A stretch of 64,000 nucleotides of DNA from an uncultured bacterium (GTDB lineage Bacteria; CAZDME01; JAYEMH01). Below, piece after piece: positions 1 through 64,000 of this stretch. The notes under the pieces were generated by a model. The model saw only the letters and a program-made list of their open reading frames with translations. It searched no databases and had not been told where the DNA came from. The translations under genes and the position numbers were made by a program. Numbering within the stretch: the first letter of the stretch is position 1; each line of letters opens with the position of its first letter. Location of the stretch: the NCBI GenBank assembly GCA_964506075.1, contig CAZDKO010000004.1, positions 134 through 64,133 on the forward strand, given 5' to 3'.

Positions 1-641
1 ATATTAACGTCTTCTTCATCAAGCTTACCGGTCTTCCAGTCGGCAATAAAATACTCATCGCCACTTTGATAAAAGCAGTCCAGCACTACAAAAACCTTGG
101 TCCCATTCAAAATGAAAGACGATAATTCCTCTGTTTCCAGCCAGTTTTCCTTCGGCATATCGTAAAGATGTTTATACAAAATAGAATTATAAAAAGTGCC
201 GAGACACCTCTCCACCCGGCCGGCGATTTCCTTCCATTCGGCGTTACCGATTTCAACGTCGTATTCGTGTTCAAATAAAGCCAGGGTTTTGGGGTTCTGG
301 CGGTAAAGTTTTCTCCTGGAAGAAGCAAAATCCGTCCGCATCATATCTAACGTGATACCAATAATTTTATCTTCCGATAAAGGTCTTATGCCCTGGGAAA
401 GATTTTTTAAACTCCTTTCAATGGTAGAATGGACGACACTCCCAATCCACATATACCGGCTCTGGAGTTTTTTAAGAATATATAAGTCCCTGGTTCTTTT
501 AGGCGCGTCTAATTTCCATCCGCCCCAGCTCCCGTAATAATTAAAATAATACTGCCTCAAGCAGGTTCTAAAAATAGCGTCCCTGGATTTTGACCAGGAA
601 AATTCGTTTTCTAATTTTTTGCCGAAGAGTAGGTTGTTCAT
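1..641 (-). CDS. PD-(D/E)XK nuclease family protein (Cas4/RecB/AddB-like); C-terminal part runs off the left edge
   Basis: Absent from the supplied ORF track because it has no stop in the window. My reverse-complement translation from ATG 641-639 stays open to base 1: MNNLLFGKKLENEFSWSKSRDAIFRTCLRQYYFNYYGSWGGWKLDAPKRTRDLY...TKVFVVLDCFYQSGDEYFIADWKTGKLDEEDVNI. The N-terminal S-x-S...C-x-R-x-YY motif and the VLD...IADWK (D...D/E-x-K) core fit the PDDEXK_1 pattern. Confidence 0.7.
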   Translation of the reverse strand, partial: MNNLLFGKKLENEFSWSKSRDAIFRTCLRQYYFNYYGSWGGWKLDAPKRTRDLYILKKLQSRYMWIGSVVHSTIERSLKNLSQGIRPLSEDKIIGITLDMMRTDFASSRRKLYRQNPKTLALFEHEYDVEIGNAEWKEIAGRVERCLGTFYNSILYKHLYDMPKENWLETEELSSFILNGTKVFVVLDCFYQSGDEYFIADWKTGKLDEEDVN

Positions 642-674
642 TTTGTTTTGGTTTCCGTCAAACATCATGGCGGA

Positions 675-696
675 CCCGCCAAAGCTTTTTGGCGGG
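675..696. repeat. GC-rich perfect hairpin (9-bp stem CCCGCCAAA/TTTGGCGGG, 4-nt loop); short member of the GC-rich element also at 37725-37772 and 48352-48399
   Basis: Read directly. The core GCTTTTTGGCGGG is identical at 684-696, 37737-37749 and 48364-48376. A GGTTAA-word array follows at 699-726. Confidence 0.8.
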
Positions 697-726
697 AATT
701 GGTTAACTAGTTAAATGGTTAAATAG

Positions 727-1824
727 TTAAACTAGACCTAAAAAGCTTTCAAATGAAGAATAAAATTCTGCTTTTACATTCAGAATCTGTTCAAATCTAT
801 CTCTAACAGATACATCTTTATTTACAACTATTAATTCTAAATGGTTTTTTTTAGATCTCTCGTATCTTCTATTTGATAATAACTCCAAAAGAAGATAATC
901 GGTTACTGATAAAGAACAACCAATAATAACTAATTTATCAGACTTAACAATCATTTCCCTAGCCTGTTTGTACAAACTTTTATTCATTTCTTTATCAAAC
1001 AAAGGAGGAATAATTTCTCTTTGAACATATAAAGATCTATCTTCTACATGTATAATGGTATTGCTTCCAAAATTACTCATAATTTTCTTTGAAAAATATT
1101 TGAAATTTTCTATCGGGATAATATAATATTTGTTTTCCATTTTATAGTCTTTCTCTAAAAGATCCACATTAGCATCTGAATCTTCTATATAATCTCCGGT
1201 AGTTTTTAACCAATTTAAAGAACCGTGTAATTTGACATAATTACTTTTTCTTTTACCGTTATTGCTATCTTCAATCCATTCCTTGCCGTTATAATAACCT
1301 CTAATTGATAAATTATAGGAAAGTCCATCTTTTATTTTCTTTTTTTCTAATAAAGCAAAATCCATAAGCAAATCGTAATTTATATTAATAATACTGTCTT
1401 CTTTATCCATTCTATCTGCTAATTTATTATGAAGTGTTAATTCCAAATTATTAATTTTATTTTGAGACGCTACAAATACGTCGGAAATAAAATCTTTCAA
1501 TCTTTCATATGTAAATAAAATATCTACATAATCTTGCTTTTGTTCCTTTCTAAAAGACCTTCGTTTTACATATTCAAATGTCATGAGTAATTCTTCAATA
1601 GTCGGTTCCCCTTTTTTTAAATTTTCGTATCTAATTCCCAATTTTTTCTGCAAAAAATCAAATAATAGACTTTTATAATTTCCTTTAGACAAACCTAAAT
1701 TTTCAGCTACATTAAAAAAGTTCTTTAGAGAAGGGAAAGATATCATTCTTTCTCCTTTTTTATACCTACGATATTCGCTTTCCGCTATTGAAGCGCCAGC
1801 TCCTAATATATATGTAGTCGTCAT
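727..1824 (-). CDS. SIR2-like domain protein (SIR2_2 type, candidate NAD+-consuming effector)
   Basis: 365 aa with ATG at 1824. YILGAGAS at the N-terminus, NINYDLL and KLHGSLNW give the SIR2_2 signature with candidate catalytic Asn/His. VIIGCSLSVTDYLL lies near the C-terminus. The gene is clearly more AT-rich than its neighbours. Confidence 0.7.
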   Translation of the reverse strand: MTTTYILGAGASIAESEYRRYKKGERMISFPSLKNFFNVAENLGLSKGNYKSLLFDFLQKKLGIRYENLKKGEPTIEELLMTFEYVKRRSFRKEQKQDYVDILFTYERLKDFISDVFVASQNKINNLELTLHNKLADRMDKEDSIININYDLLMDFALLEKKKIKDGLSYNLSIRGYYNGKEWIEDSNNGKRKSNYVKLHGSLNWLKTTGDYIEDSDANVDLLEKDYKMENKYYIIPIENFKYFSKKIMSNFGSNTIIHVEDRSLYVQREIIPPLFDKEMNKSLYKQAREMIVKSDKLVIIGCSLSVTDYLLLELLSNRRYERSKKNHLELIVVNKDVSVRDRFEQILNVKAEFYSSFESFLGLV

Positions 1825-1836
1825 TTTTTAAACTTT

Positions 1837-1940
1837 GACCCTCTGACCATTTGACACTCTGATACTTTTTATCCCCGCTCCCATTTAACCACTCACCAAT
1901 TAACCATTTAACCACTCACCATTTAACCAATTAACTAAAT
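1837..1940. repeat. Tandem degenerate octamer/heptamer array (GACCCTCT GACCATTT GACACTCT GATACTTT; then CCATTTAACCACTCACC x2 and TTAACC words)
   Basis: Four tandem 8-mers at 1837-1868. The 17-mer CCATTTAACCACTCACC is repeated at 1881-1897 and 1904-1920. CTCTGATACTTTT (1857-1869) is the reverse complement of 24392-24404. Confidence 0.85.
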
Positions 1941-1944
1941 AATT

Positions 1945-2340
1945 TTATCTTTTCCAAAAACACCACGGATTTGGCATTTCCCCTTTAATCTTTTTTATTG
2001 CTTTAGCCAATTCATCTTGACAAAGATATTTAGCGTGGTCGCAGGGGCCTCCGGTATAAAATTTTTCCAGTGTGGATAAAGCCCTCTGGTCTCTTAACTC
2101 TCCCAGTGCCCAAACGGCCACAATTCTTTTATCCATAGCTTGCTCTTCAGAAGCAACATAAGCCAGCAAAGCCTCAATTCTATCTCCCGGATAAATCTGA
2201 CCGGCTTCATCACTAATCTTTTTCACTTCTAATTTTATAGATATAAATGATGACCCGTATAAAACCAGGATAGCCAGAAACCCTAAAGAAAGTCCTAAAA
2301 CAAGAGCTCGTTTCCAATTAACAGATACTTCTTTTGCCAT
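1945..2340 (-). CDS. Membrane-anchored HEAT/PBS-lyase-like repeat protein
   Basis: 131 aa. N-terminal TM helix (ALVLGLSLGFLAILVLY) followed by a HEAT-like repeat (VAVWALGELRDQRALSTL). AAGGAG lies 6 nt upstream of ATG 2340. Confidence 0.5.
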   Translation of the reverse strand: MAKEVSVNWKRALVLGLSLGFLAILVLYGSSFISIKLEVKKISDEAGQIYPGDRIEALLAYVASEEQAMDKRIVAVWALGELRDQRALSTLEKFYTGGPCDHAKYLCQDELAKAIKKIKGEMPNPWCFWKR

Positions 2341-2358
2341 GTTATTCTCCTTATTGTT

Positions 2359-2390
2359 AAAACTGGGGGAATTTTTTTAGTTCCTCCCCC
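2359..2390 (-). terminator. Weak candidate intrinsic terminator downstream of the GT2 gene
   Basis: The minus strand reads GGGGGAGGAA-CTAAAAAAA-TTCCCCC-AGTTTT. The stem needs a bulge and the T-run is short. Confidence 0.25.
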
Positions 2391-2430
2391 GGTAATAAAA
2401 GAATAATTCTTATCTAATCCTAATTTTTAC

Positions 2431-2467
2431 CTATCCGCTATACGCTACCCGCCATCCGCTATATGTG
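2431..2467. repeat. Tandem heptamer array CTATCCG CTATACG CTACCCG CCATCCG CTATATG
   Basis: Five consecutive 7-nt units of form CTANNCG, read directly. The array abuts the stop codon of the GT2 gene. Confidence 0.85.
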
Positions 2468-3442
2468 CTATTCTAAAACTTCCTTCACCACGTAAATCGG
2501 CTTTTCCTGCGTTTCGTGGTGGGTGCGAACCATCATCTCCCCTAAAAGACCCAGGCTGATAAATTGAAACCCGAGAATAATCAAAAGGATGGCTAATAAT
2601 AAAAGCGGACGGCCGGCAATACTCTGCTGAAAAAAGAGCCTGAGAACGGAGAGATACAAAGCAATCACAAATCCCAGGAAAGAAAAAATCACCCCCATCA
2701 GCCCGAATATCTGCATGGGGCGGGTCGAAAAACTCATTAAAAACTTAACCGTAAATAAATCAAGGAGGACTCTCATCGTCCGGGAAATGCCGTATTTGGA
2801 TTTTCCTTTAGTCCGGGGATGATGTTTAACTTTTATTTCGGCAAAGGTTATTCCCCGGATGCTCGCCAGAGCCGGAATAAAACGGTGCATCTCGCCGTAA
2901 AGATTTAAAGATTTCACCACGTCCTGACGATAGGCCTTAAGGGTACAGCCATAATCGTGAAGTTTCACTTTACTGACGTGGGAAATAAGAAAATTAGCCA
3001 TCTGGGAAGGCAGCCGTCTGGTTAAAAAGGGTTCTTTGCGGTCATAACGCCAGCCGCTGACCAGGTCATAACCCTCTTTCATCTTATCCATTAATTTCTT
3101 GATGTCTTCCGGGTCATTTTGTAAATCGGAGTCAAAGGTCATAATAATCTCTCCCCGGGCATAGTCAAAACCGGCTGAAAGCGCGGCCGTCTGGCCGAAA
3201 TTTCTCCGGAAAGAAATAATCTTGATATGGCGGTCATGCTGATGAATCTTTTTTAACATCTCCAGAGAACCGTCGCTGCTTCCGTCATTAATCCAGATTA
3301 TTTCGTAACTCTGGTTAAGTTGAGAGAGCGCGTCCTTTAATCTCTGATAAAGAGGCAGGATGTTTTCCTCTTCGTTATAAACAGGAATAACGATTGATAA
3401 ATCTAAAAGTTTCCCTTCGTTAGATAATTTTTCTTTTTCCAT
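2468..3442 (-). CDS. Polyisoprenyl-phosphate glycosyltransferase, GT2 (GtrB/ArnC/DPM1-like, with C-terminal TM helices)
   Basis: 324 aa. IVIPVYNEEENI, DGSSDGS and DSDLQNDP (DXD) match GT2. Two C-terminal TM helices are present (IFGLMGVIFSFLGFVIALYL; LLLLAILLIILGFQFISLGLL). GGGAGA RBS precedes ATG 3442. Confidence 0.8.
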   Translation of the reverse strand: MEKEKLSNEGKLLDLSIVIPVYNEEENILPLYQRLKDALSQLNQSYEIIWINDGSSDGSLEMLKKIHQHDRHIKIISFRRNFGQTAALSAGFDYARGEIIMTFDSDLQNDPEDIKKLMDKMKEGYDLVSGWRYDRKEPFLTRRLPSQMANFLISHVSKVKLHDYGCTLKAYRQDVVKSLNLYGEMHRFIPALASIRGITFAEIKVKHHPRTKGKSKYGISRTMRVLLDLFTVKFLMSFSTRPMQIFGLMGVIFSFLGFVIALYLSVLRLFFQQSIAGRPLLLLAILLIILGFQFISLGLLGEMMVRTHHETQEKPIYVVKEVLE

Positions 3443-3451
3443 CTGCTTCTC

Positions 3452-3582
3452 CCATTAGTTAACTGGTGAGCGGTGAGCAGCAAATAGTCGTTAGTGAATA
3501 GTATCTAGTATTTAACAACTACTAAATACTAACGACTAGCGACTAAATACTTAATAACCCACCCTGTTCACTACTCACCATA
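3452..3582. repeat. Long quasi-palindromic spacer built from GGTGAG / TAGTNNN words and their complements
   Basis: GGTGAGC GGTGAGC (3465-3478) opposes CTCACC (3574-3579). TAGTCGTTAGT (3485-3495) is the exact reverse complement of ACTAACGACTA (3528-3538). AGTATTTA (3507-3514) pairs with TAAATACT (3523-3530). The 17-mer TAAATACTAACGACTAG (3523-3539) recurs at 16776-16792. Confidence 0.85.
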
Positions 3583-3584
3583 TC

Positions 3585-4502
3585 TTATTCGCTCCAATCC
3601 GGAAACTTACTATTCGCTTCGTCAAAGGTCAACTGTGTTCTTTCACTGCCATCCGCTTTAATAATGTAAAGATTCCAGTTACCGTCTTCCCCTTTAGGCG
3701 AAGCGGCATAAACAATCCAGTCTCCATCCGGCGACCAGGCGGGATAATAATCCGAAAGTTCTGAAGTCATCGTCAAGCGCCTCTGGTTTTGACCCTCGGC
3801 ATCCATCAGCCAGATATCACCGATGTTATCACTGCGGTCAGTCACAAAGGCAATCGTTTTTCCGTCCGGTGACCAGTCCGGACGGCAGCTCCCTCCGCGA
3901 CTGGTAATCCTCTTTATCTCTTTAGTCTCCAAATCCATCAGATAAATATTCCAGCCCAGTTCATTGCCGGTAAAAAGCATTTTTTTTCCGTCCGGTGAGA
4001 AAGCGGCTAAACCGGCGCGGAAATTTATTTCGGTCAAAAGTTTTTCTTCTCCGGTATCTAAATTAATAAGATAAACCATTTCGCCGTTTCCGCGGTCTGA
4101 AGTAAAAGCAATATGTTTTCCGTCCGGCATCCAGACCGGGTCATAGTTAGCAAAATCATCCCGGGTTATTTGCCTCTGGTTTCTGCCGTCAGAATCCATC
4201 ACAAAAACCTGCCATTTGCCGGTCCGGTCAGATTTAAAAGCGATTTGTCTGGCCTCCGGTGAGAAACCCGGATATTCATCATTGGCCGGGTTATTGGTTA
4301 AATTAACCAGGTTTCCTCCGTTAGTATTTATCCGGCAGATTTCCCGGTTCCCGTTTTTATCAGACTGAAAAATAATCTTTCCTTTTAAACCGGTCAGGAT
4401 TTTATCCTCTGAAGATTTTTGCGCTTCCGCATTATTATTTTTATTTCCGCAGCCGGCCATAAAAATCAGCGTGAAAACTAAAACCAATTTTTTAAAACTC
4501 AT
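3585..4502 (-). CDS. TolB-like (PD40/WD40-like beta-propeller) lipoprotein
   Basis: 305 aa. Lipoprotein signal with lipobox FMAG-C. Repeated PD40-type units occur (SPDGK..IAF.SDR, PDGKTIAFVTDRS, SPDGDWIVYA). GGAGG RBS is present. The start overlaps the upstream stop (ATGA). Confidence 0.75.
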   Translation of the reverse strand: MSFKKLVLVFTLIFMAGCGNKNNNAEAQKSSEDKILTGLKGKIIFQSDKNGNREICRINTNGGNLVNLTNNPANDEYPGFSPEARQIAFKSDRTGKWQVFVMDSDGRNQRQITRDDFANYDPVWMPDGKHIAFTSDRGNGEMVYLINLDTGEEKLLTEINFRAGLAAFSPDGKKMLFTGNELGWNIYLMDLETKEIKRITSRGGSCRPDWSPDGKTIAFVTDRSDNIGDIWLMDAEGQNQRRLTMTSELSDYYPAWSPDGDWIVYAASPKGEDGNWNLYIIKADGSERTQLTFDEANSKFPDWSE

Positions 4503-5668
4503 TTCTCCTCCTCCACCTTCTGATAAAGTTTTTTAACTTTGGCGAGGTACTGCTCCCGGCTAAATCTTTCCCCGGCATATTTCTTGGCTCTCTGAGCTAA
4601 CCCTTCTCCCAAAGCTTCATCCTCTAAAAGTTTCAAGATTCCTTGAGCTATCCCTTCCGGACTTAAATCAGTCAACATTGATATATCTTTATTTAAAACC
4701 TGGGTGTGGCTGTAAATATGCGTGGCGACTATCGGCCGCCCGGAAAAAAGATAAGAATATATTTTAAGCGGGGTATTATTCCCGATTCTCCGGGGAGAGA
4801 CCAGAATATCGGCCAAACTCATTAAAGCCGGCATTTCTCCCATCGGTCTTTTTCCGATAAAAATAGCTTCTTCTTCCAGATTCAATTTTTTAGCGAGCTT
4901 TCGCATCTCTTTTATTTTTTCTTCATCTCCGCCGGCTAAAACAAATTTAACGGCCGGATAACTTCTTTTAACTATGACGGCCGCCTCCAGCAATAAATCC
5001 AATCCCTGGTTATATTCAAAAGTGCCGGTATAAAGAACGATTTTATTCCCGTTATCTTTAATTTTCTTAAGAGCACCCTGCTTCTCCGGCGCTTTTTCAT
5101 CAGACTCCAGGATAGCCAGATTCTCAATCAAAAAAACTTTTCCCTTACCCGTAATTTTCCCCGCCTCTTCGGCTAAATGCGGGCAGATGGCAATAACGGC
5201 ACTTGAATTTTTCAAAAGCCAACGCTCCGTAATTCTGGCCAATCTTAATATTACCGGCGAATGAATGAATTTATAATTCACCAGCTGTTCAGGAAGACTG
5301 GAATGCATATCATAAACGTGAGGAAGGCGAAATATCTTTTTTACCAGCGCCCCTAAAAACCCTGCTTCCTCATGGGTATGAATGCAGTCATAACGGTTTT
5401 TAAAAATGAAGTGAAAAGTCTTTAAAAAAAGGAAAAAATCCAGCGGAATTTTATTAAGCGACGGCCCGATTTTAATATCTTTTATCCAGAAAGGGCGAAA
5501 GGAACGGAAAATTTTAAGCCCTTTTATCTCTACGTTCTGGCCAAAAGGATAAGTAATTAAATCAACCGTATGGGCTAAATCACTAACCGCCCCGAGTCTT
5601 TGCCTGATACTGAAAGGCGTCCCCCGGACGCGGAAAAAAGGCTCCGGCGCTACCATTAATATTTTCAT
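4499..5668 (-). CDS. Glycosyltransferase family 4 (GT-B, Glycos_transf_1)
   Basis: 389 aa. It has the typical GT4 layout: MKILMVAPEPF N-terminus, then a C-terminal half with LAGGDEE..., VSPRR.GNNTPLKIYSYL and GRPIVAT. Confidence 0.75.
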   Translation of the reverse strand: MKILMVAPEPFFRVRGTPFSIRQRLGAVSDLAHTVDLITYPFGQNVEIKGLKIFRSFRPFWIKDIKIGPSLNKIPLDFFLFLKTFHFIFKNRYDCIHTHEEAGFLGALVKKIFRLPHVYDMHSSLPEQLVNYKFIHSPVILRLARITERWLLKNSSAVIAICPHLAEEAGKITGKGKVFLIENLAILESDEKAPEKQGALKKIKDNGNKIVLYTGTFEYNQGLDLLLEAAVIVKRSYPAVKFVLAGGDEEKIKEMRKLAKKLNLEEEAIFIGKRPMGEMPALMSLADILVSPRRIGNNTPLKIYSYLFSGRPIVATHIYSHTQVLNKDISMLTDLSPEGIAQGILKLLEDEALGEGLAQRAKKYAGERFSREQYLAKVKKLYQKVEEEK

Positions 5669-5683
5669 TAAACCCTCAATTTA

Positions 5684-5779
5684 AAGTAGTCAGTAGATAG
5701 TAGACAGTAGTCAGTGCTAAATAATCAGTTTTTAATTTTAGGCACTTTGAAACTTCGAGCTTTAGGCATTTCATACTTT
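5684..5779. repeat. Tandem heptamer array TAGTCAG TAGATAG TAGACAG TAGTCAG followed by TTAGGCA/CTTT words
   Basis: Units at 5687-5714 read directly. AGTAGACAGTAGT is also found in the 38526-38553 array. Confidence 0.85.
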
Positions 5780-5782
5780 ATA

Positions 5783-7516
5783 TTATTTTTCTAATTCAAA
5801 TAACCTAACCGGTAATTCCTTAATGTTATAAACCTTAATTTCTCTGGCTTTTTCCATCACTTCCGGATAATCTCTCTGGAGTCGACGCAGTTCCTCGCGA
5901 TTATTGCCGTCCCAGAGTATTAAATGAGTAACCGGATAGCGGGAGAAGGTTTCTCTTTCGTTCCCTTCTCCCAGATAAAGAGCCCGGTGAGAATTTTCCA
6001 GGCATAAAAGCGGCGCCCACAGACCCGCCAGATAAGCCCCGTCAAGTATTTTTCCCAGGTCGCGGGAGGTATCCCTGACCGTATAATTGGGATACTTAAA
6101 CCATTGAAAATATCGGTAGCCGTTGGTCAAAACCGAAACCATAAATAAAGCGATAACCACCAGTTTAACCGGTGAGAAATCTAATTTAATTTTATTTTTA
6201 AAAACAAAATTAAGTTCCAGCAGTAAATAATAAAGCATAAAAATACAAAAGAGGGAAATAATGAAAAAGAGCACCGGGCTTATTATCTGCTTTAAGGTAA
6301 AAAAACGGTAAACTAAGGCGATTACACCGGTGTACCAGATAACCGTTAAAACCCAGAAGATAATTTTCGGTTTTCTCGCCGGTAAAACTTCGCTTTTAAA
6401 CAATCTAACCAGCGCAAAAGCCGTCACCAGACAAAAAGCCGGAATAACCGAAATAAAATATCTAATCGGGTTATAATTCAGACCGGAAAGAAAAATAATC
6501 CCCCCGCCCCACCAGAGCCAGGCAAAAAACTCCGCCGGATAAATTTTCCTCCAGTTTCTGAACAAGGCATAAAGAAAAAAGGGCAGATAAAAAAGGCCGG
6601 TCAGTAAAACCAGCGGGGTTTTGGCCAGATAAAACATTTTGGGCTGTTTTAAATTCTGCCACAACCTCTCCGGATTTCCCGGAATGGCTTTGGTCAGCCA
6701 GGTCTCTCCATAAGCGGAAAAATATGTTTTATTGGGCAGGTAAAAGAAAAGAAACCAGATGATGACCGCCGCCAGAAAACCGGAGAAAAAATAAACTAAA
6801 TCCGGGATAATTTTATTAAAAGGTTTACCCTCGTTTTTCCGGATTAAAGCAAAAAATAAAGAAATTACCAGTGCCAGAATAAAATAAACAGCCGTCCCTT
6901 TACAGACATAGGTGGCAAAAGAGGTTACTCCGGCCACAAGTAGAAATTTTCTTTTTTCTATCCCCTTTTGCCAGAAGAAAAAAGCCATCAGCAAAGCCGC
7001 ACTCATAAAGGTATCGGTTAAACCGAGACGGCTGTACATCAGGTAAATATAATTTATACCCAATAAAACAACAGCTCCCAGGGCTACTAAAAAGTCTATT
7101 CTCTTTAAGGCAAAATAAAAAAGCACCAGGCCCAGAAAACTAAAAAAAACCGTCACCAGACGCACCGGTACCAGTCCGGGGCCTAAAAGTAAAAAAGAAC
7201 CATATTCACTCAAGGTGAGAAACGGATTATATAACATCGGGTTCCAGTCATCGGTAATCCATTTCCCGAAAAGAATTTTATTACGGGCATTATGAGCATG
7301 CGCCCCTTCATCGCCAAATAATCCGCCGCTCCAGCTTAATTGAGTCGGCGGGTCAGCGGCAAGGTGCCCGACTTTAAGCCCCAGAAGAATAATAAAGACA
7401 AAACTAATTAAAATGACTTTTTTATTTTTACACAAGAGAATTACTTCTTTAAAATTTAACCAGCATCTCTCCCATGACTTCAAGGGTGAGATCTTGACCG
7501 CCCTCACGGGTAACAA
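5783..7516 (-). CDS. Polytopic GT-C glycosyltransferase, ArnT/PMT (GT39/GT83)-like
   Basis: 577 aa with at least 10 predicted TM helices. An FGDEGAHAHNA acidic motif follows TM1, as in PMT_2/ArnT enzymes. The start is uncertain: 7516 is a TTG overlapping the upstream gene by 68 nt, and alternative in-frame starts are GTG 7507 or TTG 7435 (CKNKKVIL...). Confidence 0.65.
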   Translation of the reverse strand: MLPVRAVKISPLKSWERCWLNFKEVILLCKNKKVILISFVFIILLGLKVGHLAADPPTQLSWSGGLFGDEGAHAHNARNKILFGKWITDDWNPMLYNPFLTLSEYGSFLLLGPGLVPVRLVTVFFSFLGLVLFYFALKRIDFLVALGAVVLLGINYIYLMYSRLGLTDTFMSAALLMAFFFWQKGIEKRKFLLVAGVTSFATYVCKGTAVYFILALVISLFFALIRKNEGKPFNKIIPDLVYFFSGFLAAVIIWFLFFYLPNKTYFSAYGETWLTKAIPGNPERLWQNLKQPKMFYLAKTPLVLLTGLFYLPFFLYALFRNWRKIYPAEFFAWLWWGGGIIFLSGLNYNPIRYFISVIPAFCLVTAFALVRLFKSEVLPARKPKIIFWVLTVIWYTGVIALVYRFFTLKQIISPVLFFIISLFCIFMLYYLLLELNFVFKNKIKLDFSPVKLVVIALFMVSVLTNGYRYFQWFKYPNYTVRDTSRDLGKILDGAYLAGLWAPLLCLENSHRALYLGEGNERETFSRYPVTHLILWDGNNREELRRLQRDYPEVMEKAREIKVYNIKELPVRLFELEK

Positions 7517-8750
7517 CTACTCCCGGCCAGTAATCCCCGGGTTTAAACCATCCGGCAAATAAACTAAAGGAGACGTGGTCATTCAATTCGTAATTAAACC
7601 GCAGGTCAATTTCATCACCATCGTGTTTACCTTCTCCCGGCCTACCCGTACCCGTAGTGGAGTCTATCGCCCGGTAATCAAACCATTCCAGTAAAACGTC
7701 GAGCTTCTCCGTCGGTTCACATTTAAAAGTGGTGCGGTAAATTATTTTATTGTCTTCCGTATATTTGGTATGCAGTTCGCCAAAATTTTCCGACCGGAAG
7801 AGCGGATGAAAAGAATTATAATCACCCGAGTCCGGATATTCCTCACCGGATACGCCAATCACGGTAAAAGCCAGACTGGGATTATATTCAACCGGGAAAC
7901 GATATTCGGCGCCGGCATAACCGCCCCAGGCTTTATAATCCCGGTAACGAAAATCTGCTTCATCATCCGGTAAAAAGACATTATTAAATTCACCCCATTG
8001 GTAACAGCCTTCGGCTTTAAGGTAAAGATTTTCAAAAGCCGGAGTCGTCACCCGGCAGCCGGCAACCCAGACCCGGTCTCTATTGGGATGATTATGTAAT
8101 TTCCTGGTGGCATCATCATCAAAAAATAAGTACGGCTCAACGGTTTTTTCCGGGGTAAATTCATAGCGAGCTACTAAACCGGCAAAATCATTCCTGCCGA
8201 GATTGCTTTCTCCGCCGTGCGCTTCTTCTATCCGACTGTAAAAAGCGTCCACGGTCAACTGGTCTCTTAAATATCTCACCTTTACCGCCGTAAAATTCTC
8301 CGGTTCATCGTTAATATTATCCCTGAATACATCGCGGTTACCGGTAAGAAATCCTTCCCCGTAGAGGAGTTCCTGCTTTCCTAAAGTTATTTCAAACGGC
8401 CAGTCAAAAATGCGGCAAAGCTGAACATAAAGCAAGTCTACCTTCAACCTGGAATCGTTTAAATAATCGGCGTAATCTTCATCACCGAACCAGTAGGGCC
8501 CTCTAATTTGCCCATGAAGTTTCACCATATCTTCCAGCAATCCCAGGGTTCCCCATACCCGGGCCCGGATTTGGTATAAGTCCTGGCTTCCTTTTTGATC
8601 TTCAAAGAAATCCCGTTCGAATTCCCGGTAAAAAGCCCGGAAACGAACGTCACCTCCGAAACTATAATTTTTATCCACTTCTTTAGCAACAGCCAGACCA
8701 GCCAGAGACACAAACACCAGACACAAAACAAAACAAAGCTTCCTTCTCAT
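7449..8750 (-). CDS. Outer-membrane beta-barrel protein (alginate-export/porin-like; family tentative)
   Basis: 433 aa. Signal peptide (VSLAGLAVA-KE), amphipathic strand pattern, and a C-terminal ...GEMLVKF ending in Phe, typical of OMP beta-signals. AGGAGG RBS is present. Confidence 0.6.
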   Translation of the reverse strand: MRRKLCFVLCLVFVSLAGLAVAKEVDKNYSFGGDVRFRAFYREFERDFFEDQKGSQDLYQIRARVWGTLGLLEDMVKLHGQIRGPYWFGDEDYADYLNDSRLKVDLLYVQLCRIFDWPFEITLGKQELLYGEGFLTGNRDVFRDNINDEPENFTAVKVRYLRDQLTVDAFYSRIEEAHGGESNLGRNDFAGLVARYEFTPEKTVEPYLFFDDDATRKLHNHPNRDRVWVAGCRVTTPAFENLYLKAEGCYQWGEFNNVFLPDDEADFRYRDYKAWGGYAGAEYRFPVEYNPSLAFTVIGVSGEEYPDSGDYNSFHPLFRSENFGELHTKYTEDNKIIYRTTFKCEPTEKLDVLLEWFDYRAIDSTTGTGRPGEGKHDGDEIDLRFNYELNDHVSFSLFAGWFKPGDYWPGVVVTREGGQDLTLEVMGEMLVKF

Positions 8751-8774
8751 TAAATTACTTCCTCCTTTCTTAAT

Positions 8775-9752
8775 TTATGACATCACCTTCTGCATGTCCT
8801 GTTCGGTTATTTTATTCGTTCTCCTTAAAGCGTAAAGCAAACCGCCGATTACTCCCCAGATAACTACCATTCCGTAAGCAATCCAGGAAAGGGCGATAGC
8901 GTCTGCCGCCCCCACCCCGAACTTGGAAAGAAAAATCACAAAAACGTTTTCCCTGACTCCGATGCCGTTTATGGAGACCGGAACCATCAGAATCACCGTA
9001 ATAATCGGTATAATCAGGAAAAAATGCATCGGAATTATGGGTAATCCCAAAGCCACGGAAATAAGATAATAATGGAGAATGACGTTTATCTGAAGAAGAA
9101 GCGCGTAAACCATATTGCCCCAGAATTTTTTCTTTTCTTTTTTATAAACGATGACTGCCTGGTGAGCCTCTTTGGCTTTGGCTTTAATTTTATTAAGGAG
9201 AGGCAGGTTAAAAATCCCGCCTATTTTTTCGGCAACCCTGGGGTGAATTACCAGAACGATACCGGAAATCATTACCAGTAAAACTAAAACCGAAAGCCAG
9301 ATCAAAGGAATATTCCCGACTATTTTTATTTCAATAAACAAAGCCAGGGTGGCAATAATTACCAGGGCTATGACTCCGGTTAATCTTTCTACCAGAACCA
9401 CGGTAAAAGATTTTACGCCGCTGTGGCTATAGCGGATAGTATCGCAAGCTCTGACCGTATCCCCTCCTATGGTTGTCGGCAGAAAATTATTAAAAAAGGT
9501 CCCCACCATATAGGAACCGAGCAAACTGGAAAGCGGCACTTTTATCCCCTGGGCGGAAAGAAGCAGCTGCCATCTTAAAATACTGAAAAGATATCCGGTT
9601 AAGTGAAGTAAAAAAGCACAGGTTATCCAGAAATAGTTCGCTGATTTAAAGGCGGACCAGATACTGACTAAATTCGTCCGGCTTAAAAGGTAATACAAAA
9701 GTCCAAAGGTAACAATAATCTTAACGGTAAAAAAAATATTTTTTTTCTTCAT
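8775..9752 (-). CDS. Flippase-like membrane protein (UPF0104 / LPG-synthase TM-domain family)
   Basis: 325 aa with about 8 TM helices. Conserved LRWQLLL...VGTFFNNFLPTTIGGDTVRA motif. Paralogue of 16835-17770. Confidence 0.65.
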   Translation of the reverse strand: MKKKNIFFTVKIIVTFGLLYYLLSRTNLVSIWSAFKSANYFWITCAFLLHLTGYLFSILRWQLLLSAQGIKVPLSSLLGSYMVGTFFNNFLPTTIGGDTVRACDTIRYSHSGVKSFTVVLVERLTGVIALVIIATLALFIEIKIVGNIPLIWLSVLVLLVMISGIVLVIHPRVAEKIGGIFNLPLLNKIKAKAKEAHQAVIVYKKEKKKFWGNMVYALLLQINVILHYYLISVALGLPIIPMHFFLIIPIITVILMVPVSINGIGVRENVFVIFLSKFGVGAADAIALSWIAYGMVVIWGVIGGLLYALRRTNKITEQDMQKVMS

Positions 9753-10486
9753 CTCTGTTTTAATATCCGCGCCGGAACACCGACAGCGACCACCAGTGCC
9801 GGTATATCCTTATTAACCAAAGTGGCCGCACCGATAATCGTATCCCGTCCGACCGTTACTCCGTCCAGGATTGTCACCCGGGCCCCTAACCAGACGTTAT
9901 CGCCGATGGCAATCCCGCCTAAATCTACCGAAGGTTGAGCCATAATCGGAATATCGATCCTTGAAAAATCGTGATTGCCGCCCCCGACTAAATAAACGTA
10001 AGCGGCAATCAGAACATTTCTGCCCAGTATAACCGAATTTTCAGAATGAATTAAACAATTGGTGCCGATGTTGGTGTTTTCCCCGATTTCTATTTTACCG
10101 CCTTTACAGCTTAAGATGGTATTACGGCTGATAATGACGTTATCACTGATAACGATACCGGCATTGGCTATACCCTTAGCATCCAGGACGCAATAGTCAT
10201 CAATAACGACGTTTTTCCCCAGAGAGATTTTATGCGGATGCCGGATGGTTACACCCTTCCCTACGATAACACCTTTACCCATTTTTTTAAAAAGGCAGCG
10301 ATAAAAAATTCTACGAAGAAAAATCCCCCCTGCCCCGGGTAAACTGCCAAAAAGAGCGGTGATAAATTCATATTGAATAAGAAAAAATAAATTGCCTTTG
10401 CCTATTACCAGACTTTTATATTTTTTCAAAGCCGACCCTTTACCGGTCAAAGTTGTCTGGAATTCCGTTTTATCTCTCATAACCAT
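9749..10486 (-). CDS. Hexapeptide-repeat (LbH) acyl/acetyltransferase
   Basis: 245 aa with multiple hexapeptide repeats (IGENTNIGTNCLIHSENSVILGRNVLI; IGDNVWLGARVTILDGVTVG). A second ATG at 10480 forms an ATGA overlap with the upstream stop and may be the true start. Confidence 0.75.
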   Translation of the reverse strand: MVMRDKTEFQTTLTGKGSALKKYKSLVIGKGNLFFLIQYEFITALFGSLPGAGGIFLRRIFYRCLFKKMGKGVIVGKGVTIRHPHKISLGKNVVIDDYCVLDAKGIANAGIVISDNVIISRNTILSCKGGKIEIGENTNIGTNCLIHSENSVILGRNVLIAAYVYLVGGGNHDFSRIDIPIMAQPSVDLGGIAIGDNVWLGARVTILDGVTVGRDTIIGAATLVNKDIPALVVAVGVPARILKQR

Positions 10487-11457
10487 CCTTCTTTTTTATA
10501 CCAGTCCACGGTTATTTTTAAACCATCGGCTAAACTATATCCGGGCTCAAAAGACAATTCCCGTTTTGACTTTGAAATGTCGTAGTGATGGCTTCTGGTA
10601 AAAAACTCAAGCCGTCTTCGGGAAAGCGGCGGTTTCTTTCCCAAAAGGCCAAAAGCTTTTTCCATTAAAACGGCTCCTGCCCCCGCCAAAAATAAAGGGA
10701 TATGCCGCCCGGGAACAGGTTTATTTAACCCCCTGGCTGTCATAGAAACCAATTCATTCAATTCAAGCACTTCATTCCCGCCGATAATAAAAATTTCTCC
10801 CCGGGCTTTTTCTTTAAAAGCACAAAGTTTAAGCGCCTCAACCAAATCATAAACAAAAACAGGATGAACCGATATTTTACCGTCTCCTATTATTCTAAAA
10901 AATCCGCTGTCAATAGCTTTAAAAAATTTAAAAGTCCGTTTATCACCCGGGCCATACACCCAGCTCGGCCGGACAATCACCACCGGCAGGTTTTCATTAT
11001 TATAAAAATCCAGGCAGATTTGCTCGGCTTCGAGTTTAGACTGCCCGTAAAGATTGTCGGGATGAGGTAAAGTGTTCTCATCGGCCGGCAGTTTATCCAA
11101 TCGGCCGTACACACCAACGGTGCTACAATAAACAAAAGACTTTAAAACCGCCCGGTCGGCTGTTTTTAAAAGGTTAGAAGTCGGTAAAACATTAGCCTGC
11201 CGGTAAAGACGGATTGCTTCACTGTCAGCGTTAATTAAACCGGCTAAGTGAAAAATAACCTCTTTGTTCCGGGTAATTCTCTCCAGTGATTCTAAATCGT
11301 CAAAAGAGGCTACGCATAAATCTAATTTTAATTGTTGAATTCCGGCCACCTCGCTTCCCGGCCGGCTGAGAACAGTGACCTTATGCCCTTCTTTAATCAA
11401 GCTTTCAACTAAAATATGGCCGACAAAACCGGTCGCCCCGGTTACTAAAATGTTCAA
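10477..11457 (-). CDS. NAD-dependent sugar epimerase/dehydratase (extended SDR)
   Basis: 326 aa. VTGATGFVGHILV Rossmann motif and YGQSK (YxxxK). The TTG start overlaps the upstream TGA (TTGA), with AAGGAA upstream. Confidence 0.8.
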   Translation of the reverse strand: MNILVTGATGFVGHILVESLIKEGHKVTVLSRPGSEVAGIQQLKLDLCVASFDDLESLERITRNKEVIFHLAGLINADSEAIRLYRQANVLPTSNLLKTADRAVLKSFVYCSTVGVYGRLDKLPADENTLPHPDNLYGQSKLEAEQICLDFYNNENLPVVIVRPSWVYGPGDKRTFKFFKAIDSGFFRIIGDGKISVHPVFVYDLVEALKLCAFKEKARGEIFIIGGNEVLELNELVSMTARGLNKPVPGRHIPLFLAGAGAVLMEKAFGLLGKKPPLSRRRLEFFTRSHHYDISKSKRELSFEPGYSLADGLKITVDWYKKEGWL

Positions 11458-12284
11458 ATCATTTCCTTATTTTTAGCTTTAAGAATTAAAACGTACCCGG
11501 TTTTATATAACCGGTCAAGCTGAGAAAATAAGAAAAAAACCGGGTAAACAAAAGAATAAAGCTTAAACATCATTTTATTCTTTTGAAATTCTACCGGGGT
11601 GGATGGAGAAATACCGCCTTTAATGTTATTTTCTCTTTTCGCTTTAGCAAATTTGGCGTAGCCGGCATTAAGCAACAACTCCAGAAATTCGGTCACAAAC
11701 TTTGAATAAGAACCGTGCTCAATAATTTCCATTTTTAAATCTTCAAGTTTCTTTCTTAAAATTTCAAGGGTATAGCCGTCTCTAACGTGTCCGTAAAATT
11801 CAGCGGTAACTCCCAGTTTCCGGCTAAGCCAGTCAAGAACAGGTCCCCGGTTGGCTTTAGGTACGGTAATATAAAGACTGCCGTCGGGTTTTAAAATCCT
11901 TTTTATTTCTTTCAGGAATATCTCGTCTTCCTCAACATGCTCAAGGATATCACTGGCTAAAACACAGTCAAAGGTATGGTCATAAAAATCCATTTTTAAA
12001 GGGTCAACCTGAAAAACCTTATCTTTCAATAAAGCCTTGGTAGTCCTCACGTTTTCCGCATCAACATCACTATGATACCAGTTTATTCCGTGATGTTTCA
12101 AAAAATAACTGAGCACTCCTTTTTCACAGCCTATTTCCAGACATTTTCTGTGGCTTTTGAATTTAACAAAAGAAAGGATTTTCTTAAGCTTCTCTCTTTT
12201 TTTCAAAGAACGTAAAGCCAGTTTCAATTGCCAATGATTTTTAAAATCCTTCTTAAATTTTTTCACTAATGTTTTTATTTCCAT
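11454..12284 (-). CDS. Class I SAM-dependent methyltransferase
   Basis: CLEIGCEKGVLSYFL (motif I) and DCVLASDILEHVEED. I place the start at ATG 12284 (MEIKT...); the track ORF begins one codon earlier at a TTG. Confidence 0.75.
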   Translation of the reverse strand: MEIKTLVKKFKKDFKNHWQLKLALRSLKKREKLKKILSFVKFKSHRKCLEIGCEKGVLSYFLKHHGINWYHSDVDAENVRTTKALLKDKVFQVDPLKMDFYDHTFDCVLASDILEHVEEDEIFLKEIKRILKPDGSLYITVPKANRGPVLDWLSRKLGVTAEFYGHVRDGYTLEILRKKLEDLKMEIIEHGSYSKFVTEFLELLLNAGYAKFAKAKRENNIKGGISPSTPVEFQKNKMMFKLYSFVYPVFFLFSQLDRLYKTGYVLILKAKNKEMI

Positions 12285-12333
12285 CAATGGTTTTAAAATC
12301 TTACAATTATGCGTTTTGTCTCAGAGATTAACC

Positions 12334-13332
12334 TCATCTGTTCCCCCAAAAAATTTCCTTTAGAAATATTTTTAAATTAGGGGTGGGGATACCTAAAAAG
12401 GTATGCCGGCACAGCATATCGCATTTGTAACAGGGATTTAAACCCTCGACTTTCTTTTGTTTCATTGCTTCTCTGATAGATATATATGAATTATTACTCC
12501 ATATTTCAGCAATAGAAGACTGAAGCAAGTTTCCCATAATTAAACAGCCAAAAAAATCTTGGGGGCAAGGAGAAACGTCGCCGTTCCAGAGAATAACCAT
12601 CGCAAACCAGGGAAACGTACAGGCGGAAAATTTCGCTGATTGGCCTGATTTTTCATCTTTACCGGCATAACTCCCGGCCCAATTATGAGGTGATTTTATC
12701 ACAAACTTATCCAGATGTAAAGAGTAAAGCTTATCTCTTAAAGCCGCCCGGACCAGTCTGTAATCTTTAGTCTTAACTTCACCAAGTTCCATCGTTTCAA
12801 AAACAGTAAAAGGCTTTTTTCGTCCTGATTTTTCCTTGAGAATCAAAAAATCAGAAATATTATTTACCGTTTCTTCAAATTTAGCGTTGCGACGGATACT
12901 TTCATAGTTTTCTTTGGTGAAACCGTCAAAAGAAAAAGAAATAAAATCAAGCCCGGCCCCGATAATCTCCTGAGCCCGGTTTGCATTAAGAAGAGTCGCA
13001 TTGGTATGAAGCCGGGTATAAAGCCCGGCCTTTCTGGCATAATCAATCATCTCGGCTAAGTCGGGATGGAGCAAAGATTCTCCCCTGTGGTGTAGATTGA
13101 CGTCATAGACAAAAGCTTTAGCTTCATCAATAATCTTTTTAAAAAGGGAAAACTCTATAAATCCCCGTTCTATATAAGTCGGCTCACTCTGAGGACACAT
13201 CACACAACGTAAATTACAGCAACTGGTGGCCTCAATCCAAAGCCTGAGAGGAAGATAATTCAACCTCTCGTTTTTTCTCCAGTAATTAAAATTAATCTGT
13301 AAAAGCTTTTGCAAACGTTTTAATTTATTCAT
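12334..13332 (-). CDS. Radical SAM protein with C-terminal SPASM-like Cys-rich domain
   Basis: 332 aa. CNLRCVMC (CxxxCxxC). C-terminal cysteines lie in CTFPW...SPCPQD and CYKCDMLC. Confidence 0.75.
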   Translation of the reverse strand: MNKLKRLQKLLQINFNYWRKNERLNYLPLRLWIEATSCCNLRCVMCPQSEPTYIERGFIEFSLFKKIIDEAKAFVYDVNLHHRGESLLHPDLAEMIDYARKAGLYTRLHTNATLLNANRAQEIIGAGLDFISFSFDGFTKENYESIRRNAKFEETVNNISDFLILKEKSGRKKPFTVFETMELGEVKTKDYRLVRAALRDKLYSLHLDKFVIKSPHNWAGSYAGKDEKSGQSAKFSACTFPWFAMVILWNGDVSPCPQDFFGCLIMGNLLQSSIAEIWSNNSYISIREAMKQKKVEGLNPCYKCDMLCRHTFLGIPTPNLKIFLKEIFWGNR

Positions 13333-13357
13333 TTTTTATCTTTCTTAATTTTATGTT

Positions 13358-14821
13358 TTATCCGTTTCTTCCCGATCTTTTTATTTTTTTATCCACACGA
13401 CATTTTTTCCTAATATAATTTTTGCCGACGATTAATAAATGTTTTAAATCGGCAAACGACTTTACGCTTCTAATCGCCCTGGGAATTCTTGCCCAGATAG
13501 AGACTTCACTTTGTAAAACCCATTCCACGGCTAAACCGGAGAGTTCCTCCCAGCTTAAGGTATCTATATAGAGAGGGGCTTCGCCGTGAGCGGCCCCGAC
13601 GGAGACGGCTCTCTGGCTTTTGACGTTTGACCAGGAAAACTCTTTCGGCAGGATATCTTTTGCTCTGGCCTCAGCTTCTATTTTTGTACCCGGATAAATC
13701 CGTAGAAAGCTCATGGATTTTTGTCCACCTATCTCTTCCATTAACCTAAGTGTCATCCGGGCTTCTCCAAGTGTTTCGGTGGGAAACCCGATAATATAAC
13801 TCGGGTTCTTAAGTATTCCCAGTTCATCAAGCCAGGCGGATACCTTTTTCACCTGGTCCAGATTAATTTTTTTACCGCAGATTTCATCCAGGACTCTCTG
13901 CGAACCGGATTCAACCCCGAAAAATACTTTAAAGCACCCGGCTTCTTTCATTATGGTAAGCACTTCTTTATCAACCGTATCCACCCTGATGGAACAGGTG
14001 AATTTGATGTTCAAATTTTTCTTTATGATTAAATCGCAAATCTCCATAACCCTTTTCTTACTCATGGTGAAAGTATCGTCATAAAACCAGATGGTTCTTA
14101 TGCCGGTATTTTTAATAATCTCTTCCAGTTCCGCGATAATGTTCCCGGCTGACCTGGCCCGCCACATCTTACCGGACATTTTACTGGTAATACAAAATGA
14201 ACAGCCAAAAGGGCAGCCCCGGCTGGTTATGAGATGCGTGGTAGTACTCCATCCTTTACCGGGAACAAAAAGCCGGAAGTTATATTTTCCCATGGGTAAA
14301 AGTTTCCGCGCCGGAAACGGCAGTTCATCCAGATTTTCAATAAGCGGCGCATCGGGATTTCTGACAATCTTCCCTTCTTTTCTAAAAGTTATCCCTTTAA
14401 TATCTCCGGGGGCCACTTTTCCTTCATAAGCGCGGCATAAATTTAAAAGTATTTCTTCCCCTTCTCCTCTGACGACAATATCAATTTCAGGAATAAACCC
14501 GAGCGTATCCTCGTCGCAAAAAGTCGGATGCGGTCCTCCGATTATTACCCAGCTTTCCGGAGAAACTTTCTTAGCCAGGCGGGCTGTTTCAAAGGACTCA
14601 AAACGAAATTCGGTAAGACAGGTAACGCCGATAATCTGAGCTTTTGATTCTTTTATCCGCCGGCTCAATTTTCCCCGGGAAAGTTTCTCTACCGAAGCAT
14701 CAATCACCTCCACCGCAATATTATTTTTTTCCAGATAAGCCGCTAAAGAAATAAGACCCAGGGAAGGCAACGGCTCCTTGGTGGTAAATCCTTTGGGTGG
14801 AAAAATCAGTAATACCTTCAT
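13358..14821 (-). CDS. B12-binding-domain radical SAM enzyme (class B, methyltransferase-like)
   Basis: MKVLLIFPP... is a B12-binding-like N-terminal domain, followed by SRGCPFGCSFC (CxxxCxxC). The ATG at 14821 is preferred; the track start 14833 is a GTG overlapping the upstream TGA. Confidence 0.75.
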   Translation of the reverse strand: MKVLLIFPPKGFTTKEPLPSLGLISLAAYLEKNNIAVEVIDASVEKLSRGKLSRRIKESKAQIIGVTCLTEFRFESFETARLAKKVSPESWVIIGGPHPTFCDEDTLGFIPEIDIVVRGEGEEILLNLCRAYEGKVAPGDIKGITFRKEGKIVRNPDAPLIENLDELPFPARKLLPMGKYNFRLFVPGKGWSTTTHLITSRGCPFGCSFCITSKMSGKMWRARSAGNIIAELEEIIKNTGIRTIWFYDDTFTMSKKRVMEICDLIIKKNLNIKFTCSIRVDTVDKEVLTIMKEAGCFKVFFGVESGSQRVLDEICGKKINLDQVKKVSAWLDELGILKNPSYIIGFPTETLGEARMTLRLMEEIGGQKSMSFLRIYPGTKIEAEARAKDILPKEFSWSNVKSQRAVSVGAAHGEAPLYIDTLSWEELSGLAVEWVLQSEVSIWARIPRAIRSVKSFADLKHLLIVGKNYIRKKCRVDKKIKRSGRNG

Positions 14822-14829
14822 TAATTTTC

Positions 14830-16692
14830 TCACTTTCTATCCAGCCACTTCTGCGCCCAGATTTCAAAAACCAAAAGAGACCAGAGACGATGACTATTAT
14901 CTTCTTTCCCTGCCAGGTGATTTTTGATTAAGGTCTGGACATAACTTTCATTGAAGAGTCCGCGCTTTTTTAATTGCCCGGGGGAAAGAAGTTCCAGAAG
15001 TAATTCTTTAAGTTCTTTTCGCATCCAGTTTTTTACCGGGCTGCTGAACCCTTCTTTGGCTTTATTAATAATTTCAGAAGGCAAAATGTCTTTCATTGCT
15101 TCTTTAGTGATATATTTAGTTTTAAATCCTTTAAGCTTCATTTGCAGCGGAACGGTGGCCATTAACTCAACGACTTTTTTATCCAAAAAAGGAAACCGGG
15201 CCTGAATAGAATTAACCGAACTCAACCGGTCAACTTTCACCAATCCCGCATCAGGCAAATAACTGTGTAAATCAACATATTCTAACTGGCAGAGCTCGGG
15301 TAAATTACCGGCCTGTTTAAAAAGAGAACGGATAAGGTCGTAAGAATCTACTCCTCCCGATGCCCTAAATAAAGAATCTTTATACAAATATTTTTTATCC
15401 AAATGACTAAAAGCAATCATCCAGCGTGTATGCTTAAGGTCAGACGGTAAAATTTCTCCCTGAAAAAAACGGCGGAAACGGTTTATCAGGCCTTTTTTTC
15501 GCTCCTCTGGTTTAATCCCGGCGAAATATCTTTTTATAAAAGGCGGCATCAAACCGGCGTAACGGGTTAATCCCTGGGCAATATAAGTATCATATCCGCC
15601 GAATGATTCATCTCCCCCGTCGCCGCATAAGACGGTCTTAACATGCTCTCTAGCTAATTTAAAAGCTAAAAAAGTAGGGAAAATAGAAGTGTCGGCTAAG
15701 GGCTCATCAAAAAAACCAAGTATTTGACGGATTAACTCCGTCTTTTGGGAAGATACTATTAATTCGTGATGCTCGGTCTTAAAGGTTTTAGAAACTATCC
15801 GGGCATACTTTAATTCGTTGTAGCTTTTGTCCTCAAAGCCGATGGAAAAAGTTTTAACGGGATTAACCATTTTACTCATTAAAGCCACAATAGCACTGGA
15901 ATCAAAGCCACCGCTTAAAAGCACCCCGGTATCGGTATCACTTAAAAGGCGAAGTTTTATGGACTCTCTAAAAGTCCGGAGGATTTCCCTTACTAACGTT
16001 TCCTCTTTCCTCCCGGGTATAATTGAAAAATTAATTTCCCAGTACGGTTTAATTTCTATTCTTCCGTCTTTAAACAATAAATAATGCCCGGGCAGTAATT
16101 TTTTTACACCTTTAAAAATACAACTACTGCCCATCACGTATTCAAAAGTCAGATAACAATCTAAAGAAGCTAAATCTAACTCCTTCTTCACCTCCGGATG
16201 AGAAACGACCGCCCCGGGTAAAGAAGCAAAGATTAAACTTCCCGGGAATTCAGAAAAATAAAGCGGTTTAAGTCCGAGTCGGTCACGAACGAGATAGAGC
16301 TGTTTTTTGACTCCGTCCCAGAGTGCCAGAGAAAAAATGCCTCTTAGACTTTCAAGGAAATCGATTCCTTTCTCTTCGTAAAGAAGAGCCATAATTTCCA
16401 AATCAGACGAACCTTTAAGACGATAGCCTTTACTTTCAAGCTCGGTTTTAAATTCTCCGGCGTTATAAATTTCACCGTCACAAATTAAAACGAGATTATT
16501 ACCTTTATTAAAAAACAACTGTTCTTTTTTAAGAAAACTCCAACCGCATATCCCGAGGCCCACCTCATTTTGAAGATACGTCTCCCGCTGTTCTCCTCCG
16601 CGGTTATTAAGAAACTCCAACATTCGTCCGATAACCTCTGGAGTTATCTTTCTACTTCTATCTTTACTAATCTCTCCGCAAATACCGGACAT
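14830..16692 (-). CDS. asnB: Asparagine synthase (glutamine-hydrolysing)-like amidotransferase
   Basis: It has a glutaminase domain plus the PP-loop LLSGGFDSS of the synthetase domain. ATG 16692 has a GAGGA RBS 8 nt upstream; the track start 16707 is a GTG. The N-terminus reads MSGICGE, so the nucleophile Cys is not at position 2. Confidence 0.8.
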   Translation of the reverse strand: MSGICGEISKDRSRKITPEVIGRMLEFLNNRGGEQRETYLQNEVGLGICGWSFLKKEQLFFNKGNNLVLICDGEIYNAGEFKTELESKGYRLKGSSDLEIMALLYEEKGIDFLESLRGIFSLALWDGVKKQLYLVRDRLGLKPLYFSEFPGSLIFASLPGAVVSHPEVKKELDLASLDCYLTFEYVMGSSCIFKGVKKLLPGHYLLFKDGRIEIKPYWEINFSIIPGRKEETLVREILRTFRESIKLRLLSDTDTGVLLSGGFDSSAIVALMSKMVNPVKTFSIGFEDKSYNELKYARIVSKTFKTEHHELIVSSQKTELIRQILGFFDEPLADTSIFPTFLAFKLAREHVKTVLCGDGGDESFGGYDTYIAQGLTRYAGLMPPFIKRYFAGIKPEERKKGLINRFRRFFQGEILPSDLKHTRWMIAFSHLDKKYLYKDSLFRASGGVDSYDLIRSLFKQAGNLPELCQLEYVDLHSYLPDAGLVKVDRLSSVNSIQARFPFLDKKVVELMATVPLQMKLKGFKTKYITKEAMKDILPSEIINKAKEGFSSPVKNWMRKELKELLLELLSPGQLKKRGLFNESYVQTLIKNHLAGKEDNSHRLWSLLVFEIWAQKWLDRK

Positions 16693-16715
16693 TTTATAAT
16701 TCCTCACTTTATTTA

Positions 16716-16832
16716 AAATGACTAATGATTAAAGTATCAATTTGGTTAACTGGTGAGCGGTTAATTGGTGAGTAGTAAATACTAACGACTAGATACTATT
16801 TAACCAATTAACCAGTTAACCAATCACCAATC
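16716..16832. repeat. Quasi-palindromic spacer (GGTTAACT GGTGAGC GGTTAATT GGTGAG ... TAACCAAT TAACCAGT TAACCAAT CACC)
   Basis: TGGTTAACTGG (16743-16753) is complementary to CCAGTTAACCA (16812-16822). GGTTAATTGG (16759-16768) is complementary to CCAATTAACC (16804-16813). The 19-mer at 16804-16822 is identical to 36916-36934. Confidence 0.85.
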
Positions 16833-16834
16833 GT

Positions 16835-17770
16835 CTATCTTCTTAACACATAAACCACTGCGCCGATTACGGCCGTCAAAATGACAAAACCAAACGACAA
16901 CCAAGCTAAAGCTAAAGCTGAGGCATTAAGCACTCCGTAGGCACTAAAAAAGAAAACGTAGGCACTTTCTCTAACGCCGATTCCACTGATAGTTATCGGC
17001 AACATCAAAAGCAAAGAAATCACCGGAATAATCAGAAAATAATAAATGAAAGGAACAGGTATACCTAAAGAAAAACCGATTAAAAAATAGTGTAATACTA
17101 CTACTAACTGCAATAAAAAAGCCGCCATCAGCACCCAGCCGATATATTTGGCTTTATGGCGGTAAATATGCAAAGCTTCATACATCTCCTTAACCCATCT
17201 TCGGAAAAATTTAAGCCCGGGAAAATTAAAAATCCGGCTTAGAAATTTAGCTACCGGAGCCCACAAAATAATCAGAAGAAAAAGCGCCATTAAAACAAAA
17301 AATAAAGCACAAACCCAGATTAAAAAAGACGTTTCCTTAATTTCCAACCCGGAAAATAATAAAATTGAAGCGGCAATCACCATCAGGGCAAAAAGACCGG
17401 ATAAACGCTCTACGAATATGACCATTACCGGTTTAACCGCCGTCTTACCCCAACGGATGGTATCATAAGCACGAATCATATCCCCGCCGATACCGGTCGG
17501 CAAAAAGGTGCTGAAAAAAGTACCGACAAAATAAGACCCTAAAAGCCTTTTATAGGGTAATTTTATACCCTGGGCGTCAAGAAGGAGTTTCCATCTCAAA
17601 GTACTGATAGGATAATCCATCAGGTGCACCAGATAAGCTATACCCAGCCATAAAAGGTTAACTGATTTTAAACTCCCCCAGACCTGCCTGATATCTACTT
17701 TATTAACTATGTAGATTACCAGCAGGACACTGAATATAACTTTAACGGTGGTAAAAATAATTCTTTTCAT
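16835..17770 (-). CDS. Flippase-like membrane protein (UPF0104 / LPG-synthase TM-domain family), paralogue 2
   Basis: 311 aa. LRWKLLL...VGTFFSTFLPTGIGGDMIRA. Collinear with 8775-9752. Confidence 0.65.
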   Translation of the reverse strand: MKRIIFTTVKVIFSVLLVIYIVNKVDIRQVWGSLKSVNLLWLGIAYLVHLMDYPISTLRWKLLLDAQGIKLPYKRLLGSYFVGTFFSTFLPTGIGGDMIRAYDTIRWGKTAVKPVMVIFVERLSGLFALMVIAASILLFSGLEIKETSFLIWVCALFFVLMALFLLIILWAPVAKFLSRIFNFPGLKFFRRWVKEMYEALHIYRHKAKYIGWVLMAAFLLQLVVVLHYFLIGFSLGIPVPFIYYFLIIPVISLLLMLPITISGIGVRESAYVFFFSAYGVLNASALALAWLSFGFVILTAVIGAVVYVLRR

Positions 17771-20391
17771 TTTATAGTTTCCTTTTCTATTTCAATCAAA
17801 TCCGCCCATATTTTATTTTCACCTTCGTATATAAGGCGAAATTCCAGTATCTTATCTCTCTCAAGATTAAAAGGAAAAGAAAAATTCTGGTAAGTCCCGG
17901 CTTTTTTAAAATCTGTACCGCTGATTACCTTTTGCCCCGCTTTTTTTCTTCCCAAATCCGTAGCCACTTCTAACTGTGCCAGAGACGATTTACTCAAATG
18001 ATCTGTTTTTAAACGAAATGAAATCCTATAGGCACCTTTGCTATATCGTCTATAAGGCCCGAAAAGAACCTCTTTCTCCGGGGTAAAACCACGGGAAAAT
18101 AAAATGGCTTTGCCGTCCGACGCCTCTTTATCGTCAACAACCACTCCGCGATAATAAAGTTTTTCCGCCTCATAAGTGAACAGAGGATCGCTTTCTTCCG
18201 CCGGCAAAATATAAATACATTCTACCCAGATATTGGATTGACTTAAATAATTCAAGTGAAATTCCAGAAAAAGCGGGGCTTTCTCGTCAAAGTAAATAAT
18301 AAAGTCCTGATAAACTCCAGGTTTTTCAAAGGCAGTTCCTTTTATTTCTTTGATTTCAGAAACTCCGTGACTATTATCTCCTCCTTTTATATCCAGAACG
18401 GCAACCGGCTTATCTATGGTATTATCGTCCGTTTTCAAACGGAAAATAGCCTTATAATGTCCCCGGGGAAAAACCTGCTGCCGCCCGAAAATAAGGTATC
18501 CGGGACGGTCAGTTTTTCTGGAAGCAAAAAGAGCCTCGCCTCCTTCAGCTTCCGGGTCAGGAACCAACCTCCCCACACGGTGCTTCAACTGATGAGCCCA
18601 TTTGACCACCCCTATTTCCCAGATTTTTTGAACCTCTTTTTCTTTTAAGAGCGGTTTATTTCTCACTTCAAAAAGCCATAGAAAATTATCGTGGGCAATA
18701 AAGTCAAGATAGGATGAATCCATCAGCCTGTTAACCGAATAGCTGGAAGGATAATGGCTTACCTTTTGCGGAAAAGCATTTTCATGAAAAATAATATATT
18801 TAACCTGTAGTCTCTGTAAAAGTTCATATTCACTTTCGGTTAAATCACCCAGATTTAAACTAATCAGGGGATAAAATATCTTATCCACGTATTCCTGAGG
18901 CACTAAAGGATAATAGCCGTTAATGATTTTCACCCGGGTGATAGTCACGTAGTATAAATAGATGGAAGACCAGGCTGTATCTCCGGGCCAGAGCGGAAGT
19001 TCTAAAAGTTTTTTGTCTCCGGCATTTTCCCTGACTATTTTATAAATCCCGTTATCCTTATCAAAAAGACTGATGCCGATTTTAGAGTCGGCATTGTAAT
19101 CAAAAAATACCGCTCCGGAAAAAAATATACCGGTCAAGATTAAAACTGCTCTTCGTAAACCGGTTTTACTTATCCGGTCAAATAAACCGACAATCCCTCT
19201 AATCCCGTAGCCGCTTAATATAGCCAGACACATAAAATTGATAACGATTATCCTGCCGGGAACACGCGGATAATTAAAATAAGGAATGTATTTGTAGCAA
19301 AAATTATAAACGGGAAAGACGTCACTTAAATTCGTCCCTAAAGCCAGAATTAAACTTATAATCAATCCTGCGCTAAAAAAAAGCAGGTTGATTTTTTCTT
19401 CGTATACCTTAATTCCTTTTCCGGACCTGAAAAGATTAAAAATCAAACCCAGAAAAGCTAAACTCAACGCTACGCCGCCTGCATAGATATTTTTCTCTGA
19501 ATCCGTATTCCCCCGGCAGAATAAATCTTTTATCTGCGGTGAATAAATGCTCACTTCCGAAAGCCTTCTCCCCTTCTGGGCGATAGAAGAACTGATCTCA
19601 ATATCCTTTAAGAACATCGCAAAAATAAAAACAATAAATAACGAGAGAAAAACAGGCAGATATGATTTGAACAGTTGCGTTTTAACATTTAAGTTTTCGG
19701 CCTTCCAGTTAGCCAGACTGGTAACCGTCCTTATGGGTAGCCATATTAAGGTAAAAAGAGTAAGGTAATAAAGCAGATGATACTCAATCAAAGCGCAGGT
19801 AAAAAGACAGAAAAAATAAATCAGGGCGAATTTCCATTTCCCGCTGGCAAAAAGTCTCTCTATGGAAAAGACAGCCAGAGGCGCTATTCCCCAGAGAAAA
19901 CCATTGGTGTGTCCTCCTAAAAGCTGAGAAAGACTGAAAGGAGCCAGGGTATAAATTAAAGCGGCGATAAAAGAAGGAAAATATCTTTGAAGATAAATCC
20001 GGGCTAATAAAAACATCGCTATACCCGAAAAGATTATGGATAAAATTAACACCAGGTTATAGGCAAAAGCCCCGCCTAAAAACGAAAATATAACAAAAGG
20101 GATTGAAAGAGGAAAGCGCCTGACGGTAAAGATTTTTATGCCGTCAACGCTGAATTCATACGGGTCAAAAAAGAAAGGATGTTCTCCCCGCAAAGCATCC
20201 CTGGCTAACCAGAAATGATAATAAAGTTGCAGGTGGTCTCCCTGCTGCATTGATTGGACTTCCCAGCCCTTCTCGGGGGTTCTGGTGTAAGGTATTCCCC
20301 GGTTAAAATAATAAATTAAAGGCCGGGTAATTATTAAACTCAAACAGAAGAAAATTAAAGCCGTTAAAATAATTTTATGTCTATTATTCAT
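17767..20391 (-). CDS. Polytopic membrane protein (GT-C-like) with two C-terminal copies of an uncharacterised ~130-aa 'FGPY...G.Y' domain
   Basis: 874 aa. The N-terminal ~560 aa are multi-TM, with the motif LIITRPL...QGDHLQLYYHFW after TM1. The C-terminal tandem duplication is LIFGRQQVFPRGHYKAIFRLKTDD... / VLFGPYRRYSKGAYRISFRLKTDH.... Confidence 0.55.
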   Translation of the reverse strand: MNNRHKIILTALIFFCLSLIITRPLIYYFNRGIPYTRTPEKGWEVQSMQQGDHLQLYYHFWLARDALRGEHPFFFDPYEFSVDGIKIFTVRRFPLSIPFVIFSFLGGAFAYNLVLILSIIFSGIAMFLLARIYLQRYFPSFIAALIYTLAPFSLSQLLGGHTNGFLWGIAPLAVFSIERLFASGKWKFALIYFFCLFTCALIEYHLLYYLTLFTLIWLPIRTVTSLANWKAENLNVKTQLFKSYLPVFLSLFIVFIFAMFLKDIEISSSIAQKGRRLSEVSIYSPQIKDLFCRGNTDSEKNIYAGGVALSLAFLGLIFNLFRSGKGIKVYEEKINLLFFSAGLIISLILALGTNLSDVFPVYNFCYKYIPYFNYPRVPGRIIVINFMCLAILSGYGIRGIVGLFDRISKTGLRRAVLILTGIFFSGAVFFDYNADSKIGISLFDKDNGIYKIVRENAGDKKLLELPLWPGDTAWSSIYLYYVTITRVKIINGYYPLVPQEYVDKIFYPLISLNLGDLTESEYELLQRLQVKYIIFHENAFPQKVSHYPSSYSVNRLMDSSYLDFIAHDNFLWLFEVRNKPLLKEKEVQKIWEIGVVKWAHQLKHRVGRLVPDPEAEGGEALFASRKTDRPGYLIFGRQQVFPRGHYKAIFRLKTDDNTIDKPVAVLDIKGGDNSHGVSEIKEIKGTAFEKPGVYQDFIIYFDEKAPLFLEFHLNYLSQSNIWVECIYILPAEESDPLFTYEAEKLYYRGVVVDDKEASDGKAILFSRGFTPEKEVLFGPYRRYSKGAYRISFRLKTDHLSKSSLAQLEVATDLGRKKAGQKVISGTDFKKAGTYQNFSFPFNLERDKILEFRLIYEGENKIWADLIEIEKETIK

Positions 20392-22352
20392 TGAACCCTC
20401 TTGGTTGAGGCTTCTATTCCATATACCTCAAATTCATATATTGACCACCAAAAAATTTTATCCTCTCCGGTTTGCGTTATTTTTATAAATCTGGCCCGGT
20501 GAGGTTCAAAACAAATTTCTAATTTCGCTCTTTCTCCACCCCAGATGGGATGAAATTTTCCCCAGTGTAAGGGCCCGAAAATAATGTCTAAGGATTCAAC
20601 CTCACGCCAGGTTTTCCCGTCCGGTGACGTGGAAAAAATATAGCCGTGAGGATAATCAGTCACTGAATCATCAAGGTCTAACATTACCCGGCAAATCTCC
20701 TCTTCCCTGCCCAGGTCCATCTCAAAATACATTCCCGGTGACTGATGAATTCTGGTCGTCCATCGGGTTTCTAAATTACTATCCAGGGTATACTTAACTT
20801 CAGTCTGGTTAAAATTAGACTTTACAGAAGCGGTAGATAAATCCAATGTTTTTTCCGTTCTTTCTAAAGGCTTGAACCCGTAAAATAAAGTTGCGCCGTG
20901 AGCTGCCTCCATTTTATAGGATTCGGTACCGATACTCTCAAGCATCTGAATGAAATCTTCAGGAATTCCGGTAAAAAAAATAGCTGCATCTTTACTCCGG
21001 TTGGCGGCTTCAAGATATTCCGGATAACGACCGGGATAGAATTGGGTAAAGATTATCCTTTCCCGGGCATCGAAAGTGTACTGGTAAGCCATCCAGTAAT
21101 CATCCATATAAACGTATTTAATTCCCTTGTTTTCCAGAAATCCAAAAAATTCTTTTTTGTTCTTCTGGTCCCGTAAAAAAGCTTCTCTTTTTTCTTTATT
21201 TAAAAGGTCAATGGAAATAATATTCTGCTGGACGTTGGCTGTAAAAACAATACCTAAAACCAGAAAGGATAATTTTTTGTATTTATTCCCCAGACCGGCG
21301 ATAAAATAAGCCAGATAAACCGGCAAGCATAAATATAAAACCAGCAGGTATCTACAGGTATTAGTTAAAGCATAGCCGCTTAAGATATAAATCAATATAA
21401 ACACCAGAAAAAAAACAATAAACATTTCCATTCCGTTACTTTCTCTTAAAGACAGTCTCATTAAATTTAATAGTCCTTTTAAACGGTCTTTGAAAACATA
21501 GAGGAAAGCAGCCAGGTAAAGAACCAGAAGCATCTGGGAGAGAAAAGGAAGATAGACTGTCCGCGGTTCTGATTTTACCACCCCCATAATTACCGGTAAC
21601 CCAATGATAAAAAGTTTTTCCAGCGCTAAACCGATATCGGTAAATTTATTTTCTCCCAGGGTTTTAAAGGGGAGGAAATCGTTCTTAAAGCAGTATAACC
21701 AGAAAGGACTGCTCCCGACAAAAAAACCAAAAAGGAAATTTAAAAACCGGCGGGTAAAAAATATAAGCTTCTGGCGAAGAAAAAGGAAAAAAAGACTGGT
21801 TAAAATAAAATAAATACTTTGATAATTCGTCCACCAGGCAAGACCGCAGACTAAACCGAGCAGAAAAAAACGCCGCCCTGAATTTTTCTTCTTTGCTTCA
21901 TAGACTATCCGGTAAGTAAGATAGAAGACGACTGCTCCTAAAACTAAATTCTCAACGTAATTAGCCCGGGCTAAAACGGTATTAACTGCGAGATACACCG
22001 GCGGGACAGCGGTAAATAGAAGGGTTAGAATTCCGACTTTTTCTCCAAAAATTCTTCTGGCCAGTATATACATCAAAATCATAAAAAGAATGGATTCCAG
22101 AACCGGAACAATGTTTAAAGTATAACGAGAAACCCCGAAGATAGCAAAAAACACACTTACCAGATATGCCTCAATCGCCCCGCAATAATCCTGGTCCCAG
22201 AAAAAAGTCGGAAATTCACCTTTTAAAATATGCATCGCCATCAGTCCGGTAACGGCCATATCCGAGTCCATAACCGGCAGGGCCCAGTGAAGAAGACGCA
22301 GAATAACACCCAGGGTGATAATTATGAACACTAATTTTCTGTTTTTTAACAT
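20388..22352 (-). CDS. ArnT/PMT-like GT-C glycosyltransferase fused to a C-terminal discoidin (F5/8 type C) domain
   Basis: 654 aa. N-terminal multi-TM region with DSDMAVTGLMAMHILKGEFP and a WWTNY motif. The last ~150 aa read LDSNLETRWTT...GMYFEMDLG...FSTSPDGKTW...ARFIKITQTGEDKIFWWSIYEFEVYG. Confidence 0.7.
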   Translation of the reverse strand: MLKNRKLVFIIITLGVILRLLHWALPVMDSDMAVTGLMAMHILKGEFPTFFWDQDYCGAIEAYLVSVFFAIFGVSRYTLNIVPVLESILFMILMYILARRIFGEKVGILTLLFTAVPPVYLAVNTVLARANYVENLVLGAVVFYLTYRIVYEAKKKNSGRRFFLLGLVCGLAWWTNYQSIYFILTSLFFLFLRQKLIFFTRRFLNFLFGFFVGSSPFWLYCFKNDFLPFKTLGENKFTDIGLALEKLFIIGLPVIMGVVKSEPRTVYLPFLSQMLLVLYLAAFLYVFKDRLKGLLNLMRLSLRESNGMEMFIVFFLVFILIYILSGYALTNTCRYLLVLYLCLPVYLAYFIAGLGNKYKKLSFLVLGIVFTANVQQNIISIDLLNKEKREAFLRDQKNKKEFFGFLENKGIKYVYMDDYWMAYQYTFDARERIIFTQFYPGRYPEYLEAANRSKDAAIFFTGIPEDFIQMLESIGTESYKMEAAHGATLFYGFKPLERTEKTLDLSTASVKSNFNQTEVKYTLDSNLETRWTTRIHQSPGMYFEMDLGREEEICRVMLDLDDSVTDYPHGYIFSTSPDGKTWREVESLDIIFGPLHWGKFHPIWGGERAKLEICFEPHRARFIKITQTGEDKIFWWSIYEFEVYGIEASTKRVQ

Positions 22353-22363
22353 TGTCCCTAAAT

Positions 22364-22480
22364 AGTTAACCGGTTATCCGGTTTGCCGGTTGGCCAGTTT
22401 GGTTAATTGGTTAAATGGTGACTAGTTAATTAACAAAACAGTTATTGTAGTCACCAATTAACCATTTACCGTTTAACCAG
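22364..22480. repeat. Tandem octamer array GGTTATCC GGTTTGCC GGTTGGCC ... GGTTAATT GGTTAAAT GGTGACTA, then complementary TTAACC words
   Basis: Units at 22372-22424 read directly. The 22-mer CCGGTTATCCGGTTTGCCGGTT (22370-22391) is identical to 37888-37909. The 18-mer at 22378-22395 is the reverse complement of 38586-38603. Confidence 0.9.
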
Positions 22481-22482
22481 AT

Positions 22483-23190
22483 TCATTTTCCCGCTCTAAT
22501 CTTTAACACGGTCATTATGTAGCATAACAAATGTTTTAAAAAATTCGTCTTACTTCTTCCTGAATGACGCTCCTGATAAATCACCGGAACTTCAATTATG
22601 GAAAGTCTTTTTTTAGCGGCTTCATAAAGAAAGCGAATAAAGTAATCCCCGTAACCGGTAAAGATTTTATCACGATTTAAACTATTAATTACTCTCCTTG
22701 AAGTAGCGAAGAATCCACATAAATTATCATTGGTTTTAATCTGCAAAATAAGTTTTACAAAAGCATTAAAAATATAACTTCCCCAGTATCTGAATTGAGA
22801 CCCTTTCATCCCCCCGCCGGCTACGAATCGTGAACCTACGGCGATATCAAATTTAGTAAGCTGATAAATCAACATGGGAATCACCTGCGGGTCATGATTA
22901 AAGTCAGTATCCATAAAAACTAAAATCTCTCCATCGGCTTTTTCTATCCCGAACTTGATGGCTGTAGCTAATCCTCTTTCATTTTTTCTGATATAAATTT
23001 TTACGGATGAATTATTTTTAAAAGATTCCTCAACAATTCCGGCGGTCCTATCTGAACTATTATCATCAACCAGAACTATCTCTGTTTCTAAACCCGCTTT
23101 TTCGGTTACTTTAAATATTTCTTTAATCAGCTCAACAATATGCCCGGCTTCATTATAAGTCGGCAAAATAACGGAAATACGTTGCCTCAA
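22483..23190 (-). CDS. Polyprenol-phosphate sugar synthase, GT2 (DPM1/Ppm1-like, soluble)
   Basis: 235 aa. ISVILPTYNEAGHI, VDDNSSD, DTDFNHDP. TTG start with a GGGGAGA RBS 6 nt upstream. Confidence 0.75.
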   Translation of the reverse strand: MRQRISVILPTYNEAGHIVELIKEIFKVTEKAGLETEIVLVDDNSSDRTAGIVEESFKNNSSVKIYIRKNERGLATAIKFGIEKADGEILVFMDTDFNHDPQVIPMLIYQLTKFDIAVGSRFVAGGGMKGSQFRYWGSYIFNAFVKLILQIKTNDNLCGFFATSRRVINSLNRDKIFTGYGDYFIRFLYEAAKKRLSIIEVPVIYQERHSGRSKTNFLKHLLCYIMTVLKIRAGK

Positions 23191-23205
23191 AATTCTTCTC
23201 CCCTT

Positions 23206-24321
23206 TTAGCTATTTTTGCTTTTGATCCCTTTTATTATTCCACAGATATATCTAATTTCTTTTTCATTTAAAACCGGTGAAGAAGGTAGATTTATCCCCC
23301 TTCTTGATAATTTATCCGCGACCGGATATTTTCCCGGACAATTTTTATAAGGCGGAAGCTTATGCAAAGGATAAAAAAACGGACGAGTATCAATCCCTCT
23401 TTTTTTAAGCTCTACCATTAAATCATCCCGGGAACAGCCGAAATCAAGATTAACCAGCACAGAATACATCCAGTAAACATTTCTTGCCCAGGAAGCCTCG
23501 GGAGGCAAAGTCAATCCCATATCTCCCTTTAAATACTTACTGTAGAAATCAGCTATTCGTCTTTTAAGGAAAATCGTCCTTTCAATATTTTCAAGCTGAG
23601 CCAGCCCGATGGCCGCCTGAATGTTAGTCATCCGGAAATTGTAACCGACTGCCGTATGCCAGTACCGGCGTTTCCGGGACATTCCGTGGTCTCTTAAAAA
23701 TCTGGCTTTTTGAGCTAACCGGGAGTTGGAAGTCACCAGCATTCCTCCTTCTCCGGTAGTAATAATTTTATTGCCGTAAAAACTAAAACACCCTATATCA
23801 GACAGACTTCCTACTTTTTTCTTTTGGTATAAAGCCCCATGCGCCTCGGCCGCGTCTTCAATCAAAAAGAGTTTATATTGCCGGCATAATTTAATTATGG
23901 GGTCCATATCAGCCGGATGGCCGTAAAGATGAACAGCCATAATCGCTTTAGTCTTATGATTTATTTTTTCCTTAATTTTATCCGGGCTGAGAGTCCAACT
24001 TTTTTCGTCTACATCCACGAAAACCGGTTTAGCTCCGGTATAGGTCACCGCATTGGCCGAAGCGACAAAAGTTAAATCCGGGACAATTACCTCGTCCCCG
24101 GAGCCGATTCCTAAAACCAAAAGGGCCAATTGAAGAGCCGTAGTGCCGTTAGAAGTCGCCACGCCATATTTGGCTTGGCAAAACTTACTGAATTCATCTT
24201 CAAATTTATTAATATATTTCCCTAAGGAAGAAATCCAGTTAGTATTCAAGCAATCCAAAACATATCCTTTTTCTTTACCCGATAACACCGGTTCATATAC
24301 TGGAATAAACTGCTTTTTCAT
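23206..24321 (-). CDS. DegT/DnrJ/EryC1/StrS-family PLP-dependent sugar aminotransferase
   Basis: 371 aa. ATSNGTTALQLAL, EDAAEAHGA and FSFYGNKIITTGEGGML (Schiff-base Lys region). GAGGAG RBS is present. Confidence 0.85.
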   Translation of the reverse strand: MKKQFIPVYEPVLSGKEKGYVLDCLNTNWISSLGKYINKFEDEFSKFCQAKYGVATSNGTTALQLALLVLGIGSGDEVIVPDLTFVASANAVTYTGAKPVFVDVDEKSWTLSPDKIKEKINHKTKAIMAVHLYGHPADMDPIIKLCRQYKLFLIEDAAEAHGALYQKKKVGSLSDIGCFSFYGNKIITTGEGGMLVTSNSRLAQKARFLRDHGMSRKRRYWHTAVGYNFRMTNIQAAIGLAQLENIERTIFLKRRIADFYSKYLKGDMGLTLPPEASWARNVYWMYSVLVNLDFGCSRDDLMVELKKRGIDTRPFFYPLHKLPPYKNCPGKYPVADKLSRRGINLPSSPVLNEKEIRYICGIIKGIKSKNS

Positions 24322-24334
24322 CTTTCATCTCCTC

Positions 24335-24561
24335 AATTAAAGTATTAAGGATTATGACGCTCACTTCGTTCGCTTTAAGAATTAAGAAAATAAAAGTATC
24401 AGAGAATCATCACTCACCCTTTACTAAAATCAGGGTTCGTTAGGGTCAAAGTACCTGGACACTTTGATACTATGACACTCTGACACTTTTATCATTAGTC
24501 ATTTAAGAATTAGACATTTATTTTACTTACTTCTTAATCCTTACTACTTAATCCTTAATTC
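24335..24561. repeat. 227-bp spacer of inverted word arrays (TTAAGGATTA...TTAAGAATTAAG / GACACTTT GATACTAT GACACTCT GACACTTT / CTTAATCC TTACTA CTTAATCC TTAATT)
   Basis: Four tandem 8-mers at 24458-24489 belong to the same family as 1837-1868. TTAAGGATTA (24345-24354) is complementary to TAATCCTTAA (24549-24558). Confidence 0.85.
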
Positions 24562-26400
24562 TTACTTCTTAATTTCCCCCTCAACCGGTATTACGTCAAA
24601 AAACTCCACACACGGTCTTTCCGGCATTAAATTTTTATTCCCTATCCGCCCGATAACCGTAATCAAGGCCCCTTCCTTTAAATCCTTTGTTTTCTGCGGT
24701 TTAGCTGTGCCCGCCCTTTCACAAAAAACATCTTCCTCTCCAAAATAATGCGGCTGAGGGTTCAGTAATAACCTGAATTTATAAATCTCACCCATACCTG
24801 TTTTTACAGGATAACTTATTTCACCGAACCAGACTATAATTTTACCCTCGGTTTCCTTAATGTAGCCGTTATTCCTGGCCTGGTCTTCAACAATATCCCT
24901 ATACTCTATCGGTTTATCCTGAGCGAGCCATTTTTCATAAAGATTGTTTCTCTTTAGAGAATCTATAATTACCGGTTCAGGAATTTTAGTTTTATAAGAA
25001 GGCTGATAAGCAAAATAGGCCCAGCTTAACCGGCTGATAAATACAAGCACTACAATAAAACATATCACCCCGAATATTTTTTTAATTTTTTTAAACCCGG
25101 GAAAGAAAGATGATTCTGAATCAGCATCAAACTTATCCCCCGGGGCCAGAATTTCTTTTAAATTACGCCAGTCAAACCGGTTGATATTAAATAAAAGATA
25201 AACAAAATAGCCGGCAAAAATAACCAGAAACTGTTCTAAGGGCAGCCGGTAACGGGGCAGTCCTCCGTAAACCGAAGAAGCTAAAGAATAAAAAATAAAA
25301 ATCAGGATAAAAATAAAAAACCTTCTCCGAAGAAAACCGGCCCTGAGAATTCCTAAAAATCCAAACCAGAAAACACAAAAAGAAGAAAGCAAAGCTAAAT
25401 TAACGAAATTGAATTTATTTTCCCCTTGAGGTAATTGAACCGCCCAGAGATCGTCAAAGCGTTTATGCATATATCTCAGGTAAAGACGGGGATTGGACTT
25501 AATAAATGTCCACCCTTCCCTAATCAAACGACGGTCGCGCTCTATTTCGGTAAAAGAGGGATTTCTCCATAATTCATCCTGCCAGGCCTCACGGGCGTAA
25601 AAATCCCCTCCATATTTCGGATTGGCGCCGGTCCAGAACTGCCGGTAGCCGCCGCTGGAAATAATAAAGGCACCGTGAATAAAGTAATTTCTAATCAGCC
25701 AGGGAGAAATAGTTAACAAGCTTACTGAAAAAACCAGTATCCCTGATTTAAAAGCCCGGAAAATTCTTTCTTTAATCTTAAAAGGAAGCCACAGAAGACT
25801 GACGATGCTTAAAATTAAGCCGGCGGGCCTGGTTAAACCGGTTAAACCAATAAGTATACCGCAAATCACCGCCTTTTTAAAACGCGGCTTTTCCCCTGTT
25901 TCAAGCAGTAATAAAACCGAAATCCCAAACAAAAAATTGAAAAGGGTTTCCCGCATCAATTGAAAATTAAGAAGCATATACGGAATGTAAAAAGCCATAA
26001 TCAAACCGGAAATAAATCCTATTTTTTGATTAAAGACTCTTTTACCAATTTTATATACCACCAGACAGTTTAAAATTCCTATTAAAGCCTGAACAATTTT
26101 TATTATTGAATAATTATGCCCGAAGAAAGAATAAAAAAACGTTAAGAACAAGGGATAAAACGGTTCAATAAAAGATTGATATTTAAATCCATAAAGGAAA
26201 TGTCCAAATCCTTTTCCCTGAAGTATATTTATCGCCAGGATATCATATTCCAGAGCATCACCGAAAGGAATCCCTCGGTGTTCAAAACCCGGATTAAATC
26301 CGGTCCGGTAATATAACCAGCGGTTTAAAAAAGCGATAACAAAAATCAAACCCACCTGGAAATATTCATTATTCAATATTTTCACTGTTTCTTTTTTCAT
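24562..26400 (-). CDS. Polytopic GT-C glycosyltransferase, GT39/ArnT-like
   Basis: 612 aa. GDALEYDILAINILQGKGF follows TM1 (PMT_2-type motif). It has at least 10 TM helices and a soluble ~150-aa C-terminal domain. Confidence 0.65.
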   Translation of the reverse strand: MKKETVKILNNEYFQVGLIFVIAFLNRWLYYRTGFNPGFEHRGIPFGDALEYDILAINILQGKGFGHFLYGFKYQSFIEPFYPLFLTFFYSFFGHNYSIIKIVQALIGILNCLVVYKIGKRVFNQKIGFISGLIMAFYIPYMLLNFQLMRETLFNFLFGISVLLLLETGEKPRFKKAVICGILIGLTGLTRPAGLILSIVSLLWLPFKIKERIFRAFKSGILVFSVSLLTISPWLIRNYFIHGAFIISSGGYRQFWTGANPKYGGDFYAREAWQDELWRNPSFTEIERDRRLIREGWTFIKSNPRLYLRYMHKRFDDLWAVQLPQGENKFNFVNLALLSSFCVFWFGFLGILRAGFLRRRFFIFILIFIFYSLASSVYGGLPRYRLPLEQFLVIFAGYFVYLLFNINRFDWRNLKEILAPGDKFDADSESSFFPGFKKIKKIFGVICFIVVLVFISRLSWAYFAYQPSYKTKIPEPVIIDSLKRNNLYEKWLAQDKPIEYRDIVEDQARNNGYIKETEGKIIVWFGEISYPVKTGMGEIYKFRLLLNPQPHYFGEEDVFCERAGTAKPQKTKDLKEGALITVIGRIGNKNLMPERPCVEFFDVIPVEGEIKK

Positions 26401-27548
26401 CAGTCTATTTGTTCCTGATAGACGTCCTTATCTTCTATAGTATCCGAAAACGTCGTATCTGTTGCAGAAAATCTTTGAGAAAGCTCGCGGAGATTAGTTT
26501 TATTATAGACGAAAAACATAGCCAGAATTAAAACCACACAGGTAAAAGTAATGTTTCTGTCAAACGTAAAAAAATTGGTTATTTTATTCTTGAGAATCAA
26601 AATTACTCCCCGGGCGATAATAATCGAAAATAAAATCACGTAGGGGAAGTACAAGGTAAGCTGCTGCGGAAAAAGAAAAGGTAAGAGCAAACTCAGAAAC
26701 ATCGCCGAGAAAATAGCCATATAAAATCTCTGCCGATACCAGAAAAGCAGGAAAGCGCTAATACCGAGAAACAAAAAGCCCTTCCTGGAAAATGAAAAAA
26801 AGGTGAAAAATTTGTTAAATTCAAAAAGGACGGACGATTCCGGTTCAATTTGCAAAAGCATGTCCATAAAAAAACAAACCCCCTGAAAAAGAAATATCCA
26901 GAAAGTAAGTAGAATCAAAAATTTAAACGGCGAAATCCTGATTCTAACAGCCAGAAAAGCCAATAAAAAAAACGAAAGCATTATAATGCTGCACTCAGAA
27001 ATCATTGAATTTCGATAGGTATGCCAGGGATTAAGAATAAAAATCAACACGGCAAGCATAGCCATTTCCTCTCCAAAATTCATCCTGACCCATAGCAGAT
27101 AAAAAAACACGATAAAGAAAATGAAAATTAAAGAGATTATTATTCCCCAGAAATTTTGAGGAAATAAAGACAAGTCCGGCGTCAGATAAGCACCCAGTTC
27201 CCATTTCTGTAACACCAAGAAAAAAAGATAAAGAATGAATGCCGTCACTAAACTATTTTTGCCGATATTTAATTCGGCCGTATCTAATAAATTTACGTTT
27301 TCGTAACTAAACGGTGTTTTAAAAAAAGAAGAGACATCCCGGCGGAAATCAGAAACGGTAACCAAAAGATAAAAAAGTCTTAAAGTCCAGGCAAGCAGAA
27401 AAATAAAAAGAGGAGTTTTTAAGCTGTGGACACTGATCTTAAATTCGCCAATAATAAAAGAATATCCACCGACGGTAAAATGTAAAATTACGGAAGCCAG
27501 ACAGATAATTATCAAAAAATTTAAAAAAGCTAAGATTATTCTTTTCAT
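26400..27548 (-). CDS. Polytopic membrane protein of unknown function (possible polymerase/ligase-like or GT-C-like)
   Basis: About 10 TM helices and no diagnostic motif. I place the start at ATG 27548 (MKRIILAFLNFLII...). This removes the 128-nt overlap that the track ORF (to 27683) has with the upstream gene. Confidence 0.5.
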   Translation of the reverse strand: MKRIILAFLNFLIIICLASVILHFTVGGYSFIIGEFKISVHSLKTPLFIFLLAWTLRLFYLLVTVSDFRRDVSSFFKTPFSYENVNLLDTAELNIGKNSLVTAFILYLFFLVLQKWELGAYLTPDLSLFPQNFWGIIISLIFIFFIVFFYLLWVRMNFGEEMAMLAVLIFILNPWHTYRNSMISECSIIMLSFFLLAFLAVRIRISPFKFLILLTFWIFLFQGVCFFMDMLLQIEPESSVLFEFNKFFTFFSFSRKGFLFLGISAFLLFWYRQRFYMAIFSAMFLSLLLPFLFPQQLTLYFPYVILFSIIIARGVILILKNKITNFFTFDRNITFTCVVLILAMFFVYNKTNLRELSQRFSATDTTFSDTIEDKDVYQEQID

Positions 27549-27555
27549 AAAACAG

Positions 27556-28383
27556 TTATTCCTTTTTAGAAATCTCTGATAGAAGAGAAGCCGCATCCTG
27601 ATTAAACACAGCCATCCGCCTGAAGGCAAAAGGGTCGTTAGATTCGATATCTTCCTGCACTCCTCCCCCGCTAATAACGGCAAATTTATATCCTGACTTT
27701 TTGACTAAATTTCTCACCTTTTCATTGTTTCTTCCCCCCGGGTAGGCAAAGGCAATAATTTTACGGCCCAATTTTTCTTCAATGGTTTCCTTACAACCGT
27801 TTATTTCCCGCCACAAATCTTCCTCCGTTAAGCTTTCATCATTCAAACAGGGATGCCGCTCGGAATGACCGCCGATTTCAATGCCGTAATCAGCCATCTC
27901 TTTTATTTCCGGCCAGATTAAATGCAAACTCAAATTTTCTTCGTTATCATCTTCCCAGCGGCTGTCAAAACGGTTTTTTTCATCATCGGCAGTCTGACCG
28001 GTAATAATAAATACGGTAGCTTTATAACCGTACTGCTTCAGAACAGGATAAACATAAAGATAAAAATCCTGATAACCGTCGTCAAAGGTAAGGATGACCG
28101 CCCGGGGAGGAAGTTTTTTCCCTTCTTTTAAATAAGCTTCCACATCAGAAAAAGTAACCGTCTGGAATCCGGCTTTTTTGAGGGCTTGAATCTGTTCCTC
28201 AAAAACGTCTAATTTTAACCAGTATTCGTCGGGTGTTTTAAGTCCGACCCGGTGATACATAAGAATAGGCAGTCTCGTTTTCGTTTCTTCCAAATTCACT
28301 TCTCCGTAGACAAACAAACAGGAGAAAACCGCCCCCGAGAAAATTAAAAACATTATTATTTTAAAAATAATTCTTTTTTTCAT
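27556..28383 (-). CDS. Polysaccharide deacetylase (CE4 / NodB homology domain), secreted
   Basis: 275 aa. Signal peptide, then LPILMYHRV, TFDDGYQDFY and IGGHSERHP. Confidence 0.8.
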   Translation of the reverse strand: MKKRIIFKIIMFLIFSGAVFSCLFVYGEVNLEETKTRLPILMYHRVGLKTPDEYWLKLDVFEEQIQALKKAGFQTVTFSDVEAYLKEGKKLPPRAVILTFDDGYQDFYLYVYPVLKQYGYKATVFIITGQTADDEKNRFDSRWEDDNEENLSLHLIWPEIKEMADYGIEIGGHSERHPCLNDESLTEEDLWREINGCKETIEEKLGRKIIAFAYPGGRNNEKVRNLVKKSGYKFAVISGGGVQEDIESNDPFAFRRMAVFNQDAASLLSEISKKE

Positions 28384-28402
28384 AATTTTTTTTGAAATAA
28401 GA

Positions 28403-31360
28403 TTAAAAAACTTTTAAACTGCCGACTTGAATTTTTCCATCCGGTAAGGGCAAATTCGTTTTCTTAATCTTTAAGCGCTGTTTGTTCCCTTCGGCATCCC
28501 AAAAACCCATACAGATGTTAAAAATGCCCGGTTTGACGTCTTCCGGAACTTTAACTTCGTAAGATTCTCTTATAACTTCACCCCTTATCCATTGAGAAGT
28601 CGGGTTTTCTCCATCCAAAGGCCGGTGGTCATTCTGGAATATCTCATTTCCTCTTATAAAATGAACAAAAATATGATAATCCTTTTTCATTCCATCAAGA
28701 CATTGCCAAAAATAATCAATGGTAAATTTATCGCCGGGTTTTACTTCCTCTCTATCTATACTGTACCCCAGGAATTCAATTTTATTATTAATGACGGCTT
28801 TTTTCTTATATTGGGGGGTGAATTCTTCTTGAATTATTTTTTCAACCTCTTCTTTCTCCTCCGTTTTACCCACTCTATGATAACATTCTATCAAATTACT
28901 GAGCGCACCTAAATGATTGGAATAAGAATTTACCGCTTCTTCAAACTTTGCAGCTGCTTCATCCCATCTGTTTTTCTGCATATATTTTAATCCTGAACGA
29001 AAACAGATATCCGCTTTTTTCTTTCCCTTTTTTATATCCGCCTCAATCAATCCTAAACCCGTCCAGTATAAAGCCTTCCGGTATAAACCGATTTTATTTT
29101 CCGGCCGGATTGAATAATAAACCGTAAAATTACCCAGGCTTTCTTTATGGCTATTTATATTTAATCTCTGCAGAGTCTTTTCTAAAACTTCCGTATCTTC
29201 TTTTTCAACCACCAAGGCCATATTCTTTAAAAAATCAACTATTCTTGAAGTGACTGTATCATTCGGATATTTATCATTATAAGGTTTTAGTGCCTGGATT
29301 TTATCTTTAGTGTCCTCCATAATTTTTGCTGACAGCCAGCGGTCAGCATAGACAAACTCAACACCTTTTTGTTTCAGAAATTTTATTAACCCCGAAACAT
29401 CGTAATCAGTATTTTTTTTATTTCCCAGATATTCATAAACGTAAATTTCGTTAATTTCCCAGGGATAAACCGGGTGTTCACCGGTCTGGGTTATTTTGAT
29501 AAATCTGGCCTCCACCGGTTCAAAGCCAACTTCCAATCTCGATTCATCCCCTCGCCAGAAAACACGCGGGCCTGACCAATAAAGAACTTCACAGGAAGGA
29601 AGGTCTATTATCCTGGCCCATTTTTTCCCATCCGGCGATACCTCTAAAACATAACCGTTCGGATAATTATGAAAATGATTTCCGTTTAATAACTGTATTT
29701 TATTAATTTTATACGCCCTGCCTAAATCAAGTTCAAAATACATTCCGGGAGTTTTTTCCTTTCCCGAGGTCCAGAAATTTTTTATATTCCGGTCAAAGGC
29801 CGAAGCGGTCCATTCCGAACAGAAATTAGACTCGGCTTTCCATTTATCCGGAGGAATAAGTTTACCCGAATGTAAAGGTTGTTTAAAAGAATAAAAGATA
29901 TGATATTTCCCAGCGTCGTGAAATTTAAATTCGCCACATAGACTTCTTAAAGCTTCCTTAAAATGAGACATCGGATAGGTAACAATAGCTGGTTCCGAAC
30001 TGGCATCAACCGCCAGTTCGTGCCTCCGGCATCTCTCCAGTCTCGGTTCAGAGCCGATTATTTCCTCCTTACTTAAAAAACTAATTTTGCTGGAAAGACA
30101 ATCAGGCACAATCACTCTCTTTAAATTATTCTGATTTAGAAATTCTAAAAGGTTAATAAATTTCTTATCGTCCGCCAGGGAATACTTAAGGTCCACCCCG
30201 TAAGCTTTATATACTCCAAAGATATTGTAGATAACCATAAAACTTATCATGGCTGTAAAAAGAACTTTAGAGAATCGTTTTATTCTTACCGAAAGATAAG
30301 CTACGGTAAAAGGCATTAAAGAAAAAACAGGCAATAAATATCTCTGGGTACCGAAAAGCCCGAAGTGGGTAAAAGAAAAGAAAAAAACCACTGAGAACAT
30401 AAAAAGGACCAGCATTTCTATTCCATTTTCCCGGCGGACTGAAAGTTTAAATAGATTTGCCAGTCCCTTTCTGGAAGAAAATATCAGGTAGATTATGGAA
30501 GTCAGATAAATCAGGGCCATTAACCCGGCAAAAATTCTATGGCTAAGGGTAAACTCATATTTATAACTTTCCAGATTAAGTAAAATAGGGATATCCCTTA
30601 AAAAAAGCTTGTTTAACGCTTCTTTCCTCAGGGCGTTTTGAAAAGTAGCCGTGCCGGAGAAAGAAAGAAATGAATTAGTGAAGTTATAAATCCAGAAAGG
30701 TAAACTGCCGACGAAAAAAGCCAGCCCGGCGGCTAAAATCCGGGGTGAAAATATAATTTTTTTATCATAGAGAAAAATAAAAATGGCCGCTACGGCTAAA
30801 TAATAAATAACCAGAAAATTAGTCCACCAGGCAAGACCGGCTATAAAACCAAGCCAGGAAAACAACAAATATTCTTTTTTAACGCTTAAGCCGCCCCGGC
30901 AAATTTTACGGGTTAAAATTAGAATCAAGTTCCCGAAGAAAAGTGTTTCTATGTAACCGCCTCTGGCCACGCCGCTGAAAGTAACCAGATACACCGCCGG
31001 TACACAAGCCAGTATAATCGCTATTAATCCGACTTCGGCATTACCAAATTCCTTACCTAAAAAATATGTGGAGATGATAAAAAGAAGAGAAAAGAAAAGC
31101 GGAGAGAGAGAAAGAGTAAGCTTTGATATCCCGAAAAAAAAGAAAAAAAAGGCCGCCACAAAAGCCTCTAAACTGCCCATATACGGCTGGCCGTAGTAAA
31201 ATACAGGGAAATCCCCTTCCAGGATATGCTTACCCATCAAGCCGACAATGGAGCTATCCGTATCCACACTATAAGGGGTAATCCGGATATAATGAAGACG
31301 AAGAAAAAGACCCAGAATTAAAAAAAATGTTATTATAAAAAACTTAGTTGTTTTTTTCAT
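28403..31360 (-). CDS. ArnT/PMT-like GT-C glycosyltransferase with central discoidin domain, TPR-like segment and C-terminal beta-domain
   Basis: 985 aa. The N-terminus is paralogous to 20388-22352 (DTDSSIVGLMGKHILEGDFP, WWTNF). Discoidin spans aa ~505-645 (FDRNIKNFWTS...GMYFELDLG...EVSPDGKKW...ARFIKITQTGEHPVYPWEINEIYVYE). A TPR-like RWDEAAAKFEEAV segment follows. The C-terminal LGYSI...PGDKF...YHIFVHF...PTSQW.RGE domain is common on GT39-like proteins. Confidence 0.7.
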   Translation of the reverse strand: MKKTTKFFIITFFLILGLFLRLHYIRITPYSVDTDSSIVGLMGKHILEGDFPVFYYGQPYMGSLEAFVAAFFFFFFGISKLTLSLSPLFFSLLFIISTYFLGKEFGNAEVGLIAIILACVPAVYLVTFSGVARGGYIETLFFGNLILILTRKICRGGLSVKKEYLLFSWLGFIAGLAWWTNFLVIYYLAVAAIFIFLYDKKIIFSPRILAAGLAFFVGSLPFWIYNFTNSFLSFSGTATFQNALRKEALNKLFLRDIPILLNLESYKYEFTLSHRIFAGLMALIYLTSIIYLIFSSRKGLANLFKLSVRRENGIEMLVLFMFSVVFFFSFTHFGLFGTQRYLLPVFSLMPFTVAYLSVRIKRFSKVLFTAMISFMVIYNIFGVYKAYGVDLKYSLADDKKFINLLEFLNQNNLKRVIVPDCLSSKISFLSKEEIIGSEPRLERCRRHELAVDASSEPAIVTYPMSHFKEALRSLCGEFKFHDAGKYHIFYSFKQPLHSGKLIPPDKWKAESNFCSEWTASAFDRNIKNFWTSGKEKTPGMYFELDLGRAYKINKIQLLNGNHFHNYPNGYVLEVSPDGKKWARIIDLPSCEVLYWSGPRVFWRGDESRLEVGFEPVEARFIKITQTGEHPVYPWEINEIYVYEYLGNKKNTDYDVSGLIKFLKQKGVEFVYADRWLSAKIMEDTKDKIQALKPYNDKYPNDTVTSRIVDFLKNMALVVEKEDTEVLEKTLQRLNINSHKESLGNFTVYYSIRPENKIGLYRKALYWTGLGLIEADIKKGKKKADICFRSGLKYMQKNRWDEAAAKFEEAVNSYSNHLGALSNLIECYHRVGKTEEKEEVEKIIQEEFTPQYKKKAVINNKIEFLGYSIDREEVKPGDKFTIDYFWQCLDGMKKDYHIFVHFIRGNEIFQNDHRPLDGENPTSQWIRGEVIRESYEVKVPEDVKPGIFNICMGFWDAEGNKQRLKIKKTNLPLPDGKIQVGSLKVF

Positions 31361-31383
31361 TGAGGCAGGTTCATCCTTACATT

Positions 31384-32808
31384 TTAAGAACGATAAACCT
31401 CTTCATGATACTCCTGAGCTTTATTGACCTCATCAATATCGTAATTTGCTCCCAAGATGTTTAAAGCCGCCTTCATACCCGTTTCTATTGAATGGTCCAT
31501 ATTATTATATTTATACGTCCCGTAACGCCCGATTATCTGAAGATTACTAAATTGCTTAATAAAACTCAGGACGGTTTCGTAAGGATGCTGGTAACCGATT
31601 TCATACATCGGATACGCCTTTTCTACCCGGCTCACTGAAGAACCATTTATTTCCTCACGCTTTATCATACCGAGTTTATTGACTATTTCATTAATAGTTA
31701 TATCAACCAGCCCCTTATCAGATTTCTGCCAGATAGAATCTCCCTTAAAACAAAAATACTCAGCCACAATTGAAGTTTTCCCGGAAGGAGCCATCAGCTG
31801 ACTCCAATTCTTCGGTTCATGCAGACGGCCGAAAGTAATATTCGGGTCATGAATGTAAATCCAGGTATTATCACTGACTCTTTCTTTATCAAGCATTAAA
31901 GCGACAGTAATTAAATCCCGGTAACGAAGTTTTCTGGCGGCTTCAAGAACGTCCCCGGGCGGAGCCGGCTTCATAATACTTACCAGTTCGGTTAAGGGAA
32001 TACTGGAAATGAAATCCGTCCCTTCCAAAATCGACTCTCCTGATTTATCCTCTACCACTATTGAATGTATTCTATAATTATCCCGGTTAACCGCTTTTAC
32101 CCGCTTATCCAATAATACTTGGTTACCGCTTTTCTCAATTTCCTCTTTAAATCTATCTGAAATCCGGCCGATTCCCAGCTTCGGATAATAGAACTGCTCA
32201 ATCAGAGTAGTCGGTCTATTCTTTTCCGATTTAAAAAAAGCATTGGCTATAGCCACCCTTAAAGACAAACCTTTAATCCTCTGGGCTACCCATTCGGCTC
32301 CAATTCTGCTGCAATCAATACCCCAGACTTTCTCGGTATAAGTTTTAAAATACATATTAAACATTTTGCGTCCAAATTTATTTACGGTCCAGTCTTCTAA
32401 AGAAACAATCTTCGGCTTTGTAAATATGCTTTTAATGTGTTCACCGGCATAATCAGCCATAATTTTAAAACTGGTAAAAATTCCCATACCAAAAAGGGCA
32501 TTTAAAGGTTTTAAAGGGTAATCAAAATATTTATTCTGATAGTAAATTTTACTGGTCCGGGGAACAATAATAAATTCCTCCCCCATTAAACCGGACACCA
32601 AATCAAACACTTTCTGATTTTTGGTGAAAAACCGGTGGCCCCCCAGGTCATAGCGATAATCTCCTTGAACTACGGTTCTGGAGATACCGCCTATGACTTT
32701 ATCTTTTTCATAAACGGACGCAGAAATGTTTTTCCCGGAAAGCACGTAACCAGCCGCTAATCCGGCCGGCCCTCCCCCCATAATCAACACCCTCTTTTCT
32801 TTATCCAC
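31384..32808 (-). CDS. FAD-dependent oxidoreductase (amine-oxidase / UDP-galactopyranose-mutase-like fold)
   Basis: 474 aa. VLIMGGGPAGLAAGYVL dinucleotide-binding motif. GTG start with a GGAGG RBS 5 nt upstream. Substrate unknown. Confidence 0.6.
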   Translation of the reverse strand: MDKEKRVLIMGGGPAGLAAGYVLSGKNISASVYEKDKVIGGISRTVVQGDYRYDLGGHRFFTKNQKVFDLVSGLMGEEFIIVPRTSKIYYQNKYFDYPLKPLNALFGMGIFTSFKIMADYAGEHIKSIFTKPKIVSLEDWTVNKFGRKMFNMYFKTYTEKVWGIDCSRIGAEWVAQRIKGLSLRVAIANAFFKSEKNRPTTLIEQFYYPKLGIGRISDRFKEEIEKSGNQVLLDKRVKAVNRDNYRIHSIVVEDKSGESILEGTDFISSIPLTELVSIMKPAPPGDVLEAARKLRYRDLITVALMLDKERVSDNTWIYIHDPNITFGRLHEPKNWSQLMAPSGKTSIVAEYFCFKGDSIWQKSDKGLVDITINEIVNKLGMIKREEINGSSVSRVEKAYPMYEIGYQHPYETVLSFIKQFSNLQIIGRYGTYKYNNMDHSIETGMKAALNILGANYDIDEVNKAQEYHEEVYRS

Positions 32809-32809
32809 T

Positions 32810-33871
32810 TTATCCCTCCAGATATTTCTTCAGCAAAACCTCAACCTGCGAACGATGAAAATTCTTAAGTCTTTCGTTTTGCCGATTAATAATCCGGCTA
32901 CGAAAGTCCTTATCAGTTAAGAGCAAATCCGCCATTTCAGCTATAGCGGTGAAATCTTTTTCTTTTACCAGAACCCCGCAACCGTTAAGGGTTTCGGGAA
33001 TAGCCGTTGATTCATAGGCGATAATGGGAATTTTAAAATGCATGCTTTCAAGCAAAGGAATACAAAATCCTTCGTGTTCACTCATACAGATAAAGATATC
33101 CGCCAGATTATAATAAGCTAAGAGTTCATCCGTATAAACATGGCCGGTAATGTGGACGTCAGGTAAGTCGAGCTCGATTATCAGACCGCGCAGATAAGCC
33201 AGATACCGATCTATTCCCGAAGCAGAACCGACTAAAAACAACCTTGATTTTGGATTAATCGTCTTTTTATAGTAATAGAAGATTTTTATCACGTCTTCCA
33301 GTTTTTTATTAGGAGCGACCCGGCCGACAAAAAGAAAATTGTGATAATAATCCGAGAATTTCCTGATTATTTTCCGGCTCGGTTTAGCCGATAAATATTC
33401 AAAGTTGATGATTAAAGGTAAGACTCCGGTATTGGTAAATCCGGCTTCTACCAATTCCCCGCGGTTATATTCTGAAACCGCCAGAGACAAATCAGGAATA
33501 CCGGCCAGTTCTTTAAGTTCCTTGCGCCCCTCATATAAAACCAGTGCCTTCTCATCACTTATCGCCCGAAAATACTCCGGGGGGGTGATGTTATGATAAA
33601 TAAGAACTTTTCTTCCCTTGATGGTTTTAAAGTATTCGGTTAATTCTGACCCGACCGAAAAATGAAAAATGACTATATCCTTATTTTCATTTACCAGACG
33701 GTGCTCGTTATAATCTTTAATTAACGCTTTCCCGTCCCGACTGGCGTGCTGATAAATACAGAAAATTTCCGACTCATATCCCCATCCGCGAATAATTTTC
33801 TGTAATTCCAGCGCGTAATTACTTATGGCATCTCCGGTGCTGAATCCGGGAAGAATTTGGTCTATTCTCAT
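32810..33871 (-). CDS. Glycosyltransferase family 4
   Basis: 353 aa. FVGRVAPNKK and SEHEGFCIPLLESM (EX7E). Confidence 0.8.
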   Translation of the reverse strand: MRIDQILPGFSTGDAISNYALELQKIIRGWGYESEIFCIYQHASRDGKALIKDYNEHRLVNENKDIVIFHFSVGSELTEYFKTIKGRKVLIYHNITPPEYFRAISDEKALVLYEGRKELKELAGIPDLSLAVSEYNRGELVEAGFTNTGVLPLIINFEYLSAKPSRKIIRKFSDYYHNFLFVGRVAPNKKLEDVIKIFYYYKKTINPKSRLFLVGSASGIDRYLAYLRGLIIELDLPDVHITGHVYTDELLAYYNLADIFICMSEHEGFCIPLLESMHFKIPIIAYESTAIPETLNGCGVLVKEKDFTAIAEMADLLLTDKDFRSRIINRQNERLKNFHRSQVEVLLKKYLEG

Positions 33872-33873
33872 CT

Positions 33874-35064
33874 TTAAACTCCAAATTTATCCAGAGCTTC
33901 TTCAAACCTGTCCAGTACGGCTTCCCAGCTGAAATTTTTCTCAACGTAAGTTTTGCCGTTCTTCCCCATAAGAGTGGATAATTCTTTCTCTTTCAAAAAG
34001 AAGTTAAGACATTCCTCAAACTCAAAATAATTCTGAAAGAAGAGTCCCCCTTTACTGCGTAAGCAATGGTCTCTGGTAACGGCGCAGTCCCCGTGGACTA
34101 AAACCGGACGTCCTGATAACCAGGACTCCATAATCACAATGGAAAGGCTTTCATTGATTGAGGGCTGGCAGAAAAACAGCGCCGCACTAAAACCGTCCAG
34201 TTTGTCTTTTTCTTTCATATAGCCGAAATCCAGAATATCCTTTTTTGATTCCGGCGGGATCTGGATTTCACCGGTGCCCATAAGGACGAACTTTAAATCA
34301 TTTTTATTATACTGCTTATAAGTCCGGAAATATTCAATTAGAAGAGGAATGTTTTTACCGCCTTCTCTCCGGCCGGCAAAAATCACGAAAGGACTGGATA
34401 AAGCGTATTTTTTTCTGAAGTGTTCGGGTTCATAACTTCTCCCGGTTTTAAATCCCAGACTTACCAGAGTAATCTTCCCCTCAGGAATCTGATAAAGCCT
34501 TTTAGCCAGTTCGATTTCCGGGAAGGTGTTAAACATCAATCCCCTGACCGTCCCGAATAAATTTTTGTAAATCCCAAGGTAAGCAAATGGTTCGTCATGA
34601 AGACAGGGAATAAGCAGTGATTTCTCCGGGCAAATCTGAGATCCCCAGTAAGTTAAGCCAAATAGATAAGGAATAAAAACGAAACAATCGTAATTATTCC
34701 GGTTTTTCTTAATATACCCGTATAAATCGTCGGAATTAACACTCTCTTTAATCCATCTTATCTGGTCCTCATAGGAAATTTCCATCCGGTGGTCAATCCG
34801 TCTTTGAATGGACAGGAAATCCTCTGTCCGGCGGTTTAAGTTAACCAGGAAACGCCAGACGAGGACCTCGTTAACCGTCTTTTTCCCCGGTTCATAATAA
34901 TTCTTCCAGGTAAAGTGGTCCCTGGCGCAGGTAGTCAGCACCTCCACATTATGGCCCCGTTTTTTGACCTCTTCAGCCAGACGCTGGGCATGGACTTCCG
35001 CCCCTCCGGCTGAAACCGGCTCGTAACGAGGGACAACAAAAGCAATCCGTCTTTTTCTGCTCAT
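33874..35064 (-). CDS. Glycosyltransferase family 4
   Basis: 396 aa. GGAEVHAQRLAEEV N-terminal motif, FAGRREGGKN, and NESLSIVIMESW (EX7E-like). Confidence 0.8.
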   Translation of the reverse strand: MSRKRRIAFVVPRYEPVSAGGAEVHAQRLAEEVKKRGHNVEVLTTCARDHFTWKNYYEPGKKTVNEVLVWRFLVNLNRRTEDFLSIQRRIDHRMEISYEDQIRWIKESVNSDDLYGYIKKNRNNYDCFVFIPYLFGLTYWGSQICPEKSLLIPCLHDEPFAYLGIYKNLFGTVRGLMFNTFPEIELAKRLYQIPEGKITLVSLGFKTGRSYEPEHFRKKYALSSPFVIFAGRREGGKNIPLLIEYFRTYKQYNKNDLKFVLMGTGEIQIPPESKKDILDFGYMKEKDKLDGFSAALFFCQPSINESLSIVIMESWLSGRPVLVHGDCAVTRDHCLRSKGGLFFQNYFEFEECLNFFLKEKELSTLMGKNGKTYVEKNFSWEAVLDRFEEALDKFGV

Positions 35065-35486
35065 TTTTCCCGTTTCTTATTAATCTCGGCTATCGTCCTG
35101 TCCAGTTTTTCGTTTAAACTGATAACCGCATTTGTAATCTGGGCGTTAAACTCTTTCTGCTGGCTGAAAAGCCGATAGGTATAGAATTTTAAAAGGTTCC
35201 AGATAATTTTCTTTAAACAGACAACCGGTTTTCCTAAAAATCCACCCTTGGAATGGATTTCAAAGTCACCGATATTTATATCATAAGTCTGCCGTAACAC
35301 TTTCAGATAGTATTCTAAAAAATCTCTGTCATCGGAAATTTTTTCAATTTCAAGATTATGGACCCGGCTGAGGTCATATTTTTCATAAAAACCGGCTTTC
35401 TTTTTTTCCTCAATTCTCTTATCAATAGTTTCCATAATCTTCCGGATATCAATTTGACTATCCTTAATTTCAAAAAGATTTTCCAT
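35061..35486 (-). CDS. Hypothetical coiled-coil protein
   Basis: Start placed at ATG 35486 (MENLFEIKDSQIDIRKIMETI...) with AGGAG 9 nt upstream. The track's 15-codon N-terminal extension falls inside the heptamer repeat. No recognisable catalytic motif. Confidence 0.5.
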   Translation of the reverse strand: MENLFEIKDSQIDIRKIMETIDKRIEEKKKAGFYEKYDLSRVHNLEIEKISDDRDFLEYYLKVLRQTYDINIGDFEIHSKGGFLGKPVVCLKKIIWNLLKFYTYRLFSQQKEFNAQITNAVISLNEKLDRTIAEINKKREK

Positions 35487-35507
35487 GTTTGATTTCTCCT
35501 TACCGAA

Positions 35508-35647
35508 TATTGGTGAGCAGTGAGTAATCAATACTGAATAGTCGCTAGTAGTTAGTATCTAGTAGACACTAAATACTCTTCACCAGCGATTATATCCTTT
35601 TTAACCAAGCAACCATTTAACCAATCACCAGTTAACCATTTAACTAA
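35508..35647. repeat. Eleven consecutive degenerate heptamers followed by TTAACC-type octamers
   Basis: TGGTGAG CAGTGAG TAATCAA TACTGAA TAGTCGC TAGTAGT TAGTATC TAGTAGA CACTAAA TACTCTT CACCAGC spans 35511-35587. Then TTAACCAA...TTAACCAT TTAACTAA TTAACCAG. Confidence 0.9.
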
Positions 35648-36835
35648 TTAACCAGTCTTTATCCGCCACTTACACGGAATTTCGACAAAACCCTCGGCTT
35701 TTTTTTCGCTCTCTACCCAGATAACGTACTGATTATCCTGACGATGATATTGCTTCTGGTGATCCTCGGAATGTACCGCCAGAGAAAAAAAGTATTTGCC
35801 GTGAAAAAGAGGCATGGATTCAATTATTAAATCAATCGTCCCTTTTCCTTCAATAAAGGGTATGGCATATTTTTCTAAAATTGTATTCGTCCCGTAACAA
35901 AGAGTCCCTTCCCTGTCGGTAATACCAAACCCGAAACACGGATTATCAATTCTTTTCTTGGCATTAAAAGGTATCCGGACGATAATTTTATCGCCGACTA
36001 AAAAATGCTGATTTTCTTTACCCCGGACATCCAGAAATTTGACGTTGCCGATTTCAACCTCTCTGGTTCCCCATTCTTTAGCCAGCAAACCGGCCTGCTT
36101 CTGTAATCCCAGCTCCTTATATCTATCCACTACCTGTAAAGGTTCACCCATATCGATAAACTTACCTTCATCAATAAGCATTATCCGGTCGCAGACTTTC
36201 TTCAAAGTATCCAGGTCATGGGAAACTATCAGCATAGTTTTGTTTCTTTCCTGAAAATCAACAATTTTATTTAAACATTTTTTGCGGAAAGTTTCGTCTC
36301 CTACCGCCAGCACCTCGTCAATTAAAAGGATGTCCGGGTCTACCTCTACGGCTACGGAAAAACCAAGCCGAACATACATTCCGGAAGAATAATGTTTTAC
36401 CGGCATATCAATAAAATTTTCCAACTCTGAAAAAGCAACTATCTGGTTAAATTTTTTCTCAATTTCTTTCCGGTCTAACCCTAAAATCGAACCATTTAAG
36501 AAAATATTCTCTCTACCGGTTAAATCAGGATGAAATCCCGCGCCTAATTCTAAAAGACTTGAAACTCTTCCTTCTACTTTTATCTCCCCTTCAGTAGGAA
36601 GCATCGTTCTGGCAATTAAACCCAGTAAGGTACTTTTCCCGGCTCCGTTAGCTCCGATTATTCCTAAGGTTTCTCCTTTCCCTACGGAAAAACTTATATT
36701 TCTCAAAGCCCAGAATTCGGCTTTTTGCTTCTTTCTTCTTTTAAAAATATCAACCACCGTAGATTTAAGAGTCCGGTAAACTTCCCGGTGGGGATAAAAT
36801 CTTTTACCTAAATTTTTCACTTCAATGGGAATCAT
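35648..36835 (-). CDS. wzt: Polysaccharide ABC exporter ATP-binding protein with C-terminal carbohydrate-binding domain (Wzt/TagH type)
   Basis: 395 aa. Walker A GANGAGKST, signature YSSGMYVRLGFS, Walker B LLIDEVLAVGD. An extra ~150-aa beta-rich C-terminal domain resembles the Wzt_C layout. Confidence 0.85.
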   Translation of the reverse strand: MIPIEVKNLGKRFYPHREVYRTLKSTVVDIFKRRKKQKAEFWALRNISFSVGKGETLGIIGANGAGKSTLLGLIARTMLPTEGEIKVEGRVSSLLELGAGFHPDLTGRENIFLNGSILGLDRKEIEKKFNQIVAFSELENFIDMPVKHYSSGMYVRLGFSVAVEVDPDILLIDEVLAVGDETFRKKCLNKIVDFQERNKTMLIVSHDLDTLKKVCDRIMLIDEGKFIDMGEPLQVVDRYKELGLQKQAGLLAKEWGTREVEIGNVKFLDVRGKENQHFLVGDKIIVRIPFNAKKRIDNPCFGFGITDREGTLCYGTNTILEKYAIPFIEGKGTIDLIIESMPLFHGKYFFSLAVHSEDHQKQYHRQDNQYVIWVESEKKAEGFVEIPCKWRIKTG

Positions 36836-36851
36836 TTTAAATCCTTGGTAT

Positions 36852-36934
36852 TGGTTAACTGGTTAATTGGTAAATAGAAATCTAAAGTATAACCAATTGA
36901 TCGTTTAACCAATCACCAATTAACCAGTTAACCA
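36852..36934. repeat. Perfect 19-bp inverted repeat (TGGTTAACTGGTTAATTGG / CCAATTAACCAGTTAACCA) with 45-nt loop between wzm and wzt
   Basis: The arms at 36852-36870 and 36916-36934 are exact reverse complements, checked base by base. The right arm is identical to 16804-16822. Confidence 0.9.
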
Positions 36935-36935
36935 T

Positions 36936-37700
36936 CTAAAGCTCATCCGCGAAATAGTGTTCTAATTTAGAAAAAATTAAAAGTCCAAGAATCAAAATAA
37001 CCGCCGAAACCCCTAAAGAAATACTGAGCAGCTTCCAGCTGATTAAAGCCTGCCCGAGAAAGACAGTTCGGTATAAAGTCACCAGCGCCGCCATGGGATT
37101 CAAAAGATAAATTTTAAGCGCCCACTCCGGTACCATTTCTAAAGGATAAAGAACAGGAGTAAGGAAAAACCAGGCCAAAAGGGTTACACTTATAATATGT
37201 TCTGTATCCCGGAAATAGACGTTAGAACAGGAAATTAATAAAGACATCCCCAGGATAAATAAAACCTGAAAAATAATTACCAGCGGAAGAAAAATAAGGT
37301 TTATGGTAAAGTGGGTCTTGAAAATTACAAGAAGAGCAAAAAGAATAACCAGAGAGAGTAAAAAATTAATCAGATTAGCCAGAACCATAGAAAACGGGAG
37401 AATAAATCTGGGGAAATAAGTTTTCTTAACCAGATTGGTATTACCCGAGATTGAATTAACCGAATCACTCAGACACATTACAAAAAACTGCCAGGGCATA
37501 ATACCGGTTAAGAGCACCCTTATATCTATTTTCCATCTTAATATCCCGATAAATATAAGATAAATAACTGTCATAAACAGCGGATTTAAAAGCGTCCAGA
37601 GAAATCCTAAAGTTGAACCCTTATACCGGATTTTCAGGTTCCTTAAAACCAGATTCCAGATTAACTGGCGTCTCTTGATTATTTCACTAAATTCACTCAT
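36936..37700 (-). CDS. wzm: ABC-2 type polysaccharide exporter permease (Wzm/TagG type)
   Basis: 254 aa with 6 TM helices. Typical N-terminus LIWNLVLRNLKIRYKGSTLGFLWTLLNP. Adjacent to wzt. Confidence 0.85.
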   Translation of the reverse strand: MSEFSEIIKRRQLIWNLVLRNLKIRYKGSTLGFLWTLLNPLFMTVIYLIFIGILRWKIDIRVLLTGIMPWQFFVMCLSDSVNSISGNTNLVKKTYFPRFILPFSMVLANLINFLLSLVILFALLVIFKTHFTINLIFLPLVIIFQVLFILGMSLLISCSNVYFRDTEHIISVTLLAWFFLTPVLYPLEMVPEWALKIYLLNPMAALVTLYRTVFLGQALISWKLLSISLGVSAVILILGLLIFSKLEHYFADEL

Positions 37701-37720
37701 ATTTTGTCTCTCAAGATTTT

Positions 37721-37912
37721 ACCGCCTGCCCGCCACGCTTTTTGGCGGGCCTGCCTCGCCTTTTGGCGGGTGGTTTCTGCTTTCTATAATAGATATAGAC
37801 CCTATAATATAAAAGCGGGAGTTAAAAGTCAAGGGAAAAGCCTTTGTCGGTTAACCGGTCAAATTAGTTTACCGGTTGGCCAGTTAGCCGGTTATCCGGT
37901 TTGCCGGTTAAT
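37721..37912. repeat. Composite spacer: 48-nt GC-rich element (37725-37772) plus CCGGTT-word array (37848-37912)
   Basis: GCCCGCCA (37728-37735) pairs with TGGCGGGC (37743-37750). 43 of 48 nt match 48352-48399. The 22-mer at 37888-37909 matches 22370-22391. Confidence 0.9.
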
Positions 37913-37975
37913 CAAACAGAGTGGGAGGGTTTTACTGTTTAAACGCGGGGGCAAACTGAATAGAAATAATATGTT

Positions 37976-38506
37976 TTACCTTTGAAATTTACCTACCAGT
38001 TTAGTTTGTTCAATTATATGTTTTTCAATCGCTTTAAGAAGTTCACTCTTGGTTAAACCGGCTTTTAAATTAAGAACCGCATCCAAGGCATAAAGTTTAA
38101 AGAGATACCGATGAGGCGGGCCTGGCGGCGCACAAGGACCACCATAACCTGTTTCTCTAAAATCGGTTATTCCCTGTTTACTGCCGTCCGGTAAAATTTT
38201 TTGACTTTTTATCCCTTCTGAAAGATTACTGGTTTCTGCTGGGATATCATATATTATCCAATGCACCCAGTCTCCTCTCGGGGCATCCGGGTCATCACAG
38301 ATAAGAGCAAAACTTTCTGTTCCTTCCGGGACCCCGGACCAATTAAGCGGCGGTGAAATATTTTCTCCCCTACAGGTATATTTATCCGGGATAAAATCGT
38401 TATTTTCGAAAGCCGGGCTTTTTAATTCTAAAGCCATAATCTCACCTCCTTTAAACAATAATACCCATCCCACAACAATTAAGATTAAAAGATATTTTAA
38501 CCTCAT
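37976..38506 (-). CDS. YbhB/YbcL-family PEBP (Raf-kinase-inhibitor-like) protein, secreted or anchored
   Basis: DDPDAPRGDWVHW and GYGGPCAPPGPPHRYLFKLYALD motifs. ATG 38506 (MRLKYLLILIVVGW...) is preferred over the track's GTG at 38518. Confidence 0.85.
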   Translation of the reverse strand: MRLKYLLILIVVGWVLLFKGGEIMALELKSPAFENNDFIPDKYTCRGENISPPLNWSGVPEGTESFALICDDPDAPRGDWVHWIIYDIPAETSNLSEGIKSQKILPDGSKQGITDFRETGYGGPCAPPGPPHRYLFKLYALDAVLNLKAGLTKSELLKAIEKHIIEQTKLVGKFQR

Positions 38507-38518
38507 TATCTTCACCAC

Positions 38519-38619
38519 CTTCCAGTAGTTAGTAGACAGTAGTTAGTAGTCAGTAATTTTTAATCAGTTATCAGTTTTCAGAACTGGCCAACCGGCAAAC
38601 CGGAGAACCGGTTAACCGA
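38519..38619. repeat. Eight tandem heptamers (TAGTTAG TAGACAG TAGTTAG TAGTCAG TAATTTT TAATCAG TTATCAG TTTTCAG) plus inverted CCGGTT-word block
   Basis: Heptamer units at 38526-38581. GGCCAACCGGCAAACCGG (38586-38603) is the reverse complement of 22378-22395. Confidence 0.9.
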
Positions 38620-39285
38620 TTAACCAAACTTAGCCGTAAGGATTAAATCTCTGCCAATTTTTTCTATTTTTTCAAATTTTAAATTTAGACTTTTACTGAT
38701 GTCGGAAGTTCCCAGATTGCCAATTGCCTCTATACCCTTTCCCATAATTTTCGGAGAAATTATAACCACCATTCTATCGGCCAGTTTATTCTTGATAAAA
38801 GACGTGATAATTTTACTTCCGCCTTCAACCAGAACATTCTTTATTTTTAAACTTTTAAGGAAACTTAAAAGTTTATATAAATCTACCTCACCATCTTTAT
38901 CGACCGGCACAAAAACTATCTTGACACCTCGTTTTCTTAAAAGTTCGGCTCTTTTCTTTGAAGCCTTCCGGGTGGTGACAATTATTGTCCCCCCAGCCAT
39001 TTCGGAATTGATAATTTTTGCTTTTAAAGGAAGACGCAGTTGCGTATCAAGAATAATCCGGAGGGGTTGTTTTCCTTTGACCCGGCGGACGGTTAAAAGT
39101 GGATTGTCTTTTATGACCGTATTTATTCCTACCAGAATCGCTTGATGCCGGGCGCGTAATCGATGAGCGTACCGGCGGGCTGGTATTCCGCTAATCCACC
39201 GGGAATTTCCCTTTTGGTCAGCAATTTTTCCGTCTATCGTCTGAGCGTATTTAATGGTTATAAAAGGCCTGGTTCGTTTTATCAT
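38620..39285 (-). CDS. RibD C-terminal-domain reductase (stand-alone diaminohydroxyphosphoribosylaminopyrimidine reductase-like)
   Basis: 221 aa. ITIKYAQTIDGKIA, ILVGINTVIKDNPLLTVR, VLVEGGSKIITSF. No deaminase domain. Confidence 0.75.
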   Translation of the reverse strand: MIKRTRPFITIKYAQTIDGKIADQKGNSRWISGIPARRYAHRLRARHQAILVGINTVIKDNPLLTVRRVKGKQPLRIILDTQLRLPLKAKIINSEMAGGTIIVTTRKASKKRAELLRKRGVKIVFVPVDKDGEVDLYKLLSFLKSLKIKNVLVEGGSKIITSFIKNKLADRMVVIISPKIMGKGIEAIGNLGTSDISKSLNLKFEKIEKIGRDLILTAKFG

Positions 39286-39288
39286 CTT

Positions 39289-39600
39289 TTAGTAGTCAGT
39301 GGTTATCGGTTAACCGGTTAGCCGGTTTACCGGTTTAACTAAAATGCCTAATTCTAAAATGACTAATAAGAAAACAGAAACCAGAGTACAGAGAACAGAA
39401 AAAATTCTATTTTGGTCATTTGAGCATTTAGACATTTATTCGTCATTACCTGCCTGCCGCCCGCCTGTCACCTGCCTGTCGGCAGACAGGGAGTACAGTT
39501 TACAGAAAAAAATTATTTTAAAAGTTCTAATCTGTTCTCCGCACCCTATTTTTTTTACTTTGTTTTTTTCTGTTATCCGTAATCTGTTATCTGTTCTCTA
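39289..39600. repeat. 312-bp nested spacer: CCGGTT words, ACAGA/TCTGTT inverted heptamer arms, central GC-rich CCTG-word hairpin
   Basis: GAGAACAGA (39391-39399) is complementary to TCTGTTCTC at 39531-39539 and 39590-39598. CTGTTAT CCGTAAT CTGTTAT CTGTTCT spans 39570-39597. CCTGTC-GGCA-GACAGG spans 39475-39490. Confidence 0.85.
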
Positions 39601-39603
39601 AAT

Positions 39604-40293
39604 TTAATCAACAAATCTATATTTAATCAAGACCCATAAAGAAGAAAACCCATCACGCCAGGTAATCTTTTTCCCCTCGTGAAATTTCCTGCCCAGGTAA
39701 CTTATAGGCACCTCTTTAATGTGAACTCCTTTTTTAAGAATTTTTGCCGTTATTTCCGGTTCAATCTCAAACTGATTGGATTTCAGGTTCAAACTTTTAA
39801 GCAAAGAAGTTTGAACCATTTTATAGCAGGTTTCCATATCGGTAAGCCTGGAATGATATAAAGAATTGGTAATAAAGGAAAGAAAACGGTTCCCGCACCA
39901 GTGAAGAGCCGACATATTTAAAGTCCCGGTTAAGAATCTTGAACCGTATATGGCCCGGTCATTTTCTGTTTTTACTTCCGTAATAAGTTTAAGATATTCC
40001 CGGGGGTCGTATTCCAGGTCCCCGTCTTGAATAATTACATAATCTCCGGTGACATAATTTAAAGCTGTTCTGATAGCCGCTCCCTTGCCTTTATTTCTTT
40101 CGTGAAATATAACCTTAAAATTCTGTTTGTCCGCTGTTTGTTCTTTACTTTTCAAAATCTCTCTTGTTCCATCCGTAGAACAATCATCAATAACAATAAT
40201 CTCCTTTTCTATATCAAGAGAACCCACCTTTTCCAGGATTTTTCGGATGGTTGCTTTTTCGTTAAAAATGGGCATGATAACCGATAATTTCAA
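39604..40293 (-). CDS. Glycosyltransferase family 2 (DPM1-like polyprenol-phosphate sugar synthase candidate)
   Basis: 229 aa. LSVIMPIFNEKATI, IDDCSTDGT, QDGDLEYDP. The TTG start overlaps the upstream TGA. Confidence 0.75.
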   Translation of the reverse strand: MKLSVIMPIFNEKATIRKILEKVGSLDIEKEIIVIDDCSTDGTREILKSKEQTADKQNFKVIFHERNKGKGAAIRTALNYVTGDYVIIQDGDLEYDPREYLKLITEVKTENDRAIYGSRFLTGTLNMSALHWCGNRFLSFITNSLYHSRLTDMETCYKMVQTSLLKSLNLKSNQFEIEPEITAKILKKGVHIKEVPISYLGRKFHEGKKITWRDGFSSLWVLIKYRFVD

Positions 40294-42221
40294 AATGACT
40301 CCTTTCTTACCCGCGCCGGACTATTGACTACCTCAATAATATAGTCCCCGTTAAACTTTTCTTTTATTTTTAAAGACCCATCAAATTCAGAAAGCTGAGT
40401 TTTAATTCTTCCTGTTTGTTCTTCATCAATCATCTTAAAATGAACTATTACGTACTTAATCCCCAGAGCATTCAAAAGCTTTACCGAATCAACGTTCGGA
40501 AATTGCTGCAACACCTTATTCATCGGCCAGTAAGAAGGCGGGAAAAATCCGCTATAGCCGTTAACCAAATTTTTCCAGTGGTAGATTGACCAGTACATAT
40601 ACATACATTCATAATAAACCCTGGAGGCATCTACCGGCATCGGTAATTCTACAATTGAAAAATTTCCTTTTTGTTCAGCCAGCCAGCGGCAAAAATAGGG
40701 GGTCTCTATATTAACCTTGTCATAATTAATAGGAATGTAAATTGATTCACAGATTAATAAAGCTAAAAACAATCCCCCTGTTCCCCATTTTAATACGGTT
40801 TGTTTTTTTTGAAAAGAATTAAAAACCCTCTTAACTCCAAACCCGGCTAATACGCTTAAAGAAAAAATAACCAAGCATCCCCAGCGGGCCGGCACGCGCA
40901 GGCCCGCAAACCCGGGGATATGATTGTAAAGAAAAAGGTACGGTAGATTAATTAATTTCTGATTATCGCTGCCGAGTAAAGCCGGGCCTAAAGAAAAAAT
41001 GAAACTGAACAAAGCCAGCGTCAGATAAAGGTTACCCCGGTAAGACAGAGCTATAAATCTTTTCCTGTCCCGGCTATTCAACCAGCGCAGGATAACCAGA
41101 AAGACGCATATATAAACAGGATTCCTGAGAGAATGGATACTAACGTTAAATAAAGCCGTCTTGAAATCAAATCCTCCCCATTTTTGCAGGACAACTATTA
41201 ACAGGCAATTAAATAATATAAAAACATCCAGAATTTTGTTAAATTTTACCCTGAATTTTTTAATCTCCCCTTCTTCTTTTTTACCTTTTATTCTGAAAGT
41301 AGCCATAACGGCTAAAAGTAAGACCGTTATTCCGGGAAAGAGCTGCGCTTCTCCGGAGACGAACTTCTCGGTTAATTTTCCCAAAAGCCTGTTTCCGGTC
41401 GGGGTAGCCAGATAATTTGATGGCCGGGCCGAATATAGTTCTACTTCACTGAGGTTTCTCTTAAATTGCATTTCTTTTTTAAATTTGTAATAAGGATAAA
41501 AGAACGGAAAAAGAATTAATCCGGTTAATGCTCCGGCAGAGACTAACATCAAAAATTTCTTCCGGTTGATTTTTCTGTTTAGAATAAGAAAAATAAAACT
41601 GATTAATATAACCACACTCAGGAAAAAAGCGTAATAACTGCAAGAAAGAGCCTGAAATATGAAAAAAACCGCCAGAAGAATCAGGTCCAGGATTTTATTC
41701 TGCTCAATGAATCTATGAAAAAATAAAAAGGTAAAGGGAATCCATTGCATGGTTAAAACCTGCAGATGCCCCAGATGACCAAAACGGAAAGGACAAAAGG
41801 CAAAAATAAATCCGGATAAAAAGGCTCCGAATCTGTTCCCGGTCAAATGAAAAACCAGGCAATACATACCCAGGCCGGAAAGCACAAAGCTTAAGATAAA
41901 AAGAAAATTATAAATGAAAATCGGCTCTCTGGTGACGAGAAAAACCGGCAGGGCTATAACGGCCTGGGCAATAAGATGGTCTGAATAAGCCAGGGTATTG
42001 GTATCGGGATAAAAAATATTGGCGTCAAAAAAATTACTCGCCCCGGTCAGAAACTTATGGATATCCCAGTTCAATATCCAGACGTTTAAAAGAGGGTCTC
42101 CCAGGTTTTTAACGTAATGCTCCATCCCGGTAACTAAAGGATAAGTAGCCAGCAAAGAATAAACGATAAAAAATAAAATTACCAGAAAAGAGATAAGCAT
42201 TTTTTTCATTATTAACCTCAT
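40290..42221 (-). CDS. Polytopic membrane protein, GT-C-like (same family as 46025-47776)
   Basis: 643 aa. LLATYPL...LGDPLLNVWILNW follows TM1, then at least 10 TM helices and a C-terminal soluble ~150 aa. ATGA overlap with the upstream gene. Confidence 0.5.
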   Translation of the reverse strand: MRLIMKKMLISFLVILFFIVYSLLATYPLVTGMEHYVKNLGDPLLNVWILNWDIHKFLTGASNFFDANIFYPDTNTLAYSDHLIAQAVIALPVFLVTREPIFIYNFLFILSFVLSGLGMYCLVFHLTGNRFGAFLSGFIFAFCPFRFGHLGHLQVLTMQWIPFTFLFFHRFIEQNKILDLILLAVFFIFQALSCSYYAFFLSVVILISFIFLILNRKINRKKFLMLVSAGALTGLILFPFFYPYYKFKKEMQFKRNLSEVELYSARPSNYLATPTGNRLLGKLTEKFVSGEAQLFPGITVLLLAVMATFRIKGKKEEGEIKKFRVKFNKILDVFILFNCLLIVVLQKWGGFDFKTALFNVSIHSLRNPVYICVFLVILRWLNSRDRKRFIALSYRGNLYLTLALFSFIFSLGPALLGSDNQKLINLPYLFLYNHIPGFAGLRVPARWGCLVIFSLSVLAGFGVKRVFNSFQKKQTVLKWGTGGLFLALLICESIYIPINYDKVNIETPYFCRWLAEQKGNFSIVELPMPVDASRVYYECMYMYWSIYHWKNLVNGYSGFFPPSYWPMNKVLQQFPNVDSVKLLNALGIKYVIVHFKMIDEEQTGRIKTQLSEFDGSLKIKEKFNGDYIIEVVNSPARVRKESF

Positions 42222-42898
42222 ATATTAAAAATTAACGCGGGAAAATCCGGCTCCAAGATGATATGGTCAACCCAGAGAGGTGCGCTTCCGGTAAAAAAAA
42301 CTCTGTATTCCATATCCCCGGTATCTTTCTCCAGATAAAAATCCAAATAAAAAGGTTGATATTTATTAATTGAAATTAATTCATCCCCCCTGATTTTTCT
42401 TTGTTTAAGAACTGCTCTGCCACCCTGGCTGGCTACGTCTATCCTGGCGATGATTTCTTCTCTATCAAAAGCTGAACTTTTTAACCAGAAACAAATCCGG
42501 TATTTCCCCGCACTTAAAGTCTCGTACGGGCCAAAAACTAAATAAAAATTATCACCTTTATCAACCGGAGAGGCATATCTGGCTTTACCGTTACCGGCTT
42601 CGGGGTCATCTATAATGGTCTGGCCATCACCATTCATATCTTCAGCTTCATATTTTAATGAAAGCTCCGGAAAACCTGTCCGGGGATCCCGGCTGGCTTC
42701 AGTAAAACAATAAATCAGCTCTAATTTATCCTTCTTTATGCCCCGACTTGAAATCACCAGCGGACTACGGATAACGCGCTGAGATAAAATAATTTTATCC
42801 TTATCAGAAAGTAAAGGCAGGCAATAAAAGTTACTTACCGGACCAATCAAGCACAGAACGGCCAGTAAAAATATCAAGGCTGATAATTTTTTTAACAT
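42218..42898 (-). CDS. Secreted/anchored protein carrying one 'FGPY...G.Y' domain
   Basis: 226 aa. N-terminal hydrophobic signal, then DPEAGNGKARYAS...YLVFGPYETLSAGKYRICFWLKSS...MEYRVFFTGSAPLWVDHIILE. This region is homologous to both C-terminal repeats of 17767-20391. Confidence 0.55.
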   Translation of the reverse strand: MLKKLSALIFLLAVLCLIGPVSNFYCLPLLSDKDKIILSQRVIRSPLVISSRGIKKDKLELIYCFTEASRDPRTGFPELSLKYEAEDMNGDGQTIIDDPEAGNGKARYASPVDKGDNFYLVFGPYETLSAGKYRICFWLKSSAFDREEIIARIDVASQGGRAVLKQRKIRGDELISINKYQPFYLDFYLEKDTGDMEYRVFFTGSAPLWVDHIILEPDFPALIFNI

Positions 42899-42910
42899 GT
42901 TTTTACCCGT

Positions 42911-44851
42911 TTATTTTAGGGATAAATGTTTTATAAGGTCCTTATAATAACAAAGAAAGATAACAATAATGGCTACCCAGAATACCGTCAAAGGATATGT
43001 AAAATCGTTAACCTTTAAAAAATCAGGAAAAATAACCTTAAGGTTAATAAAATTATCAAAACAGGGCACCAGGGGGTGCTGGTAACGGTAAAGGAGACCC
43101 GGGTGCCACATACTGTAACTGCTTATCAATATACCCGTCATGCCCAACAGGAGTGAGGTAAACCGGAAAGCACCGTTTTTAATTTTACATAAACTATAGC
43201 TGACCGGGAAAGCCAGAAGAGGAGCAACTGGCATCATATAACGAGTCGGAGGAGCCATCCCCCCTGTCCAACCCCTGAAAATGCCGGTTAAAATATAGTT
43301 AGCGAAAACAATCAACCACAGCCATAACCAGTCCCGGTTTTTATTCTTATCTTTAAACCATACAAATAAACCGGTAAGTGAAAGGATGTATATCGGAGAA
43401 TATAAAAAAAGACCCTGGTTCCGGTCCAACAAAAGACCGGGAAGACCGTATTTTAAACCATAGGTAAAAGACAGAAAGGGATGAGTGGTGACCGGATAAG
43501 CCGTCCCGAAAAGAAGATTATAATACCATGCCTGTAATATAAAGGATATAATCACCGGTAACATTAATATGGCGACTGGTCGGAACGAAAACTTTACCCT
43601 GGACATAAAATAAGCCATTAATATAATTGAAGTCAGGATAAAACGTTCGTGCAACCAGGGTAAAAATCCAATGACCAACCCGGCTAAAATAAACTTTAAG
43701 GATTCGCCTGCTTTAAGATTTCTTATTTGCCTGAAGGCAAAAATAATAAGTAACCCCGCGATAAGGTCAGGGAATATTTTATTACAATAGAATAAAACCG
43801 GGGCGGTAAAAGATAAAAATAACCAGGTTAATAAAGAATTGAATTTATCACCGGTCACTTCAAAACTTAAGGAGTATATGTTTAACGCTATTAAAGCCGT
43901 GCAGAGATTCAAAAATAACATCATCATAAACCTGATTCTTAAATTCCATTTGAATCCGGTAAAATAAGCCGGCCCTAAAATCAAAGGCAGTCCGACCCGA
44001 TGTACGGAATACTCTTTCCCCTCCCAGAATTTTTCCCGCGGGCTGAGTCTACCTTGAGTCAACTGGTTAAAATACTCAAAACCGGGAGCATGCCCGTCAA
44101 TCGGCCGTTTCTCAAAAGATTTCCAGTCTTCCCGCAACTTATTATTAAATAAATTAAAATCCCGGTCAAAGATTAAACTATGGGCTATTAAAAGATAATG
44201 GGGTTCGTCTCCGGTTAATAAATAATACTTGCGCGCGTCCCGGGGGTTCGGCGATATAATATGCAGGGTAAAAAACAGATAGGTTAAGAAAGAAATCGTG
44301 AAGACTAAACTTTTAACCCGTCTCTGACTCAACCGATTAATCAAACTTAAACATTTCTCCGATGATTTTCTATCCTGAATAATGGACTTTAAAAACCGGT
44401 ATTTTAAAGAAATAATTCCAAGGAACGAAGCTAAAATGAGAATACCCCCTACGGATTGCCCCAGAAAAATGCCGAAATTTCTTAACCATTCCGGCCCGGG
44501 GGAAAATTGAAGAAGGAAGAATAAAAGGAATAAAGTCGGCAGATAACTAGAAGCATCCTGCTTCAAGCTAAAAACAAATTTTACTTTGGCTGCACGGGAT
44601 ATTATAAAGGAATAAAACACCCAGAAAATCAAATAAGCAGAAATAATCAGAGCCACATATTTTAACAATAAAACCCCCGGGGGAAGAATCCATAAACTTA
44701 GAGGTTCAAAGTTGGAAAGCTGAAAATTAAAAAACTGAAAACTTCTAACCCATAAAAATATTCCTAAAACTGAACCGGATAAACATACGGTTATGATTGA
44801 AAATAAAATCCCTAGATGATTTTCTTTAGATAATATAGCCCTATCCCCCAT
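42911..44851 (-). CDS. Polytopic membrane protein, GT-C-like (GDEPHY motif)
   Basis: 646 aa with at least 12 TM helices. LLTGDEPHYLLIAHSLIFDRDFNL is an acidic loop motif after the early TMs, as in PMT_2/ArnT-type enzymes. Confidence 0.5.
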   Translation of the reverse strand: MGDRAILSKENHLGILFSIITVCLSGSVLGIFLWVRSFQFFNFQLSNFEPLSLWILPPGVLLLKYVALIISAYLIFWVFYSFIISRAAKVKFVFSLKQDASSYLPTLFLLFFLLQFSPGPEWLRNFGIFLGQSVGGILILASFLGIISLKYRFLKSIIQDRKSSEKCLSLINRLSQRRVKSLVFTISFLTYLFFTLHIISPNPRDARKYYLLTGDEPHYLLIAHSLIFDRDFNLFNNKLREDWKSFEKRPIDGHAPGFEYFNQLTQGRLSPREKFWEGKEYSVHRVGLPLILGPAYFTGFKWNLRIRFMMMLFLNLCTALIALNIYSLSFEVTGDKFNSLLTWLFLSFTAPVLFYCNKIFPDLIAGLLIIFAFRQIRNLKAGESLKFILAGLVIGFLPWLHERFILTSIILMAYFMSRVKFSFRPVAILMLPVIISFILQAWYYNLLFGTAYPVTTHPFLSFTYGLKYGLPGLLLDRNQGLFLYSPIYILSLTGLFVWFKDKNKNRDWLWLWLIVFANYILTGIFRGWTGGMAPPTRYMMPVAPLLAFPVSYSLCKIKNGAFRFTSLLLGMTGILISSYSMWHPGLLYRYQHPLVPCFDNFINLKVIFPDFLKVNDFTYPLTVFWVAIIVIFLCYYKDLIKHLSLK

Positions 44852-45351
44852 AATCCACCTAAACTATTAAACATGATATCCCGGAGATCCCAGAAACGAT
44901 AAGGTAAAAATAATTGAAAAAGTTCATCAAAAAAACCGATAGTAAGGACAAAAAGCCAGGCAAAGCCGACTCCGTAGGTTCCTTTTTTATTTTTAGTGAT
45001 TAAATCCCGGCTGGCAAACCAGCCCAGCAGGCCGAACTCCAGGATATGGATTCTTTCCTGCGGTAGTTTCATCTGCCAGGCTAAACCTAATCCGGTTATC
45101 AGTAATACCAGCAATAGCAGATTTTTCTTTAAACCCGGGGTATCCTTTAGAAAGAAAAAAAGAAAAGCCAGTCCGGCTAAAATAAGTATTAGCCCGATTA
45201 AAATAACAAACGTTTCTTCCCCGTAACAGCCTGTGAACCCCTCCATTAACTGCCGGGTAAAAAGAGAAGAAAAAATAATGAATAAACTGAAGAATATCGT
45301 TATTTTAGAAATTAGCTTAAAAAGGTGACAGGCTACTTTTCCGTTTCTCAT
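44812..45351 (-). CDS. VanZ-like family membrane protein
   Basis: 179 aa with 4 TM helices. FFDELFQLFLPYRFWDLRDIMFNSLGG is the VanZ signature. Its ATG shares one base with the RAYT stop (TAATG). Confidence 0.7.
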   Translation of the reverse strand: MRNGKVACHLFKLISKITIFFSLFIIFSSLFTRQLMEGFTGCYGEETFVILIGLILILAGLAFLFFFLKDTPGLKKNLLLLVLLITGLGLAWQMKLPQERIHILEFGLLGWFASRDLITKNKKGTYGVGFAWLFVLTIGFFDELFQLFLPYRFWDLRDIMFNSLGGLWGIGLYYLKKII

Positions 45352-46013
45352 TATGTTCCTTTTTTTGGCCTTCCTCTTGATCTAAGGGTAGATTCCAATC
45401 CCAGTTTTTTACTTACTTGCACTTGCCATCTTAATGTACCATAGGGAGATTGACGATGAACACTCTGACGAATGTTCTGTAATTCTTTCTCTGTTAGTGG
45501 TTCATCTACATATCTATTCCAATTTTGAGTCAGTTCTATGGGAGTTTTATCAACCAAGAAGGGCGACTTTTCACCAATAAGCTCTCTATGAGAAGACCAT
45601 ATCCACTCCTTAGCCGAACCAACCAAAGCAGCCCTCACTGGGTTAACCTCAACATATCTCATCACTGTCAGTAAATGATTGTCATTTTGTATAATAAAAC
45701 TCTTAAAACGTCCTTGCCAAATATGCCCACTAGATCCATAATGCCGATGATAACGGCGCACATGACTTGTCAGCAGCCATTGCATAGATTTGCTTAGTTC
45801 TTCAGCCTGAACAGGCATCACAACTAGATGAAAATGGTTTGGCATTAAACAATATGCAAAAATTTTTATGGCATACTGAGCTTTTGTTTTCACCATTAAA
45901 TCAATGAAAGCCTCATAATCCTGATCTTTATGAAAGACTACTTGCTTGCCATTTCCACGGTTAAGCACGTGATAAATAAAACCACTCCTTAAACCTCTTG
46001 TAATCCTTGGCAT
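45351..46013 (-). CDS. REP-associated tyrosine transposase (RAYT), IS200/IS605 TnpA-like HUH/Y1 enzyme
   Basis: 220 aa. YHVLNRGN, CLMPNHFHLVV (HUH) and RYVEVNPVRAALV (catalytic Tyr motif). The ORF is intact. The 663 bp contain no CCGG tetramer, although CCGG is very frequent in the flanking genes. Confidence 0.85.
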   Translation of the reverse strand: MPRITRGLRSGFIYHVLNRGNGKQVVFHKDQDYEAFIDLMVKTKAQYAIKIFAYCLMPNHFHLVVMPVQAEELSKSMQWLLTSHVRRYHRHYGSSGHIWQGRFKSFIIQNDNHLLTVMRYVEVNPVRAALVGSAKEWIWSSHRELIGEKSPFLVDKTPIELTQNWNRYVDEPLTEKELQNIRQSVHRQSPYGTLRWQVQVSKKLGLESTLRSRGRPKKGT

Positions 46014-46024
46014 GAGTTATCCCC

Positions 46025-47776
46025 CTAATTAAAAGTAGCCTGTCCCCTTTTTATTTGATAGATCCTGGCTTCGGGAAAATCTTTAATGAATTTTAAATCC
46101 TCGGTGTTATCGAGAATAGATAAAGCTTTATCATCATAGACATCCTTATGAACAATTAAATAATTTACGCCTAATTTACTTAAAACAGAAAAACTCTGAG
46201 GGTTTAAAATATCCAAAACTGTTTTTCTTATCTCCTCCCCTTTTGAACCGGCAGGAGCCCCGTTAATCATTTTTTTCTGATGGACCCTCTGATAAAAAAG
46301 ATACCGGTAATGATTTTCATTTATCCAGTCATATAAAGGATATTCAGCTATGACTATATCGGCTGGTTCTTCAGCCAACCAGCTATACACCGGCGGAACT
46401 TTACGAAAATCCACGTTGCGGAAAGGAGGGATAACCGTATATTCAAAAAGTATCAGCCCGGAAAAAACCAAAGATAAAAAAATCTGCTGAGATCTTTTTT
46501 TAATTCTTAAAATAATATTTCTTAAGCCGAAAGCAGCTAATACGGCTACAGAAAGTATAACCAGAATTCCTACCCGGGCATTAACTCTGAACATCGGGAA
46601 AAAACGATAAAGGAAAAAAGAAGGGGTCGGTATTTTTATTTTCCATAATTTAATGACTGGAGCCAGAGAAAAATAAAAAGAAAAAAACGCTGTTAAAAGA
46701 AAAAACGGAACGTAAAAATTCTCTCCGGGTTCAATTAACTTTTGCCGGTGATGCCCTATCCACCCCCATACCCCTACCACCGCTAAAAGTAAAGGCACTA
46801 TTCCCAGATAGAGTGTGGTTTCCGACCAATATCTTCTTCCTCCGGTAACTTTCTCTATTATTTTTTTAGTAAAGTTACCGAATAGCGGATGGTATTCACT
46901 GGGCAAAATGTAATCATAAGGTTTAGCTGCGTAACGGAAGAGGTCAGTATAGGGCTGAACGTATTTGATAAAACTCGTTGTTTGCTCCGAAGGAAGAATT
47001 ATGTTTTTTATCGTCTGGTAAGTCGAAGGCAGAAGCAATAAAACAACAATCAATAGCGTAAACATCACTATTTTAAAGTTTTCTAATCTTTTCTTGGAAC
47101 TAACTTCATATTTTCTGTTAAACAATTTATATATAATTTTAAACAAAAAGAAAGCGGCGGTAAATAAAACCATAAAATAGCCGTAATAGAAAGAGCTGAG
47201 CGTCAAAAGGACAAAACTCAAGGCTAAAAAAAGACCGTTCCGGTAAGATTTTCCCCCGGCAAATTTAAATAAAATAAGGATATAAAGAGGCATCCATTGA
47301 ATTGCCGCTAAACCAAAATGAGAAAAGGCCTTAAGTGAATGGTAGGGGCAAAAAGAAAAAATGATACCCGCCATCATACTTCCCAATTTTTCCCTGGTTA
47401 AATAAAAAACCAAGTAATAAGTTATAATGGCAGAAAGAATGAAACTGGCCAAGATAAAAAAATTGTAAGCGAAAAATTCATTTTGCCATAGGGAAAGAAA
47501 AAGCATTGGATAAGATAAACAAGGCTGGGTCACTTCCCCGCTCATATCTAAACCGGAAGGATAAGCGATTAAATGATTGAAAGTAACCGGATATTTATTT
47601 AACCAGGCGAATTTTGCCCACCAGATGCTGTAAAGAGACCCGAGGGAATCAAATGTCCAAGCCGGGTCACCGAAGATGCTGTGATTTATTTTTAACACAA
47701 GAGGATAAGTGATTATTAAGCTTAGCAAAATAAAAAAAGAGAAAATGATTATTTCTCCTTTTTTAAAATTAAACAT
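46025..47776 (-). CDS. Polytopic membrane protein, GT-C-like (same family as 40290-42221)
   Basis: 583 aa. LIITYPL...FGDPAW...YSIWW follows TM1. Multi-TM, with a C-terminal soluble domain ending in a GVNYLIVHKDVY region comparable to GIKYVIVHFKMI in 40290-42221. Confidence 0.5.
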   Translation of the reverse strand: MFNFKKGEIIIFSFFILLSLIITYPLVLKINHSIFGDPAWTFDSLGSLYSIWWAKFAWLNKYPVTFNHLIAYPSGLDMSGEVTQPCLSYPMLFLSLWQNEFFAYNFFILASFILSAIITYYLVFYLTREKLGSMMAGIIFSFCPYHSLKAFSHFGLAAIQWMPLYILILFKFAGGKSYRNGLFLALSFVLLTLSSFYYGYFMVLFTAAFFLFKIIYKLFNRKYEVSSKKRLENFKIVMFTLLIVVLLLLPSTYQTIKNIILPSEQTTSFIKYVQPYTDLFRYAAKPYDYILPSEYHPLFGNFTKKIIEKVTGGRRYWSETTLYLGIVPLLLAVVGVWGWIGHHRQKLIEPGENFYVPFFLLTAFFSFYFSLAPVIKLWKIKIPTPSFFLYRFFPMFRVNARVGILVILSVAVLAAFGLRNIILRIKKRSQQIFLSLVFSGLILFEYTVIPPFRNVDFRKVPPVYSWLAEEPADIVIAEYPLYDWINENHYRYLFYQRVHQKKMINGAPAGSKGEEIRKTVLDILNPQSFSVLSKLGVNYLIVHKDVYDDKALSILDNTEDLKFIKDFPEARIYQIKRGQATFN

Positions 47777-47802
47777 TCTATCCTCTCCTTTTATAAATTA
47801 AG

Positions 47803-48015
47803 TTATCCCTCTTTTCTTATAAGAATCCTGATAAAATTTATAATCACGCCTATAACTAAAAGAAAATAGGTTAAATTAGCCATCTGTTCGGCAAGTTGTT
47901 CTTTTTTCAAAAGAAGAAACCCGGCTGCGACAATAAAAAACAGAAGAGCTAATATGATAAAACCTGAGCCGGGGCTTTTTTTAACGTATTTAAAAAAATT
48001 AGCGAATAATTTCAT
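47803..48015 (-). CDS. Small two-TM membrane protein
   Basis: 70 aa with two hydrophobic helices, sitting in the operon between two large membrane-protein genes. No homology recognised. Confidence 0.4.
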   Translation of the reverse strand: MKLFANFFKYVKKSPGSGFIILALLFFIVAAGFLLLKKEQLAEQMANLTYFLLVIGVIINFIRILIRKEG

Positions 48016-48026
48016 CGTTGTTCTCC

Positions 48027-51000
48027 TTATTTACCTTTTTTAAGCCTGGTAACGTAAAATATATAACCGAACACACAGATTAAGAAGGTTAATATTGAAA
48101 TAAACATACCCGCATAAAAAAATGACTGGGGTAAGAAATAAAGCACCAGAGTAAAATCTTCCGGCAATCCCATTACTTTCGGATCAATGTACCAGCCGTT
48201 AGCATAGCCGTTAATCAGGAAATGCCTTCCTTCATTTATATCTTCGGTAAATAAAAACTTAATATCTCCGGGCGTAAATTTCATCGAAGGTTTAATTTCC
48301 TTCACCCCGTATTTCGGATATTCCGCCACAATCTCCTCAGTTTCTGTTCTCCCTGCCCGCCAAGCTTTTTGGCGGGCCTGCCTCGCCGACAGGCGGGTGT
48401 CATCCGTACTCTGCAGATATGCCTTCCACTGATTATGAAAAGTTTCACTGAAGATCAGCCAGAACGGTTCTTTCTCTTCAATGTTTATTATATATTTAGT
48501 CGGATTAACTTTCCTAAATTGAACTTGGGGACCTCTATAATTATCACTGGGTTGATAATTCGTTTTACCGGGAGTCTCCATCATTACCCAGTCTACCGTA
48601 AACTCATCATCATCAATCCAAGTAAACTTATGCTCTCCCTTATCCAGATGTATATTTTCCTTCAGCCACATATTCTCTTTAGCATCTTCCTTATCTTTAA
48701 TCTTTTTCTCAAGGTAATACTTTTTCCCGTCTATTCTGAAGACGGGTTTATGAAAAACAAAGTCCCCTGGAGCAACCAGAGAATGCGAATAAACTCTCAA
48801 TTGTTTAAAAGGAAAGGGAGATCTGTCATCCGAACGTAACTTTACTTGAATCAGATTAAACTCTTTACCTGCCGGATAGATATCCTTGGCCAGTTCGTAG
48901 ATATTGAGCGTCAATCTATCTTCATATTCCGGAAAAGTAAGATAATTAAAAAGTATATTTTTATCAACTTTATTATCTCCATCAAAATCCAAATCAAGCA
49001 TAAGTTCGACGCTATCTTTACTGTGCTCTTTGTCTTTATATCTTAATTCTAACATCGGAAATTCCTTAAGATTTATTTTATCAATTGACCTGGACAATTC
49101 TAAATATGCCCATGGTTTAACTTTAGCAAATTCTTCCCCATACGTTTTAAGCACATGCCCTTTATATATCTCTTTAGTTGTCCACTTTTCGATTTCCTCT
49201 TCTACCCTGAAATCTATGTTAAGAGCCTCCTGAAAAAACTCTAGATATTCCTCGGGATAGTAATTATAAAATTTGAATCCCTTAATCCAAAATTTATATT
49301 CTTTCTTTCTGTCCTTGCTGGTACAGTCCGTCCGCCATAATTTATGAGGATTAAGCTCTAAATGTAATAATTCATAATGCCTCTGGTCAGGAAAGTTTCT
49401 TTTAGCTTTGGTATAAAGGTCATAAGTAAAGTGAGCCCAACTCTGCGAAGCCCGATCTGGACATATTCCCCGGATATAACCGTCTATGTTTCCATCAGCG
49501 TCCAAATCTATTCCGGCTACCACCTCCATTGTTTGTATCCCCGGATCTTCAACCCTATACACTAAATCAAAATAAGGGAACTCTTTAAGATCGACTTTGA
49601 ATTTCCGCGTTTGTATATTGACAAATTCATCCTCCTTGCTATCTCCATCAAAATAAACAGATAAAACGAAAATTCCATCTTCATCGGTAGAATAATCATA
49701 AGTTACCCTTAAAGGACGCATAGTCCAATTTTTTAATTCTTCTTCTACGCCCAATTTTAATTCCGGACCCATTTTCTTCTTCCGAACAAAAGAAAAATGC
49801 GGCGTTACCATAGCCTTAAGAATATAATCGCCAGCCCTGGGAAGATAAAAGCTACCATCAACAGCTAAAATAGATTCCCCTTCAGTTTCAGGTTTATTTA
49901 TGAATTCCCATAATTCCTTGTTCTCTTCACCAACTACCTCCGTGAAATCATACCAGCGGGTGTTATAAAAACTTATACTCTGGGGATTTCCAGATATCTT
50001 TTTTCTCTCTGTTTTTTTCTCCGAATCATATCGCGGTTTTCCGTCTAAAAATATATTCAAGGCTGTTTTCTTTTTTTCTTCGTCTGAGACCGCTGGTCCT
50101 CTGGAAGCGTAAATATTTGGTAAGATTTTATCAACTTTATAAAAATCCCACTTACCAAAACTTCTATCCAGAGAAATATCTTTCTGAAACTTCAATCTCT
50201 CTTGAATAAACTGAGGGGAATCATTATCTCCTGACCAGTTATAAGTAAAATCGTTACGCTGAAGCAAATAGCGAACGTTTAAAATCTTTAACAGATTATC
50301 CAGACGGGGACTATAGTCTTTGTATAAACAGGTCTGGAAAAAATGATATAGATTATCCAGTGAACGAGGGGGCGCCATACCTTCTCCGTACTGCCTAAAA
50401 ACAATACCTTTATTGAAAAGTTTGACGGTTATATCTTCAGCACCGCCGTAGCCCCAATCATAGGCATTGGCTTTATCGTCCGGGAGGATAAGGATATTAA
50501 ACTGGGTCGACTGGTTGTTTATCCACTTTGCGGCTTCAAATAAATACGCGGGGTAATCCTGATGAAATCCCGGCAGAACCTGGCGTTCCTCTGTTGTCGG
50601 CAACATCCGGCCAAAGATAAACCCATAGTTATAGATTAAATAGATGCCGAATATAAGGACTATAGCGGTGACAAGTAAGAATCTGACGAAAGTCTTCAGG
50701 AACAATTTGCTGATTCTACTTTTTAAAAACTCGTAAATGTAACCGATGGTTATTCCCGCTAAAAATGCGTAACTAACCATCATAAGCAAGCCAAATTTCT
50801 GCCACGGCGCCCGATAAACCCAGAATCCAGGAATGTTTTTAAAAGCCCAGAGAAATAAATCTCCCAGCGGTTCATGTATCCCTTTACTGATAAAGGTTGC
50901 ACCGAGAGCCAGAAGGGTAAAAAATATTGTATAACGGTAGTTCCGTTCACGAACAATAACTGCAGCATAAGCCAAGATGGGAAATAAAAAACTCAAGATA

Positions 51001-51980
51001 ATTAAAAATGGATTGGTAAGGTATCTGGTAAAAAAAGGCAGATAAGGGACGTTCTTGTACCCGTCAAACCAGATATTGTCTCCGTAAAGTCTCATTACGT
51101 TAAGGAAGCTGTTTGTTCTGCCACTGGTTGCCTCCAGGAGTCCCCTCAGGTTAAAAATAGCATCCATGTTTTCAAAACTGCCTGAAGCATAATTGGATTG
51201 AACGGTAAAATTGGCAATTGGTAGTATCCAGAAGGCATTGATTAAAAAGAAAAAGATTAAAAATGCAATGAAAAAAACTATATTACTGAAAATCCTTCTC
51301 TCTTTAATCACGCCGGTTAATGAAAGAAGCAGGTGATAGATAAAATAAGCAGCTATGGCAATGAAAAAAACTCCTAAAACCGGCGGCTGCACTCCTATAC
51401 CTGAACCGAATAAAAAGAAGATCGCCAATATCATAAAACATTTGCTGAGAGGAACCTCCCCTTCCAGACTTTTAATCAGAAGTCCTAAAGAAACCGGGAT
51501 TAAAATGGCTCCCGATAGTTCTCCTATCCGGGCTATCATCCAGATGTGAAGCTGATAGAAATTAATCATATAAAATATCGTCGCTGAAACACGGATAATT
51601 TTATCTTTAACAGTATCCCCTTTAACCAGAAGAGACATCAGTATATACATAGAAATACCGGTCAGGGCAAACCAGAAAATAAAACTTAATTTCTGCACGT
51701 TAAGGAGATTAAACCCCAATAATTTGAAAAAAGCTTGGACGCCTATAAAAGCAAATCCGCCCGGTATATCCATGGAACGGTCGTTACCGGCCAGGTAGAG
51801 AGTTGACCAAGTGAACTTCCTCTCTATAAATCTCCGAATCGGTTCCAGCGGCGCATCGAAATCGACTCCGCCGATAAGAAGTCCGGGCGGGTTATACCAC
51901 AATAAGGGGATGGCGCTGAGAATAAAAATAGGTATCAGCTCAGCCAGTCTTAATCTTTTTATAAAAGGTTCCTTAATCAT
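48027..51980 (-). CDS. Giant polytopic membrane protein, AftD/DUF3367-like GT-C candidate, with large extracytoplasmic region and C-terminal TM anchor
   Basis: 1317 aa. The N-terminal ~460 aa are multi-TM (LLIGGVDFDAPLEP..., YQLHIWMIARIGELSG). The soluble region contains an internal duplication with DLDxDGxxD motifs. A C-terminal TM is present. Paralogue of 52888-55764. The family assignment rests on remembered architecture and is not a search result. Confidence 0.55.
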   Translation of the reverse strand: MIKEPFIKRLRLAELIPIFILSAIPLLWYNPPGLLIGGVDFDAPLEPIRRFIERKFTWSTLYLAGNDRSMDIPGGFAFIGVQAFFKLLGFNLLNVQKLSFIFWFALTGISMYILMSLLVKGDTVKDKIIRVSATIFYMINFYQLHIWMIARIGELSGAILIPVSLGLLIKSLEGEVPLSKCFMILAIFFLFGSGIGVQPPVLGVFFIAIAAYFIYHLLLSLTGVIKERRIFSNIVFFIAFLIFFFLINAFWILPIANFTVQSNYASGSFENMDAIFNLRGLLEATSGRTNSFLNVMRLYGDNIWFDGYKNVPYLPFFTRYLTNPFLIILSFLFPILAYAAVIVRERNYRYTIFFTLLALGATFISKGIHEPLGDLFLWAFKNIPGFWVYRAPWQKFGLLMMVSYAFLAGITIGYIYEFLKSRISKLFLKTFVRFLLVTAIVLIFGIYLIYNYGFIFGRMLPTTEERQVLPGFHQDYPAYLFEAAKWINNQSTQFNILILPDDKANAYDWGYGGAEDITVKLFNKGIVFRQYGEGMAPPRSLDNLYHFFQTCLYKDYSPRLDNLLKILNVRYLLQRNDFTYNWSGDNDSPQFIQERLKFQKDISLDRSFGKWDFYKVDKILPNIYASRGPAVSDEEKKKTALNIFLDGKPRYDSEKKTERKKISGNPQSISFYNTRWYDFTEVVGEENKELWEFINKPETEGESILAVDGSFYLPRAGDYILKAMVTPHFSFVRKKKMGPELKLGVEEELKNWTMRPLRVTYDYSTDEDGIFVLSVYFDGDSKEDEFVNIQTRKFKVDLKEFPYFDLVYRVEDPGIQTMEVVAGIDLDADGNIDGYIRGICPDRASQSWAHFTYDLYTKAKRNFPDQRHYELLHLELNPHKLWRTDCTSKDRKKEYKFWIKGFKFYNYYPEEYLEFFQEALNIDFRVEEEIEKWTTKEIYKGHVLKTYGEEFAKVKPWAYLELSRSIDKINLKEFPMLELRYKDKEHSKDSVELMLDLDFDGDNKVDKNILFNYLTFPEYEDRLTLNIYELAKDIYPAGKEFNLIQVKLRSDDRSPFPFKQLRVYSHSLVAPGDFVFHKPVFRIDGKKYYLEKKIKDKEDAKENMWLKENIHLDKGEHKFTWIDDDEFTVDWVMMETPGKTNYQPSDNYRGPQVQFRKVNPTKYIINIEEKEPFWLIFSETFHNQWKAYLQSTDDTRLSARQARQKAWRAGRTETEEIVAEYPKYGVKEIKPSMKFTPGDIKFLFTEDINEGRHFLINGYANGWYIDPKVMGLPEDFTLVLYFLPQSFFYAGMFISILTFLICVFGYIFYVTRLKKGK
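48352..48399. repeat. In-frame copy of the 48-nt GC-rich hairpin element inside the 1317-aa CDS
   Basis: CCTGCCCGCCAAGCTTTTTGGCGGGCCTGCCTCGCCGACAGGCGGGTG shares 43 of 48 nt with 37725-37772. The 9-bp stem pairs 48355-48363 with 48369-48377. It is translated as ...TRLSARQARQKAWRAG.... Confidence 0.85.
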
Positions 51981-51994
51981 TATTCCTCTTCTTT

Positions 51995-52888
51995 CTAACA
52001 GATTTTTTTAAGACAGGTAACGTTAACCCCGACTGCCAGAGGACTATTTTTGAAAATTTCTGATTCATAAAAAGCTATAGTCGCCAGTGGTTTATTAATG
52101 GCTACCCAGCAATCCTTCAATCCTCCTAAAAACAGGCGGATGATTTTGGGTTGACTGTTATTCTTTATAGATGTCTGACGGTCCCGGCAGGAATCCATTG
52201 TTTCTTTCCCGAAAAAAAACAAAATAAAATCTTTGACCACGTATAAGGAAAAATACGTTAAAACCTGTCCAAAAGCGTGCTTGCTGTATCTTTTCCTGTT
52301 TATTTTGAAACCAGCTTTTTCCAAAAGATTAAATAATTCTTTAGATGATAATTTCTGGATGTGCCCGACGTGTTTTCGGGTCAATCTGTTTGCTCCCACC
52401 CAGAAAAATGGAGTATACCAGTTACCTTCGCAGGGAACGTAAGCGTGAAATGTTCCGCCCGGCTTCAAAACGCGGAATATCTCGTTTAAAACAACGAGTA
52501 CATCATTTACGTGTTCCAACACGTCAATGACAACGACTATGTCAAAACTATCGTTGTCATAAGGCAGTTTTTCGGCGGCGGATACTTTATATTCAACTTT
52601 TCCCCCGGATTTTTTCTCGGCATTAGCGATATAAAGATTGCTTAAATCGCAGCCATAGCAGTCAAGCTCTCCTCTGGCTGATTTAACCGCCTGGATAAAC
52701 CCGCCGCTTCCACACCCTACTTCCAGAACTTTTCCCTTCCTGACTTTACTGATGCCTTCCAGGAAACGTAAGAGCCTCGTCCGAGCCAGGGTTTTAGTAC
52801 CGAAGGCAGCTTCGGGAGTACCCATTTCATATTTCTCATAATCGTAATAGTCGTCCCGCTTAATATCATTCATAATTAAAGTATCCAT
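51995..52888 (-). CDS. Class I SAM-dependent methyltransferase
   Basis: 297 aa. VLEVGCGSGGF (motif I), DIVVVIDVLEHV, LKPGGTF. Confidence 0.8.
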   Translation of the reverse strand: MDTLIMNDIKRDDYYDYEKYEMGTPEAAFGTKTLARTRLLRFLEGISKVRKGKVLEVGCGSGGFIQAVKSARGELDCYGCDLSNLYIANAEKKSGGKVEYKVSAAEKLPYDNDSFDIVVVIDVLEHVNDVLVVLNEIFRVLKPGGTFHAYVPCEGNWYTPFFWVGANRLTRKHVGHIQKLSSKELFNLLEKAGFKINRKRYSKHAFGQVLTYFSLYVVKDFILFFFGKETMDSCRDRQTSIKNNSQPKIIRLFLGGLKDCWVAINKPLATIAFYESEIFKNSPLAVGVNVTCLKKIC

Positions 52889-55764
52889 TATTTCCTTTTC
52901 CGTCTATTGATTATAAAACATCCCAGACAAAAAACGAAGGCTAAAAAAGCGATAATAAATCCAGTTTCAAATAACCTTTGCGGAAAATATTCAATAAGCA
53001 CCTGAAAATTTTCTGTCCCTTTCATATCCCCAGGTAATTCAACCCACCAGGCGTTAGCAAAACCGTTAACCTGGAGATGTTTTTCTAACGCCTTAATTTT
53101 CCCCCTGTTTTTCCAAGCATTTATCAGCGCTGAAGAATATCGCCGGACTTCATTTACAGGTTTTTTTTCATCCGGCTTTTTAATAAAAGCTTTCCAATCC
53201 GGGTGGTAACGTTCGTTAAATACTAATATAAAAGGGGTTTCGGATTCTACATTAACGATAAATCTGGTCGGATTTATCTTCTTGTATTGCACTTCAGGTT
53301 TTTTTTCCGCCCCGTTTATTTTAAGTTTCTTCTCCAGACGGTATATTTTCTCCGGACTCCTGGTTAAGACAACTTCGTTTTCGGCCTGATGGTTTATCTG
53401 GATAATGGCTCTTTGATTGGTCGGTATAATTAAAGGATATAATATAGAAGTGGAACTCATTTTGGCCCGGCCGGTATCCCACCAGACGTCAATGATATCG
53501 GCGGCCGGTTCACCGTCGGTATAAATACCCCCTATTTCTAAAGGTTTCTCTCCAGTTTTTATGTAAACTAAAGTTGAGTTGTATGCTCCGTGGTCTCCCG
53601 AACTTCCTTCCGGAAAACCGTAAGGACATTCTGACACCGAATTAAAAACAAACATATCCGGCTCACCCTTACCGTTACAGTTTATCACTCCTTTTGAACC
53701 GGCGTAAGCCCTGGCTTGATAAGTCGGAGCTGAAGTTATATTTTTCCAGTCAAACTGGTTTTCCCAACCGTCACTGACAGAAATGCAAATTTTTAACTCC
53801 GGCATGGATATTCTTTCGGTAATGATCCCGGAGATAAAGTCACCGGATATCTTTTTATCTTCAGGAAATAAATAGGCAGCTTGGGTATTAAAATCTTTAT
53901 CCGAAACCATAGTCGCCAGATAATTCAGGCTGCCGTCAACATCAATAACATCTTCCGTTGCATATATGTGTGGCGAATTAGCGCTGTTTCTGTAGAAATC
54001 CCATCTACCGAAACTTTTTTCTAAAGAGATACCTTCCTGTTTAGCAATTCTTTCTCTGACGAATTCCGGGGAATCAGTATCCCCGGCCCAGTCATATAGA
54101 AAGTCGTTTCTATGTAAGACATAACGAATATTCAACAAAGAAAGGATCCTGGAAACGTGAGGTGTGGTTTTATTGTAAAGGGCGGAAATAAAAGCCTGAT
54201 ATACTTTATCGATTGAATGAGGTGGTGACATTCCTTCTCCGTATTGCCTGAAAATTAAACCTTTATCAAAAATTCTCCAGGTAATATCATAAGCTGCTCC
54301 ATATCCCCACTCATAGGCATTGGCTTTGTCATCAGGCAAAAGAACGATGTTAAATTCATCATCAATATCATTAATCCAATCTGTGGCCTGAAACAGGTAA
54401 TCCGGGTATTTTTGATGAAAGCCCGGTAAAGTCTTTCGTTCTTCGGTTGTAGGAAGCATCTTCCCCAGAATAAAAGCGTAATTATAAACTAAGGTCAGAA
54501 CGATAATACAAACAACACAAAAAACGGAAATATTTTTTTTGTTCCGCTGATAAAAATATTCATAAATTTCTCCGCAGGTTATAGCGGCTAAGAACGAATA
54601 ACCCAGAATTATAAATAAACCGAATTTCTGCCACGGGGCACGATATACCCAGAATCCGGGTATGTGTTTAAATAACCAAAGGAAAACATTTCCCAAAGGA
54701 GGATGGATACCTTTTCCGATAAAAACAGCCAGAAGAGTTAAAATACCGAAAAATATGATATAACGGTTTCGGGATAAAAATATGGCGGAAAAAGCTAAAA
54801 TTGGAAATATAAAACTAAGAACAATAAGGATTCCGTTATGTTGATAATTCGGGAAAAAAGGCATGTAGGGTTCGCCTTTGAAACCGTCGAACCAGACAGC
54901 ATCACCATACATCCTTATTACGTTTAAAAAGCTGTTATATCGGCTGGTAGATTCCAGAAGCTCAGCCAGATTAAAAACTTTAAAACCTTCCTCTGTAGAA
55001 AGATAGCCGGATTTGATTACATAGTTTCCTATGGGTAAAATCCAGTACAGGTTAATTAAAATAAACACTGTGGCTATAATCCCCACTATCTTGAAATCTC
55101 TGGCAATTTCTTTCGTCCCTTTTCTTTTATTAATTAAATATAAGAAATGGCATAAAGCAACACTAGCTATACTTATAGGCAATATCCCTATAACTGCCAT
55201 ATTACTGGCTAACCCGGAACCCAACCAAGAAAAAATAGCTGTATAACCGGCCACAGATCTAATAGAAATTTCTCTTTCGAAAGCCCTTATTAAAACACCT
55301 AATAACAGTGGGATAACTATTGCCCCGGATAATTCACCGCTGCGGGCTATCATCCAGATATGCAGCTGGTAAAAATTAACCATATAAAAGAGTACGGCAA
55401 AAAGACGGATAACCCTTGACTTTAAATCGTCACCTTTAATCAAAGAGGATATAAAATAATACATTGCCAGACCACTAATCGAATACCAGAGAACAAAATA
55501 AATCCTCTGGACAACTCCCAGGGGGAAACCCATGGCTTTAAATAAAGCCTGCGTGGCGGTAAAGGTGTAAAGACCGGATAACATTGCAGAATAATCCGAA
55601 CCGCCTAAAAGAAGATTCCAGGTAAAAGTTCTAAGAAAGAACTGTTTAACCGGAAAGAGGGGCATATCAAAATCTACCCCGCCAATTAGAAAACCCCTCT
55701 TAAACCATAAAAGAGGGATTAAACCTAAAATAAATACGGCTATTAAACCCCACTTTTTCTTCAT
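52888..55764 (-). CDS. Polytopic membrane protein, AftD/DUF3367-like GT-C candidate (shorter paralogue)
   Basis: 958 aa. Collinear with 48027-51980 over the TM region (FLIGGVDFDMPLFP, YQLHIWMIARSGELSG, PGFWVYRAPWQKFGL), through the RNDF.Y.W.GD.DSP.F region, and at the C-terminal TM. Confidence 0.55.
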   Translation of the reverse strand: MKKKWGLIAVFILGLIPLLWFKRGFLIGGVDFDMPLFPVKQFFLRTFTWNLLLGGSDYSAMLSGLYTFTATQALFKAMGFPLGVVQRIYFVLWYSISGLAMYYFISSLIKGDDLKSRVIRLFAVLFYMVNFYQLHIWMIARSGELSGAIVIPLLLGVLIRAFEREISIRSVAGYTAIFSWLGSGLASNMAVIGILPISIASVALCHFLYLINKRKGTKEIARDFKIVGIIATVFILINLYWILPIGNYVIKSGYLSTEEGFKVFNLAELLESTSRYNSFLNVIRMYGDAVWFDGFKGEPYMPFFPNYQHNGILIVLSFIFPILAFSAIFLSRNRYIIFFGILTLLAVFIGKGIHPPLGNVFLWLFKHIPGFWVYRAPWQKFGLFIILGYSFLAAITCGEIYEYFYQRNKKNISVFCVVCIIVLTLVYNYAFILGKMLPTTEERKTLPGFHQKYPDYLFQATDWINDIDDEFNIVLLPDDKANAYEWGYGAAYDITWRIFDKGLIFRQYGEGMSPPHSIDKVYQAFISALYNKTTPHVSRILSLLNIRYVLHRNDFLYDWAGDTDSPEFVRERIAKQEGISLEKSFGRWDFYRNSANSPHIYATEDVIDVDGSLNYLATMVSDKDFNTQAAYLFPEDKKISGDFISGIITERISMPELKICISVSDGWENQFDWKNITSAPTYQARAYAGSKGVINCNGKGEPDMFVFNSVSECPYGFPEGSSGDHGAYNSTLVYIKTGEKPLEIGGIYTDGEPAADIIDVWWDTGRAKMSSTSILYPLIIPTNQRAIIQINHQAENEVVLTRSPEKIYRLEKKLKINGAEKKPEVQYKKINPTRFIVNVESETPFILVFNERYHPDWKAFIKKPDEKKPVNEVRRYSSALINAWKNRGKIKALEKHLQVNGFANAWWVELPGDMKGTENFQVLIEYFPQRLFETGFIIAFLAFVFCLGCFIINRRKRK

Positions 55765-56732
55765 TGTCCGTCCTGACTAAAATAACCTGATTTTTTAAAA
55801 ACATTCATTAATAAATCCGTCACCTTCCCGGAAGTAAAACTTTCGGCGTTAAGCCCTTCCACTACTCCGACCCTGGGTTTTCTCTCATCCAAGGTATTTT
55901 TAATATGGCATAATAAAACCAGAGGGACGTTAACGGCGCTGGCAAGATAAGCTACGGCCGAGTCGATGGTAACCGCAGCTTTACATTTTTTAAGTAGTGC
56001 GGCGGTACTTAAAATTCCCATTTCTTTTTCTCCGTTTCTGTAAGAACTGAAAACATAGCCTTCGTCCAAAGACTCGGTCTCCAGCGTCTGCTGGAGCTGA
56101 TATGATTTCCGGTCATGGAAAAGTATAAATTTAAAGCCGAATCTCTTGTGCAATTCTTCGGTAAAGGGTTTTACTTCCTTTAACCACCAGGTGCGCGGTC
56201 CAGCGTTACTGGGCATAGTATGCAGAGCAATTAAATCGGTATTCTCTAAATTATGCCGTTTAAGAAAAGATAAAGCTTCTTTTTCATGCTGTTCTTGAGG
56301 GAAAACGTCATAATTAAAATCTTCCAACTTGACTTTTAGCTCGTAGGCAATCCGGTCGATCCGGTGTCCAGGTAAAAAGGGAATTTTCTTTTCGATAAAT
56401 TCCGGCAGGTACTGCTGATGGATAATGAATATTTTATCTGCTTTAATCTCTCTGGCTAATTCCTGTGCCTCTTTTTTTATCAAAGGATAATCTTTAAGAT
56501 AAAATATAACCGGGTTCCAGAATTGAGGGTGAAAGGTAAACTTTGAAGCGAAAACCTTGGTAACGTACACGTTGGTTGACCATAAATCTTTGATGGCACC
56601 ATACTCACCCGTGACTAAAAGATATATTTCGGTTTCGGGCTGACTTTTTTTAAGTGCCCTCACTGAAGGCGTCATCATAATATTATCTCCGATACCGTGA
56701 TGATTAACGATAAGAATTTTATTTTTTCCCAT
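55761..56732 (-). CDS. Glycosyltransferase family 9 (heptosyltransferase-like)
   Basis: 323 aa. KILIVNHHGIGDNIMMTPSVRALKK N-terminal motif, and C-terminal AAVTIDSAVAYLASAVNVPLVLL. Confidence 0.7.
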   Translation of the reverse strand: MGKNKILIVNHHGIGDNIMMTPSVRALKKSQPETEIYLLVTGEYGAIKDLWSTNVYVTKVFASKFTFHPQFWNPVIFYLKDYPLIKKEAQELAREIKADKIFIIHQQYLPEFIEKKIPFLPGHRIDRIAYELKVKLEDFNYDVFPQEQHEKEALSFLKRHNLENTDLIALHTMPSNAGPRTWWLKEVKPFTEELHKRFGFKFILFHDRKSYQLQQTLETESLDEGYVFSSYRNGEKEMGILSTAALLKKCKAAVTIDSAVAYLASAVNVPLVLLCHIKNTLDERKPRVGVVEGLNAESFTSGKVTDLLMNVFKKSGYFSQDGQ

Positions 56733-57648
56733 TTTTTCTCAAAAGAACGTTTAAGGCAACGCCCGTTTTTTCGTGTCTGAGACTAAAATCTCTGTTTTCT
56801 ATTTTCCACCAGAGCTTCTCTCCGAACCTACCCATAAGTTCCTTATTGAAAATCATCTGTAATAATTTAGGAAGTTTACCGGTACAGTAAATGTCTTCGG
56901 TCCTGAATCTATCGCGGCCAAAAAGTTTTATTAAGTCTTCCTCTGAGTAATGACGGAGATGTCCTATCTGTTTATCGTGTATCTTGTAGGGAAAGCGGAG
57001 CAGCGGAGACATCCTGGCAAAATCGTTGGGGACGTTAACGAAAAGCCTGCCTCCTGGTTTAAGAACTCTAAAAACTTCGGTGGCCGCCTGCTTATCATTG
57101 ACAATATGCTCTAAGACGGCAATAGAACTGAGTCTGGAAAACGTCTCGTCTTTAAAAGGCAGGTTCTCCGCATAGCATAAAACGAAAAAGGTAAGATGTT
57201 CGACCTTCTGGAGACGGGCAAAATGCCTGGCTTTCTTCATAGCCACCAGAGAAGAGTCTGTCCCGATGGAAAATAAACCTTTCTTAGCCGCTTCGATAAC
57301 CGTGTAACCGGAACCGCCTACGCCGATGTCAAGATAGAATTCACCGCGGCAATCCGGCATTTTTCCGATATTAAGAGCCTCGAATATTCTTTTTATATAG
57401 CTCCGTCTCCAGGCAAGCAGCTCATAATCCGTAAATTTACTAAAATGTTCGTCAAAATATTTTTCCTGATGGTCATGTTGTTTTCTCTCCTCCGGATTTT
57501 CCGCCATCATCACCGGGATACCGTCAATAACCGGATAACGACCGACACATCCCCGGCAAACTAGAAATTCATTATTATACTCAACTTCGGCTTTACACTT
57601 CGGACAGATTAAAACATTAAAAAATTTATCAATATTTAAACGATTCAT
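56719..57648 (-). CDS. Trm112-like zinc-ribbon + class I SAM methyltransferase fusion
   Basis: 309 aa. CPKCKAEVEY...CRGCVGRYPVIDGIPVMM, then YLDIGVGGSGY and LKPGGRLFV. Confidence 0.75.
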   Translation of the reverse strand: MNRLNIDKFFNVLICPKCKAEVEYNNEFLVCRGCVGRYPVIDGIPVMMAENPEERKQHDHQEKYFDEHFSKFTDYELLAWRRSYIKRIFEALNIGKMPDCRGEFYLDIGVGGSGYTVIEAAKKGLFSIGTDSSLVAMKKARHFARLQKVEHLTFFVLCYAENLPFKDETFSRLSSIAVLEHIVNDKQAATEVFRVLKPGGRLFVNVPNDFARMSPLLRFPYKIHDKQIGHLRHYSEEDLIKLFGRDRFRTEDIYCTGKLPKLLQMIFNKELMGRFGEKLWWKIENRDFSLRHEKTGVALNVLLRKNGKK

Positions 57649-57649
57649 T

Positions 57650-59164
57650 CTAATCCTTTTTCGGATTTACTTTTGCCTTTTTCTTTAAAAAATACCATAT
57701 CACTTTTTTAAAAGGGTCCAACTGCATGAAACTGGTGCCGGTTCTCATATTTAACATCAGTTTTATACCCGGCATTAAAATTAAAGGGAGTTTATTAAAA
57801 TGCCTGTATAAAGACGTATTTATAAGGAAATTAACAAACCCTTTAGGCATTAAAGGTATAGAAGTAAAAAACAAAGCATACCTTTCAAAGTTATTTGTTT
57901 TCTTCGTCTTTTTGTAATAAGTAGTATATACGGGAAATTCGCCTTTATCAATTTTGTTTTTATCATCTTCTTTTAGTATTCCTGCTTTAATAGCCAGATC
58001 CACAATTTCGGTTTGGGGTGAATAGATTAAACTGTAAGTATCTATTATTTTAGGGCGAGCCTCATTATAAAGCCTGACAGCCGCTTCTATCTCTGAATCG
58101 GTTTCATAGGGAAAATTAAAAATATGGTTAAAAGAAAAATTAAGTTTCGCCTGCCGGCAAATTTTAGAAAAATTTATAATATCGCTGTTTGATTCATATC
58201 GGTTAAGGAAAGCCTTCCGAAAGTTTTCGGAGCCGGATTGAATACCCACCATAACCAGCCGGCAATTGGCTGCTTTTAAGGCATAAGCCTGCTCTTGAGA
58301 AATAGTCTTAAGATGAGTAATACATAAGAAAGGGACGTTGATTTTTTCCCGGTATTCATCTAAAAAAGAATCCAGCCATTTTGAATTCATCGTAAAAACA
58401 TCGTCATTGAAAATTAACGCTTTTATTTTATATTTTTCTTTAATAAATTCCAGTTCGGCGATAACGTTTCCGACACTTCTTTGCCTGATATACTTGGTAT
58501 TTCCGGAACCGGAACAGAAAACTTTTCTTAAAGCGGCATTGGCACAGTAGGTGCAATTAAAAGGACAACCTCTACTGGCGATAATAACCGGATAACGTTT
58601 GTAGAAAGAGGGCATCTTATCGTAAAAAAGGTCATAGTCAGGGAAGGGTATATCATCCAGGTTTAACCCTAAAGATTTGAGCTCATTTTTAATTATTTTA
58701 CCATTATTTTTGTACCATAGATTAGGCACATTAAGCTCTTTCGCCTTTTTATCTATATAATCAGCCAGCAGTAAAATGGACTCTTCAGCCTCACCGATAC
58801 AAATCATATCGATGGACTCTTCATCGATGACGATATCAGGCACCAGAGTAGGATGAGGACCTCCGAAAATTACCGGTTTATCCGGATACTTTTTCTTAAG
58901 AATCCGGGATAAATTAAGCGCCCACTGATAATCCGCCGTCATCACCGAAAAACAAAATATATCGGTATCTTCATCGACTTCGTCTAAAAGGTCTACTTTT
59001 TTTGTATCAATGGAACCCGGTGATAAAATACTTTTAAAAAATTTATTATCAAACGGGTTAAGGTCGAAAATTAAATCAACCTCATGCTCGGCGGTCTTAA
59101 GAACCCGGGAAAGATAGGCTACACCGGTACTAAAAGTTTCCCGGTAAAAAAAAGTAGCTTTCAT
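57650..59164 (-). CDS. B12-binding-domain radical SAM enzyme (class B), paralogous type to 13358-14821
   Basis: 504 aa. N-terminal B12-binding-like domain (VIFGGPHPT) and SRGCPFNCTYC. Confidence 0.75.
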   Translation of the reverse strand: MKATFFYRETFSTGVAYLSRVLKTAEHEVDLIFDLNPFDNKFFKSILSPGSIDTKKVDLLDEVDEDTDIFCFSVMTADYQWALNLSRILKKKYPDKPVIFGGPHPTLVPDIVIDEESIDMICIGEAEESILLLADYIDKKAKELNVPNLWYKNNGKIIKNELKSLGLNLDDIPFPDYDLFYDKMPSFYKRYPVIIASRGCPFNCTYCANAALRKVFCSGSGNTKYIRQRSVGNVIAELEFIKEKYKIKALIFNDDVFTMNSKWLDSFLDEYREKINVPFLCITHLKTISQEQAYALKAANCRLVMVGIQSGSENFRKAFLNRYESNSDIINFSKICRQAKLNFSFNHIFNFPYETDSEIEAAVRLYNEARPKIIDTYSLIYSPQTEIVDLAIKAGILKEDDKNKIDKGEFPVYTTYYKKTKKTNNFERYALFFTSIPLMPKGFVNFLINTSLYRHFNKLPLILMPGIKLMLNMRTGTSFMQLDPFKKVIWYFLKKKAKVNPKKD

Positions 59165-59168
59165 TGTC

Positions 59169-59783
59169 TCATTTCAATTCTGCTATCGCGTAGTTATAAG
59201 TTAAAAATTTATCAAAAAGGGGAATGTTTTCCACTACGTCCTCAAACTTATGACATAATTTCCTTATGAATAAATTATTAATCGGATAAACCCGGCATTC
59301 AAAACAGCCGAATTCTGCTTCCGGAAAAATAGTGCTGACAATTCGCTTAAATTTACTCCTGGTGAAATGTTGATGACCAAGCATCAGGGTCATATGTAAA
59401 TAAAATATCGGGTTAAAACGATTGGCTTCAATGATTACTACGGTTCCTCCGCCGGCGGTTACTCTTTTAACTTCCCTTAAAGCTTTCCCGGGGTCATAAG
59501 CATGATGTAAAACATCTTTGACAAAAGTTACATCAAATTCACCGTTATTAAACGGCAGGGCACAGATGTCGGCTTTCTGAAATCCCATTTTACTTTTTTT
59601 AATCTTTGGCCAATTAGAATGTTCATCTATATCAATCCCTATTATCTCCCTGGCATTTTCGGCTAAAAGAACCGTATCCCCGCCGTCTCCGCACCCAGCG
59701 TCTAAAACTTTCTGACTGTTTTTTATTTTTATGCCGATTTTATTCAAAAGAGTCATTCTGTAATCTAATACAGGGTCAATCAT
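59169..59783 (-). CDS. Class I SAM-dependent methyltransferase
   Basis: 204 aa. VLDAGCGDGGDTVLL, IIGIDID, DVTFVKDVLHH, GGGTVVI. Confidence 0.8.
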   Translation of the reverse strand: MIDPVLDYRMTLLNKIGIKIKNSQKVLDAGCGDGGDTVLLAENAREIIGIDIDEHSNWPKIKKSKMGFQKADICALPFNNGEFDVTFVKDVLHHAYDPGKALREVKRVTAGGGTVVIIEANRFNPIFYLHMTLMLGHQHFTRSKFKRIVSTIFPEAEFGCFECRVYPINNLFIRKLCHKFEDVVENIPLFDKFLTYNYAIAELK

Positions 59784-59820
59784 TTTTACCTCGCCTTAAA
59801 TGTTTTTAAACTCTATACCG

Positions 59821-60969
59821 TTAATTTAATCGAGCAAAAGCTTTATTATAGATTTCTTCCCATTTTAACCCGGAAGCATATTTTAAAGCATTCGTTCTGC
59901 ATTTATTGTAAAAGTTAACATCCCTCAGCATCTTAAGAGCCGCGGCTACCAATTGCTCTTTATTGTATTCTACGGCAATGCCCATTTCTAATCTTTCGAT
60001 TTCCTCCGCTATCCAGGGGACTTTTGTGATTATAACCGGTAGACCACAAGCTAAATATATTTTTACTTTAGTAGGGTCGGCATAATAAGTAATATTACTC
60101 TGGTCATCCAGATAAGGAGCCAAAGCTATGCCGCCCTGCCAAAGATTTTTAACGAGTTTCTCTTGAGTCATGTAGCCGGAAAATTTAACCTTATTATTAA
60201 GGCCGTATTTATTTACCAGCTTTCTTAACTCCTCTTCATAAGGACCTGTCCCGATAATTTCCATAGCCACGTTATCTCTATATCTTACAATTTCAGCCAT
60301 AGCTTCTACGGCAAGTTGGCATCCTTTATCGACACTGAGATAACTTACGAATATCAGTCTGTTCGGCGCTATGTTAGAAAAAATATCCGCTTTAATCTCT
60401 TCGACTTCAACACCGACAGGAACAATCATGTTTTTCTCTTTTTTCACTCTCTGTTTTTCTCTTAACGTCGCGATTCTGGATGAAATATTCCAGATACAAT
60501 CCGCATGTCTGGCACAGAATCTATCTAAATAATGATAAAGATAATTAAGCATTACATTCCCGAATCGCCGCGGAGTATAATCAATTACGTAATAAACAAC
60601 CTTTTCTACTACACCTAATTTCCGAAGGACTATTCCGCCAAAAGCATTTATGTTATCTATCCCGATAAAAAATATTTTTTTCTCACGGCGGTACCTGAAA
60701 ACCAAAAAAATGTCAAAAAATAAATCCCGCATAAAAGAAATTAACCTTCTTTTTCTTCTTTTAACTATTTTTTTATTAATTAGGTTACCACGGTCAAAAT
60801 TTTCCAATAAAGTGTCGGTTATCAAACATTCTCTCAAGGGATGCGTTATATACAAAAAACTATATTTCTCATTTTCTAAATAATTTCTTAAGGCCTGAAC
60901 CGGACCGTATATTTCTGTAACGTGAGCGGCAACGACAACCTTAATTTTATCCAGAGGAGGTATGGTCAT
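59821..60969 (-). CDS. Glycosyltransferase family 4-like (tandem paralogue A)
   Basis: 382 aa. GT-B layout. FVSYLSVDKG...EIIGTGPYEEELRKL...VKFSGYM is collinear with 60974-62128. Confidence 0.7.
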   Translation of the reverse strand: MTIPPLDKIKVVVAAHVTEIYGPVQALRNYLENEKYSFLYITHPLRECLITDTLLENFDRGNLINKKIVKRRKRRLISFMRDLFFDIFLVFRYRREKKIFFIGIDNINAFGGIVLRKLGVVEKVVYYVIDYTPRRFGNVMLNYLYHYLDRFCARHADCIWNISSRIATLREKQRVKKEKNMIVPVGVEVEEIKADIFSNIAPNRLIFVSYLSVDKGCQLAVEAMAEIVRYRDNVAMEIIGTGPYEEELRKLVNKYGLNNKVKFSGYMTQEKLVKNLWQGGIALAPYLDDQSNITYYADPTKVKIYLACGLPVIITKVPWIAEEIERLEMGIAVEYNKEQLVAAALKMLRDVNFYNKCRTNALKYASGLKWEEIYNKAFARLN

Positions 60970-60973
60970 AACT

Positions 60974-62128
60974 CTACTCCAAGGCAGCTTTTAAAGCGTT
61001 ATCAAATATCTTAGTCCAGTTATACTTTTCAGAAAATTTTAAGGCATTGTTTCTATAGGTCTTCAGGAGATTATCATTACTCAATAATTTTACTATCGCT
61101 TCAATCAATTCATCTTGATTATAATTAACGGCAAATCCGCATTTATTTTCTTCTATTTCCGCGGCTACCGATGGCACTTTAGTTATTACTACCGGTAAAG
61201 CTGAAGCTAAATACGCTTTGGGTTTCCCGGGGTCGGCATACTTTGTAAAAGTTTTTTCATCATCAACATATGGCGCTACGGCAATAGCACATTTTGAAAG
61301 TTTATTTTGAAGCTCGCCGTGGTCTTCTATGTATCCGGTAAATTTCACTTTATCAGTCAGCCGTAAATCTCTGACCTGTTCTTTAAGCTTCTCTTCAAGA
61401 GGACCGGTACCGATTATTAAAAGCTTTACCTGTGGAATTCTATTAATAATAGCAGGCAGAACGCTGATTAAAAACTCCACCCCCTGTTTTTCTCTTAAAT
61501 GCCCCATAAAAGCAATTTCGTAGCGGTTTATTTCGTCAAACGGAAGCTTTGGCGCTTTAGAATCTGTCCCTATAGGAACTACCACCTGTTTAGAACGGTA
61601 TTTTTTTGAAAGGCCGTTTTCTTCTCTCCCCCTTAACATCTCACCTGACAGATTCCATGTCTGGTCACAATTTTTAACACAACAGGAATCTAACCAATGA
61701 TAAAAATTATTCAGCAGCTTATTCTTAAACCTGACCGGTATGTAATCAATCGTATAAAAAATAATTTTTCTTACTATTCCTAATTTTTTAAGCAGCAATC
61801 CGCTAAAAGCATTTAAACAATCGGCTCCAACGTATAAGTCGGCTTTAAAACCATTTATCAAAATCAGCCATAAAGTTAAAAATGTATCTTTAAAATGAAA
61901 TAATAATCCGGGTAAACCCAGAACCGGATAATTTTTTTCTTTTATTAATTTCCCGCCATGATATTTTTTCAAAAAAGGGTTTTTTACTTCACAATAAGAA
62001 AAAGGCAGCCCCACAAAATTCAGCTCTTTAATTTGCTTATTTACCAGATATTTCTCCAGTTCCTGCGCCGGACCGGTAGCAAATACATGCGAAACGATAA
62101 CAACTTTTAAATCCTTTAATTTCTGCAT
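60974..62128 (-). CDS. Glycosyltransferase family 4-like (tandem paralogue B)
   Basis: 384 aa. FMGHLREKQG...LIIGTGPLEEKLKEQ...VKFTGYI; YADPGKPKAYLASALPVVITKVP matches YADPTKVKIYLACGLPVIITKVP in paralogue A. Confidence 0.7.
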   Translation of the reverse strand: MQKLKDLKVVIVSHVFATGPAQELEKYLVNKQIKELNFVGLPFSYCEVKNPFLKKYHGGKLIKEKNYPVLGLPGLLFHFKDTFLTLWLILINGFKADLYVGADCLNAFSGLLLKKLGIVRKIIFYTIDYIPVRFKNKLLNNFYHWLDSCCVKNCDQTWNLSGEMLRGREENGLSKKYRSKQVVVPIGTDSKAPKLPFDEINRYEIAFMGHLREKQGVEFLISVLPAIINRIPQVKLLIIGTGPLEEKLKEQVRDLRLTDKVKFTGYIEDHGELQNKLSKCAIAVAPYVDDEKTFTKYADPGKPKAYLASALPVVITKVPSVAAEIEENKCGFAVNYNQDELIEAIVKLLSNDNLLKTYRNNALKFSEKYNWTKIFDNALKAALE

Positions 62129-62149
62129 AACGTTTTAATTAGGAATAGT

Positions 62150-63992
<1,843 letters not shown>

Positions 63993-64000
63993 TTAATCCA

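Follow-up and report, generated by a model that had tools for sequence, protein, structure and literature searches.

How does a 130-nt spacer built of short repeats come to lie between two genes that, in a related bacterium, overlap by a stop and a start codon? The question is raised by a glycan operon of an uncultured bacterium, in which blocks of CCGGTT octamers occur in four spacers and in both orientations. Few sequence features of bacterial genomes are as over-represented, and few as poorly understood, as intergenic repeats with a period of 7 to 8 nt. This locus offers a clean case, in which the repeat hairpin sits precisely where stop and start codons overlap by 4 nt in relatives. The findings bear on a question that has stood since the STRR repeats were first described. 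The window analyzed here is the whole stretch of 64,000 nt; the genome containing it (G000) comprises 1.74 Mb, and G001 and G002 are two other genomes of its family.

The CCGGTT blocks are confirmed to be real. Every string quoted in an earlier note on this DNA was found where the note had placed it, including the 22-mer CCGGTTATCCGGTTTGCCGGTT at 22370-22391 with its exact second copy at 37888-37909, TTAACCGGTTA at both 22366-22376 and 39310-39320, and GGTTAACCGGT at 37849-37859. As had been noted, position 22366 is 14 nt upstream of the ATG (22352) of a gene for a PMT_2 plus F5/8-type-C protein. An inverted copy given as 18 nt is present and proved to be 22 nt long (CCGGTTTGCCGGTTGGCCAGTT at 22378-22399, whose reverse complement stands at 38582-38603), and the 8-nt phasing described for 22372-22424 holds with one slip, a 5-nt unit AGTTT at 22396-22400. 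The interpretation offered with these observations is partly supported. The dispersed family that it proposed exists: many contigs carry GGTT-type octamer arrays between genes, about 35 of them in about 26 spacers, in either orientation and with a conserved core. Of the two identities suggested for it, the phased operator array has no support and the MITE-like element failed the defining tests, as discussed below.

The genes that flank the arrays are all on the - strand and form the glycan operon; gene positions here and in Table 1 are crude open reading frame calls. Two + strand frames, 37704-37985 (93 amino acids) and 39344-39601 (85 amino acids), traverse repeat spacers. Neither matches any Pfam family, and both are probably spurious and created by the repeats, which explain both such frames and the breaks of contigs at spacers.

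Table 1. Repeat features and genes of the glycan operon, with other repeat features of the window, in window positions unless a contig (C) of G000 is named
Feature	Position	Strand	Remarks
GGTT/GGTGA/AGT modular hairpin spacer	16708-16834	-	z -5.1
PMT_2/discoidin ArnT-like protein	20388-22352	-	
Whole intercistronic spacer, 130 nt	22353-22482	-	derived insertion
GC-type octamer array AGTTAACC GGTTATCC GGTTTGCC GGTTGGCC AGTTTG	22362-22401	+	AACCGG in the mRNA (genes on -); ends 10 nt before the ArnT-like start at 22352
AT-type arm GGTTAATT GGTTAAAT GGTGACTA	22401-22424	+	one side of the spacer hairpin
Hairpin loop	22425-22447	.	
Complementary arm TAGTCACC AATTAACC ATTTACC GTTTAACC	22448-22478	-	from folding; GGTT-type on the - strand; starts 4 nt past the GT2 stop codon (22483-22485) in mRNA sense
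GT2	22483-23190	-	
Spacer after wzt	35532-35647	-	AT-type octamers, then AGT/ACT heptamers
wzm-to-wzt spacer with AT-type GGTT hairpin	36836-36935	-	same super-family
ABC-2 permease	36936-37700	-	
GC-type array, PEBP-to-wzm spacer	37848-37911	+	GGTTAACCGGT block, then 6 units including the 22-mer; folds mainly on itself
PEBP	37976-38518	-	
Heptamer arrays AGTAGTT/AGTAGAC and ATCAGTT	38520-38579	+	ACT-type in the mRNA, including TAACTGA; extend to the PEBP ribosome-binding site; no complementarity to the adjoining octamer array
GC-type array GGTTAATC GGTTAACC GGTTCTCC GGTTTGCC GGTTGGCC AGTTCT	38580-38627	-	first units (38620-38627) code the final RibD_C residues and the TAA stop (38620-38622)
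RibD_C	38620-39285	-	
GC-type array GGTTATC GGTTAACC GGTTAGCC GGTTTACC GGTTTAAC	39299-39340	+	AACCGG in the mRNA; ends ~14-21 nt before the RibD_C ATG (39285)
GT2 (second)	39604-40293	-	
Inner AGT core, example loci	C1:11935, C35:3666, C4:3612 (window ~3479)		

Units and modules of the arrays

The GC-type octamers have the grammar CC-RGTT-DD. The 71 such units follow C-C-R-G-T-T-D-D, with C at only 2 of the 71 at each variable position and A, G, or T otherwise; the core is three quarters of the palindrome AACCGGTT, and two variable bases follow it. The AT-type unit reads T-T-GGTT-A-A. Across the whole genome, TRF reported 132 arrays of period 7 and 34 of period 8, while periods 3 to 6 and 9 to 11 gave 2 to 20, and about 28 of the 34 period-8 arrays have a GGTT-type core. 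Arrays in which GTT recurs in four or more units number 21 at period 8, versus 0 to 2 at other periods. A scan for [GA]GTT at period 8 returned 41 arrays on more than 15 contigs; 34 or 35 of the 41 are intergenic, and the outer end is mostly 5 to 25 nt from the end of a gene or overlaps it. Adjacent units are so seldom identical (3 of 109) that the arrays must be called degenerate, with no sign of recent slippage here.

The arrays stand well above chance. In the 64-kb window, CCGGTTNNCCGGTT with at most one mismatch has 19 matches where 0.31 are expected, and a pattern of three CCGGTTNN units has 26 matches in the 1.74-Mb genome versus 1 for the control pattern read backwards. The same three-unit pattern matches 7 times in G001, which belongs to the same family, and not once in 38 unrelated genomes. 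An excess over composition holds for these phased arrays and not for the bare hexamer: CCGGTT is 3.5-fold in excess of dinucleotide shuffles, an enrichment that we discarded because it is gone under a maximal-order Markov model (O/E 1.01). The special feature is the phased arrays only, not the hexamer word. An independent Logan assembly (run SRR10178537) contains the 22353-22482 spacer identical base for base, so the spacer is not an artefact of a single assembly.

When units anchored on RGT at steps of 7 or 8 nt are joined into chains, a fixed modular architecture appears. From the outside to the inside, an arm consists of GC octamers, then TTGGTTAA (AT) octamers together with GGTGAnn heptamers, then AGTnnnn heptamers, after which come the loop and the mirror image. 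This outer-to-inner order is followed by 32 chains and contradicted by 2, the last unit of each chain being truncated and its class less certain. The layers differ in how far they keep a specific sequence: the inner AGT core does so over about 40 nt per arm, and the octamer layers do not. No 30-mer is shared by any two octamer-array loci. Exact 22-mers are shared by 4 locus pairs versus 0.95 expected from the unit grammar (P = 0.02), and we rejected them as a sign of transposition, since they are barely above the grammar expectation and no 30-mer is in common.

Several observations concern the wider setting of these repeats in G000. The inner core, GGTGAGC AGTAAAT AGTCGTT AGTGAAT AGTATCT AGTATTT, loop, ACTAAAT ACTAACG ACT..., has 19 dispersed copies. 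The spacers at window positions 39340-39600 and at C2:39058-39556 have in common a nearly identical module of about 70 nt (AAATGCTCAAATGA.CAAAATAGAATTTTTTCTGTTCTCTGTACTCTGGTTTCTGTTTTCTTATTAGTCATT) and a GC-rich CTGCCTGCC/GGCAGGCAG hairpin, and both are mosaics of several dispersed modules. Contigs begin or end near GGTT arrays at C34:616-655, C38:293-332, C13:545-568, C32:61-92, and C90:2023-2046; the GGTT repeats probably break the assembly, in which case there are more copies than counted. Some repeat hairpins are immediate neighbors of tRNA genes (C57:2196-2465, C21:8591-10055, C26 at about 22238, and C18:9470-9781), and among these loci one PF05635 gene lies between two tRNA genes.

Exact arrays of three CCGGTTNN units are not confined to this lineage, occurring at no fewer than 120 loci (at least 120) of public genomes from many phyla. 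Hosts among the matches listed are Thermoanaerobaculia, Anaerolineae, Binatia, Rhodobacteraceae, Demequina, Desulfosudis, and Omnitrophota-labelled MAGs, and some of the arrays listed are perfect and reach 16 units.

Junction history, folding, and polarity

The same operon is present in G001, G002, and two metagenome contigs (L135 and L136). Between the GT2 and ArnT-like genes there are 130 nt here but only 7 nt in G002, L135, and L136, and in G001 the two genes share the 4 nt ATGA; overlaps of GT2 and ArnT-like genes are common among distant homologues as well. Because the junction is short or overlapping in the relatives and this genome still shows the ancestral ATGA where the spacer begins on the left, the 130 nt constitute a derived insertion between stop and start. 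An insertion event explains them more easily than gradual growth, given that no seed is visible at the junction in relatives. Other spacers of the operon have lengthened in the same way relative to G002, from 32 to 101 nt between RibD_C and PEBP, from an overlap to 100 nt between wzm and wzt, and from 11 to at least 116 nt between wzt and the next gene. At the four insertion junctions that could be defined against G001 and G002, no target-site duplication was found, the only sequence in common being the ATG that the gene requires. These comparisons draw on a phylum-level group of three genomes in the collection used, and a metagenome scan found no closer relative above 72% protein identity. 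Where G001 has a junction with a pure GC-type hairpin, the junction is occupied in G000 too in 4 of 5 cases, by other unit families. Either the elements have persisted for long while their units turned over, or permissive sites have been colonized more than once.

Another possibility at this locus was that PEBP and RibD_C form a gene cassette, as the arrays at 37848-37911 and 38580-38627 bracket PEBP and could pair with each other (duplex -58.5 kcal/mol). We rejected it because RibD_C and PEBP already adjoin in G002 across the 32-nt spacer; the pair of genes is thus ancestral, and it is the arrays around it that are new. G002 carries two extra genes (606 and 139 amino acids) between PEBP and wzm (C42:1573-3813). 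The window has in their place a repeat-filled spacer of 275 nt (37701-37975), which may be a deletion scar.

Folding calculations show that the elements should form stable stem-loops, either as RNA or as single-stranded DNA. The 130-nt spacer at 22353-22482 has a predicted energy of -40.7 kcal/mol (z -4.8) when folded as RNA and of -24 kcal/mol (z -4.7) when folded as DNA; the base of the predicted stem lies 3 nt past the stop codon of GT2 on one side and 17 nt short of the ArnT-like ATG on the other. The median fold z is -3.8 for 20 GGTT spacers and -0.6 for 40 control spacers free of such arrays (P 2.5e-5). The two orientations of an array differ in this respect: the G/T-rich orientation self-folds as RNA at -14.4 kcal per 100 nt versus -5.9 for the other (72:7, P 1e-13), since only strands rich in G and U can use wobble pairs. 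GC-type arrays pair mainly with themselves because AACCGGTT is palindromic, and this self-pairing means that lone arrays, such as those at 22362-22401 and 39299-39340, can exist without a partner. The former has no complementary partner in its own spacer, so the formation of a two-arm hairpin is not the whole story.

The arrays fill spacers between co-directional operon genes. They are absent from divergent, promoter-bearing spacers (0 of 35), a figure that we set aside as being without power, given that, on crude open reading frame calls, 94% of adjacent gene pairs in G000 (1249 of 1331) are co-directional. The gene strings on one strand are very long in this genome.

Within the spacers, the arms follow a polarity rule that we could quantify and that holds across all unit families of the genome. 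The G/T-rich, stop-rich (RGT) arm comes first and the A/C-rich, start-codon-free (ACY) arm last. Pairs of arms in the same spacer are arranged as GGTT...AACC in 19 of 19 cases, noncomplementary pairs included, the 19 hairpins being non-independent if they are copies of one element. Since a perfect inverted repeat is identical on both strands, the rule reflects which of two arrangements is used and says nothing of a bias between strands; being symmetric under reverse complementation, the polarity of paired arms does not by itself indicate transcription. Lone arms obey the same rule relative to the mRNA. For all 7- and 8-nt families in co-directional spacers taken together, G exceeds C by 65:20 in the first half and C exceeds G by 44:25 in the second (Fisher 6e-7). 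Among cross-phylum matches listed that have adjacent inverted partners, 7 are convergent, several of them from the same genomes, and 1 is truly divergent (Massilia, L081).

The two kinds of arm also differ in their consequences for translation. Stops in all three reading frames are present in 71 of 84 arms when these are read in the G/T-rich orientation, versus 34 of 84 for the complement; the G/T-rich orientation sometimes provides the upstream gene's own stop codon. Start codons (ATG/GTG/TTG) number 5.6 per 100 nt in the G/T-rich orientation, 0.3 in the complement, and 0.0 in AACC-oriented octamers; the A/C-rich arm is poor in G and ends 10 to 20 nt ahead of the next start codon. A rationale for the polarity in terms of translation is confounded with base composition. 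Three results are firm: that the insertion at the coupled junction is derived, that the modules have a fixed order, and that the arms keep the polarity given above.

Origin and possible role of the elements

The reading that we consider probable is that the CCGGTT arrays are the outer GC module of modular hairpins, which arose in this lineage within intercistronic junctions as REP-like stem-loops and belong to the STRR/LSSR class. The elements would have arisen in junctions that formerly overlapped or were a few bases long, and slippage, template switching, and gene conversion would account for their growth and turnover with no need of a transposase. From their location in intercistronic junctions they would be transcribed within a polycistronic mRNA, and by analogy with REP/BIME elements we infer that they may have a physical role there as intercistronic stem-loops. 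The stem could bring the stop codon near the next start codon and might protect the upstream segment of the mRNA. The G-U wobble offers a physical rationale for the arrangement of the arms: the first arm, after the stop codon, would fold and halt read-through, and the arm at the next ribosome-binding site would stay open and free of false starts. The fixed polarity may then be what remains after selection on translation.

An alternative explanation is that the spacers hold a non-autonomous, MITE- or REPIN-like hairpin element moved into gene junctions in trans by a transposase, for example, one of the Y1/RAYT type. Compared with two genera and two metagenome contigs, the 130-nt spacer is indeed inserted sequence, the inner module from GGTGAGC to AGTATCT is conserved in its dispersed copies, the sharing of 22-mers is slightly over expectation, and the genome has four Y1_Tnp genes. 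We nonetheless regard this as unlikely. The earlier suggestion of a MITE-like element failed at the four defined junctions, which lack a target-site duplication; the ends or terminal inverted repeats of the elements are not conserved, their length and unit number vary, and no 30-mer is common to any two octamer arrays. In G001 different unit families occupy the same junctions, and next to the Y1 genes lie not GGTT repeats but small hairpins of other kinds, such as TGTTCCAATGCGGGTTTGGAACA, so the REP/REPIN-RAYT form of the proposal was rejected with the MITE form. No flanking transposase gene or gene for a 23S rRNA intervening-sequence protein (IVP) was found at the octamer arrays. The genome does have eight PF05635 (23S rRNA IVS protein) genes, each bracketed by inverted heptamer arrays, but none of the eight is bracketed by GGTT or CCGGTT octamers, and the IVP link was dropped.

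The Y1_Tnp (IS200/RAYT-like) genes deserve a description of their own. They are located at 45648-45980 (-) in the window and at C22:29354-29617, C11:17819-18163, and C53:2921-3244 in G000. Each is flanked by its own short inverted hairpins, GGGGACAGGCTACTTTT ... AAAAGTAGCCTGTCACC at the window copy and TGTTCCAATGCGGGTTTGGAACA-type hairpins at the C22 copy, and genes and hairpins together look like a small REP/RAYT system. The end hairpins differ among the four genes and none of them is a GGTT array, which led us to reject a link between the two. The TGTTCCAATGCGGGTTTGGAACA hairpin also occurs inside three GGTT spacers (C3:23047-23244, C18:18677-18865, and C20:21109-21355), apparently as a nested guest.

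That the units are a multivalent array of sites, in which CCGGTT or RGT is bound by an operator or nucleoid DNA-binding protein or by an mRNA-leader regulator of the S1, Csp, or CsrA type, seems to us very unlikely. A conserved 6-nt core with a free 2-nt linker does resemble a recognition unit and not neutral decay, many phyla have the same core, AACCGG is the reading of three of the four window arrays immediately before a start codon or within a leader, and a hypothesis of this sort has precedent for the TAACTGA repeats (PMC4679880). Against this, a period of 8 bp puts successive sites on different faces of B-DNA, the arrays are intra-operon and occur at both gene ends, stop- as well as start-proximal, and in operons unrelated to one another, there is no regulator gene that regularly accompanies them, and orthologous junctions in relatives lack the spacer or the arrays or carry other unit families. 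The phased operator array of the earlier note has no support either, and the spacer at 22353-22482 contains no promoter-like site. An intrinsic terminator was likewise rejected: a scan of 22250-22600 found 0 terminator-like sites, the stem being followed by AAACUGGCC and not by a U-run. Rfam 15 gave 0 matches at gathering score in the whole window.

It is also conceivable, if doubtful, that the arrays are a functionless by-product, neutral simple-sequence DNA made by slippage in tolerant spacers, with no role as DNA or RNA. Lineage specificity and turnover between genera would suit such an origin, as would the many unit families that lie side by side and the known variability of the class in sequence and length (PMC4692102). 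It sits poorly with adjacent units that are almost never identical, with the strict polarity, the ordered modules, and arms that abut stop and start codons exactly, and with the occupation in G000 of 4 of the 5 junctions occupied in G001.

A bolder extension of the stem-loop reading, which we put forward as an improbable idea, is that the GGTT...AACC hairpins are self-contained intercistronic insertion modules that spread without a transposase, by hairpin-templated copying. The 5' side of such a module may bring stops in all frames and the 3' side a weakly folding leader free of start codons; the stem may keep stop and start adjacent, so that entry even into ATGA overlaps would cause no polar damage. 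If this were true, the CC-RGTT-DD grammar and the convergent polarity found across Thermoanaerobaculia, Anaerolineae, Omnitrophota-labelled MAGs, and others would reflect a shared mechanism and not chance.

Comparison with known repeat systems

Under the reading that we favor, of modular hairpins arisen within junctions, several known systems invite comparison, and the closest published matches are the Xanthomonas GGGAATC pairs, the cyanobacterial STRRs, and the TAACTGA repeats. REP/BIME and REPIN elements (PMC3116915) are similar in being dispersed extragenic palindromes within operons with the potential to form stem-loops in the mRNA, and RAYT-like Y1 genes are present in this genome; REPs, however, are single conserved palindromes of 20 to 40 nt that flank RAYT genes (PMC3116915), whereas the GGTT arrays are variable and tandem and do not flank the Y1 genes. 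The inverted heptamer arrays that flank PF05635 genes have the same arm grammar and polarity, but the GGTT hairpins are empty or enclose other repeat modules only.

The GGGAATC heptamers of Xanthomonas are intergenic, mostly between co-directional genes, with about 70 convergent opposite-strand pairs; they lie close to the 5' neighboring open reading frame and recur between the same gene pairs in related species, with variable length and sequence (PMC4692102). Like the arrays described here, the GGGAATC and GGGGAYT repeats of Xanthomonas and Nostoc (Rehm et al. 2015, PMC4692102) often form convergent, stem-loop-capable arrays near the end of an open reading frame. The unit here differs in being an 8-mer with a palindromic CCGG core and no G-tract, so that a G-quadruplex is not expected, and the arrays here are degenerate and nested with other unit families in a fixed order.

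The TAACTGA repeats of Beggiatoaceae, Cyanobacteria, and Bacteroidetes are direct repeats located just upstream of start codons, and a translational role has been proposed for them (MacGregor 2015, PMC4679880). Those repeats are direct, with one inverted case (PMC4679880), whereas most arrays here are one arm of an inverted pair. The likeness lies in the A/C-rich, ACT-type units that are found, in mRNA sense, a few nucleotides upstream of starts. TAACTGA itself is found between RibD_C and PEBP on the - strand, opposite the ATCAGTT units at about 38564-38577, of which it is the reverse complement.

STRR and LSSR are general names for a class of short intergenic repeats whose function is unexplained. 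STRR heptamers were reportedly described in heterocystous cyanobacteria by Mazel in 1990, and long simple sequence repeats (LSSR) dominated by heptamers are said to have been described in prokaryotes by Mrazek in 2007. The repeats of this genome resemble both in being dispersed intergenic tandem repeats of short units, with period 7 strongly over-represented among them (132 arrays). Periods 7 and 8 are in excess here, the arrays are mostly intergenic and dispersed, and orthologous junctions in G001 and G002 lack arrays or hold other unit families, which is the variability that marks the class. What the present case adds is an octamer member from a small uncultured lineage, with hairpin pairing, an order of modules, and a derived insertion at a coupled junction. 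The octamer arrays are, in sum, a further member, with a palindromic core, of the known and functionally unexplained class of intergenic 7- to 8-nt repeats (STRR/LSSR).

Follow-up and report, generated by a model that had tools for sequence, protein, structure and literature searches.

The intergenic spacer that runs from wzt to a downstream 141-aa gene (35487-35647, minus strand) is filled by a modular repeat element made of short tandem units. Arrays of this kind belong to the STRR or long-simple-sequence-repeat (LSSR) type and are found here in a bacterium that is not a cyanobacterium. With moderate confidence, we regard them as a slippage-driven, dispersed intergenic satellite, of which this region is one modular, dyad-symmetric, short-unit copy, which fills every long spacer of the operon and probably forms intercistronic stem-loops. 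The window, i.e. the whole stretch of 64,000 nucleotides that was analysed, is a surface-polysaccharide cluster with a long operon of about 40 kb on one strand.

Codon-by-codon reading, with re-assignment of the start codon and the ribosome-binding site, placed the true limits of the spacer at 35487-35647. The start codon of the downstream gene (35061-35486) is the ATG at 35486 rather than the TTG at 35531; the other flank is wzt (35648-36835), with Pfam used for the flanking genes. The Shine-Dalgarno site AAGGAGAA (35496-35503) and the ATG (35484-35486) of the downstream gene, together 35484-35503 on the minus strand, come directly after the repeat element. On the wzt side, the element has a seven-unit array of A-N-TTAACC octamers and A-N-TCACC heptamers (35601-35655, 8+8+8+7+8+8+8; TRF periods 8, 15 and 23, repeat family D1, sequence reading), which reads TTAACCAA GCAACCAT TTAACCAA TCACCAG TTAACCAT TTAACTAA TTAACCAG. 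Its first unit supplies the TAA stop codon of wzt (35648-35650). On the mRNA, the array appears as GGTTAA/GGTGA units and constitutes the 5′, G-rich outer arm. A remnant of the 3′ outer arm, C-rich on the mRNA, is present as CTCACTG CTCACCA at 35503-35531 (alignment A1, fold comparison). The inner hairpin (35536-35597, minus strand; RNAfold domain coordinates) consists of TAGT-N3 heptamers (35532-35565 on the plus strand, with a TRF period-7 array at 35539-35565) that face N3-ACTA-type partners (35566-35587). The sense RNA of the whole spacer folds at -41.5 kcal/mol (z = -2.9).

An earlier note on this DNA had described 35511-35587 as 11 consecutive heptamers. The units and their register are real, and T indeed occupies unit position 4 in 10 of the 11, but the tract is not a single array. 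It comprises three modules in one register, namely a GGTGAG-type arm, TAGT heptamers and ACTA-type inverted partners, and TRF supports only 3.9 homogeneous copies (35539-35565) within it. The switch to units of about 8 nt after the heptamers was found as described, in the form of the mostly octameric A-N-TTAACC block at 35601-35655, and all six other arrays given as examples in that note were located at their positions.

Within the 64-kb window, the excess of periods 7 and 8 over shuffled controls, on which the earlier note had staked its claim, was found. In 14 stretches treated as long spacers, autocorrelation reached 0.409 at lag 7 and 0.358 at lag 8 (z = 13.9 and 9.3, respectively, against shuffles), compared to 0.263 and 0.261 in coding DNA, which represents no signal. 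Strongly periodic tracts make up 406 of 2342 non-coding bases (17.3%) versus 35 of 61658 coding bases (0.06%), and all 13 such tracts are located in spacers. The arrays are real and restricted to spacers, as had been claimed, being near-absent from coding DNA, and they repeat every 7 or 8 nt, with no period divisible by 3. A chance or low-complexity origin is ruled out by the shuffles and the coding-DNA control. An assembly artefact is likewise ruled out by an independent Logan assembly, which is 100% identical over 3.7 kb, two array spacers included.

The expectation that every long spacer carries arrays was borne out, since TRF detected at least one period-7/8 array in each of the 12 true spacers of at least 100 nt. 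The sole array-free 'long spacer' (47777-48026) in reality contains an ORF for a 70-aa membrane protein. Junction lengths are bimodal: 37 junctions do not exceed 46 nt (median -1), and 12 measure at least 100 nt. Arrays are missing from the gene-dense half of the glycan cluster (40-64 kb). A search of the window for RNA families in Rfam 15 gave no match at gathering thresholds, with sub-threshold generic hairpin (miRNA-precursor) matches only, and no tRNA was found.

The arrays often occur in inverted pairs, in which A-N-TTAACC octamers and A-N-TCACC heptamers make up the outer arms and TAGT/ACTA heptamers lie inside. Such pairs fold into long nested hairpins in RNA folding, a capacity that the DNA itself would share with its transcripts. 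A-N-TTAACC and A-N-TCACC are the commonest units and often alternate, yielding a 15-nt higher-order unit; TAGT-N3, CCGGTT-N2 and others are further families. In all, at least six unit families occur across the 12 spacers. The spacers of the window are homologous, diverged copies of one modular element and align with unit-sized indels. Folding z values of about -5 to -7.4 were obtained for 6 of the 12 spacers, wzm-wzt among these, and the sense RNA folds better than the antisense RNA in 9 of 12, while two spacers fold no better than shuffles. The inverted arms, the 15-nt unit and the homology between spacers were absent from the earlier note.

In the wzm-wzt spacer (36836-36935), GGTTAACTGGTTAATTGGTGA... 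faces ...TCACCAATTAACCAGTTAACC in a near-perfect stem of more than 20 bp (MFE -34.6 kcal/mol, z = -5.85; alignment A2). The spacer between the LPG-synthase gene and asnB (16693-16834; z = -5.2, synteny and empty site) contains a GGTGA/GGTTAA arm, TAGT/ACTA heptamers and a TCACC/TTAACC arm. A composite element at 3443-3584 features a GGTGAG arm, a long TAGT/ACTA heptamer hairpin and a CTCACC arm (MFE -49.0 kcal/mol, z = -4.9; shared strings D6 and D11, alignment A2), and at 22353-22482 a CCGGTTnn octamer array is followed by a GGTTAA/GGTGA ... TCACC/TTAACC hairpin (z = -5.2; family D2). Nested hairpins of other families, AAGGATTA...TAATCCTT and GTATCAGAG...GACACTnT octamers, were observed at 24322-24561 (MFE -65.9 kcal/mol, z = -5.3; TRF 24458-24487 and 24533-24573). 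The largest nested element (39286-39603; MFE -98.3 kcal/mol, z = -7.4; TRF) has GGTTnnCC octamers and a central GC-rich palindrome, and its AGAAAAC heptamers (39369-39402) face TCTGTTA heptamers (39569-39599).

Unpaired arrays are present at 38519-38619 (CAGTAGT/TAGTAGA heptamers, ATCAGTT units that read AAACTGA-TAACTGA on the sense strand, and AACCGGnn octamers; TRF, periodicity mask) and at 1825-1944 (GACnCTnT octamers and a 23-nt higher-order TTAACC/TCACC array; TRF period 23 with 93% matches, no significant fold, z = 0.3). Five units of a CTAnnCG heptamer array lie at 2431-2465 (TRF, periodicity mask), and an AGTAGAC-type heptamer array at 5685-5715 (TRF) is homologous to 38523-38557 (family D7, 83% identity). 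The 275-nt spacer upstream of wzm includes a CCGGTTnn octamer array at 37866-37910 (TRF, repeat search, promoter scan). A hairpin is not obligatory for the arrays: 69 of 92 TTAACC arrays in metagenome loci lack an inverted partner.

Comparison with a sister strain and related contigs shows that the arrays change by indels of unit size. The sister strain L002 carries 15 extra nt (CTTACCAATTAACCA, 7 + 8) between 35517 and 35518. This insert is the single indel over 1.5 kb, lies inside an array and closes the outer stem (-51.9 kcal/mol with versus -41.5 without). In 32 related contig pairs, arrays account for 2% of the aligned bases and for 16 of 35 indels, which corresponds to an indel enrichment of about 40-fold; 7 of these 16 indels measure exactly 7, 8 or 15 nt. 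Substitutions in the same pairs amount to 1.15% in arrays versus 1.17% in the mostly coding flanks. The units have near-invariant cores, with one position that varies. Arm lengths are unbalanced and differ between strains, and relatives also differ by a 51-nt palindromic insertion in a hairpin loop.

The earlier note had proposed a comparison of orthologous spacers, and this revealed an empty site. The junction of the LPG-synthase gene and asnB is 142 nt long here versus 5 nt in the nearest relative L123, in which the arrays are missing from this junction and the two genes are translationally coupled, the Shine-Dalgarno site overlapping the stop codon. Synteny with L123 extends over genes of 70/58/66% amino-acid identity, and none of its spacers contains arrays.

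As judged by sequence comparison, the arrays lengthen and shorten via slipped-strand mispairing in steps of 7, 8 or 15 nt, are homologous between spacers, and have expanded in, or been inserted into, junctions that are tightly coupled in the relative. Their origin would best be sought in self-perpetuating repeat dynamics, tolerated only in non-coding DNA, and not in a dedicated regulatory design. The constrained units, with a substitution rate no higher than in the flanks, count against this slippage-satellite reading, since a more uniform decay would be predicted for neutral junk.

It had been assumed that the arrays mark transcription-unit boundaries. This was not supported, given their position between wzm and wzt and between the LPG-synthase gene and asnB, which are coupled in L123. 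Neither promoter-like sites (38 vs 42.9 expected) nor terminator-like sites (26 vs 19.6) are enriched, and a reading of the arrays as promoter or terminator markers was rejected on this ground. A scan for sigma-70-type -35/-10 sites yielded a sense-strand promoter-like site in only one of seven array spacers between 22 and 40 kb, and the best such site (37804-37832) is located in the non-repeat core of the spacer upstream of wzm. The array hairpins have no terminator-like site (GC-rich stem-loop with U-tract) in sense orientation, and overall such sites were not in excess over shuffles. The arrays create long spacers rather than mark existing boundaries. Within the long one-strand operon they would be transcribed, and their hairpins may serve as intercistronic stem-loops, in the manner in which cyanobacterial STRR hairpins or enterobacterial REP/BIME are thought to act. 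Such stem-loops would break translational coupling, with a fresh Shine-Dalgarno site after each, and could alter local mRNA stability or read-through; the elements would be neither promoters nor canonical terminators.

The arrays have a defined polarity. Across a short centre, the G/purine-rich array is the 5′ partner and its C/pyrimidine-rich counterpart the 3′ one. In the TTAACC family, 43 of 44 pairs (43:1) have the G-rich arm in front, and the ratio for other unit families is 18:3. Replication or transcription strand bias cannot produce this polarity because the palindrome is identical on both strands. The arrays adjoin ORF edges at a median distance of about 30 nt, often directly before a Shine-Dalgarno site and ATG, and half of them abut stop codons instead of start codons. 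Their orientation is independent of the direction of the adjacent gene (32 vs 30; 27 vs 25). The strict G-rich-first order and the anchoring at ORF edges are not explained by simple slippage plus template switching.

Similar arrays are widely present beyond this organism, both in Bacteroidota and in Planctomycetota, Verrucomicrobiota and their relatives (the PVC group), as well as in further bacteria. Among the matches listed, at least 60 of 120 belong to Bacteroidota and at least 14 to Planctomycetota, counts that are indicative only, having come from scans without composition control. Cultured Bacteroidota with these arrays are found in Pedobacter (Pedobacter chinensis JDX94), Dokdonia (Dokdonia pacifica DSM 25597), Salinimicrobium (Salinimicrobium xinjiangense DSM 19287) and Belliella. 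The exact 20-nt composite TTAACCAATCACCAnTTAACC occurs in at least 120 metagenome contigs with a GC content from 0.27 to 0.60. The idea of a special cross-phylum conservation of the TTAACC core, which was based on abundance, was withdrawn, since control octamers of the same composition proved similarly common in a viral collection (number of stretches: 29, 35 and at least 120 for the controls vs 60 for TTAACC). Unrelated co-resident arrays in other genomes have periods of 7 (n = 189), 8 (n = 50), 9 (n = 36), 10 (n = 17) and 6 (n = 10). A universal 'RGT' core of all unit families, STRR and TAACTGA units was rejected, as 297 other arrays showed no dominant trinucleotide.

Several other explanations were considered. 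An undescribed general mechanism could shape intergenic DNA in many Bacteroidota, members of the PVC group and other bacteria by dyad-symmetric, sequence-independent rules, although we put this forward only tentatively. According to these rules, a purine/G-rich array would always precede its inverted partner and solo arrays would always point to the nearest ORF edge. Such rules would require either a process that builds arrays directionally, or a factor that recognises structure and coats nucleic acid of 7-8-nt periodicity, or else selection that filters arrays at gene boundaries, under which for example the C-rich arm would never be exposed before its partner is made. We also consider it unlikely that the arrays are cis-acting binding arrays for a putative trans-acting factor. 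This factor could be a protein whose copies assemble along DNA every 7-8 bp, like ribbon-helix-helix proteins (MetJ metboxes, omega heptads, ParG boxes), and MetJ, omega and ParG are indeed precedents for 7-8-bp operator arrays. It could also be an RNA-binding protein of the S1, Csp or CsrA type, regulating at gene boundaries either translation or the fate of the mRNA; an RNA-binding-protein role was proposed by MacGregor for TAACTGA repeats (PMC4679880). The near-invariant unit cores with their single wobble position, a substitution rate not above that of the flanking genes, the location near ORF edges (median ~30 nt), often just before a Shine-Dalgarno site and ATG, and the recurrence of the exact composite in at least 120 metagenome contigs are in line with binding. 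However, the equally common control octamers in the viral collection make abundance alone no sign of special conservation, and one sequence-specific factor would be insufficient because many unrelated unit families per genome obey the same rules of period and polarity. That array orientation is unrelated to the direction of the neighbouring gene speaks against a sense-specific RNA site, and the arrays have unbalanced, strain-variable arms and are missing from a relative that has the same genes.

A rather improbable alternative is that of MITE- or REPIN-like, non-autonomous transposable elements, whose terminal inverted repeats would be the array arms and which would be mobilised in trans, possibly by the RAYT-like gene at 45351-46013. 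The homologous composite copies in several spacers, the filled and empty orthologous sites, the fixed arm order, as terminal inverted repeats would have, and the 51-nt palindromic loop insertion are compatible with mobility, and the window encodes an HUH/Y1 transposase close to REP-associated tyrosine transposases. This transposase gene, however, is bracketed by its own unrelated 23-nt terminal inverted repeats (GGGGWSAS type), which do not occur elsewhere in the 64-kb window, and seven homologue neighbourhoods (L488-L493, L495, L496) share the identical bracket with almost no arrays; the RAYT-like gene was rejected as driver on these grounds. With regard to MITE criteria, no target-site duplication was seen when the filled site was compared with the empty one, and about 1.6 Mb of array-bearing loci contained neither an autonomous partner with the same ends nor a transposase between G...gene...C array pairs. 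The ORFs between such pairs, judged from their sequences, are HemL-, MreB- and pyruvate dehydrogenase E1-like, and since they look like housekeeping genes, array arms were also rejected as autonomous transposon ends. Most arrays are solo, unrelated unit families show the same polarity, and variation takes the form of internal unit indels, not of presence or absence of whole elements. Contingency (phase-variation) loci, in which a change in copy number switches surface-glycan genes on and off, are a highly improbable explanation. In its favour are the surface-polysaccharide genes of the window, a copy number that is not the same in two co-occurring strains, and the status of the arrays as indel hot-spots. 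Against it, the arrays lie outside ORFs and for the most part do not fall between promoter hexamers. Elsewhere, the same arrays flank housekeeping-like ORFs (hemL, mreB, PDH) and leaders of many unrelated genes, whereas the 40-64 kb half of this very glycan cluster lacks them.

The slippage-driven satellite reading agrees with what is described for known repeat systems. The arrays are of one broad class with cyanobacterial STRRs, to which the earlier note had likened them, and with the LSSRs of Mrazek. The statement in that note that cyanobacterial hallmarks are missing is also supported: HIP1 has zero copies and Shine-Dalgarno sites are strong. The best named AsnB homologues are from Calditrichota/KSB1 (about 44% identity). 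Cyanobacterial STRRs form hairpins between co-transcribed genes, e.g. hupS-hupL, and a role in transcript stability or translational coupling was proposed for them (PMC2670836). The arrays resemble STRRs in their tandem intergenic units of ~7 bp, in the several unit families per genome and in the possible hairpins between genes, such as that of wzm-wzt and the others among the six well-folding spacers. In contrast to STRRs, the host is not a cyanobacterium, its homologues pointing to other phyla; octamers and the 15-nt higher-order unit are prominent, and strict G-rich-first dyads are documented here. CCCCAGT, TTGGTCA and CAACAGT, reportedly the canonical STRR units from the work of Mazel and co-workers in 1990, do not occur in tandem on either strand of the window.

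LSSRs (Mrazek et al. 2007, as summarised in PMC4679880) have 5-11-nt units, most commonly heptamers, and are sporadic in phylogeny and mostly intergenic. Polymerase slippage was proposed as their source, with periods that are not multiples of three being excluded from genes (PMC4679880). The period counts obtained here agree with that summary in the predominance of heptamers, and the arrays are likewise beyond chance and mostly intergenic. Arrays are treated singly in the summary, whereas inverted pairing, spacer homology and polarity to ORF edges are not part of it.

TAACTGA repeats of Beggiatoaceae, cyanobacteria and Bacteroidetes are intergenic, commonly just upstream of start codons and fixed in orientation (MacGregor 2015, PMC4679880). 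Those of Bacteroidetes are accompanied by 'other heptamer direct repeats' and show 7-nt-step indels between strains (PMC4679880). The AAACTGA-TAACTGA on the sense strand at 38563-38581 is similar, being one exact copy after one copy with 1 mismatch; tandem exact TAACTGA is absent from the window. This copy sits mid-spacer, with some 45 nt or more separating it from the start codon. The unit is marginal here and other families dominate, and the abutment of half of the arrays to stop codons is a further difference.

REP/BIME and REPIN elements are extragenic, hairpin-forming and dispersed, often in inverted pairs, and lie mostly between co-directional and convergent genes (PMC3733652). The arrays share with them an extragenic, many-copy and hairpin-forming nature and, as for these elements (PMC3733652), transcription and an action on mRNA are plausible. 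REPs, however, are single, RAYT-linked palindromes of 20-40 bp with an unpaired GTAG or CGTC tag, whereas the arms here are tandem arrays of 7-8 nt, with no tag evident and no link to the RAYT-like gene found. GTAG is found inside the CAGTAGT/TAGTAGA heptamers, where it belongs to the repeat itself rather than standing unpaired at one end. Pneumococcal BOX elements are modular and have a variable number of internal repeats. Operators of ribbon-helix-helix proteins resemble the arrays in being direct and inverted 7-8-bp arrays with a conserved core, and the relative orientation of units matters in the omega system. Those arrays are single loci of one unit type beside a regulated promoter, whereas the arrays here occupy dozens of sites, comprise many unit families and are accompanied by no regulator gene; a scan of 49 ORFs in the window revealed none for a small DNA-binding protein. 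The arm order is opposite to that of integron attC-like sites (GTTRRRY/RYYYAAC), a reading that was set aside. A literature search for the array unit strings retrieved nothing relevant.

Heptamer arrays (STRR/LSSR) have been known for decades, remain unexplained and are usually seen as a cyanobacterial curiosity. The window adds a non-cyanobacterial carrier in which each long spacer of a 40-kb operon is filled, and the empty spacers of a syntenic relative provide a natural comparison. In practical terms, such arrays make the spacers within operons longer, and one should not take them for transcription-unit boundaries. The 15-nt unit, the unit-step indels between co-occurring strains, the G-rich-first order and the anchoring at ORF edges regardless of gene direction are testable regularities, and with the cultured carriers, effects on expression, binding partners and mutation rates would be directly measurable.

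Tandem arrays of 7-8-nt units are a real feature of the window and are confined to its spacers. For the 14 stretches treated as long spacers, same-base autocorrelation reached z=13.9 at lag 7 (0.409) and z=9.3 at lag 8 (0.358), as expected from the earlier note, with echoes at lags 14-16 and 21-24. The coding DNA of the window gave a flat autocorrelation without a period-7/8 signal. Strongly periodic tracts, of which 13/13 lie in spacers, make up 17.3% of the non-coding bases of the window compared to 0.06% of its coding bases. Junction lengths are bimodal, with 37 junctions of at most 46 nt (median -1) and 12 of at least 100 nt. The association of arrays with long spacers, also claimed before, was recovered by TRF at period 7 or 8 in all 12 of the latter, and re-reading of the sequence reproduced every unit list of the earlier note. 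An apparent array-free long spacer (47777-48026) encodes a 70-aa membrane protein. This uncalled ORF (47803-48015, minus strand, MKLFANFFKYVKK...) contains two hydrophobic segments and a GGAG site of its own, fills the apparent 250-nt spacer and is without a Pfam match. All 12 array spacers are located in the 1-40 kb half, and the longest junction of the 40-64 kb half has 37 nt or less.

The window (GC content 38.8%, 49/49 ORFs on the minus strand of 1-64000) is one very large surface-glycan cluster. Based on Pfam, it codes for GT1, GT2 and GT-C glycosyltransferases, PMT_2 proteins, AsnB, radical-SAM proteins and methyltransferases, sugar epimerases, a polysaccharide deacetylase and a Wzm/Wzt ABC exporter (36936-37700 and 35648-36835, minus strand). 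The host is no cyanobacterium: the window contains no HIP1 copy, in line with the previously noted lack of cyanobacterial hallmarks, SD sites are strong, and the best named AsnB homologues belong to Calditrichota/KSB1, with only ~44% identity. Over 3.7 kb with two array spacers, the independent Logan assembly SRR10178537 matches the window at 100% identity; a second assembly, SRR10178538, is 98.9% identical. The gene following wzt encodes 141 aa and has its true start at ATG 35486 with AAGGAGAA ahead of it, hence the spacer extends from 35487 to 35647. Two mechanically listed starts, TTG 35531 of this gene and GTG 16707 of asnB, were placed too far upstream and reach into arrays; asnB starts at ATG 16692 (MSGICG, conserved in the relative L123). 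The wzt gene takes its TAA stop codon (35648-35650) from the first GGTTAA unit of the array (...ACT GGT TAA), so that array and coding sequence overlap at the 3' end of the gene.

Each unit has one variable position (octamer A-N-TTAACC, heptamer A/G-N-TCACC), at which C is almost never found. Since TRF yielded periods of 15, 16 and 23 besides 7/8, octamers and heptamers alternate as higher-order units. Judged by their sequence, the spacers are evidently copies of each other: different spacers share strings of 20-50 nt (families D1, D3, D6, D7 and D11), and five can be aligned over their full length with gaps of unit size.

The common order on the sense strand leads from the stop codon via GGTTAAnT/GGTGAnT units and AGTAnnn-type heptamers to a short centre, followed by nnnTACT-type heptamers, AnTCACC/AnTTAACC units, the SD and the start codon. 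Folding was far better than that of dinucleotide shuffles in 6 of the 12 spacers (z -4.9 to -7.4), and the stem of the wzm-wzt spacer exceeds 20 bp and is nearly perfect. For spacer 35487-35647 z was only -2.9. In 1.5 kb compared with the sister strain L002, two substitutions and one indel were found, the latter a 15-nt insert of L002 (CTTACCAATTAACCA, one heptamer and one octamer) between 35517 and 35518. The insert pairs with the outer GGTGATTGGTTAAATGG... arm and completes a nested hairpin (-51.9 compared to -41.5 kcal/mol without it). The 11 consecutive heptamers described earlier in this spacer do share one register, but given this hairpin architecture they are not one array but three modules, namely a remnant of the outer 3' arm, TAGT heptamers and the inverted partners of the latter. 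Most arrays are solo (69 of 92 TTAACC arrays from metagenome loci), so a hairpin is common without being obligatory. In 9 of the 12 spacers the sense RNA gives a better fold than the antisense RNA, a weak hint at most. In spacer 37701-37975 the antisense strand folds better (-96 vs -78 kcal/mol). A second, GC-rich palindromic repeat type was observed beside or within array spacers (about 655-690, 37728-37773 and 39448-39490), including CCCGCCAAA(A/G)..TTTGGCGGG hairpins, three copies of ACCTGCCTGTC, and CCTGTCGGCAGACAGG. Similar GGCGGG hairpins adjoin TTAACC arrays in the metagenome loci L139 and L146.

The arrays are polar. Where an inverted partner was present within 250 nt, the G-rich version came first in ratios of 20:1 (genome loci), 23:0 (independent metagenome loci) and 18:3 (unrelated unit families, e.g. 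GACAGAA...TCTGTCT, TAAAGGA...TCCTTCA and ATGAGTG...ACTCATT), and the GC skew was higher in the left than in the right half of 11/12 window spacers. A palindrome is identical on both strands, so that neither replication nor transcription can impose this polarity through a strand bias. Solo arrays obey this rule too, with the nearest ORF edge as the reference: in the TTAACC reading, they abut the 3'-side ORF in 55/62 and 41/52 cases (two locus sets), indifferent to gene direction (32 and 27 facing an ORF start, 30 and 25 an ORF end).

The nearest relative found, L123 (JGI metagenome contig, 37% GC), shares the gene order LPG-synthase, AsnB and radical-SAM protein with the window (70%, 58% and 66% amino acid identity). 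Its LPG-asnB junction comprises 5 nt (...AGAAGG-TGA-CTTGG-ATG), with the SD overlapping the stop codon, whereas in the window the corresponding conserved protein ends are separated by 142 nt of arrays and a new SD. Arrays are thus absent from the orthologous coupled junction, and none were found in any L123 spacer. Comparison with this empty site revealed no target-site duplication at the filled one. In 32 related contig pairs that had been retrieved for other purposes, 16 of 35 indels fell inside arrays, although these represent 2% of the aligned bases; 7 of the 16 were exactly 7, 8 or 15 nt long. Arrays hence change by unit-step indels. Substitution rates inside and outside arrays were equal (1.15% vs 1.17%). 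A 51-nt palindromic insertion distinguishes L182 and L208 from L155 and L178 (around L155:4514). Its position coincides exactly with the loop of a GGTGAGT...TTAACCAATCACC hairpin, which suggests that other small palindromes target hairpin loops for nested insertion.

Such arrays are widely distributed. In a collection of species-representative genomes, TTAACCnnTTAACCnnTTAACC gave at least 120 matches; by record title, those listed include 60 Bacteroidota, 14 Planctomycetota, 10 Proteobacteria, 6 Verrucomicrobiota/Kiritimatiellia and 6 Cloacimonadota, with others scattered, and cultured carriers among them include Pedobacter, Dokdonia, Salinimicrobium, Belliella and Aequorivita. For the more specific composite TTAACCAATCACCAnTTAACC (20 bases), at least 120 metagenome contigs were found; among the matches listed, GC ranged from 0.27 to 0.60 and the composite was often directly 5' of SD and ATG. 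TTAACCnn x3 arrays were observed in 60 IMG/VR contigs (L244-L303), including giant-virus MAGs. No inverted partner was found for the viral arrays. Three control octamers of the same composition gave 29, 35 and at least 120 stretches in the viral collection compared to 60 for TTAACC, so abundance alone is no proof of a special core. Other unit families are numerous in bacterial loci, and period 7 dominates (189 vs 50, 36, 17 and 10 for periods 8, 9, 10 and 6), in agreement with the report that heptamers predominate among the long simple sequence repeats (LSSR) of prokaryotes. In an Omnitrophota MAG, adjacent perfect heptamer arrays (CGTCGTC x4 and CGGAATA x4; L491:11039-11117 and L492:1849-1927) lie within a called 463-aa oxidoreductase ORF and may represent a frame-shifting insertion or a mis-called gene.

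The arrays contain no Rfam family and no tRNA, and neither promoter-like nor terminator-like sites are in excess. Between 22 and 40 kb, a sense-strand promoter-like site was found in only 1/7 array spacers. This site (37804-37832, minus strand, TTGACT-17-TATTAT), which is also the best sigma-70-like match of the region, belongs to the core without repeats in the 275-nt spacer that precedes wzm and is a plausible promoter of the wzm-wzt unit. Canonical STRR units and the TAACTGA unit have no tandem copy. Hairpin-forming STRRs between co-transcribed genes have already been described in cyanobacteria, and the class is known as STRR/LSSR. What this case adds is a new host, the octamer/15-mer family, the comparison of a filled with an empty site, and the polarity rule.

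The window also harbours a RAYT-like HUH/Y1 transposase of 220 aa (45351-46013, minus strand; Pfam Y1_Tnp, E=1e-14). It scores 77 bits for the NCBIfam REP-associated tyrosine transposase (below the cut-off of 80), matches PDB 4ER8 (TnpA_REP, E=1.4e-6) and contains the motifs NHFHLV and RYVEVNPV. A 23-nt inverted repeat (45318-45340 and 46031-46053, 96% complementary) brackets the gene; with the sequence AAAAGGGGACAGGCTACTTTT, this repeat agrees with the GGGGWSAS motif described for TIRtron/TIRYT elements (Di Nocera et al. 2013). This compact TIRtron (45318-46053) runs in the same direction as the glycan operon around it, and on either side its repeats extend into the called end of the adjacent ORF. 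Homologues with 65-80% identity occur in Omnitrophota, Nitrospirota, Elusimicrobiota and others; an identical bracket is present in seven homologue loci (L488-L493, L495, L496), all co-directional inside operons. The transposase was rejected as driver of the arrays: its bracket was not found elsewhere in the window, and periodic tracts near the seven loci number 0-2 per 20 kb compared to 13 per 40 kb in the window. It is a known kind of element, for which no link to the arrays was found.

Plain slippage does not explain the constrained unit core, the substitution rate matching that of the coding flanks and the polarity. These three features keep two other models alive. That the units serve as binding arrays is improbable, though worth keeping in mind, and a transposable element is somewhat less probable still. 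An autonomous transposon with array ends was rejected for the ~1.6 Mb of array-bearing loci covered, as the ORFs enclosed by G...C array pairs resemble HemL, MreB and pyruvate dehydrogenase E1. In the most likely reading, the arrays would be transcribed as part of the operon and, when paired, would form intercistronic stem-loops. By analogy to STRR or REP hairpins, these may act on coupling and mRNA stability.

What the first reader, a model, noticed from the sequence alone, without database searches (positions are those of the whole stretch)
37725..37772. 48-nt GC-rich hairpin element (REP-like) present in 3-4 copies in an AT-rich background
CCTGCCCGCCACGCTTTTTGGCGGGCCTGCCTCGCCTTTTGGCGGGTG (37725-37772) matches 48352-48399 at 43 of 48 positions. 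A shorter hairpin-only copy lies at 675-696 (9-bp perfect stem). A related CCTG-word version in the opposite orientation lies at 39448-39492. All contain a GCCCGCCA(A)/(T)TGGCGGGC stem. Small GC-rich imperfect palindromes dispersed in intergenic DNA are the defining property of REP elements, and an intact RAYT, the enzyme family proposed to mobilise REPs, is encoded at 45351-46013. I cannot verify a link between them from this window.
Basis: partly seen in the sequence, partly recalled or inferred. Interest (0 to 1): 0.6.

Follow-up and report, generated by a model that had tools for sequence, protein, structure and literature searches.

The report
Two merged tiny GC hairpin elements
The 48-base repeat is two tiny GC-rich hairpin units joined head to tail, members of a widespread family of 21-25-base elements that sit in spacers, RNA genes and even protein genes without breaking them; the nearby transposase-like gene has its own, different end repeats and shows no tie to them.

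Summary
The repeat is real. 37725-37772 and 48352-48399 match at 43 of 48 positions, 675-696 is a hairpin-only relative, and the source metagenome holds one further full copy. The site at 39448-39492 belongs to a different hairpin family.

The 48-mer is a merger of two modules. One is CCTG plus a 21-nt hairpin (CCCGCCA-loop-TGGCGGG). The other is a 21-nt unit, CCTGCCTCGCC-NNNN-GGCGGG. A related strain lacks exactly the second unit. In another Omnitrophota genome the same 21-mer is a clean insertion in one of three paralogous repeats.

Copy B lies in frame inside a 1317-aa membrane-protein gene. The hairpin recurs in at least 20 Omnitrophota genomes. It is found in spacers, at a riboswitch stem tip, and in the D-loop of tRNA fragments next to small GIY-YIG nuclease genes.

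The 21-mer occurs in at least 120 metagenome contigs. There it often adds exactly seven codons to housekeeping genes such as gatB, a cysteine desulfurase gene (nifS/iscS type) and leuS.

The RAYT link is not supported. That gene carries its own 13-nt terminal inverted repeats (a published "TIRtron") and never neighbours the hairpins.

The closest known relatives are cyanobacterial small dispersed repeats, yeast mitochondrial GC clusters, and intragenic REPs and RPEs. I rate it a new variant of a known kind. How it moves is unknown.

The parts
37725..37749 (.). Copy A, unit 1: CCTG tag plus 21-nt hairpin b (CCCGCCA CGC TTTTT GGCGGG), with an 8-bp stem.
   Evidence: The same tag-plus-hairpin is found in MAGs of several phyla.
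37750..37772 (.). Copy A, unit 2: 21-nt CCTGCCTCGCC-TTTT-GGCGGG, then TG. It lies 24 nt upstream of the wzm start (37700, minus strand).
   Evidence: The relative in run X4 lacks exactly 37750-37770. The relative in X3 has a better copy of unit 1 here instead.
48352..48376 (.). Copy B, unit 1: CCTG plus hairpin b (9-bp stem), inside ORF 48027-51980 (minus strand).
48377..48399 (.). Copy B, unit 2: CCTGCCTCGCC-GACA-GGCGGG, then TG. Together the 16 codons of B read TRLSARQARQKAWRAG on the minus strand.
   Evidence: It differs at one base from the 21-mer inserted in L011 and from the metagenome consensus.
48343..48412 (.). The 70-nt block that B shares with a third copy seen only in runs X1/X2 (6 mismatches). 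It includes CTGTTCT-type heptamer words on both sides of the 48-mer.
   Evidence: (records 2, 6, 10 and loose ends).
654..696 (.). Copy C: double hairpin a+b (TCCGTCA..TGGCGGA, then CCCGCCAAA GCTT TTTGGCGGG) in the spacer between a SIR2-like gene and a nuclease gene.
   Evidence: z = -5.8. It aligns with the same double hairpin in 8 loci of other MAGs.
39448..39492 (.). A different GC-rich island. Its core is the palindrome CCTGCCTGTCGGCAGACAGG (39471-39490), lying between inverted AGAACAG/CTGTTCT heptamer arrays. It is not a copy of the 48-mer.
   Evidence: (I4).
48027..51980 (-). Host gene of copy B: a 1317-aa AftD-like GT-C membrane protein. B sits in a length-variable loop between the conserved W+xY and EIVAEYP motifs.
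37804..37832 (-). Promoter-like site (TTGACT, 17 nt, TATTAT). If real, it places copy A in the 5' UTR of wzm. This is a consensus match only.
45324..46047 (-). NOT part of the hairpin family. This is the RAYT-like gene (45351-46013) with its own terminal inverted repeats, 46035-46047 (GTAGCCTGTCCCC on the plus strand) and 45324-45336 (GTAGCCTGTCACC on the minus strand). It is a TIRtron/TIRYT unit.
   Evidence: The published motif GGGGWSAS is in PMC3733652.

Best explanation
The 48-mer is not one element. It is a head-to-tail merger of two ultra-short GC-rich hairpin modules.
- Module 1 is a CCTG tag plus a 21-nt hairpin ('b': CCCGCCA-loop-TGGCGGG).
- Module 2 is a 21-nt unit, CCTGCCTCGCC-NNNN-GGCGGG.

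Both belong to families kept almost letter for letter in many uncultivated bacteria (Omnitrophota, Patescibacteria and others). They behave as small non-autonomous insertion modules.

Shown:
- They are gained or lost as exact units between strains and between paralogous repeats.
- They occur alone, in tandem and merged.
- They carry no stop codon in any of the six frames.
- They persist where extra hairpin-forming sequence is tolerated: AT-rich heptamer-array spacers (copies A, C and the third copy), loops of structured RNAs, and surface loops of proteins (copy B; seven-codon insertions in gatB and a cysteine desulfurase gene, and, by ORF reading only, leuS and others).

Inferred:
- B reached the gene as a block of about 70 nt copied from a spacer copy, by break repair or gene conversion.
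- The family is propagated in trans. The best candidate driver is the small catalytic-domain-only GIY-YIG nuclease cassette found at tRNA genes, whose end carries the same hairpins. Stand-alone hairpins would relate to it as MITEs relate to a parent transposon. I give this sub-claim about 0.3.
- The RAYT in the window is not the driver.
- At copy A the hairpins probably lie in the wzm 5' UTR and may incidentally affect the stability of that mRNA.
For: Anatomy: each copy folds as two adjacent hairpins. Unit 2 aligns to unit 1 as a degenerate copy (sequence).

Unit-exact gain and loss:
- The X4 relative lacks exactly 21 nt (37750-37770), and the X3 relative carries a different second unit.
- In one Omnitrophota MAG the 21-mer CCTGCCTCGCCGGCAGGCGGG is present in L011 and absent from its paralogous repeats L016 and L017.
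- GatB P0160 has exactly 7 extra residues compared with 13 relatives at 76-93% identity.
- The cysteine desulfurase ORF of L188 has exactly 7 extra residues compared with PDB 9wep_A.

Dispersal:
- The hairpin b pattern hit 70 loci in the species-representative genomes. 23 are titled Omnitrophota or Omnitrophica, from about 20 MAGs, against about 13 hits expected by my uniform-composition arithmetic.
- The CYTG tag is present on 11 hairpin instances in 9 sources (8 loci plus the window), from several phyla.
- The 21-mer pattern hit at least 120 metagenome contigs, all with different flanks. The free 4-nt loop reads GGCA in 65 of 123 matches.

Coding copies:
- 56 of 107 hits in contigs under 56% GC lie in open frames of 600 nt or more. 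42 of these 56 are read as PASPAGG or PPAGEAG.
- For comparison, 61% of random positions in the same contigs lie in such frames, so the elements are not enriched in coding DNA.

Copy B: the AftD-like homologues have a length-variable loop there, and the closest ones are 12-13 residues shorter.

B and the third copy share heptamer-word flanks over 70 nt.

GIY-YIG link:
- The only ORF family recurring near the hairpins is a small GIY-YIG protein, in 10 of the 70 loci and 4 of the 120 loci.
- It is often 10-50 nt from the hairpins and beside duplicated tRNA fragments whose D-loop holds the hairpin(s).
Against: - No transposition event, direction of change or enzyme activity is shown. Every indel could be a loss rather than a gain.
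- No target-site duplication or conserved target was found. There is only a T bias at -2 and Y at +1.
- The window has no GIY-YIG gene and no tRNA gene.
- Only three full 48-mers exist in the source metagenome, so this genome shows little amplification.
- At B the host loop varies in length across the family, so the exact inserted length is not proven.
- My search patterns fixed the stems, so stem conservation across genomes is partly built in.
- Near-identical hairpins in distant phyla could also reflect a shared host function.
Confidence: 0.6

Rival explanations
1. REP/REPIN elements mobilised by the RAYT encoded at 45351-46013.
For: A Y1/HUH gene is present and intact. The units have the general substrate shape of Y1 transposases, a 4-nt unpaired tag next to a GC hairpin. 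The RAYT's repeat GTAGCCTGTCCCC shares 8 of 10 letters (GCCTGYCCNC) with the start of copy A, from my own reading of the sequence, which is weak. Y1 genes occur in 5 of the 120 contigs that carry the 21-mer.
Against: The RAYT is flanked by its own 13-nt inverted repeat in the window and in 8 of 8 fetched homologous loci, and none of those loci holds a CCGCC..GGCGG hairpin. That repeat is absent from all 70 hairpin loci. No RAYT ORF lies in those loci. The Y1 genes near 21-mers each have their own different flanks and are not bordered by the 21-mer. There is no GTAG or CGTC tag. The units are direct, not inverted, doublets. The published equivalent of this gene is a TIRYT, whose cognate repeats are its TIRs (PMC3733652).
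Confidence: 0.07
2. Host-functional hairpins, such as an mRNA 5' stabiliser, a processing or termination signal, or a protein-binding site. On this view selection keeps them, and the copies reflect function rather than mobility.
For: Copy A lies between a promoter-like site and the wzm ribosome-binding region. Hairpin b forms the tip of a c-di-GMP-I riboswitch stem in L032. Hairpin a shows two compensatory pair changes across genomes. The sequences are conserved across a phylum.
Against: Loops and linker are conserved between A, B and the third copy, which points to common descent rather than convergence. One copy lies inside a coding region, and dozens of 21-mers lie inside housekeeping ORFs in both orientations. 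Units differ in presence between close relatives. There is no T-run on the transcribed strand, so this is not a classical terminator. No Rfam family matches.
Confidence: 0.15
3. There is no dedicated mobility. The hairpins are passengers of the heptamer/octamer spacer arrays, spread and resized by replication slippage, template switching and ectopic recombination between arrays.
For: The third copy, the 39448 island and many metagenome copies sit inside short-period arrays. B carries array words on both sides. Unit number varies like a tandem repeat at A. An array-like 17-residue insert (KKSDFFGALKSDFKESEA) lies in the same L188 cysteine desulfurase ORF.
Against: Many 21-mers stand alone as exact 7-codon insertions in unique coding sequence with no array nearby. 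The same 21 letters recur in Omnitrophota and Patescibacteria, which slippage within one genome cannot give.
Confidence: 0.13
4. Assembly or sequencing artefact.
For: None found.
Against: Copies A, B and C are reproduced in independent assemblies of two runs, and A also in related strains from two other studies. The same units occur in NCBI MAGs and in JGI and ENA contigs.
Confidence: 0.01

Closest known systems
Small dispersed repeats (SDR1-8) of heterocyst-forming cyanobacteria. Elhai et al. 2008, Genome Res 18:1484. The reference was seen in the list of PMC3116915. The paper is not held, so the content is from my own knowledge.
   Same: Units of 21-27 nt that form hairpins. They are often embedded in tandem heptamer arrays, are found merged or nested, and are present or absent at otherwise identical sites. 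No transposase of their own is known.
   Different: A different phylum and unrelated sequences. Here the same units cross phylum borders and are common as in-frame 7-codon insertions in housekeeping genes. Here there is also an association with GIY-YIG/tRNA cassettes. I could not check how far the SDR paper covers coding insertions.
GC clusters of yeast mitochondrial DNA (Wu and Hao 2015, PMC4478555).
   Same: GC-rich palindromes in AT-rich DNA. Stand-alone and merged forms occur at homologous sites, a small unit (GC18) lies inside a larger one (GC42), copy number varies between strains, and the mechanism is unresolved, with intron endonucleases as suspects.
   Different: Those are in an organelle, not bacteria. 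They show a putative AG target duplication, and none was seen here. The sequences are unrelated.
GTAG- and CGTC-tagged REPs, including intragenic REPs (Di Nocera et al. 2013, PMC3733652), and REPIN-RAYT systems (Bertels and Rainey 2011, PMC3116915).
   Same: Palindromes of 20-40 bp with an unpaired 4-nt tag at one end. Some lie inside ORFs, including tRNA synthetase and repair genes. CGTC REPs also lack a dedicated transposase.
   Different: The tag here is CCTG/CTTG. The units are direct tandems rather than inverted doublets. The full 48-mer has few copies here: three in the source metagenome. No copy flanks the RAYT. REP families are mostly specific to a species or genus, whereas these units are shared between phyla.
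Rickettsia palindromic elements (RPE; Ogata et al. 2000, from my own knowledge; mentioned in PMC3733652).
   Same: Palindromic selfish DNA that is read through in frame inside protein-coding genes and also occurs in RNA genes.
   Different: The classic RPE-1 is much longer (my own knowledge: about 100-150 bp), and RPEs are confined to Rickettsia. The units here are 21-25 nt and occur in several phyla.
TIRtron / TIRYT (Di Nocera et al. 2013). This applies to the neighbouring RAYT gene only.
   Same: A Y1/HUH tyrosine transposase gene bracketed by terminal inverted repeats that carry the motif GGGGWSAS. The window has GGGGACAG.
   Different: Nothing notable. It appears to be an ordinary member, inserted in an operon so that neighbouring ORFs read into the repeats.

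Membership tests
REP/REPIN-RAYT system | Short (20-40 bp) imperfect palindrome. | tested here: met
REP/REPIN-RAYT system | Conserved unpaired GTAG (or CGTC) tetranucleotide at one end. | tested here: not met
   The tag is CCTG/CTTG on 11 hairpin instances in 9 sources, and absent on the others. No GTAG or CGTC is present.
REP/REPIN-RAYT system | Copies in the immediate flanks of the RAYT gene. | tested here: not met
   The RAYT flanks are a different 13-nt inverted repeat in the window and in 8 of 8 homologous loci, with no hairpin motif there. No RAYT lies in the 70 hairpin loci.
REP/REPIN-RAYT system | Predominantly inverted doublets (REPINs). | tested here: not met
   The units in A, B and the third copy are head to tail in the same orientation.
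REP/REPIN-RAYT system | High copy number and extragenic location in the genome. | tested here: inconclusive
   There are three full copies and at least two more hairpin b copies in the source metagenome, and one copy is intragenic. The whole genome could not be searched.
TIRtron/TIRYT (for gene 45351-46013) | Y1/HUH transposase fold. | tested here: met
   Pfam PF01797 at 55 bits. The HUH and Tyr motifs are visible in the translation.
TIRtron/TIRYT (for gene 45351-46013) | Terminal inverted repeats flanking the gene, with the motif GGGGWSAS. | tested here: met
   GGGGACAGGCTAC / GTAGCCTGTC(A/C)CC at 46047-46035 and 45336-45324. The definition is in PMC3733652.
Cyanobacterial small dispersed repeats (SDR) | Dispersed hairpin-forming units of 21-27 nt. 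| tested here: met
   Units of 21 and 25 nt.
Cyanobacterial small dispersed repeats (SDR) | Often embedded in tandem heptamer arrays; nested or merged copies. | tested here: met
   array flanks; tandem and merged units, for example L102 and L060.
Cyanobacterial small dispersed repeats (SDR) | Present or absent at otherwise identical sites. | tested here: met
Cyanobacterial small dispersed repeats (SDR) | Sequence membership in SDR1-8, and restriction to a cyanobacterial subgroup. | not testable with these tools
   The paper is not held. The hosts here are Omnitrophota and Patescibacteria, so this is at most an analogue.
Rickettsia palindromic elements | Read through in frame inside ORFs. | tested here: met
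Rickettsia palindromic elements | Element length of about 100-150 bp (RPE-1); host genus Rickettsia. | tested here: not met
   Units of 21-25 nt (48-70 nt merged) in Omnitrophota and other phyla.
Intrinsic (rho-independent) terminator | GC-rich stem followed by a T-run on the transcribed strand. | tested here: not met
   Terminator-like matches occur only on the plus strand at A, where no gene ends. The genes here are on the minus strand, and no T-run follows the hairpins there.

The most novel reading that the evidence does not exclude
The CCTG-tagged 21-25-nt hairpins are the non-autonomous passengers of a cross-phylum mobile system. Its autonomous form would be a catalytic-domain-only GIY-YIG nuclease cassette that homes into the D-loop-coding part of tRNA genes. 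The hairpins would be its end structure, copied into new sites by nuclease-initiated repair. Being open in all six frames, they can colonise essential genes. That would make them among the smallest mobile DNAs in bacteria, with a defined enzyme partner.
Probability: 0.25. Interest if true: 0.8.

Novelty: new variant of a known kind. Interest (0 to 1): 0.55.

Why it matters
The case shows that spacer repeats and in-frame gene insertions in an Omnitrophota genome are the same small modules. It also shows that these modules are shared with very distant bacteria (Patescibacteria), where they add seven residues to essential enzymes.

If their driver can be identified, the long-open question of how sub-30-nt repeats move (cyanobacterial SDRs, mitochondrial GC clusters, CGTC REPs) becomes testable with defined oligonucleotide substrates.

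Practically, the modules create spurious ORFs, false 'repeat proteins' and assembly breaks. They also give strain-level markers.

The work also corrects a tempting mis-annotation: a RAYT-like gene near GC hairpins does not make them REPs.

Tried and rejected
I substituted read and contig laying and one scan each of the genome and metagenome collections.
- The window's own genome did not appear among the genome-contig hits.
- Rfam: no family covers the hairpins.
- RNA evidence: no RNA run holds the locus.
- Idea that the 21-mer sits at the tip of locus-specific longer stems: not general. Mean flank pairing is 2.7 against 2.6 in controls.
- Target-site duplication: none found. CCTG/CTTG on both sides of hairpin b occurs only where another tagged unit follows.
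- Terminator reading: rejected for the transcribed strand.
- GC-rich hairpin at 40874-40917 as another in-frame insertion: rejected. The paralogue keeps the same RVxARxG motif with only a 3-residue gap.
- Other GC-rich islands in the window are ordinary coding sequence.
- The paralogue 52888-55764 is too diverged at the B site to serve as an empty site.
- No close orthologue of the 1317-aa protein exists in the protein collection; the best is 44-46% identical.
- Elhai 2008 could not be read.
- One literature search was wasted on the word 'heptameric'. A search for GIY-YIG, tRNA and palindromic elements returned only fungal mitochondrial papers.

Full report
OBSERVATION

The two 48-nt stretches are as reported. 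37725-37772 and 48352-48399 differ at 5 positions, one in the first loop and four in the second loop. The 23-nt first stem-loop has no chance match in 100 shuffles of the window. CCGCCA-N3-9-TGGCGG occurs three times against 0.01 expected. Only six distinct GC-rich hairpins with perfect stems of 7 bp or more exist in the window, and three belong to this family. As single strands, both orientations of A and B fold into two adjacent hairpins, with z = -3.4 to -4.1.

The hairpin at 675-696 is real: a 9-bp stem with loop GCTT. It is the second half of a double hairpin at 654-696.

The fourth 'copy' at 39448-39492 shares only CCTGCC words. Its core is another palindrome, CCTGCCTGTCGGCAGACAGG. That palindrome has several copies of its own in the source metagenome and occurs letter for letter next to a tRNA gene in another Omnitrophota MAG (L009).

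Copy B is not intergenic. It lies in frame in the 1317-aa AftD-like gene 48027-51980 and is read as TRLSARQARQKAWRAG.

ANATOMY

Each 48-mer is CCTG + CCCGCCA-loop-TGGCGGG (25 nt), then CCTGCCTCGCC-NNNN-GGCGGG (21 nt), then TG. Both units have the plan 'CCTG, then a CC(C/T)CGCC / GGCGGG stem'.

Four public runs hold the locus or relatives of it. In the two wastewater runs that hold the window, only one further full copy exists. It lies between CTGTTCT-type heptamer arrays, and it matches B over 70 nt (48343-48412) with 6 mismatches. B therefore carries array words on both sides.

At locus A, the landfill relative in run X4 lacks exactly 37750-37770, which is unit 2. The relative in run X3 has in its place a near-perfect second copy of unit 1. 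The unit, not the 48-mer, is what varies.

At least one more copy of hairpin b with its array flank exists in the source runs.

COPY B

Homologues of the host protein (best 44-46% identical) show a length-variable loop between W+xY and EIVAEYP. The window protein has 26 residues there, and the two closest homologues have 13-14.

This fits an insertion but does not prove it. The in-window paralogue is too diverged to help.

ELSEWHERE: HAIRPIN b

A scan of one genome per species with CCCGCCA-N1-3-GSTTTTTSGCGGG gave 70 loci, against about 13 expected by my uniform-composition arithmetic. Of these, 23 are titled Omnitrophota or Omnitrophica, from about 20 MAGs.

- In 8 loci the hairpin is preceded by the same first hairpin as in copy C, TCCGCCACAAAGCGTGGCGGA. 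That first hairpin shows two compensatory pair changes.
- On 11 hairpin instances in 9 sources (8 loci plus the window), from several phyla, the hairpin carries the 5' tag CCTG or CTTG.
- Contexts include spacers and the tip of a c-di-GMP-I riboswitch stem, where 18 nt stand in place of a 4-nt loop.
- The hairpin also stands at the end of a truncated tRNA-Pro copy.
- Repeatedly it sits in the D-loop position of duplicated tRNA fragments that stand beside a small GIY-YIG nuclease gene and an intact tRNA (L051, L008, L031, L060, L063, L033).
- That GIY-YIG protein is the only ORF family that recurs near the hairpins, in 10 of 70 loci.
- In the Omnitrophota loci hairpin b is mostly outside long ORFs.

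ELSEWHERE: THE 21-MER

In one Omnitrophota MAG a repeat of about 200 nt occurs three times. One copy (L011) has CCTGCCTCGCCGGCAGGCGGG as a clean 21-nt insertion, one letter different from unit 2 of B.

All have different flanks, and most are 31-50% GC. The free loop reads GGCA in 65 of 123 matches. With GGCA, the fold CCTGCC/GGCAGG is preferred.

Of 107 matches in contigs under 56% GC, 56 lie in open frames of 600 nt or more, always as seven extra codons. In 42 of these 56 the reading is PASPAGG or, in reverse, PPAGEAG. For comparison, 61% of random positions in the same contigs lie in such frames, so the elements are not enriched in coding DNA. Neither this unit nor hairpin b has a stop codon in any frame (direct reading).

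By my reading of the ORF translations, the hosts include LeuRS, an Ile/Val-type tRNA synthetase, GatB, PheT, a B-family DNA polymerase, H+-pyrophosphatase, MutL and a cysteine desulfurase. Only GatB and the cysteine desulfurase were checked against named homologues.
- The cysteine desulfurase aligns to PDB 9wep_A with a gap of exactly seven residues at PASPAGG.
- GatB aligns to solved structures with a gap at the insert.
- The carrier GatB (495 aa) has exactly seven more residues than its 13 nearest relatives. These are 76-93% identical and 488-503 aa long. The few that carry source names (P0174, P0183) are labelled Patescibacteria or Candidatus Yanofskybacteria.

The family therefore crosses phylum borders and has entered an essential gene recently.

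THE RAYT

The protein has thousands of relatives at 65-80% identity in many phyla. In the window and in all eight fetched loci it is bracketed by the same 13-nt inverted repeat, GGGGACAGGCTAC ... GTAGCCTGTCCCC, set in A and T runs. In those genomes the unit is wedged co-directionally into housekeeping operons.

The repeat fits the GGGGWSAS motif of published 'TIRtrons', in which a TIR-associated tyrosine transposase takes the place of a REP-flanked RAYT (PMC3733652).

- The repeat occurs nowhere else in the window beyond chance and in none of the 70 hairpin loci.
- The RAYT loci hold no CCGCC..GGCGG hairpin.
- No RAYT ORF lies in the 70 hairpin loci.
- Y1 genes found in 5 of the 120 contigs with the 21-mer have their own, different flanks.

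The proposed REP-RAYT link is therefore not supported.

HOW IT MOST LIKELY WORKS

Shown:
- Unit-exact presence/absence differences.
- Merged and stand-alone forms.
- Near-identical units in unrelated sites and in distant bacteria.
- Persistence in loops of proteins and RNAs.

Inferred:
- These are non-autonomous selfish modules that survive wherever a hairpin or seven extra small residues are tolerated.
- B arrived as a block of about 70 nt copied from a spacer copy by recombinational repair.
- The driver acts in trans. The best lead is the GIY-YIG/tRNA cassette whose end carries the same hairpins, so solo hairpins would be its miniature derivatives. I give this about 0.3.
- A Y1 enzyme acting in trans, passive spread by array slippage and recombination, and a host function remain possible.
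- At A the hairpins lie between a promoter-like site and the wzm start and could affect that mRNA. This is untested.

COMPARISON AND NOVELTY

The behaviour matches four known kinds:
- Cyanobacterial small dispersed repeats of 21-27 nt in heptamer arrays (from my own knowledge; the reference was seen).
- Yeast mitochondrial GC clusters, with stand-alone and merged forms.
- Intragenic tagged REPs.
- RPEs.

The kind is therefore in print.

What I did not find described is this particular set of units: the CCTG tag, the 21-nt six-frame-open unit, sharing between Omnitrophota and Patescibacteria, and the tie to GIY-YIG/tRNA cassettes. Earlier notes of this scan report the same 21-mer and the same cassette link in other genomes. 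I re-derived both independently before reading those notes, but they are not independent proof.

Verdict: a real feature, a new variant of a known kind, with the mechanism open.

LIMITS

- My patterns fixed the stems, which inflates the apparent conservation.
- The direction of the indels is not polarised.
- No RNA data exist for the locus.

Noticed in passing
window 45324-46047; loci L071-L078: The RAYT-like gene is a compact TIRtron of about 724 nt with 13-nt inverted repeats. The upstream host ORF (46025-47776) ends inside the left repeat (..KRGQATFN*). The called start of the VanZ-like ORF (44812-45351) lies over the right repeat. The same unit, with 65-80% identical protein, sits between leuB and asd, or between a DHOD-like and a gltD-like gene, in other genomes. 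It therefore looks like an operon-invading cassette.
   Followed up: partly
L051 3975-4464; L008 700-880; L031 5950-6300; L060 290-760; L063 3460-3860; L079 2950-3450: A recurrent module: a tRNA 5' fragment or copy whose D-loop position holds one or two GC hairpins (three different hairpin families), a small GIY-YIG ORF of about 80-100 aa, and an intact tRNA of the same species. It looks like a tRNA-targeting nuclease cassette.
   Followed up: partly
L032 505-606: A c-di-GMP-I riboswitch whose distal stem ends in hairpin b, with 18 nt where the model has a 4-nt loop. A second riboswitch in the same locus lacks it.
   Followed up: partly
L188 (cysteine desulfurase ORF), L155 (PheT ORF): The same ORFs that carry the 21-mer have further low-complexity inserts. 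Examples are KKSDFFGALKSDFKESEA, which is absent from PDB homologues, and HPELVSGSGF in PheT. They look like translated short-period arrays or other hairpin families.
   Followed up: no
window 39343-39600; runs X1-X3: The AGAACAG/CTGTTCT heptamer arrays and the CCTGCCTGTCGGCAGACAGG palindrome each match many other contigs in the source and related metagenomes, with summed depth up to about 9 times the flanks.
   Followed up: partly
L031 6649-6850; L064 2681-2894: Group I introns lie within a few hundred to a few thousand bases of hairpin b in two loci. In L031 the intron is close to the GIY-YIG/tRNA module.
   Followed up: no
Homologues P0007, P0010, P0014, P0016, P0024 of the 1317-aa protein: The loop that holds copy B is a hot spot for low-complexity inserts in other homologues too, for example KIKNQKSKIKEENFD and RAGGKVGRWESEKVSRERRVGSG.
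   Followed up: no
window, whole: The hexamer CCTGCC/GGCAGG occurs 38 times against 11 +/- 3 in mononucleotide shuffles, with a strand bias of 24 to 14. Codon usage was not controlled for.
   Followed up: no
L011 1550-2250, L016, L017: One Omnitrophota MAG has a repeat of about 200 nt in three copies, built around the a+b double hairpin. One copy has two extra hairpin modules, of 21 nt and about 50 nt.
   Followed up: partly

Follow-up and report, generated by a model that had tools for sequence, protein, structure and literature searches.

A 48-nt GC-rich double-hairpin repeat, probably inserted secondarily and in frame, in the gene for a predicted AftD-like membrane protein of an uncultured bacterium

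The DNA analysed here is a stretch of 64,000 nt (the window) from a contig of an uncultured bacterium (CAZDKO010000004.1, GenBank assembly GCA_964506075.1). The window is AT-rich, with about 39% GC, and long open reading frames lie on the minus strand in every stretch examined. One of its minus-strand genes encodes P0001, a protein with a C-terminal beta domain and a transmembrane helix, which from its sequence is likely to be an AftD-like GT-C membrane glycosyltransferase (PF11847, GT-C_AftD: 30.3 bits against a cut-off of 26, 1.4e-07). The product of a nearby paralogous gene, P0008, scores 34.8 bits against the same profile. Inside the P0001 gene lies a GC-rich element of 48 nt, with a GC content of 73% against 38% in the remainder of the gene (Table 1). 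The element consists of two hairpin units arranged head-to-tail, each with CCTG before it, and the stem of the second unit includes a G-T wobble on the plus strand, which becomes an A-C mismatch on the minus strand. A preliminary description of this DNA had marked a GC-rich repeat at 48339-48404, an interval which brackets the element.

Table 1. Coordinates of the element, its units and relatives, and the genes concerned (positions in the window).
Feature	Position	Strand	Details
GC-rich double-hairpin element, 48 nt	48352..48399	+	inside CDS; sequence CCTGCCCGCCAAGCTTTTTGGCGGGCCTGCCTCGCCGACAGGCGGGTG
Unit A, 25 nt	48352..48376	+	CCTG tag, then CCCGCC-AAGCTTTTT-GGCGGG; stem 8-9 bp
Unit B, 21 nt	48377..48397	+	CCTG tag, then CCTCGCC-GACA-GGCGGG; stem 6 bp
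Intergenic 48-nt copy	37725..37772	+	25 nt upstream of the start codon of an ABC-2 (wzm-like) gene, 36936-37700 (-)
Related double hairpin	655..696	+	TCCGTC..GGCGGA, then CCCGCCAAAGCTTTTTGGCGGG; unit A hairpin recurs at 675-696
Tentative distant relative	39448..39492	-	CCTGCC words, opposite orientation; shares GCCGACAGGC(G/A)GGTG with unit B
Stretch similar to a further copy in the same metagenomes	48343..48412	+	70 nt, 6 differences; Logan contigs of X1 and X2
Host gene (P0001), 1317 aa	48027..51980	-	predicted AftD-like GT-C membrane protein; C-terminal beta domain and transmembrane helix
Paralogue (P0008), 958 aa	52888..55764	-	without the element; shorter loop of a different type

The element is translated on the minus strand as TRLSARQARQKAWRAG (16 codons). 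Beyond it the frame enters blocks that are conserved in all homologues (EIVAEY, KFTPxD, HxxINGYANGW, PQ and the C-terminal transmembrane helix), and the read-through is therefore real. None of the six frames of the element contains a stop codon and its length is a multiple of three (48 = 16 x 3), so its insertion cannot truncate a protein. Taken with the foreign GC content and a second copy of the repeat that matches at 43 of 48 bases, the conserved blocks confirm that a repeat is embedded in frame in this coding sequence, as first described from the letters alone. The accompanying claim that the paralogue has an unrelated sequence, KKPDEKKPVNEVRRYSSALINAWKNRG, at the equivalent place was also borne out by alignment.

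The second copy lies in the spacer upstream of the wzm-like gene, and shuffled sequence gave no match of this kind. All five differences between the two 48-nt copies fall in the hairpin loops (A/C in the first loop; GACA against TTTT in the second), and the stems are identical. A related double hairpin is found at the start of the window, in a 58-nt spacer between two minus-strand genes, where it overlaps the start of ORF 3-668; the same hairpin pair also occurs in five Omnitrophota loci (L005, L008, L012, L013, L041). The similarity of the tentative relative at 39448-39492 is weak (a 15-nt match, E about 1.7), and it is flanked by inverted heptamer arrays. In all, three copies are documented in the 64-kb window and one more in metagenome contigs, making at least four in the genome. 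A GC-rich palindrome at 40884-40907, in ORF 40290-42221, was suspected of being another insert; it was judged native because the motif it encodes, IPGFAGLRVPARWG, resembles HIPGFWVYRAPWQKFG of P0001.

The join of element and gene was followed in metagenome data, where the best matches for the sequence come from wastewater. The Logan contigs of two wastewater runs (X1 and X2) end at the repeat, and a core of 37 nt (48364-48400) is identical in a further copy at another locus, as a chimeric join through the repeat would allow; this core has about double depth in both runs. However, unitigs of X1 connect the element to unique gene sequence on either side with no mismatch, the left junction is identical in X3, a run from a second study, and both flanks of the element are adjacent parts of one homologous protein domain. 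The junction of gene and element is thus free of mismatches in contigs of three runs from two studies, which shows that it is not an artefact of assembly; we regard a chimeric join as extremely improbable. A relative that is 90-96% identical occurs in a fourth run, X4, from groundwater, whose contigs do not cover 48225-48429. The further copy is flanked by heptamers of the TCTGTTC type, like those which fill the spacers of the host locus.

Whether the element was added to the protein or took the place of something older can be judged from the homologues. The interval between the conserved blocks WKxY and HxxNGYANGW measures 85 residues in P0001, and 67-70 residues in six homologues with the same type of loop (P0011, P0016, P0018, P0052, P0053 and P0054), which are 15-18 residues shorter with the alignment gap on LSARQARQKAWRAG. 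A search with the C-terminal 197 residues alone added three homologues. In the alignment with P0052, LNQKPETR--------------NQKPEEIVAEY stands against LQSTDDTRLSARQARQKAWRAGRTETEEIVAEY, with a gap of 14 residues within the element. Since the gap in the homologues falls inside the element, the peptide is best read as having been added to a loop that ancestrally measured about 13 residues. The alignment thus supports the proposal that the segment is an insertion relative to the ancestral loop, with one caveat, which comes from the closest homologue. P0002 (66-71% identity) is syntenic at L001, where the paralogue, a methyltransferase gene and the orthologue of the host gene follow in the same order. 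Its interval measures 81 residues, and at the same place it has an AT-rich extension of its own, of 11-14 residues and unrelated to the element; for this reason it does not represent an empty site, and no true one was seen. Nothing significant was found when the loop of this orthologue was searched for a decayed copy of the element or another repeat.

The extension of P0002 means that replacement has to be weighed beside simple insertion. The common ancestor of P0001 and P0002 may have had a long loop from an older insert, with a short patch then overwritten in P0001 by ectopic gene conversion from an intergenic copy. The intervals of both proteins are 11-18 residues longer than those of the other homologues, and the similarity to the further copy runs past the 48 nt of the element to 70 nt, which would suit a conversion tract. 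However, the extra residues of P0002 align slightly elsewhere, directly after WKIY, and their DNA has no likeness to the element, and the insertions in cysN and typA described below are plain length gains over conserved proteins. Either a different addition arose in the P0002 lineage, close to the same spot, or an earlier addition of the ancestor was overwritten in P0001; we consider replacement unlikely, and prefer insertion into the short ancestral loop.

A structural model of the C-terminal piece agrees with an added segment. AlphaFold gave an unusable model when supplied with five sequences (pLDDT 46) and a mean pLDDT of 81.9 with 20. The model consists of a beta domain followed by a transmembrane helix, and the insert appears in it as a helix (residues 72-88, counted within the piece; pLDDT 70-75) between strands 65-69 and 97-101, whose surroundings have pLDDT >90. 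A helix of lower confidence which sticks out between two strands fits the earlier idea of a surface loop, and the model would fit an insert that is a protruding, tolerated addition to the beta sandwich. Foldseek returned no significant fold match in the PDB for the modelled piece.

Relatives of the units are also found in other genomes. An exact-pattern scan of species-representative genomes for the unit A hairpin returned 43 loci, about 20 of them in Omnitrophota MAGs; some of the 43, and several hairpins upstream of genes, were rejected as ordinary terminators or chance matches. Hairpins of the unit A type with a CCTG or CTTG tag occur at seven loci (L015, L020, L026, L034, L036, L037 and L039; CTTG in L036, L039 and L015), and those at L036 and L039 are head-to-tail dimers. 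A scan of metagenomes for the junction between units gave 41 loci, many of which are chance matches in GC-rich DNA, and many pattern matches in GC-rich contigs (L045-L061 and others) were set aside as chance matches or ordinary terminators. Junction loci in AT-rich DNA include tandem arrays at a single site, with two units (L064, L081) or three (L066). L008 and L079 contain a 21-nt sequence, CCTGCCTCGCCGGCAGGCGGG, that differs very little from unit B, and related units occur in L067 and L082. Three copies of one repeat of about 190 nt (L008, L012 and L013) lie in a single Omnitrophota MAG, and of these L008 has the 21-nt unit whereas the other two lack it.

Three of these cases, which were found by DNA pattern alone and with coding ignored, lie within genes. 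In the Omnitrophota locus L026, CCTG-CCCGCCAGCGCTTTTTGGCGGG stands in frame in cysN and is read as ...KWHPPKSAGGQARQKASAGESIG..., and the 19 closest homologues, as well as the proteins of PDB entries 1zun and 3wy9, are shorter by 5-7 residues exactly there. Two 21-nt units in a typA/bipA gene from groundwater (L067/L075, 43% GC) encode PASPSGGPASPMGG, and the BipA structure 8ewh has a gap of 14 residues at this insert. At L082, units lie in the linker of a gene for a TraD/TrwB-like ATPase. The peptides differ with the frame (ARQKAWRAG in P0001, PPKSAGG in L026, PASPSGG in L067), and the units of L067 are in the opposite orientation relative to their host gene. What these loci share is therefore DNA and not a peptide. 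Together with the presence and absence of the 21-nt unit among copies of one repeat, the in-frame units in cysN, typA/bipA and the TraD-like gene give indirect support to the suggestion that the hairpin is mobile and entered the P0001 gene without breaking the frame.

These cases also bear on the opposite reading, in which the segment is a native protein sequence kept by selection, while the copies between genes stem from the P0001 gene or are alike by chance. The prediction of a regular helix, rather than coil, for the segment would suit such a sequence. However, the peptide is absent from all homologues, its composition is foreign to the gene, units related to the element turn up in many other genomes and within unrelated genes, and the match has a chance expectation of 0. 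The preliminary description had named orthologues that carry the same peptide from other nucleotides, in genomes lacking the intergenic element, as the finding that would speak for conserved protein sequence, and no homologue carries the peptide. We consider this reading largely refuted and a native origin very improbable.

The hairpins could alternatively be kept as a signal in RNA or DNA, acting as a site of pausing or attenuation, of RNase processing or of protein binding within an operon, instead of being passengers. Consistent with this, stems are unchanged between copies while loops vary, both intergenic copies lie just upstream of the start codons of minus-strand genes, and all window copies have one orientation. 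However, in the mRNA, where the hairpin was expected to form as well, the first hairpin alone is strong, since the second contains an A-C mismatch there; folding of the 81-nt region on the mRNA strand is unexceptional (z = -1.4). The units of L067 run opposite to their host gene, and a consistent orientation relative to transcription was sought and rejected, as orientation relative to the neighbouring genes is mixed across the 43 loci. An intrinsic terminator was likewise rejected, as no U-run follows the hairpins of the window copies on either strand. In Rfam nothing matched, whether the gathering threshold or E <= 1 was applied, other than RAGATH-33 with 15 bits, which carries no meaning. 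These results do not support the view that the hairpins act as an RNA signal, and we hold it to be distinctly unlikely that they are kept as a signal of either kind.

A gene for a RAYT-like Y1 transposase (45351-46013; PF01797, 1e-14; NF047646, 77 bits against a cut-off of 80) is found 2.3 kb from the element. It is flanked by GGGGACAGGCTAC at 46035-46047 (minus strand) and, inverted relative to it, GTAGCCTGTCACC at 45324-45336, both of which lie within the ends of neighbouring ORFs; these are copies of a GTAG-tagged 13-mer, and not GC hairpins. The same 13-mer lies upstream of RAYT homologues (69-78% identical) at L086, L088, L090 and L093, with its complement downstream at L086 and L093, and these homologues sit in housekeeping operons of other bacteria, from other phyla. 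No RAYT homologue is encoded in the 8-kb loci around the hairpins. Because the cognate repeat of the RAYT-like gene is GTAG-tagged and not the GC hairpin, we draw no link between this gene and the element, and its candidacy as the mobiliser of the GC hairpins is unsupported. No other candidate for a mobilising enzyme was seen, and neither terminal inverted repeats nor target-site duplications were found in the flanks of the window copies or of the units at L026, L067 and L008.

The reading we favour, with reasonable though not full confidence, is that the element is a dispersed, REP-like repeat inserted secondarily and in frame in a loop of the AftD-like protein, spread as DNA and kept where tolerated. 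The loop entered by this small palindromic repeat would belong to the extracytoplasmic beta domain near the C-terminus of P0001, and the insert would there form an Arg/Ala-rich helix projecting from the fold. The units probably spread as DNA, either as single-stranded intermediates folded into hairpins or through ectopic conversion of short patches from one copy to another. Within genes, copies would survive only in places that tolerate the 7-16 residues they add.

A wider proposal is more tentative and, in our judgement, less likely to hold than to fail. The CCTG/CTTG-tagged CCCGCC...GGCGGG hairpins could form an undescribed, stop-free family with a basic unit of 21 nt (seven codons), which would extend across phyla in uncultured, AT-rich bacteria from groundwater and wastewater (Omnitrophota and their neighbours). 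Such a family would multiply head-to-tail, colonise spacers and surface loops of the AftD-like GT-C protein, CysN, TypA/BipA and a TraD-like ATPase, and be moved by a mechanism other than a GTAG-type RAYT. If this is so, the family would provide these small genomes with a general means of diversifying loops. The P0001 gene offers a checkable example of a tiny palindromic repeat that adds a peptide to a predicted protein, in a phylum known only from metagenomes. The same units occur elsewhere in housekeeping genes of high conservation, so that well-known protein lengths provide a scale for counting and dating the insertions. For annotation, GC-rich islands in AT-rich genes should not be taken for frameshifts, gene fusions or functional motifs.

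Several known systems resemble the element in part. The GTAG- and CGTC-tagged REPs are short, GC-rich, imperfect palindromes with a tag of 4 nt, which occur as singletons, head-to-tail dimers and clusters and are mostly intergenic (Di Nocera et al., 2013, PMC3733652; Quentin et al., 2018, PMC6006769). Some lie in frame within genes, where dimers encode 20-30 residues and the protein is not disrupted (PMC3733652), and REPs inside tnpA-REP genes also keep the frame (PMC6006769). The units of the element resemble REPs in being GC-rich imperfect palindromes which form stem-loops, with lengths within the 20-40 nt of REPs. They differ in their tag, which is CCTG or CTTG with no adjacent GTAG or CGTC (REPs having GT[AG]G or CGTC), and in that another repeat, with a GTAG tag, flanks the window's RAYT-like gene, so that no cognate transposase is evident. 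Movement as single-stranded DNA has been proposed for the hairpin repeats of REPIN-RAYT systems (Bertels and Rainey, 2011; TnpA-REP, PDB 4ER8, named in PMC6006769), and a RAYT-like Y1 gene is likewise present in the window. However, REPINs are inverted pairs of REPs, whereas the element is a head-to-tail pair, and its hairpins do not flank the RAYT-like gene.

The RPEs of Rickettsia are palindromic repeats that lie in frame in functional genes and provide an extra surface segment compatible with the fold (Ogata et al., 2000, cited in PMC3733652 and PMC10969869). P0001 is similar in that a palindromic repeat is translated in frame as an extra segment and the conserved domains of the product are kept. 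However, RPEs are about 100-150 bp long, occur in Rickettsia alone and are translated in a single frame into a conserved peptide, whereas the element has 48 nt made of units of 21-25 nt, with relatives in Omnitrophota and other uncultured lineages that are read in several frames. In-frame fusions by MITEs (ERIC, BOX, Correia and others) have been reviewed (PMC10969869), and MITEs are also small non-autonomous repeats which can be read through within genes; the element differs in lacking their terminal inverted repeats and target-site duplications, and its units are far shorter than MITEs (70-300 bp). As the element departs from REPs in its tag and its relation to RAYT, and from RPEs in its size, we have not filed it under any named family, and the CCTG-tagged family appears to be undescribed. 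The in-frame reading of palindromic repeats is itself already known from REPs and RPEs; since such insertions have been published, what is gained here is a repeat family and its host range, rather than the principle.

Hairpin units are also found in frame in genes of other organisms (see table). In another Omnitrophota MAG a CCTG-tagged hairpin lies within cysN, the gene for sulfate adenylyltransferase subunit 1, where it accounts for 5-7 extra residues in a loop of domain II; neither 19 homologues nor two experimental structures have these residues. In typA/bipA of a groundwater organism, two 21-nt units encode a peptide that faces a gap of 14 residues when aligned with the solved structure of BipA. 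These same units are also present in the gene for a TraD/TrwB-like coupling protein, and the residues read from them sit in the linker joining the ATPase to a zinc-finger domain.

The contig bearing the cysN hairpin also has a gene for a 23S rRNA intervening-sequence protein (PF05635, 8e-41), placed between cysD and cysN. At L001, the locus of the syntenic orthologue P0002, tandem arrays of the heptamers GTTAAAA and AAAAGTT (4-6 copies) occur within a called 593-aa gene, and may be another instance of spacer-type repeats inside coding sequence.

Outside the window, the CCTGCCTCGCCGAACGCGAGTCAAGGCGGG array occupies a common site in three metagenomic contigs, with a single copy in two and two copies in the third, so populations differ in how many units they carry. 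The hairpin pair formed by TCCGCC-loop-GGCGGA and CCCGCCAAAGCTTTTTGGCGGG is kept across several Omnitrophota species, even in its loops, and in one MAG is the core of a repeat of ~190 nt present in at least 3 copies.

Some 360-450 residues in the middle of the AftD-like host protein P0001 (residues ~700-1130) are missing from its closest orthologue, P0002 (858 aa), and are largely unlike the equivalent domain in the paralogue of 958 aa. Remodelling of the gene thus goes far beyond the small repeat. The AftD-like C-terminal beta domain and transmembrane helix also occur as a stand-alone protein of 206 aa (P0052, on a 37-kb contig), which has its own N-terminal signal-like segment.

Location of the repeats, genes and regions discussed
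Feature	Location	Strand	Remarks
Tandem array CCTGCCTCGCCGAACGCGAGTCAAGGCGGG	L064 ~1567-1660; L066; L081		one and the same site
CCTG-tagged hairpin in cysN	L026 2276-2301 (cysN 1833-3179)	- (cysN)	in frame
Intervening-sequence protein gene	L026 3143-3526
Two hairpin units in typA/bipA	L067 1691-1732; L075 8891-8932		in frame, encode PASPSGGPASPMGG
Hairpin units in coupling protein gene	L082 1645-1676		in frame, read as PASSAGGPASP
Heptamer arrays	L001 15708-15746, 15979-16009
Hairpin pair	window 655-696; L005, L008, L012, L013, L041
P0001 middle region	window 48831-49900
RAYT-like Y1 transposase gene	window 45351-46013	-	with flanking repeats 45324-46047
13-mer GGGGACAGGCTAC	window 46035-46047	-
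13-mer GTAGCCTGTCACC	window 45324-45336

The RAYT-like gene of the window is bracketed by an inverted pair of a GTAG-tagged 13-mer, one copy of which falls at the very end of the upstream gene's coding sequence and the other in the opening codons of the vanZ-like gene. In other bacteria, RAYT homologues located in housekeeping operons (L086, L088, L090 and L093) have the identical 13-mer upstream, and at L086 and L093 its complement is also present downstream.
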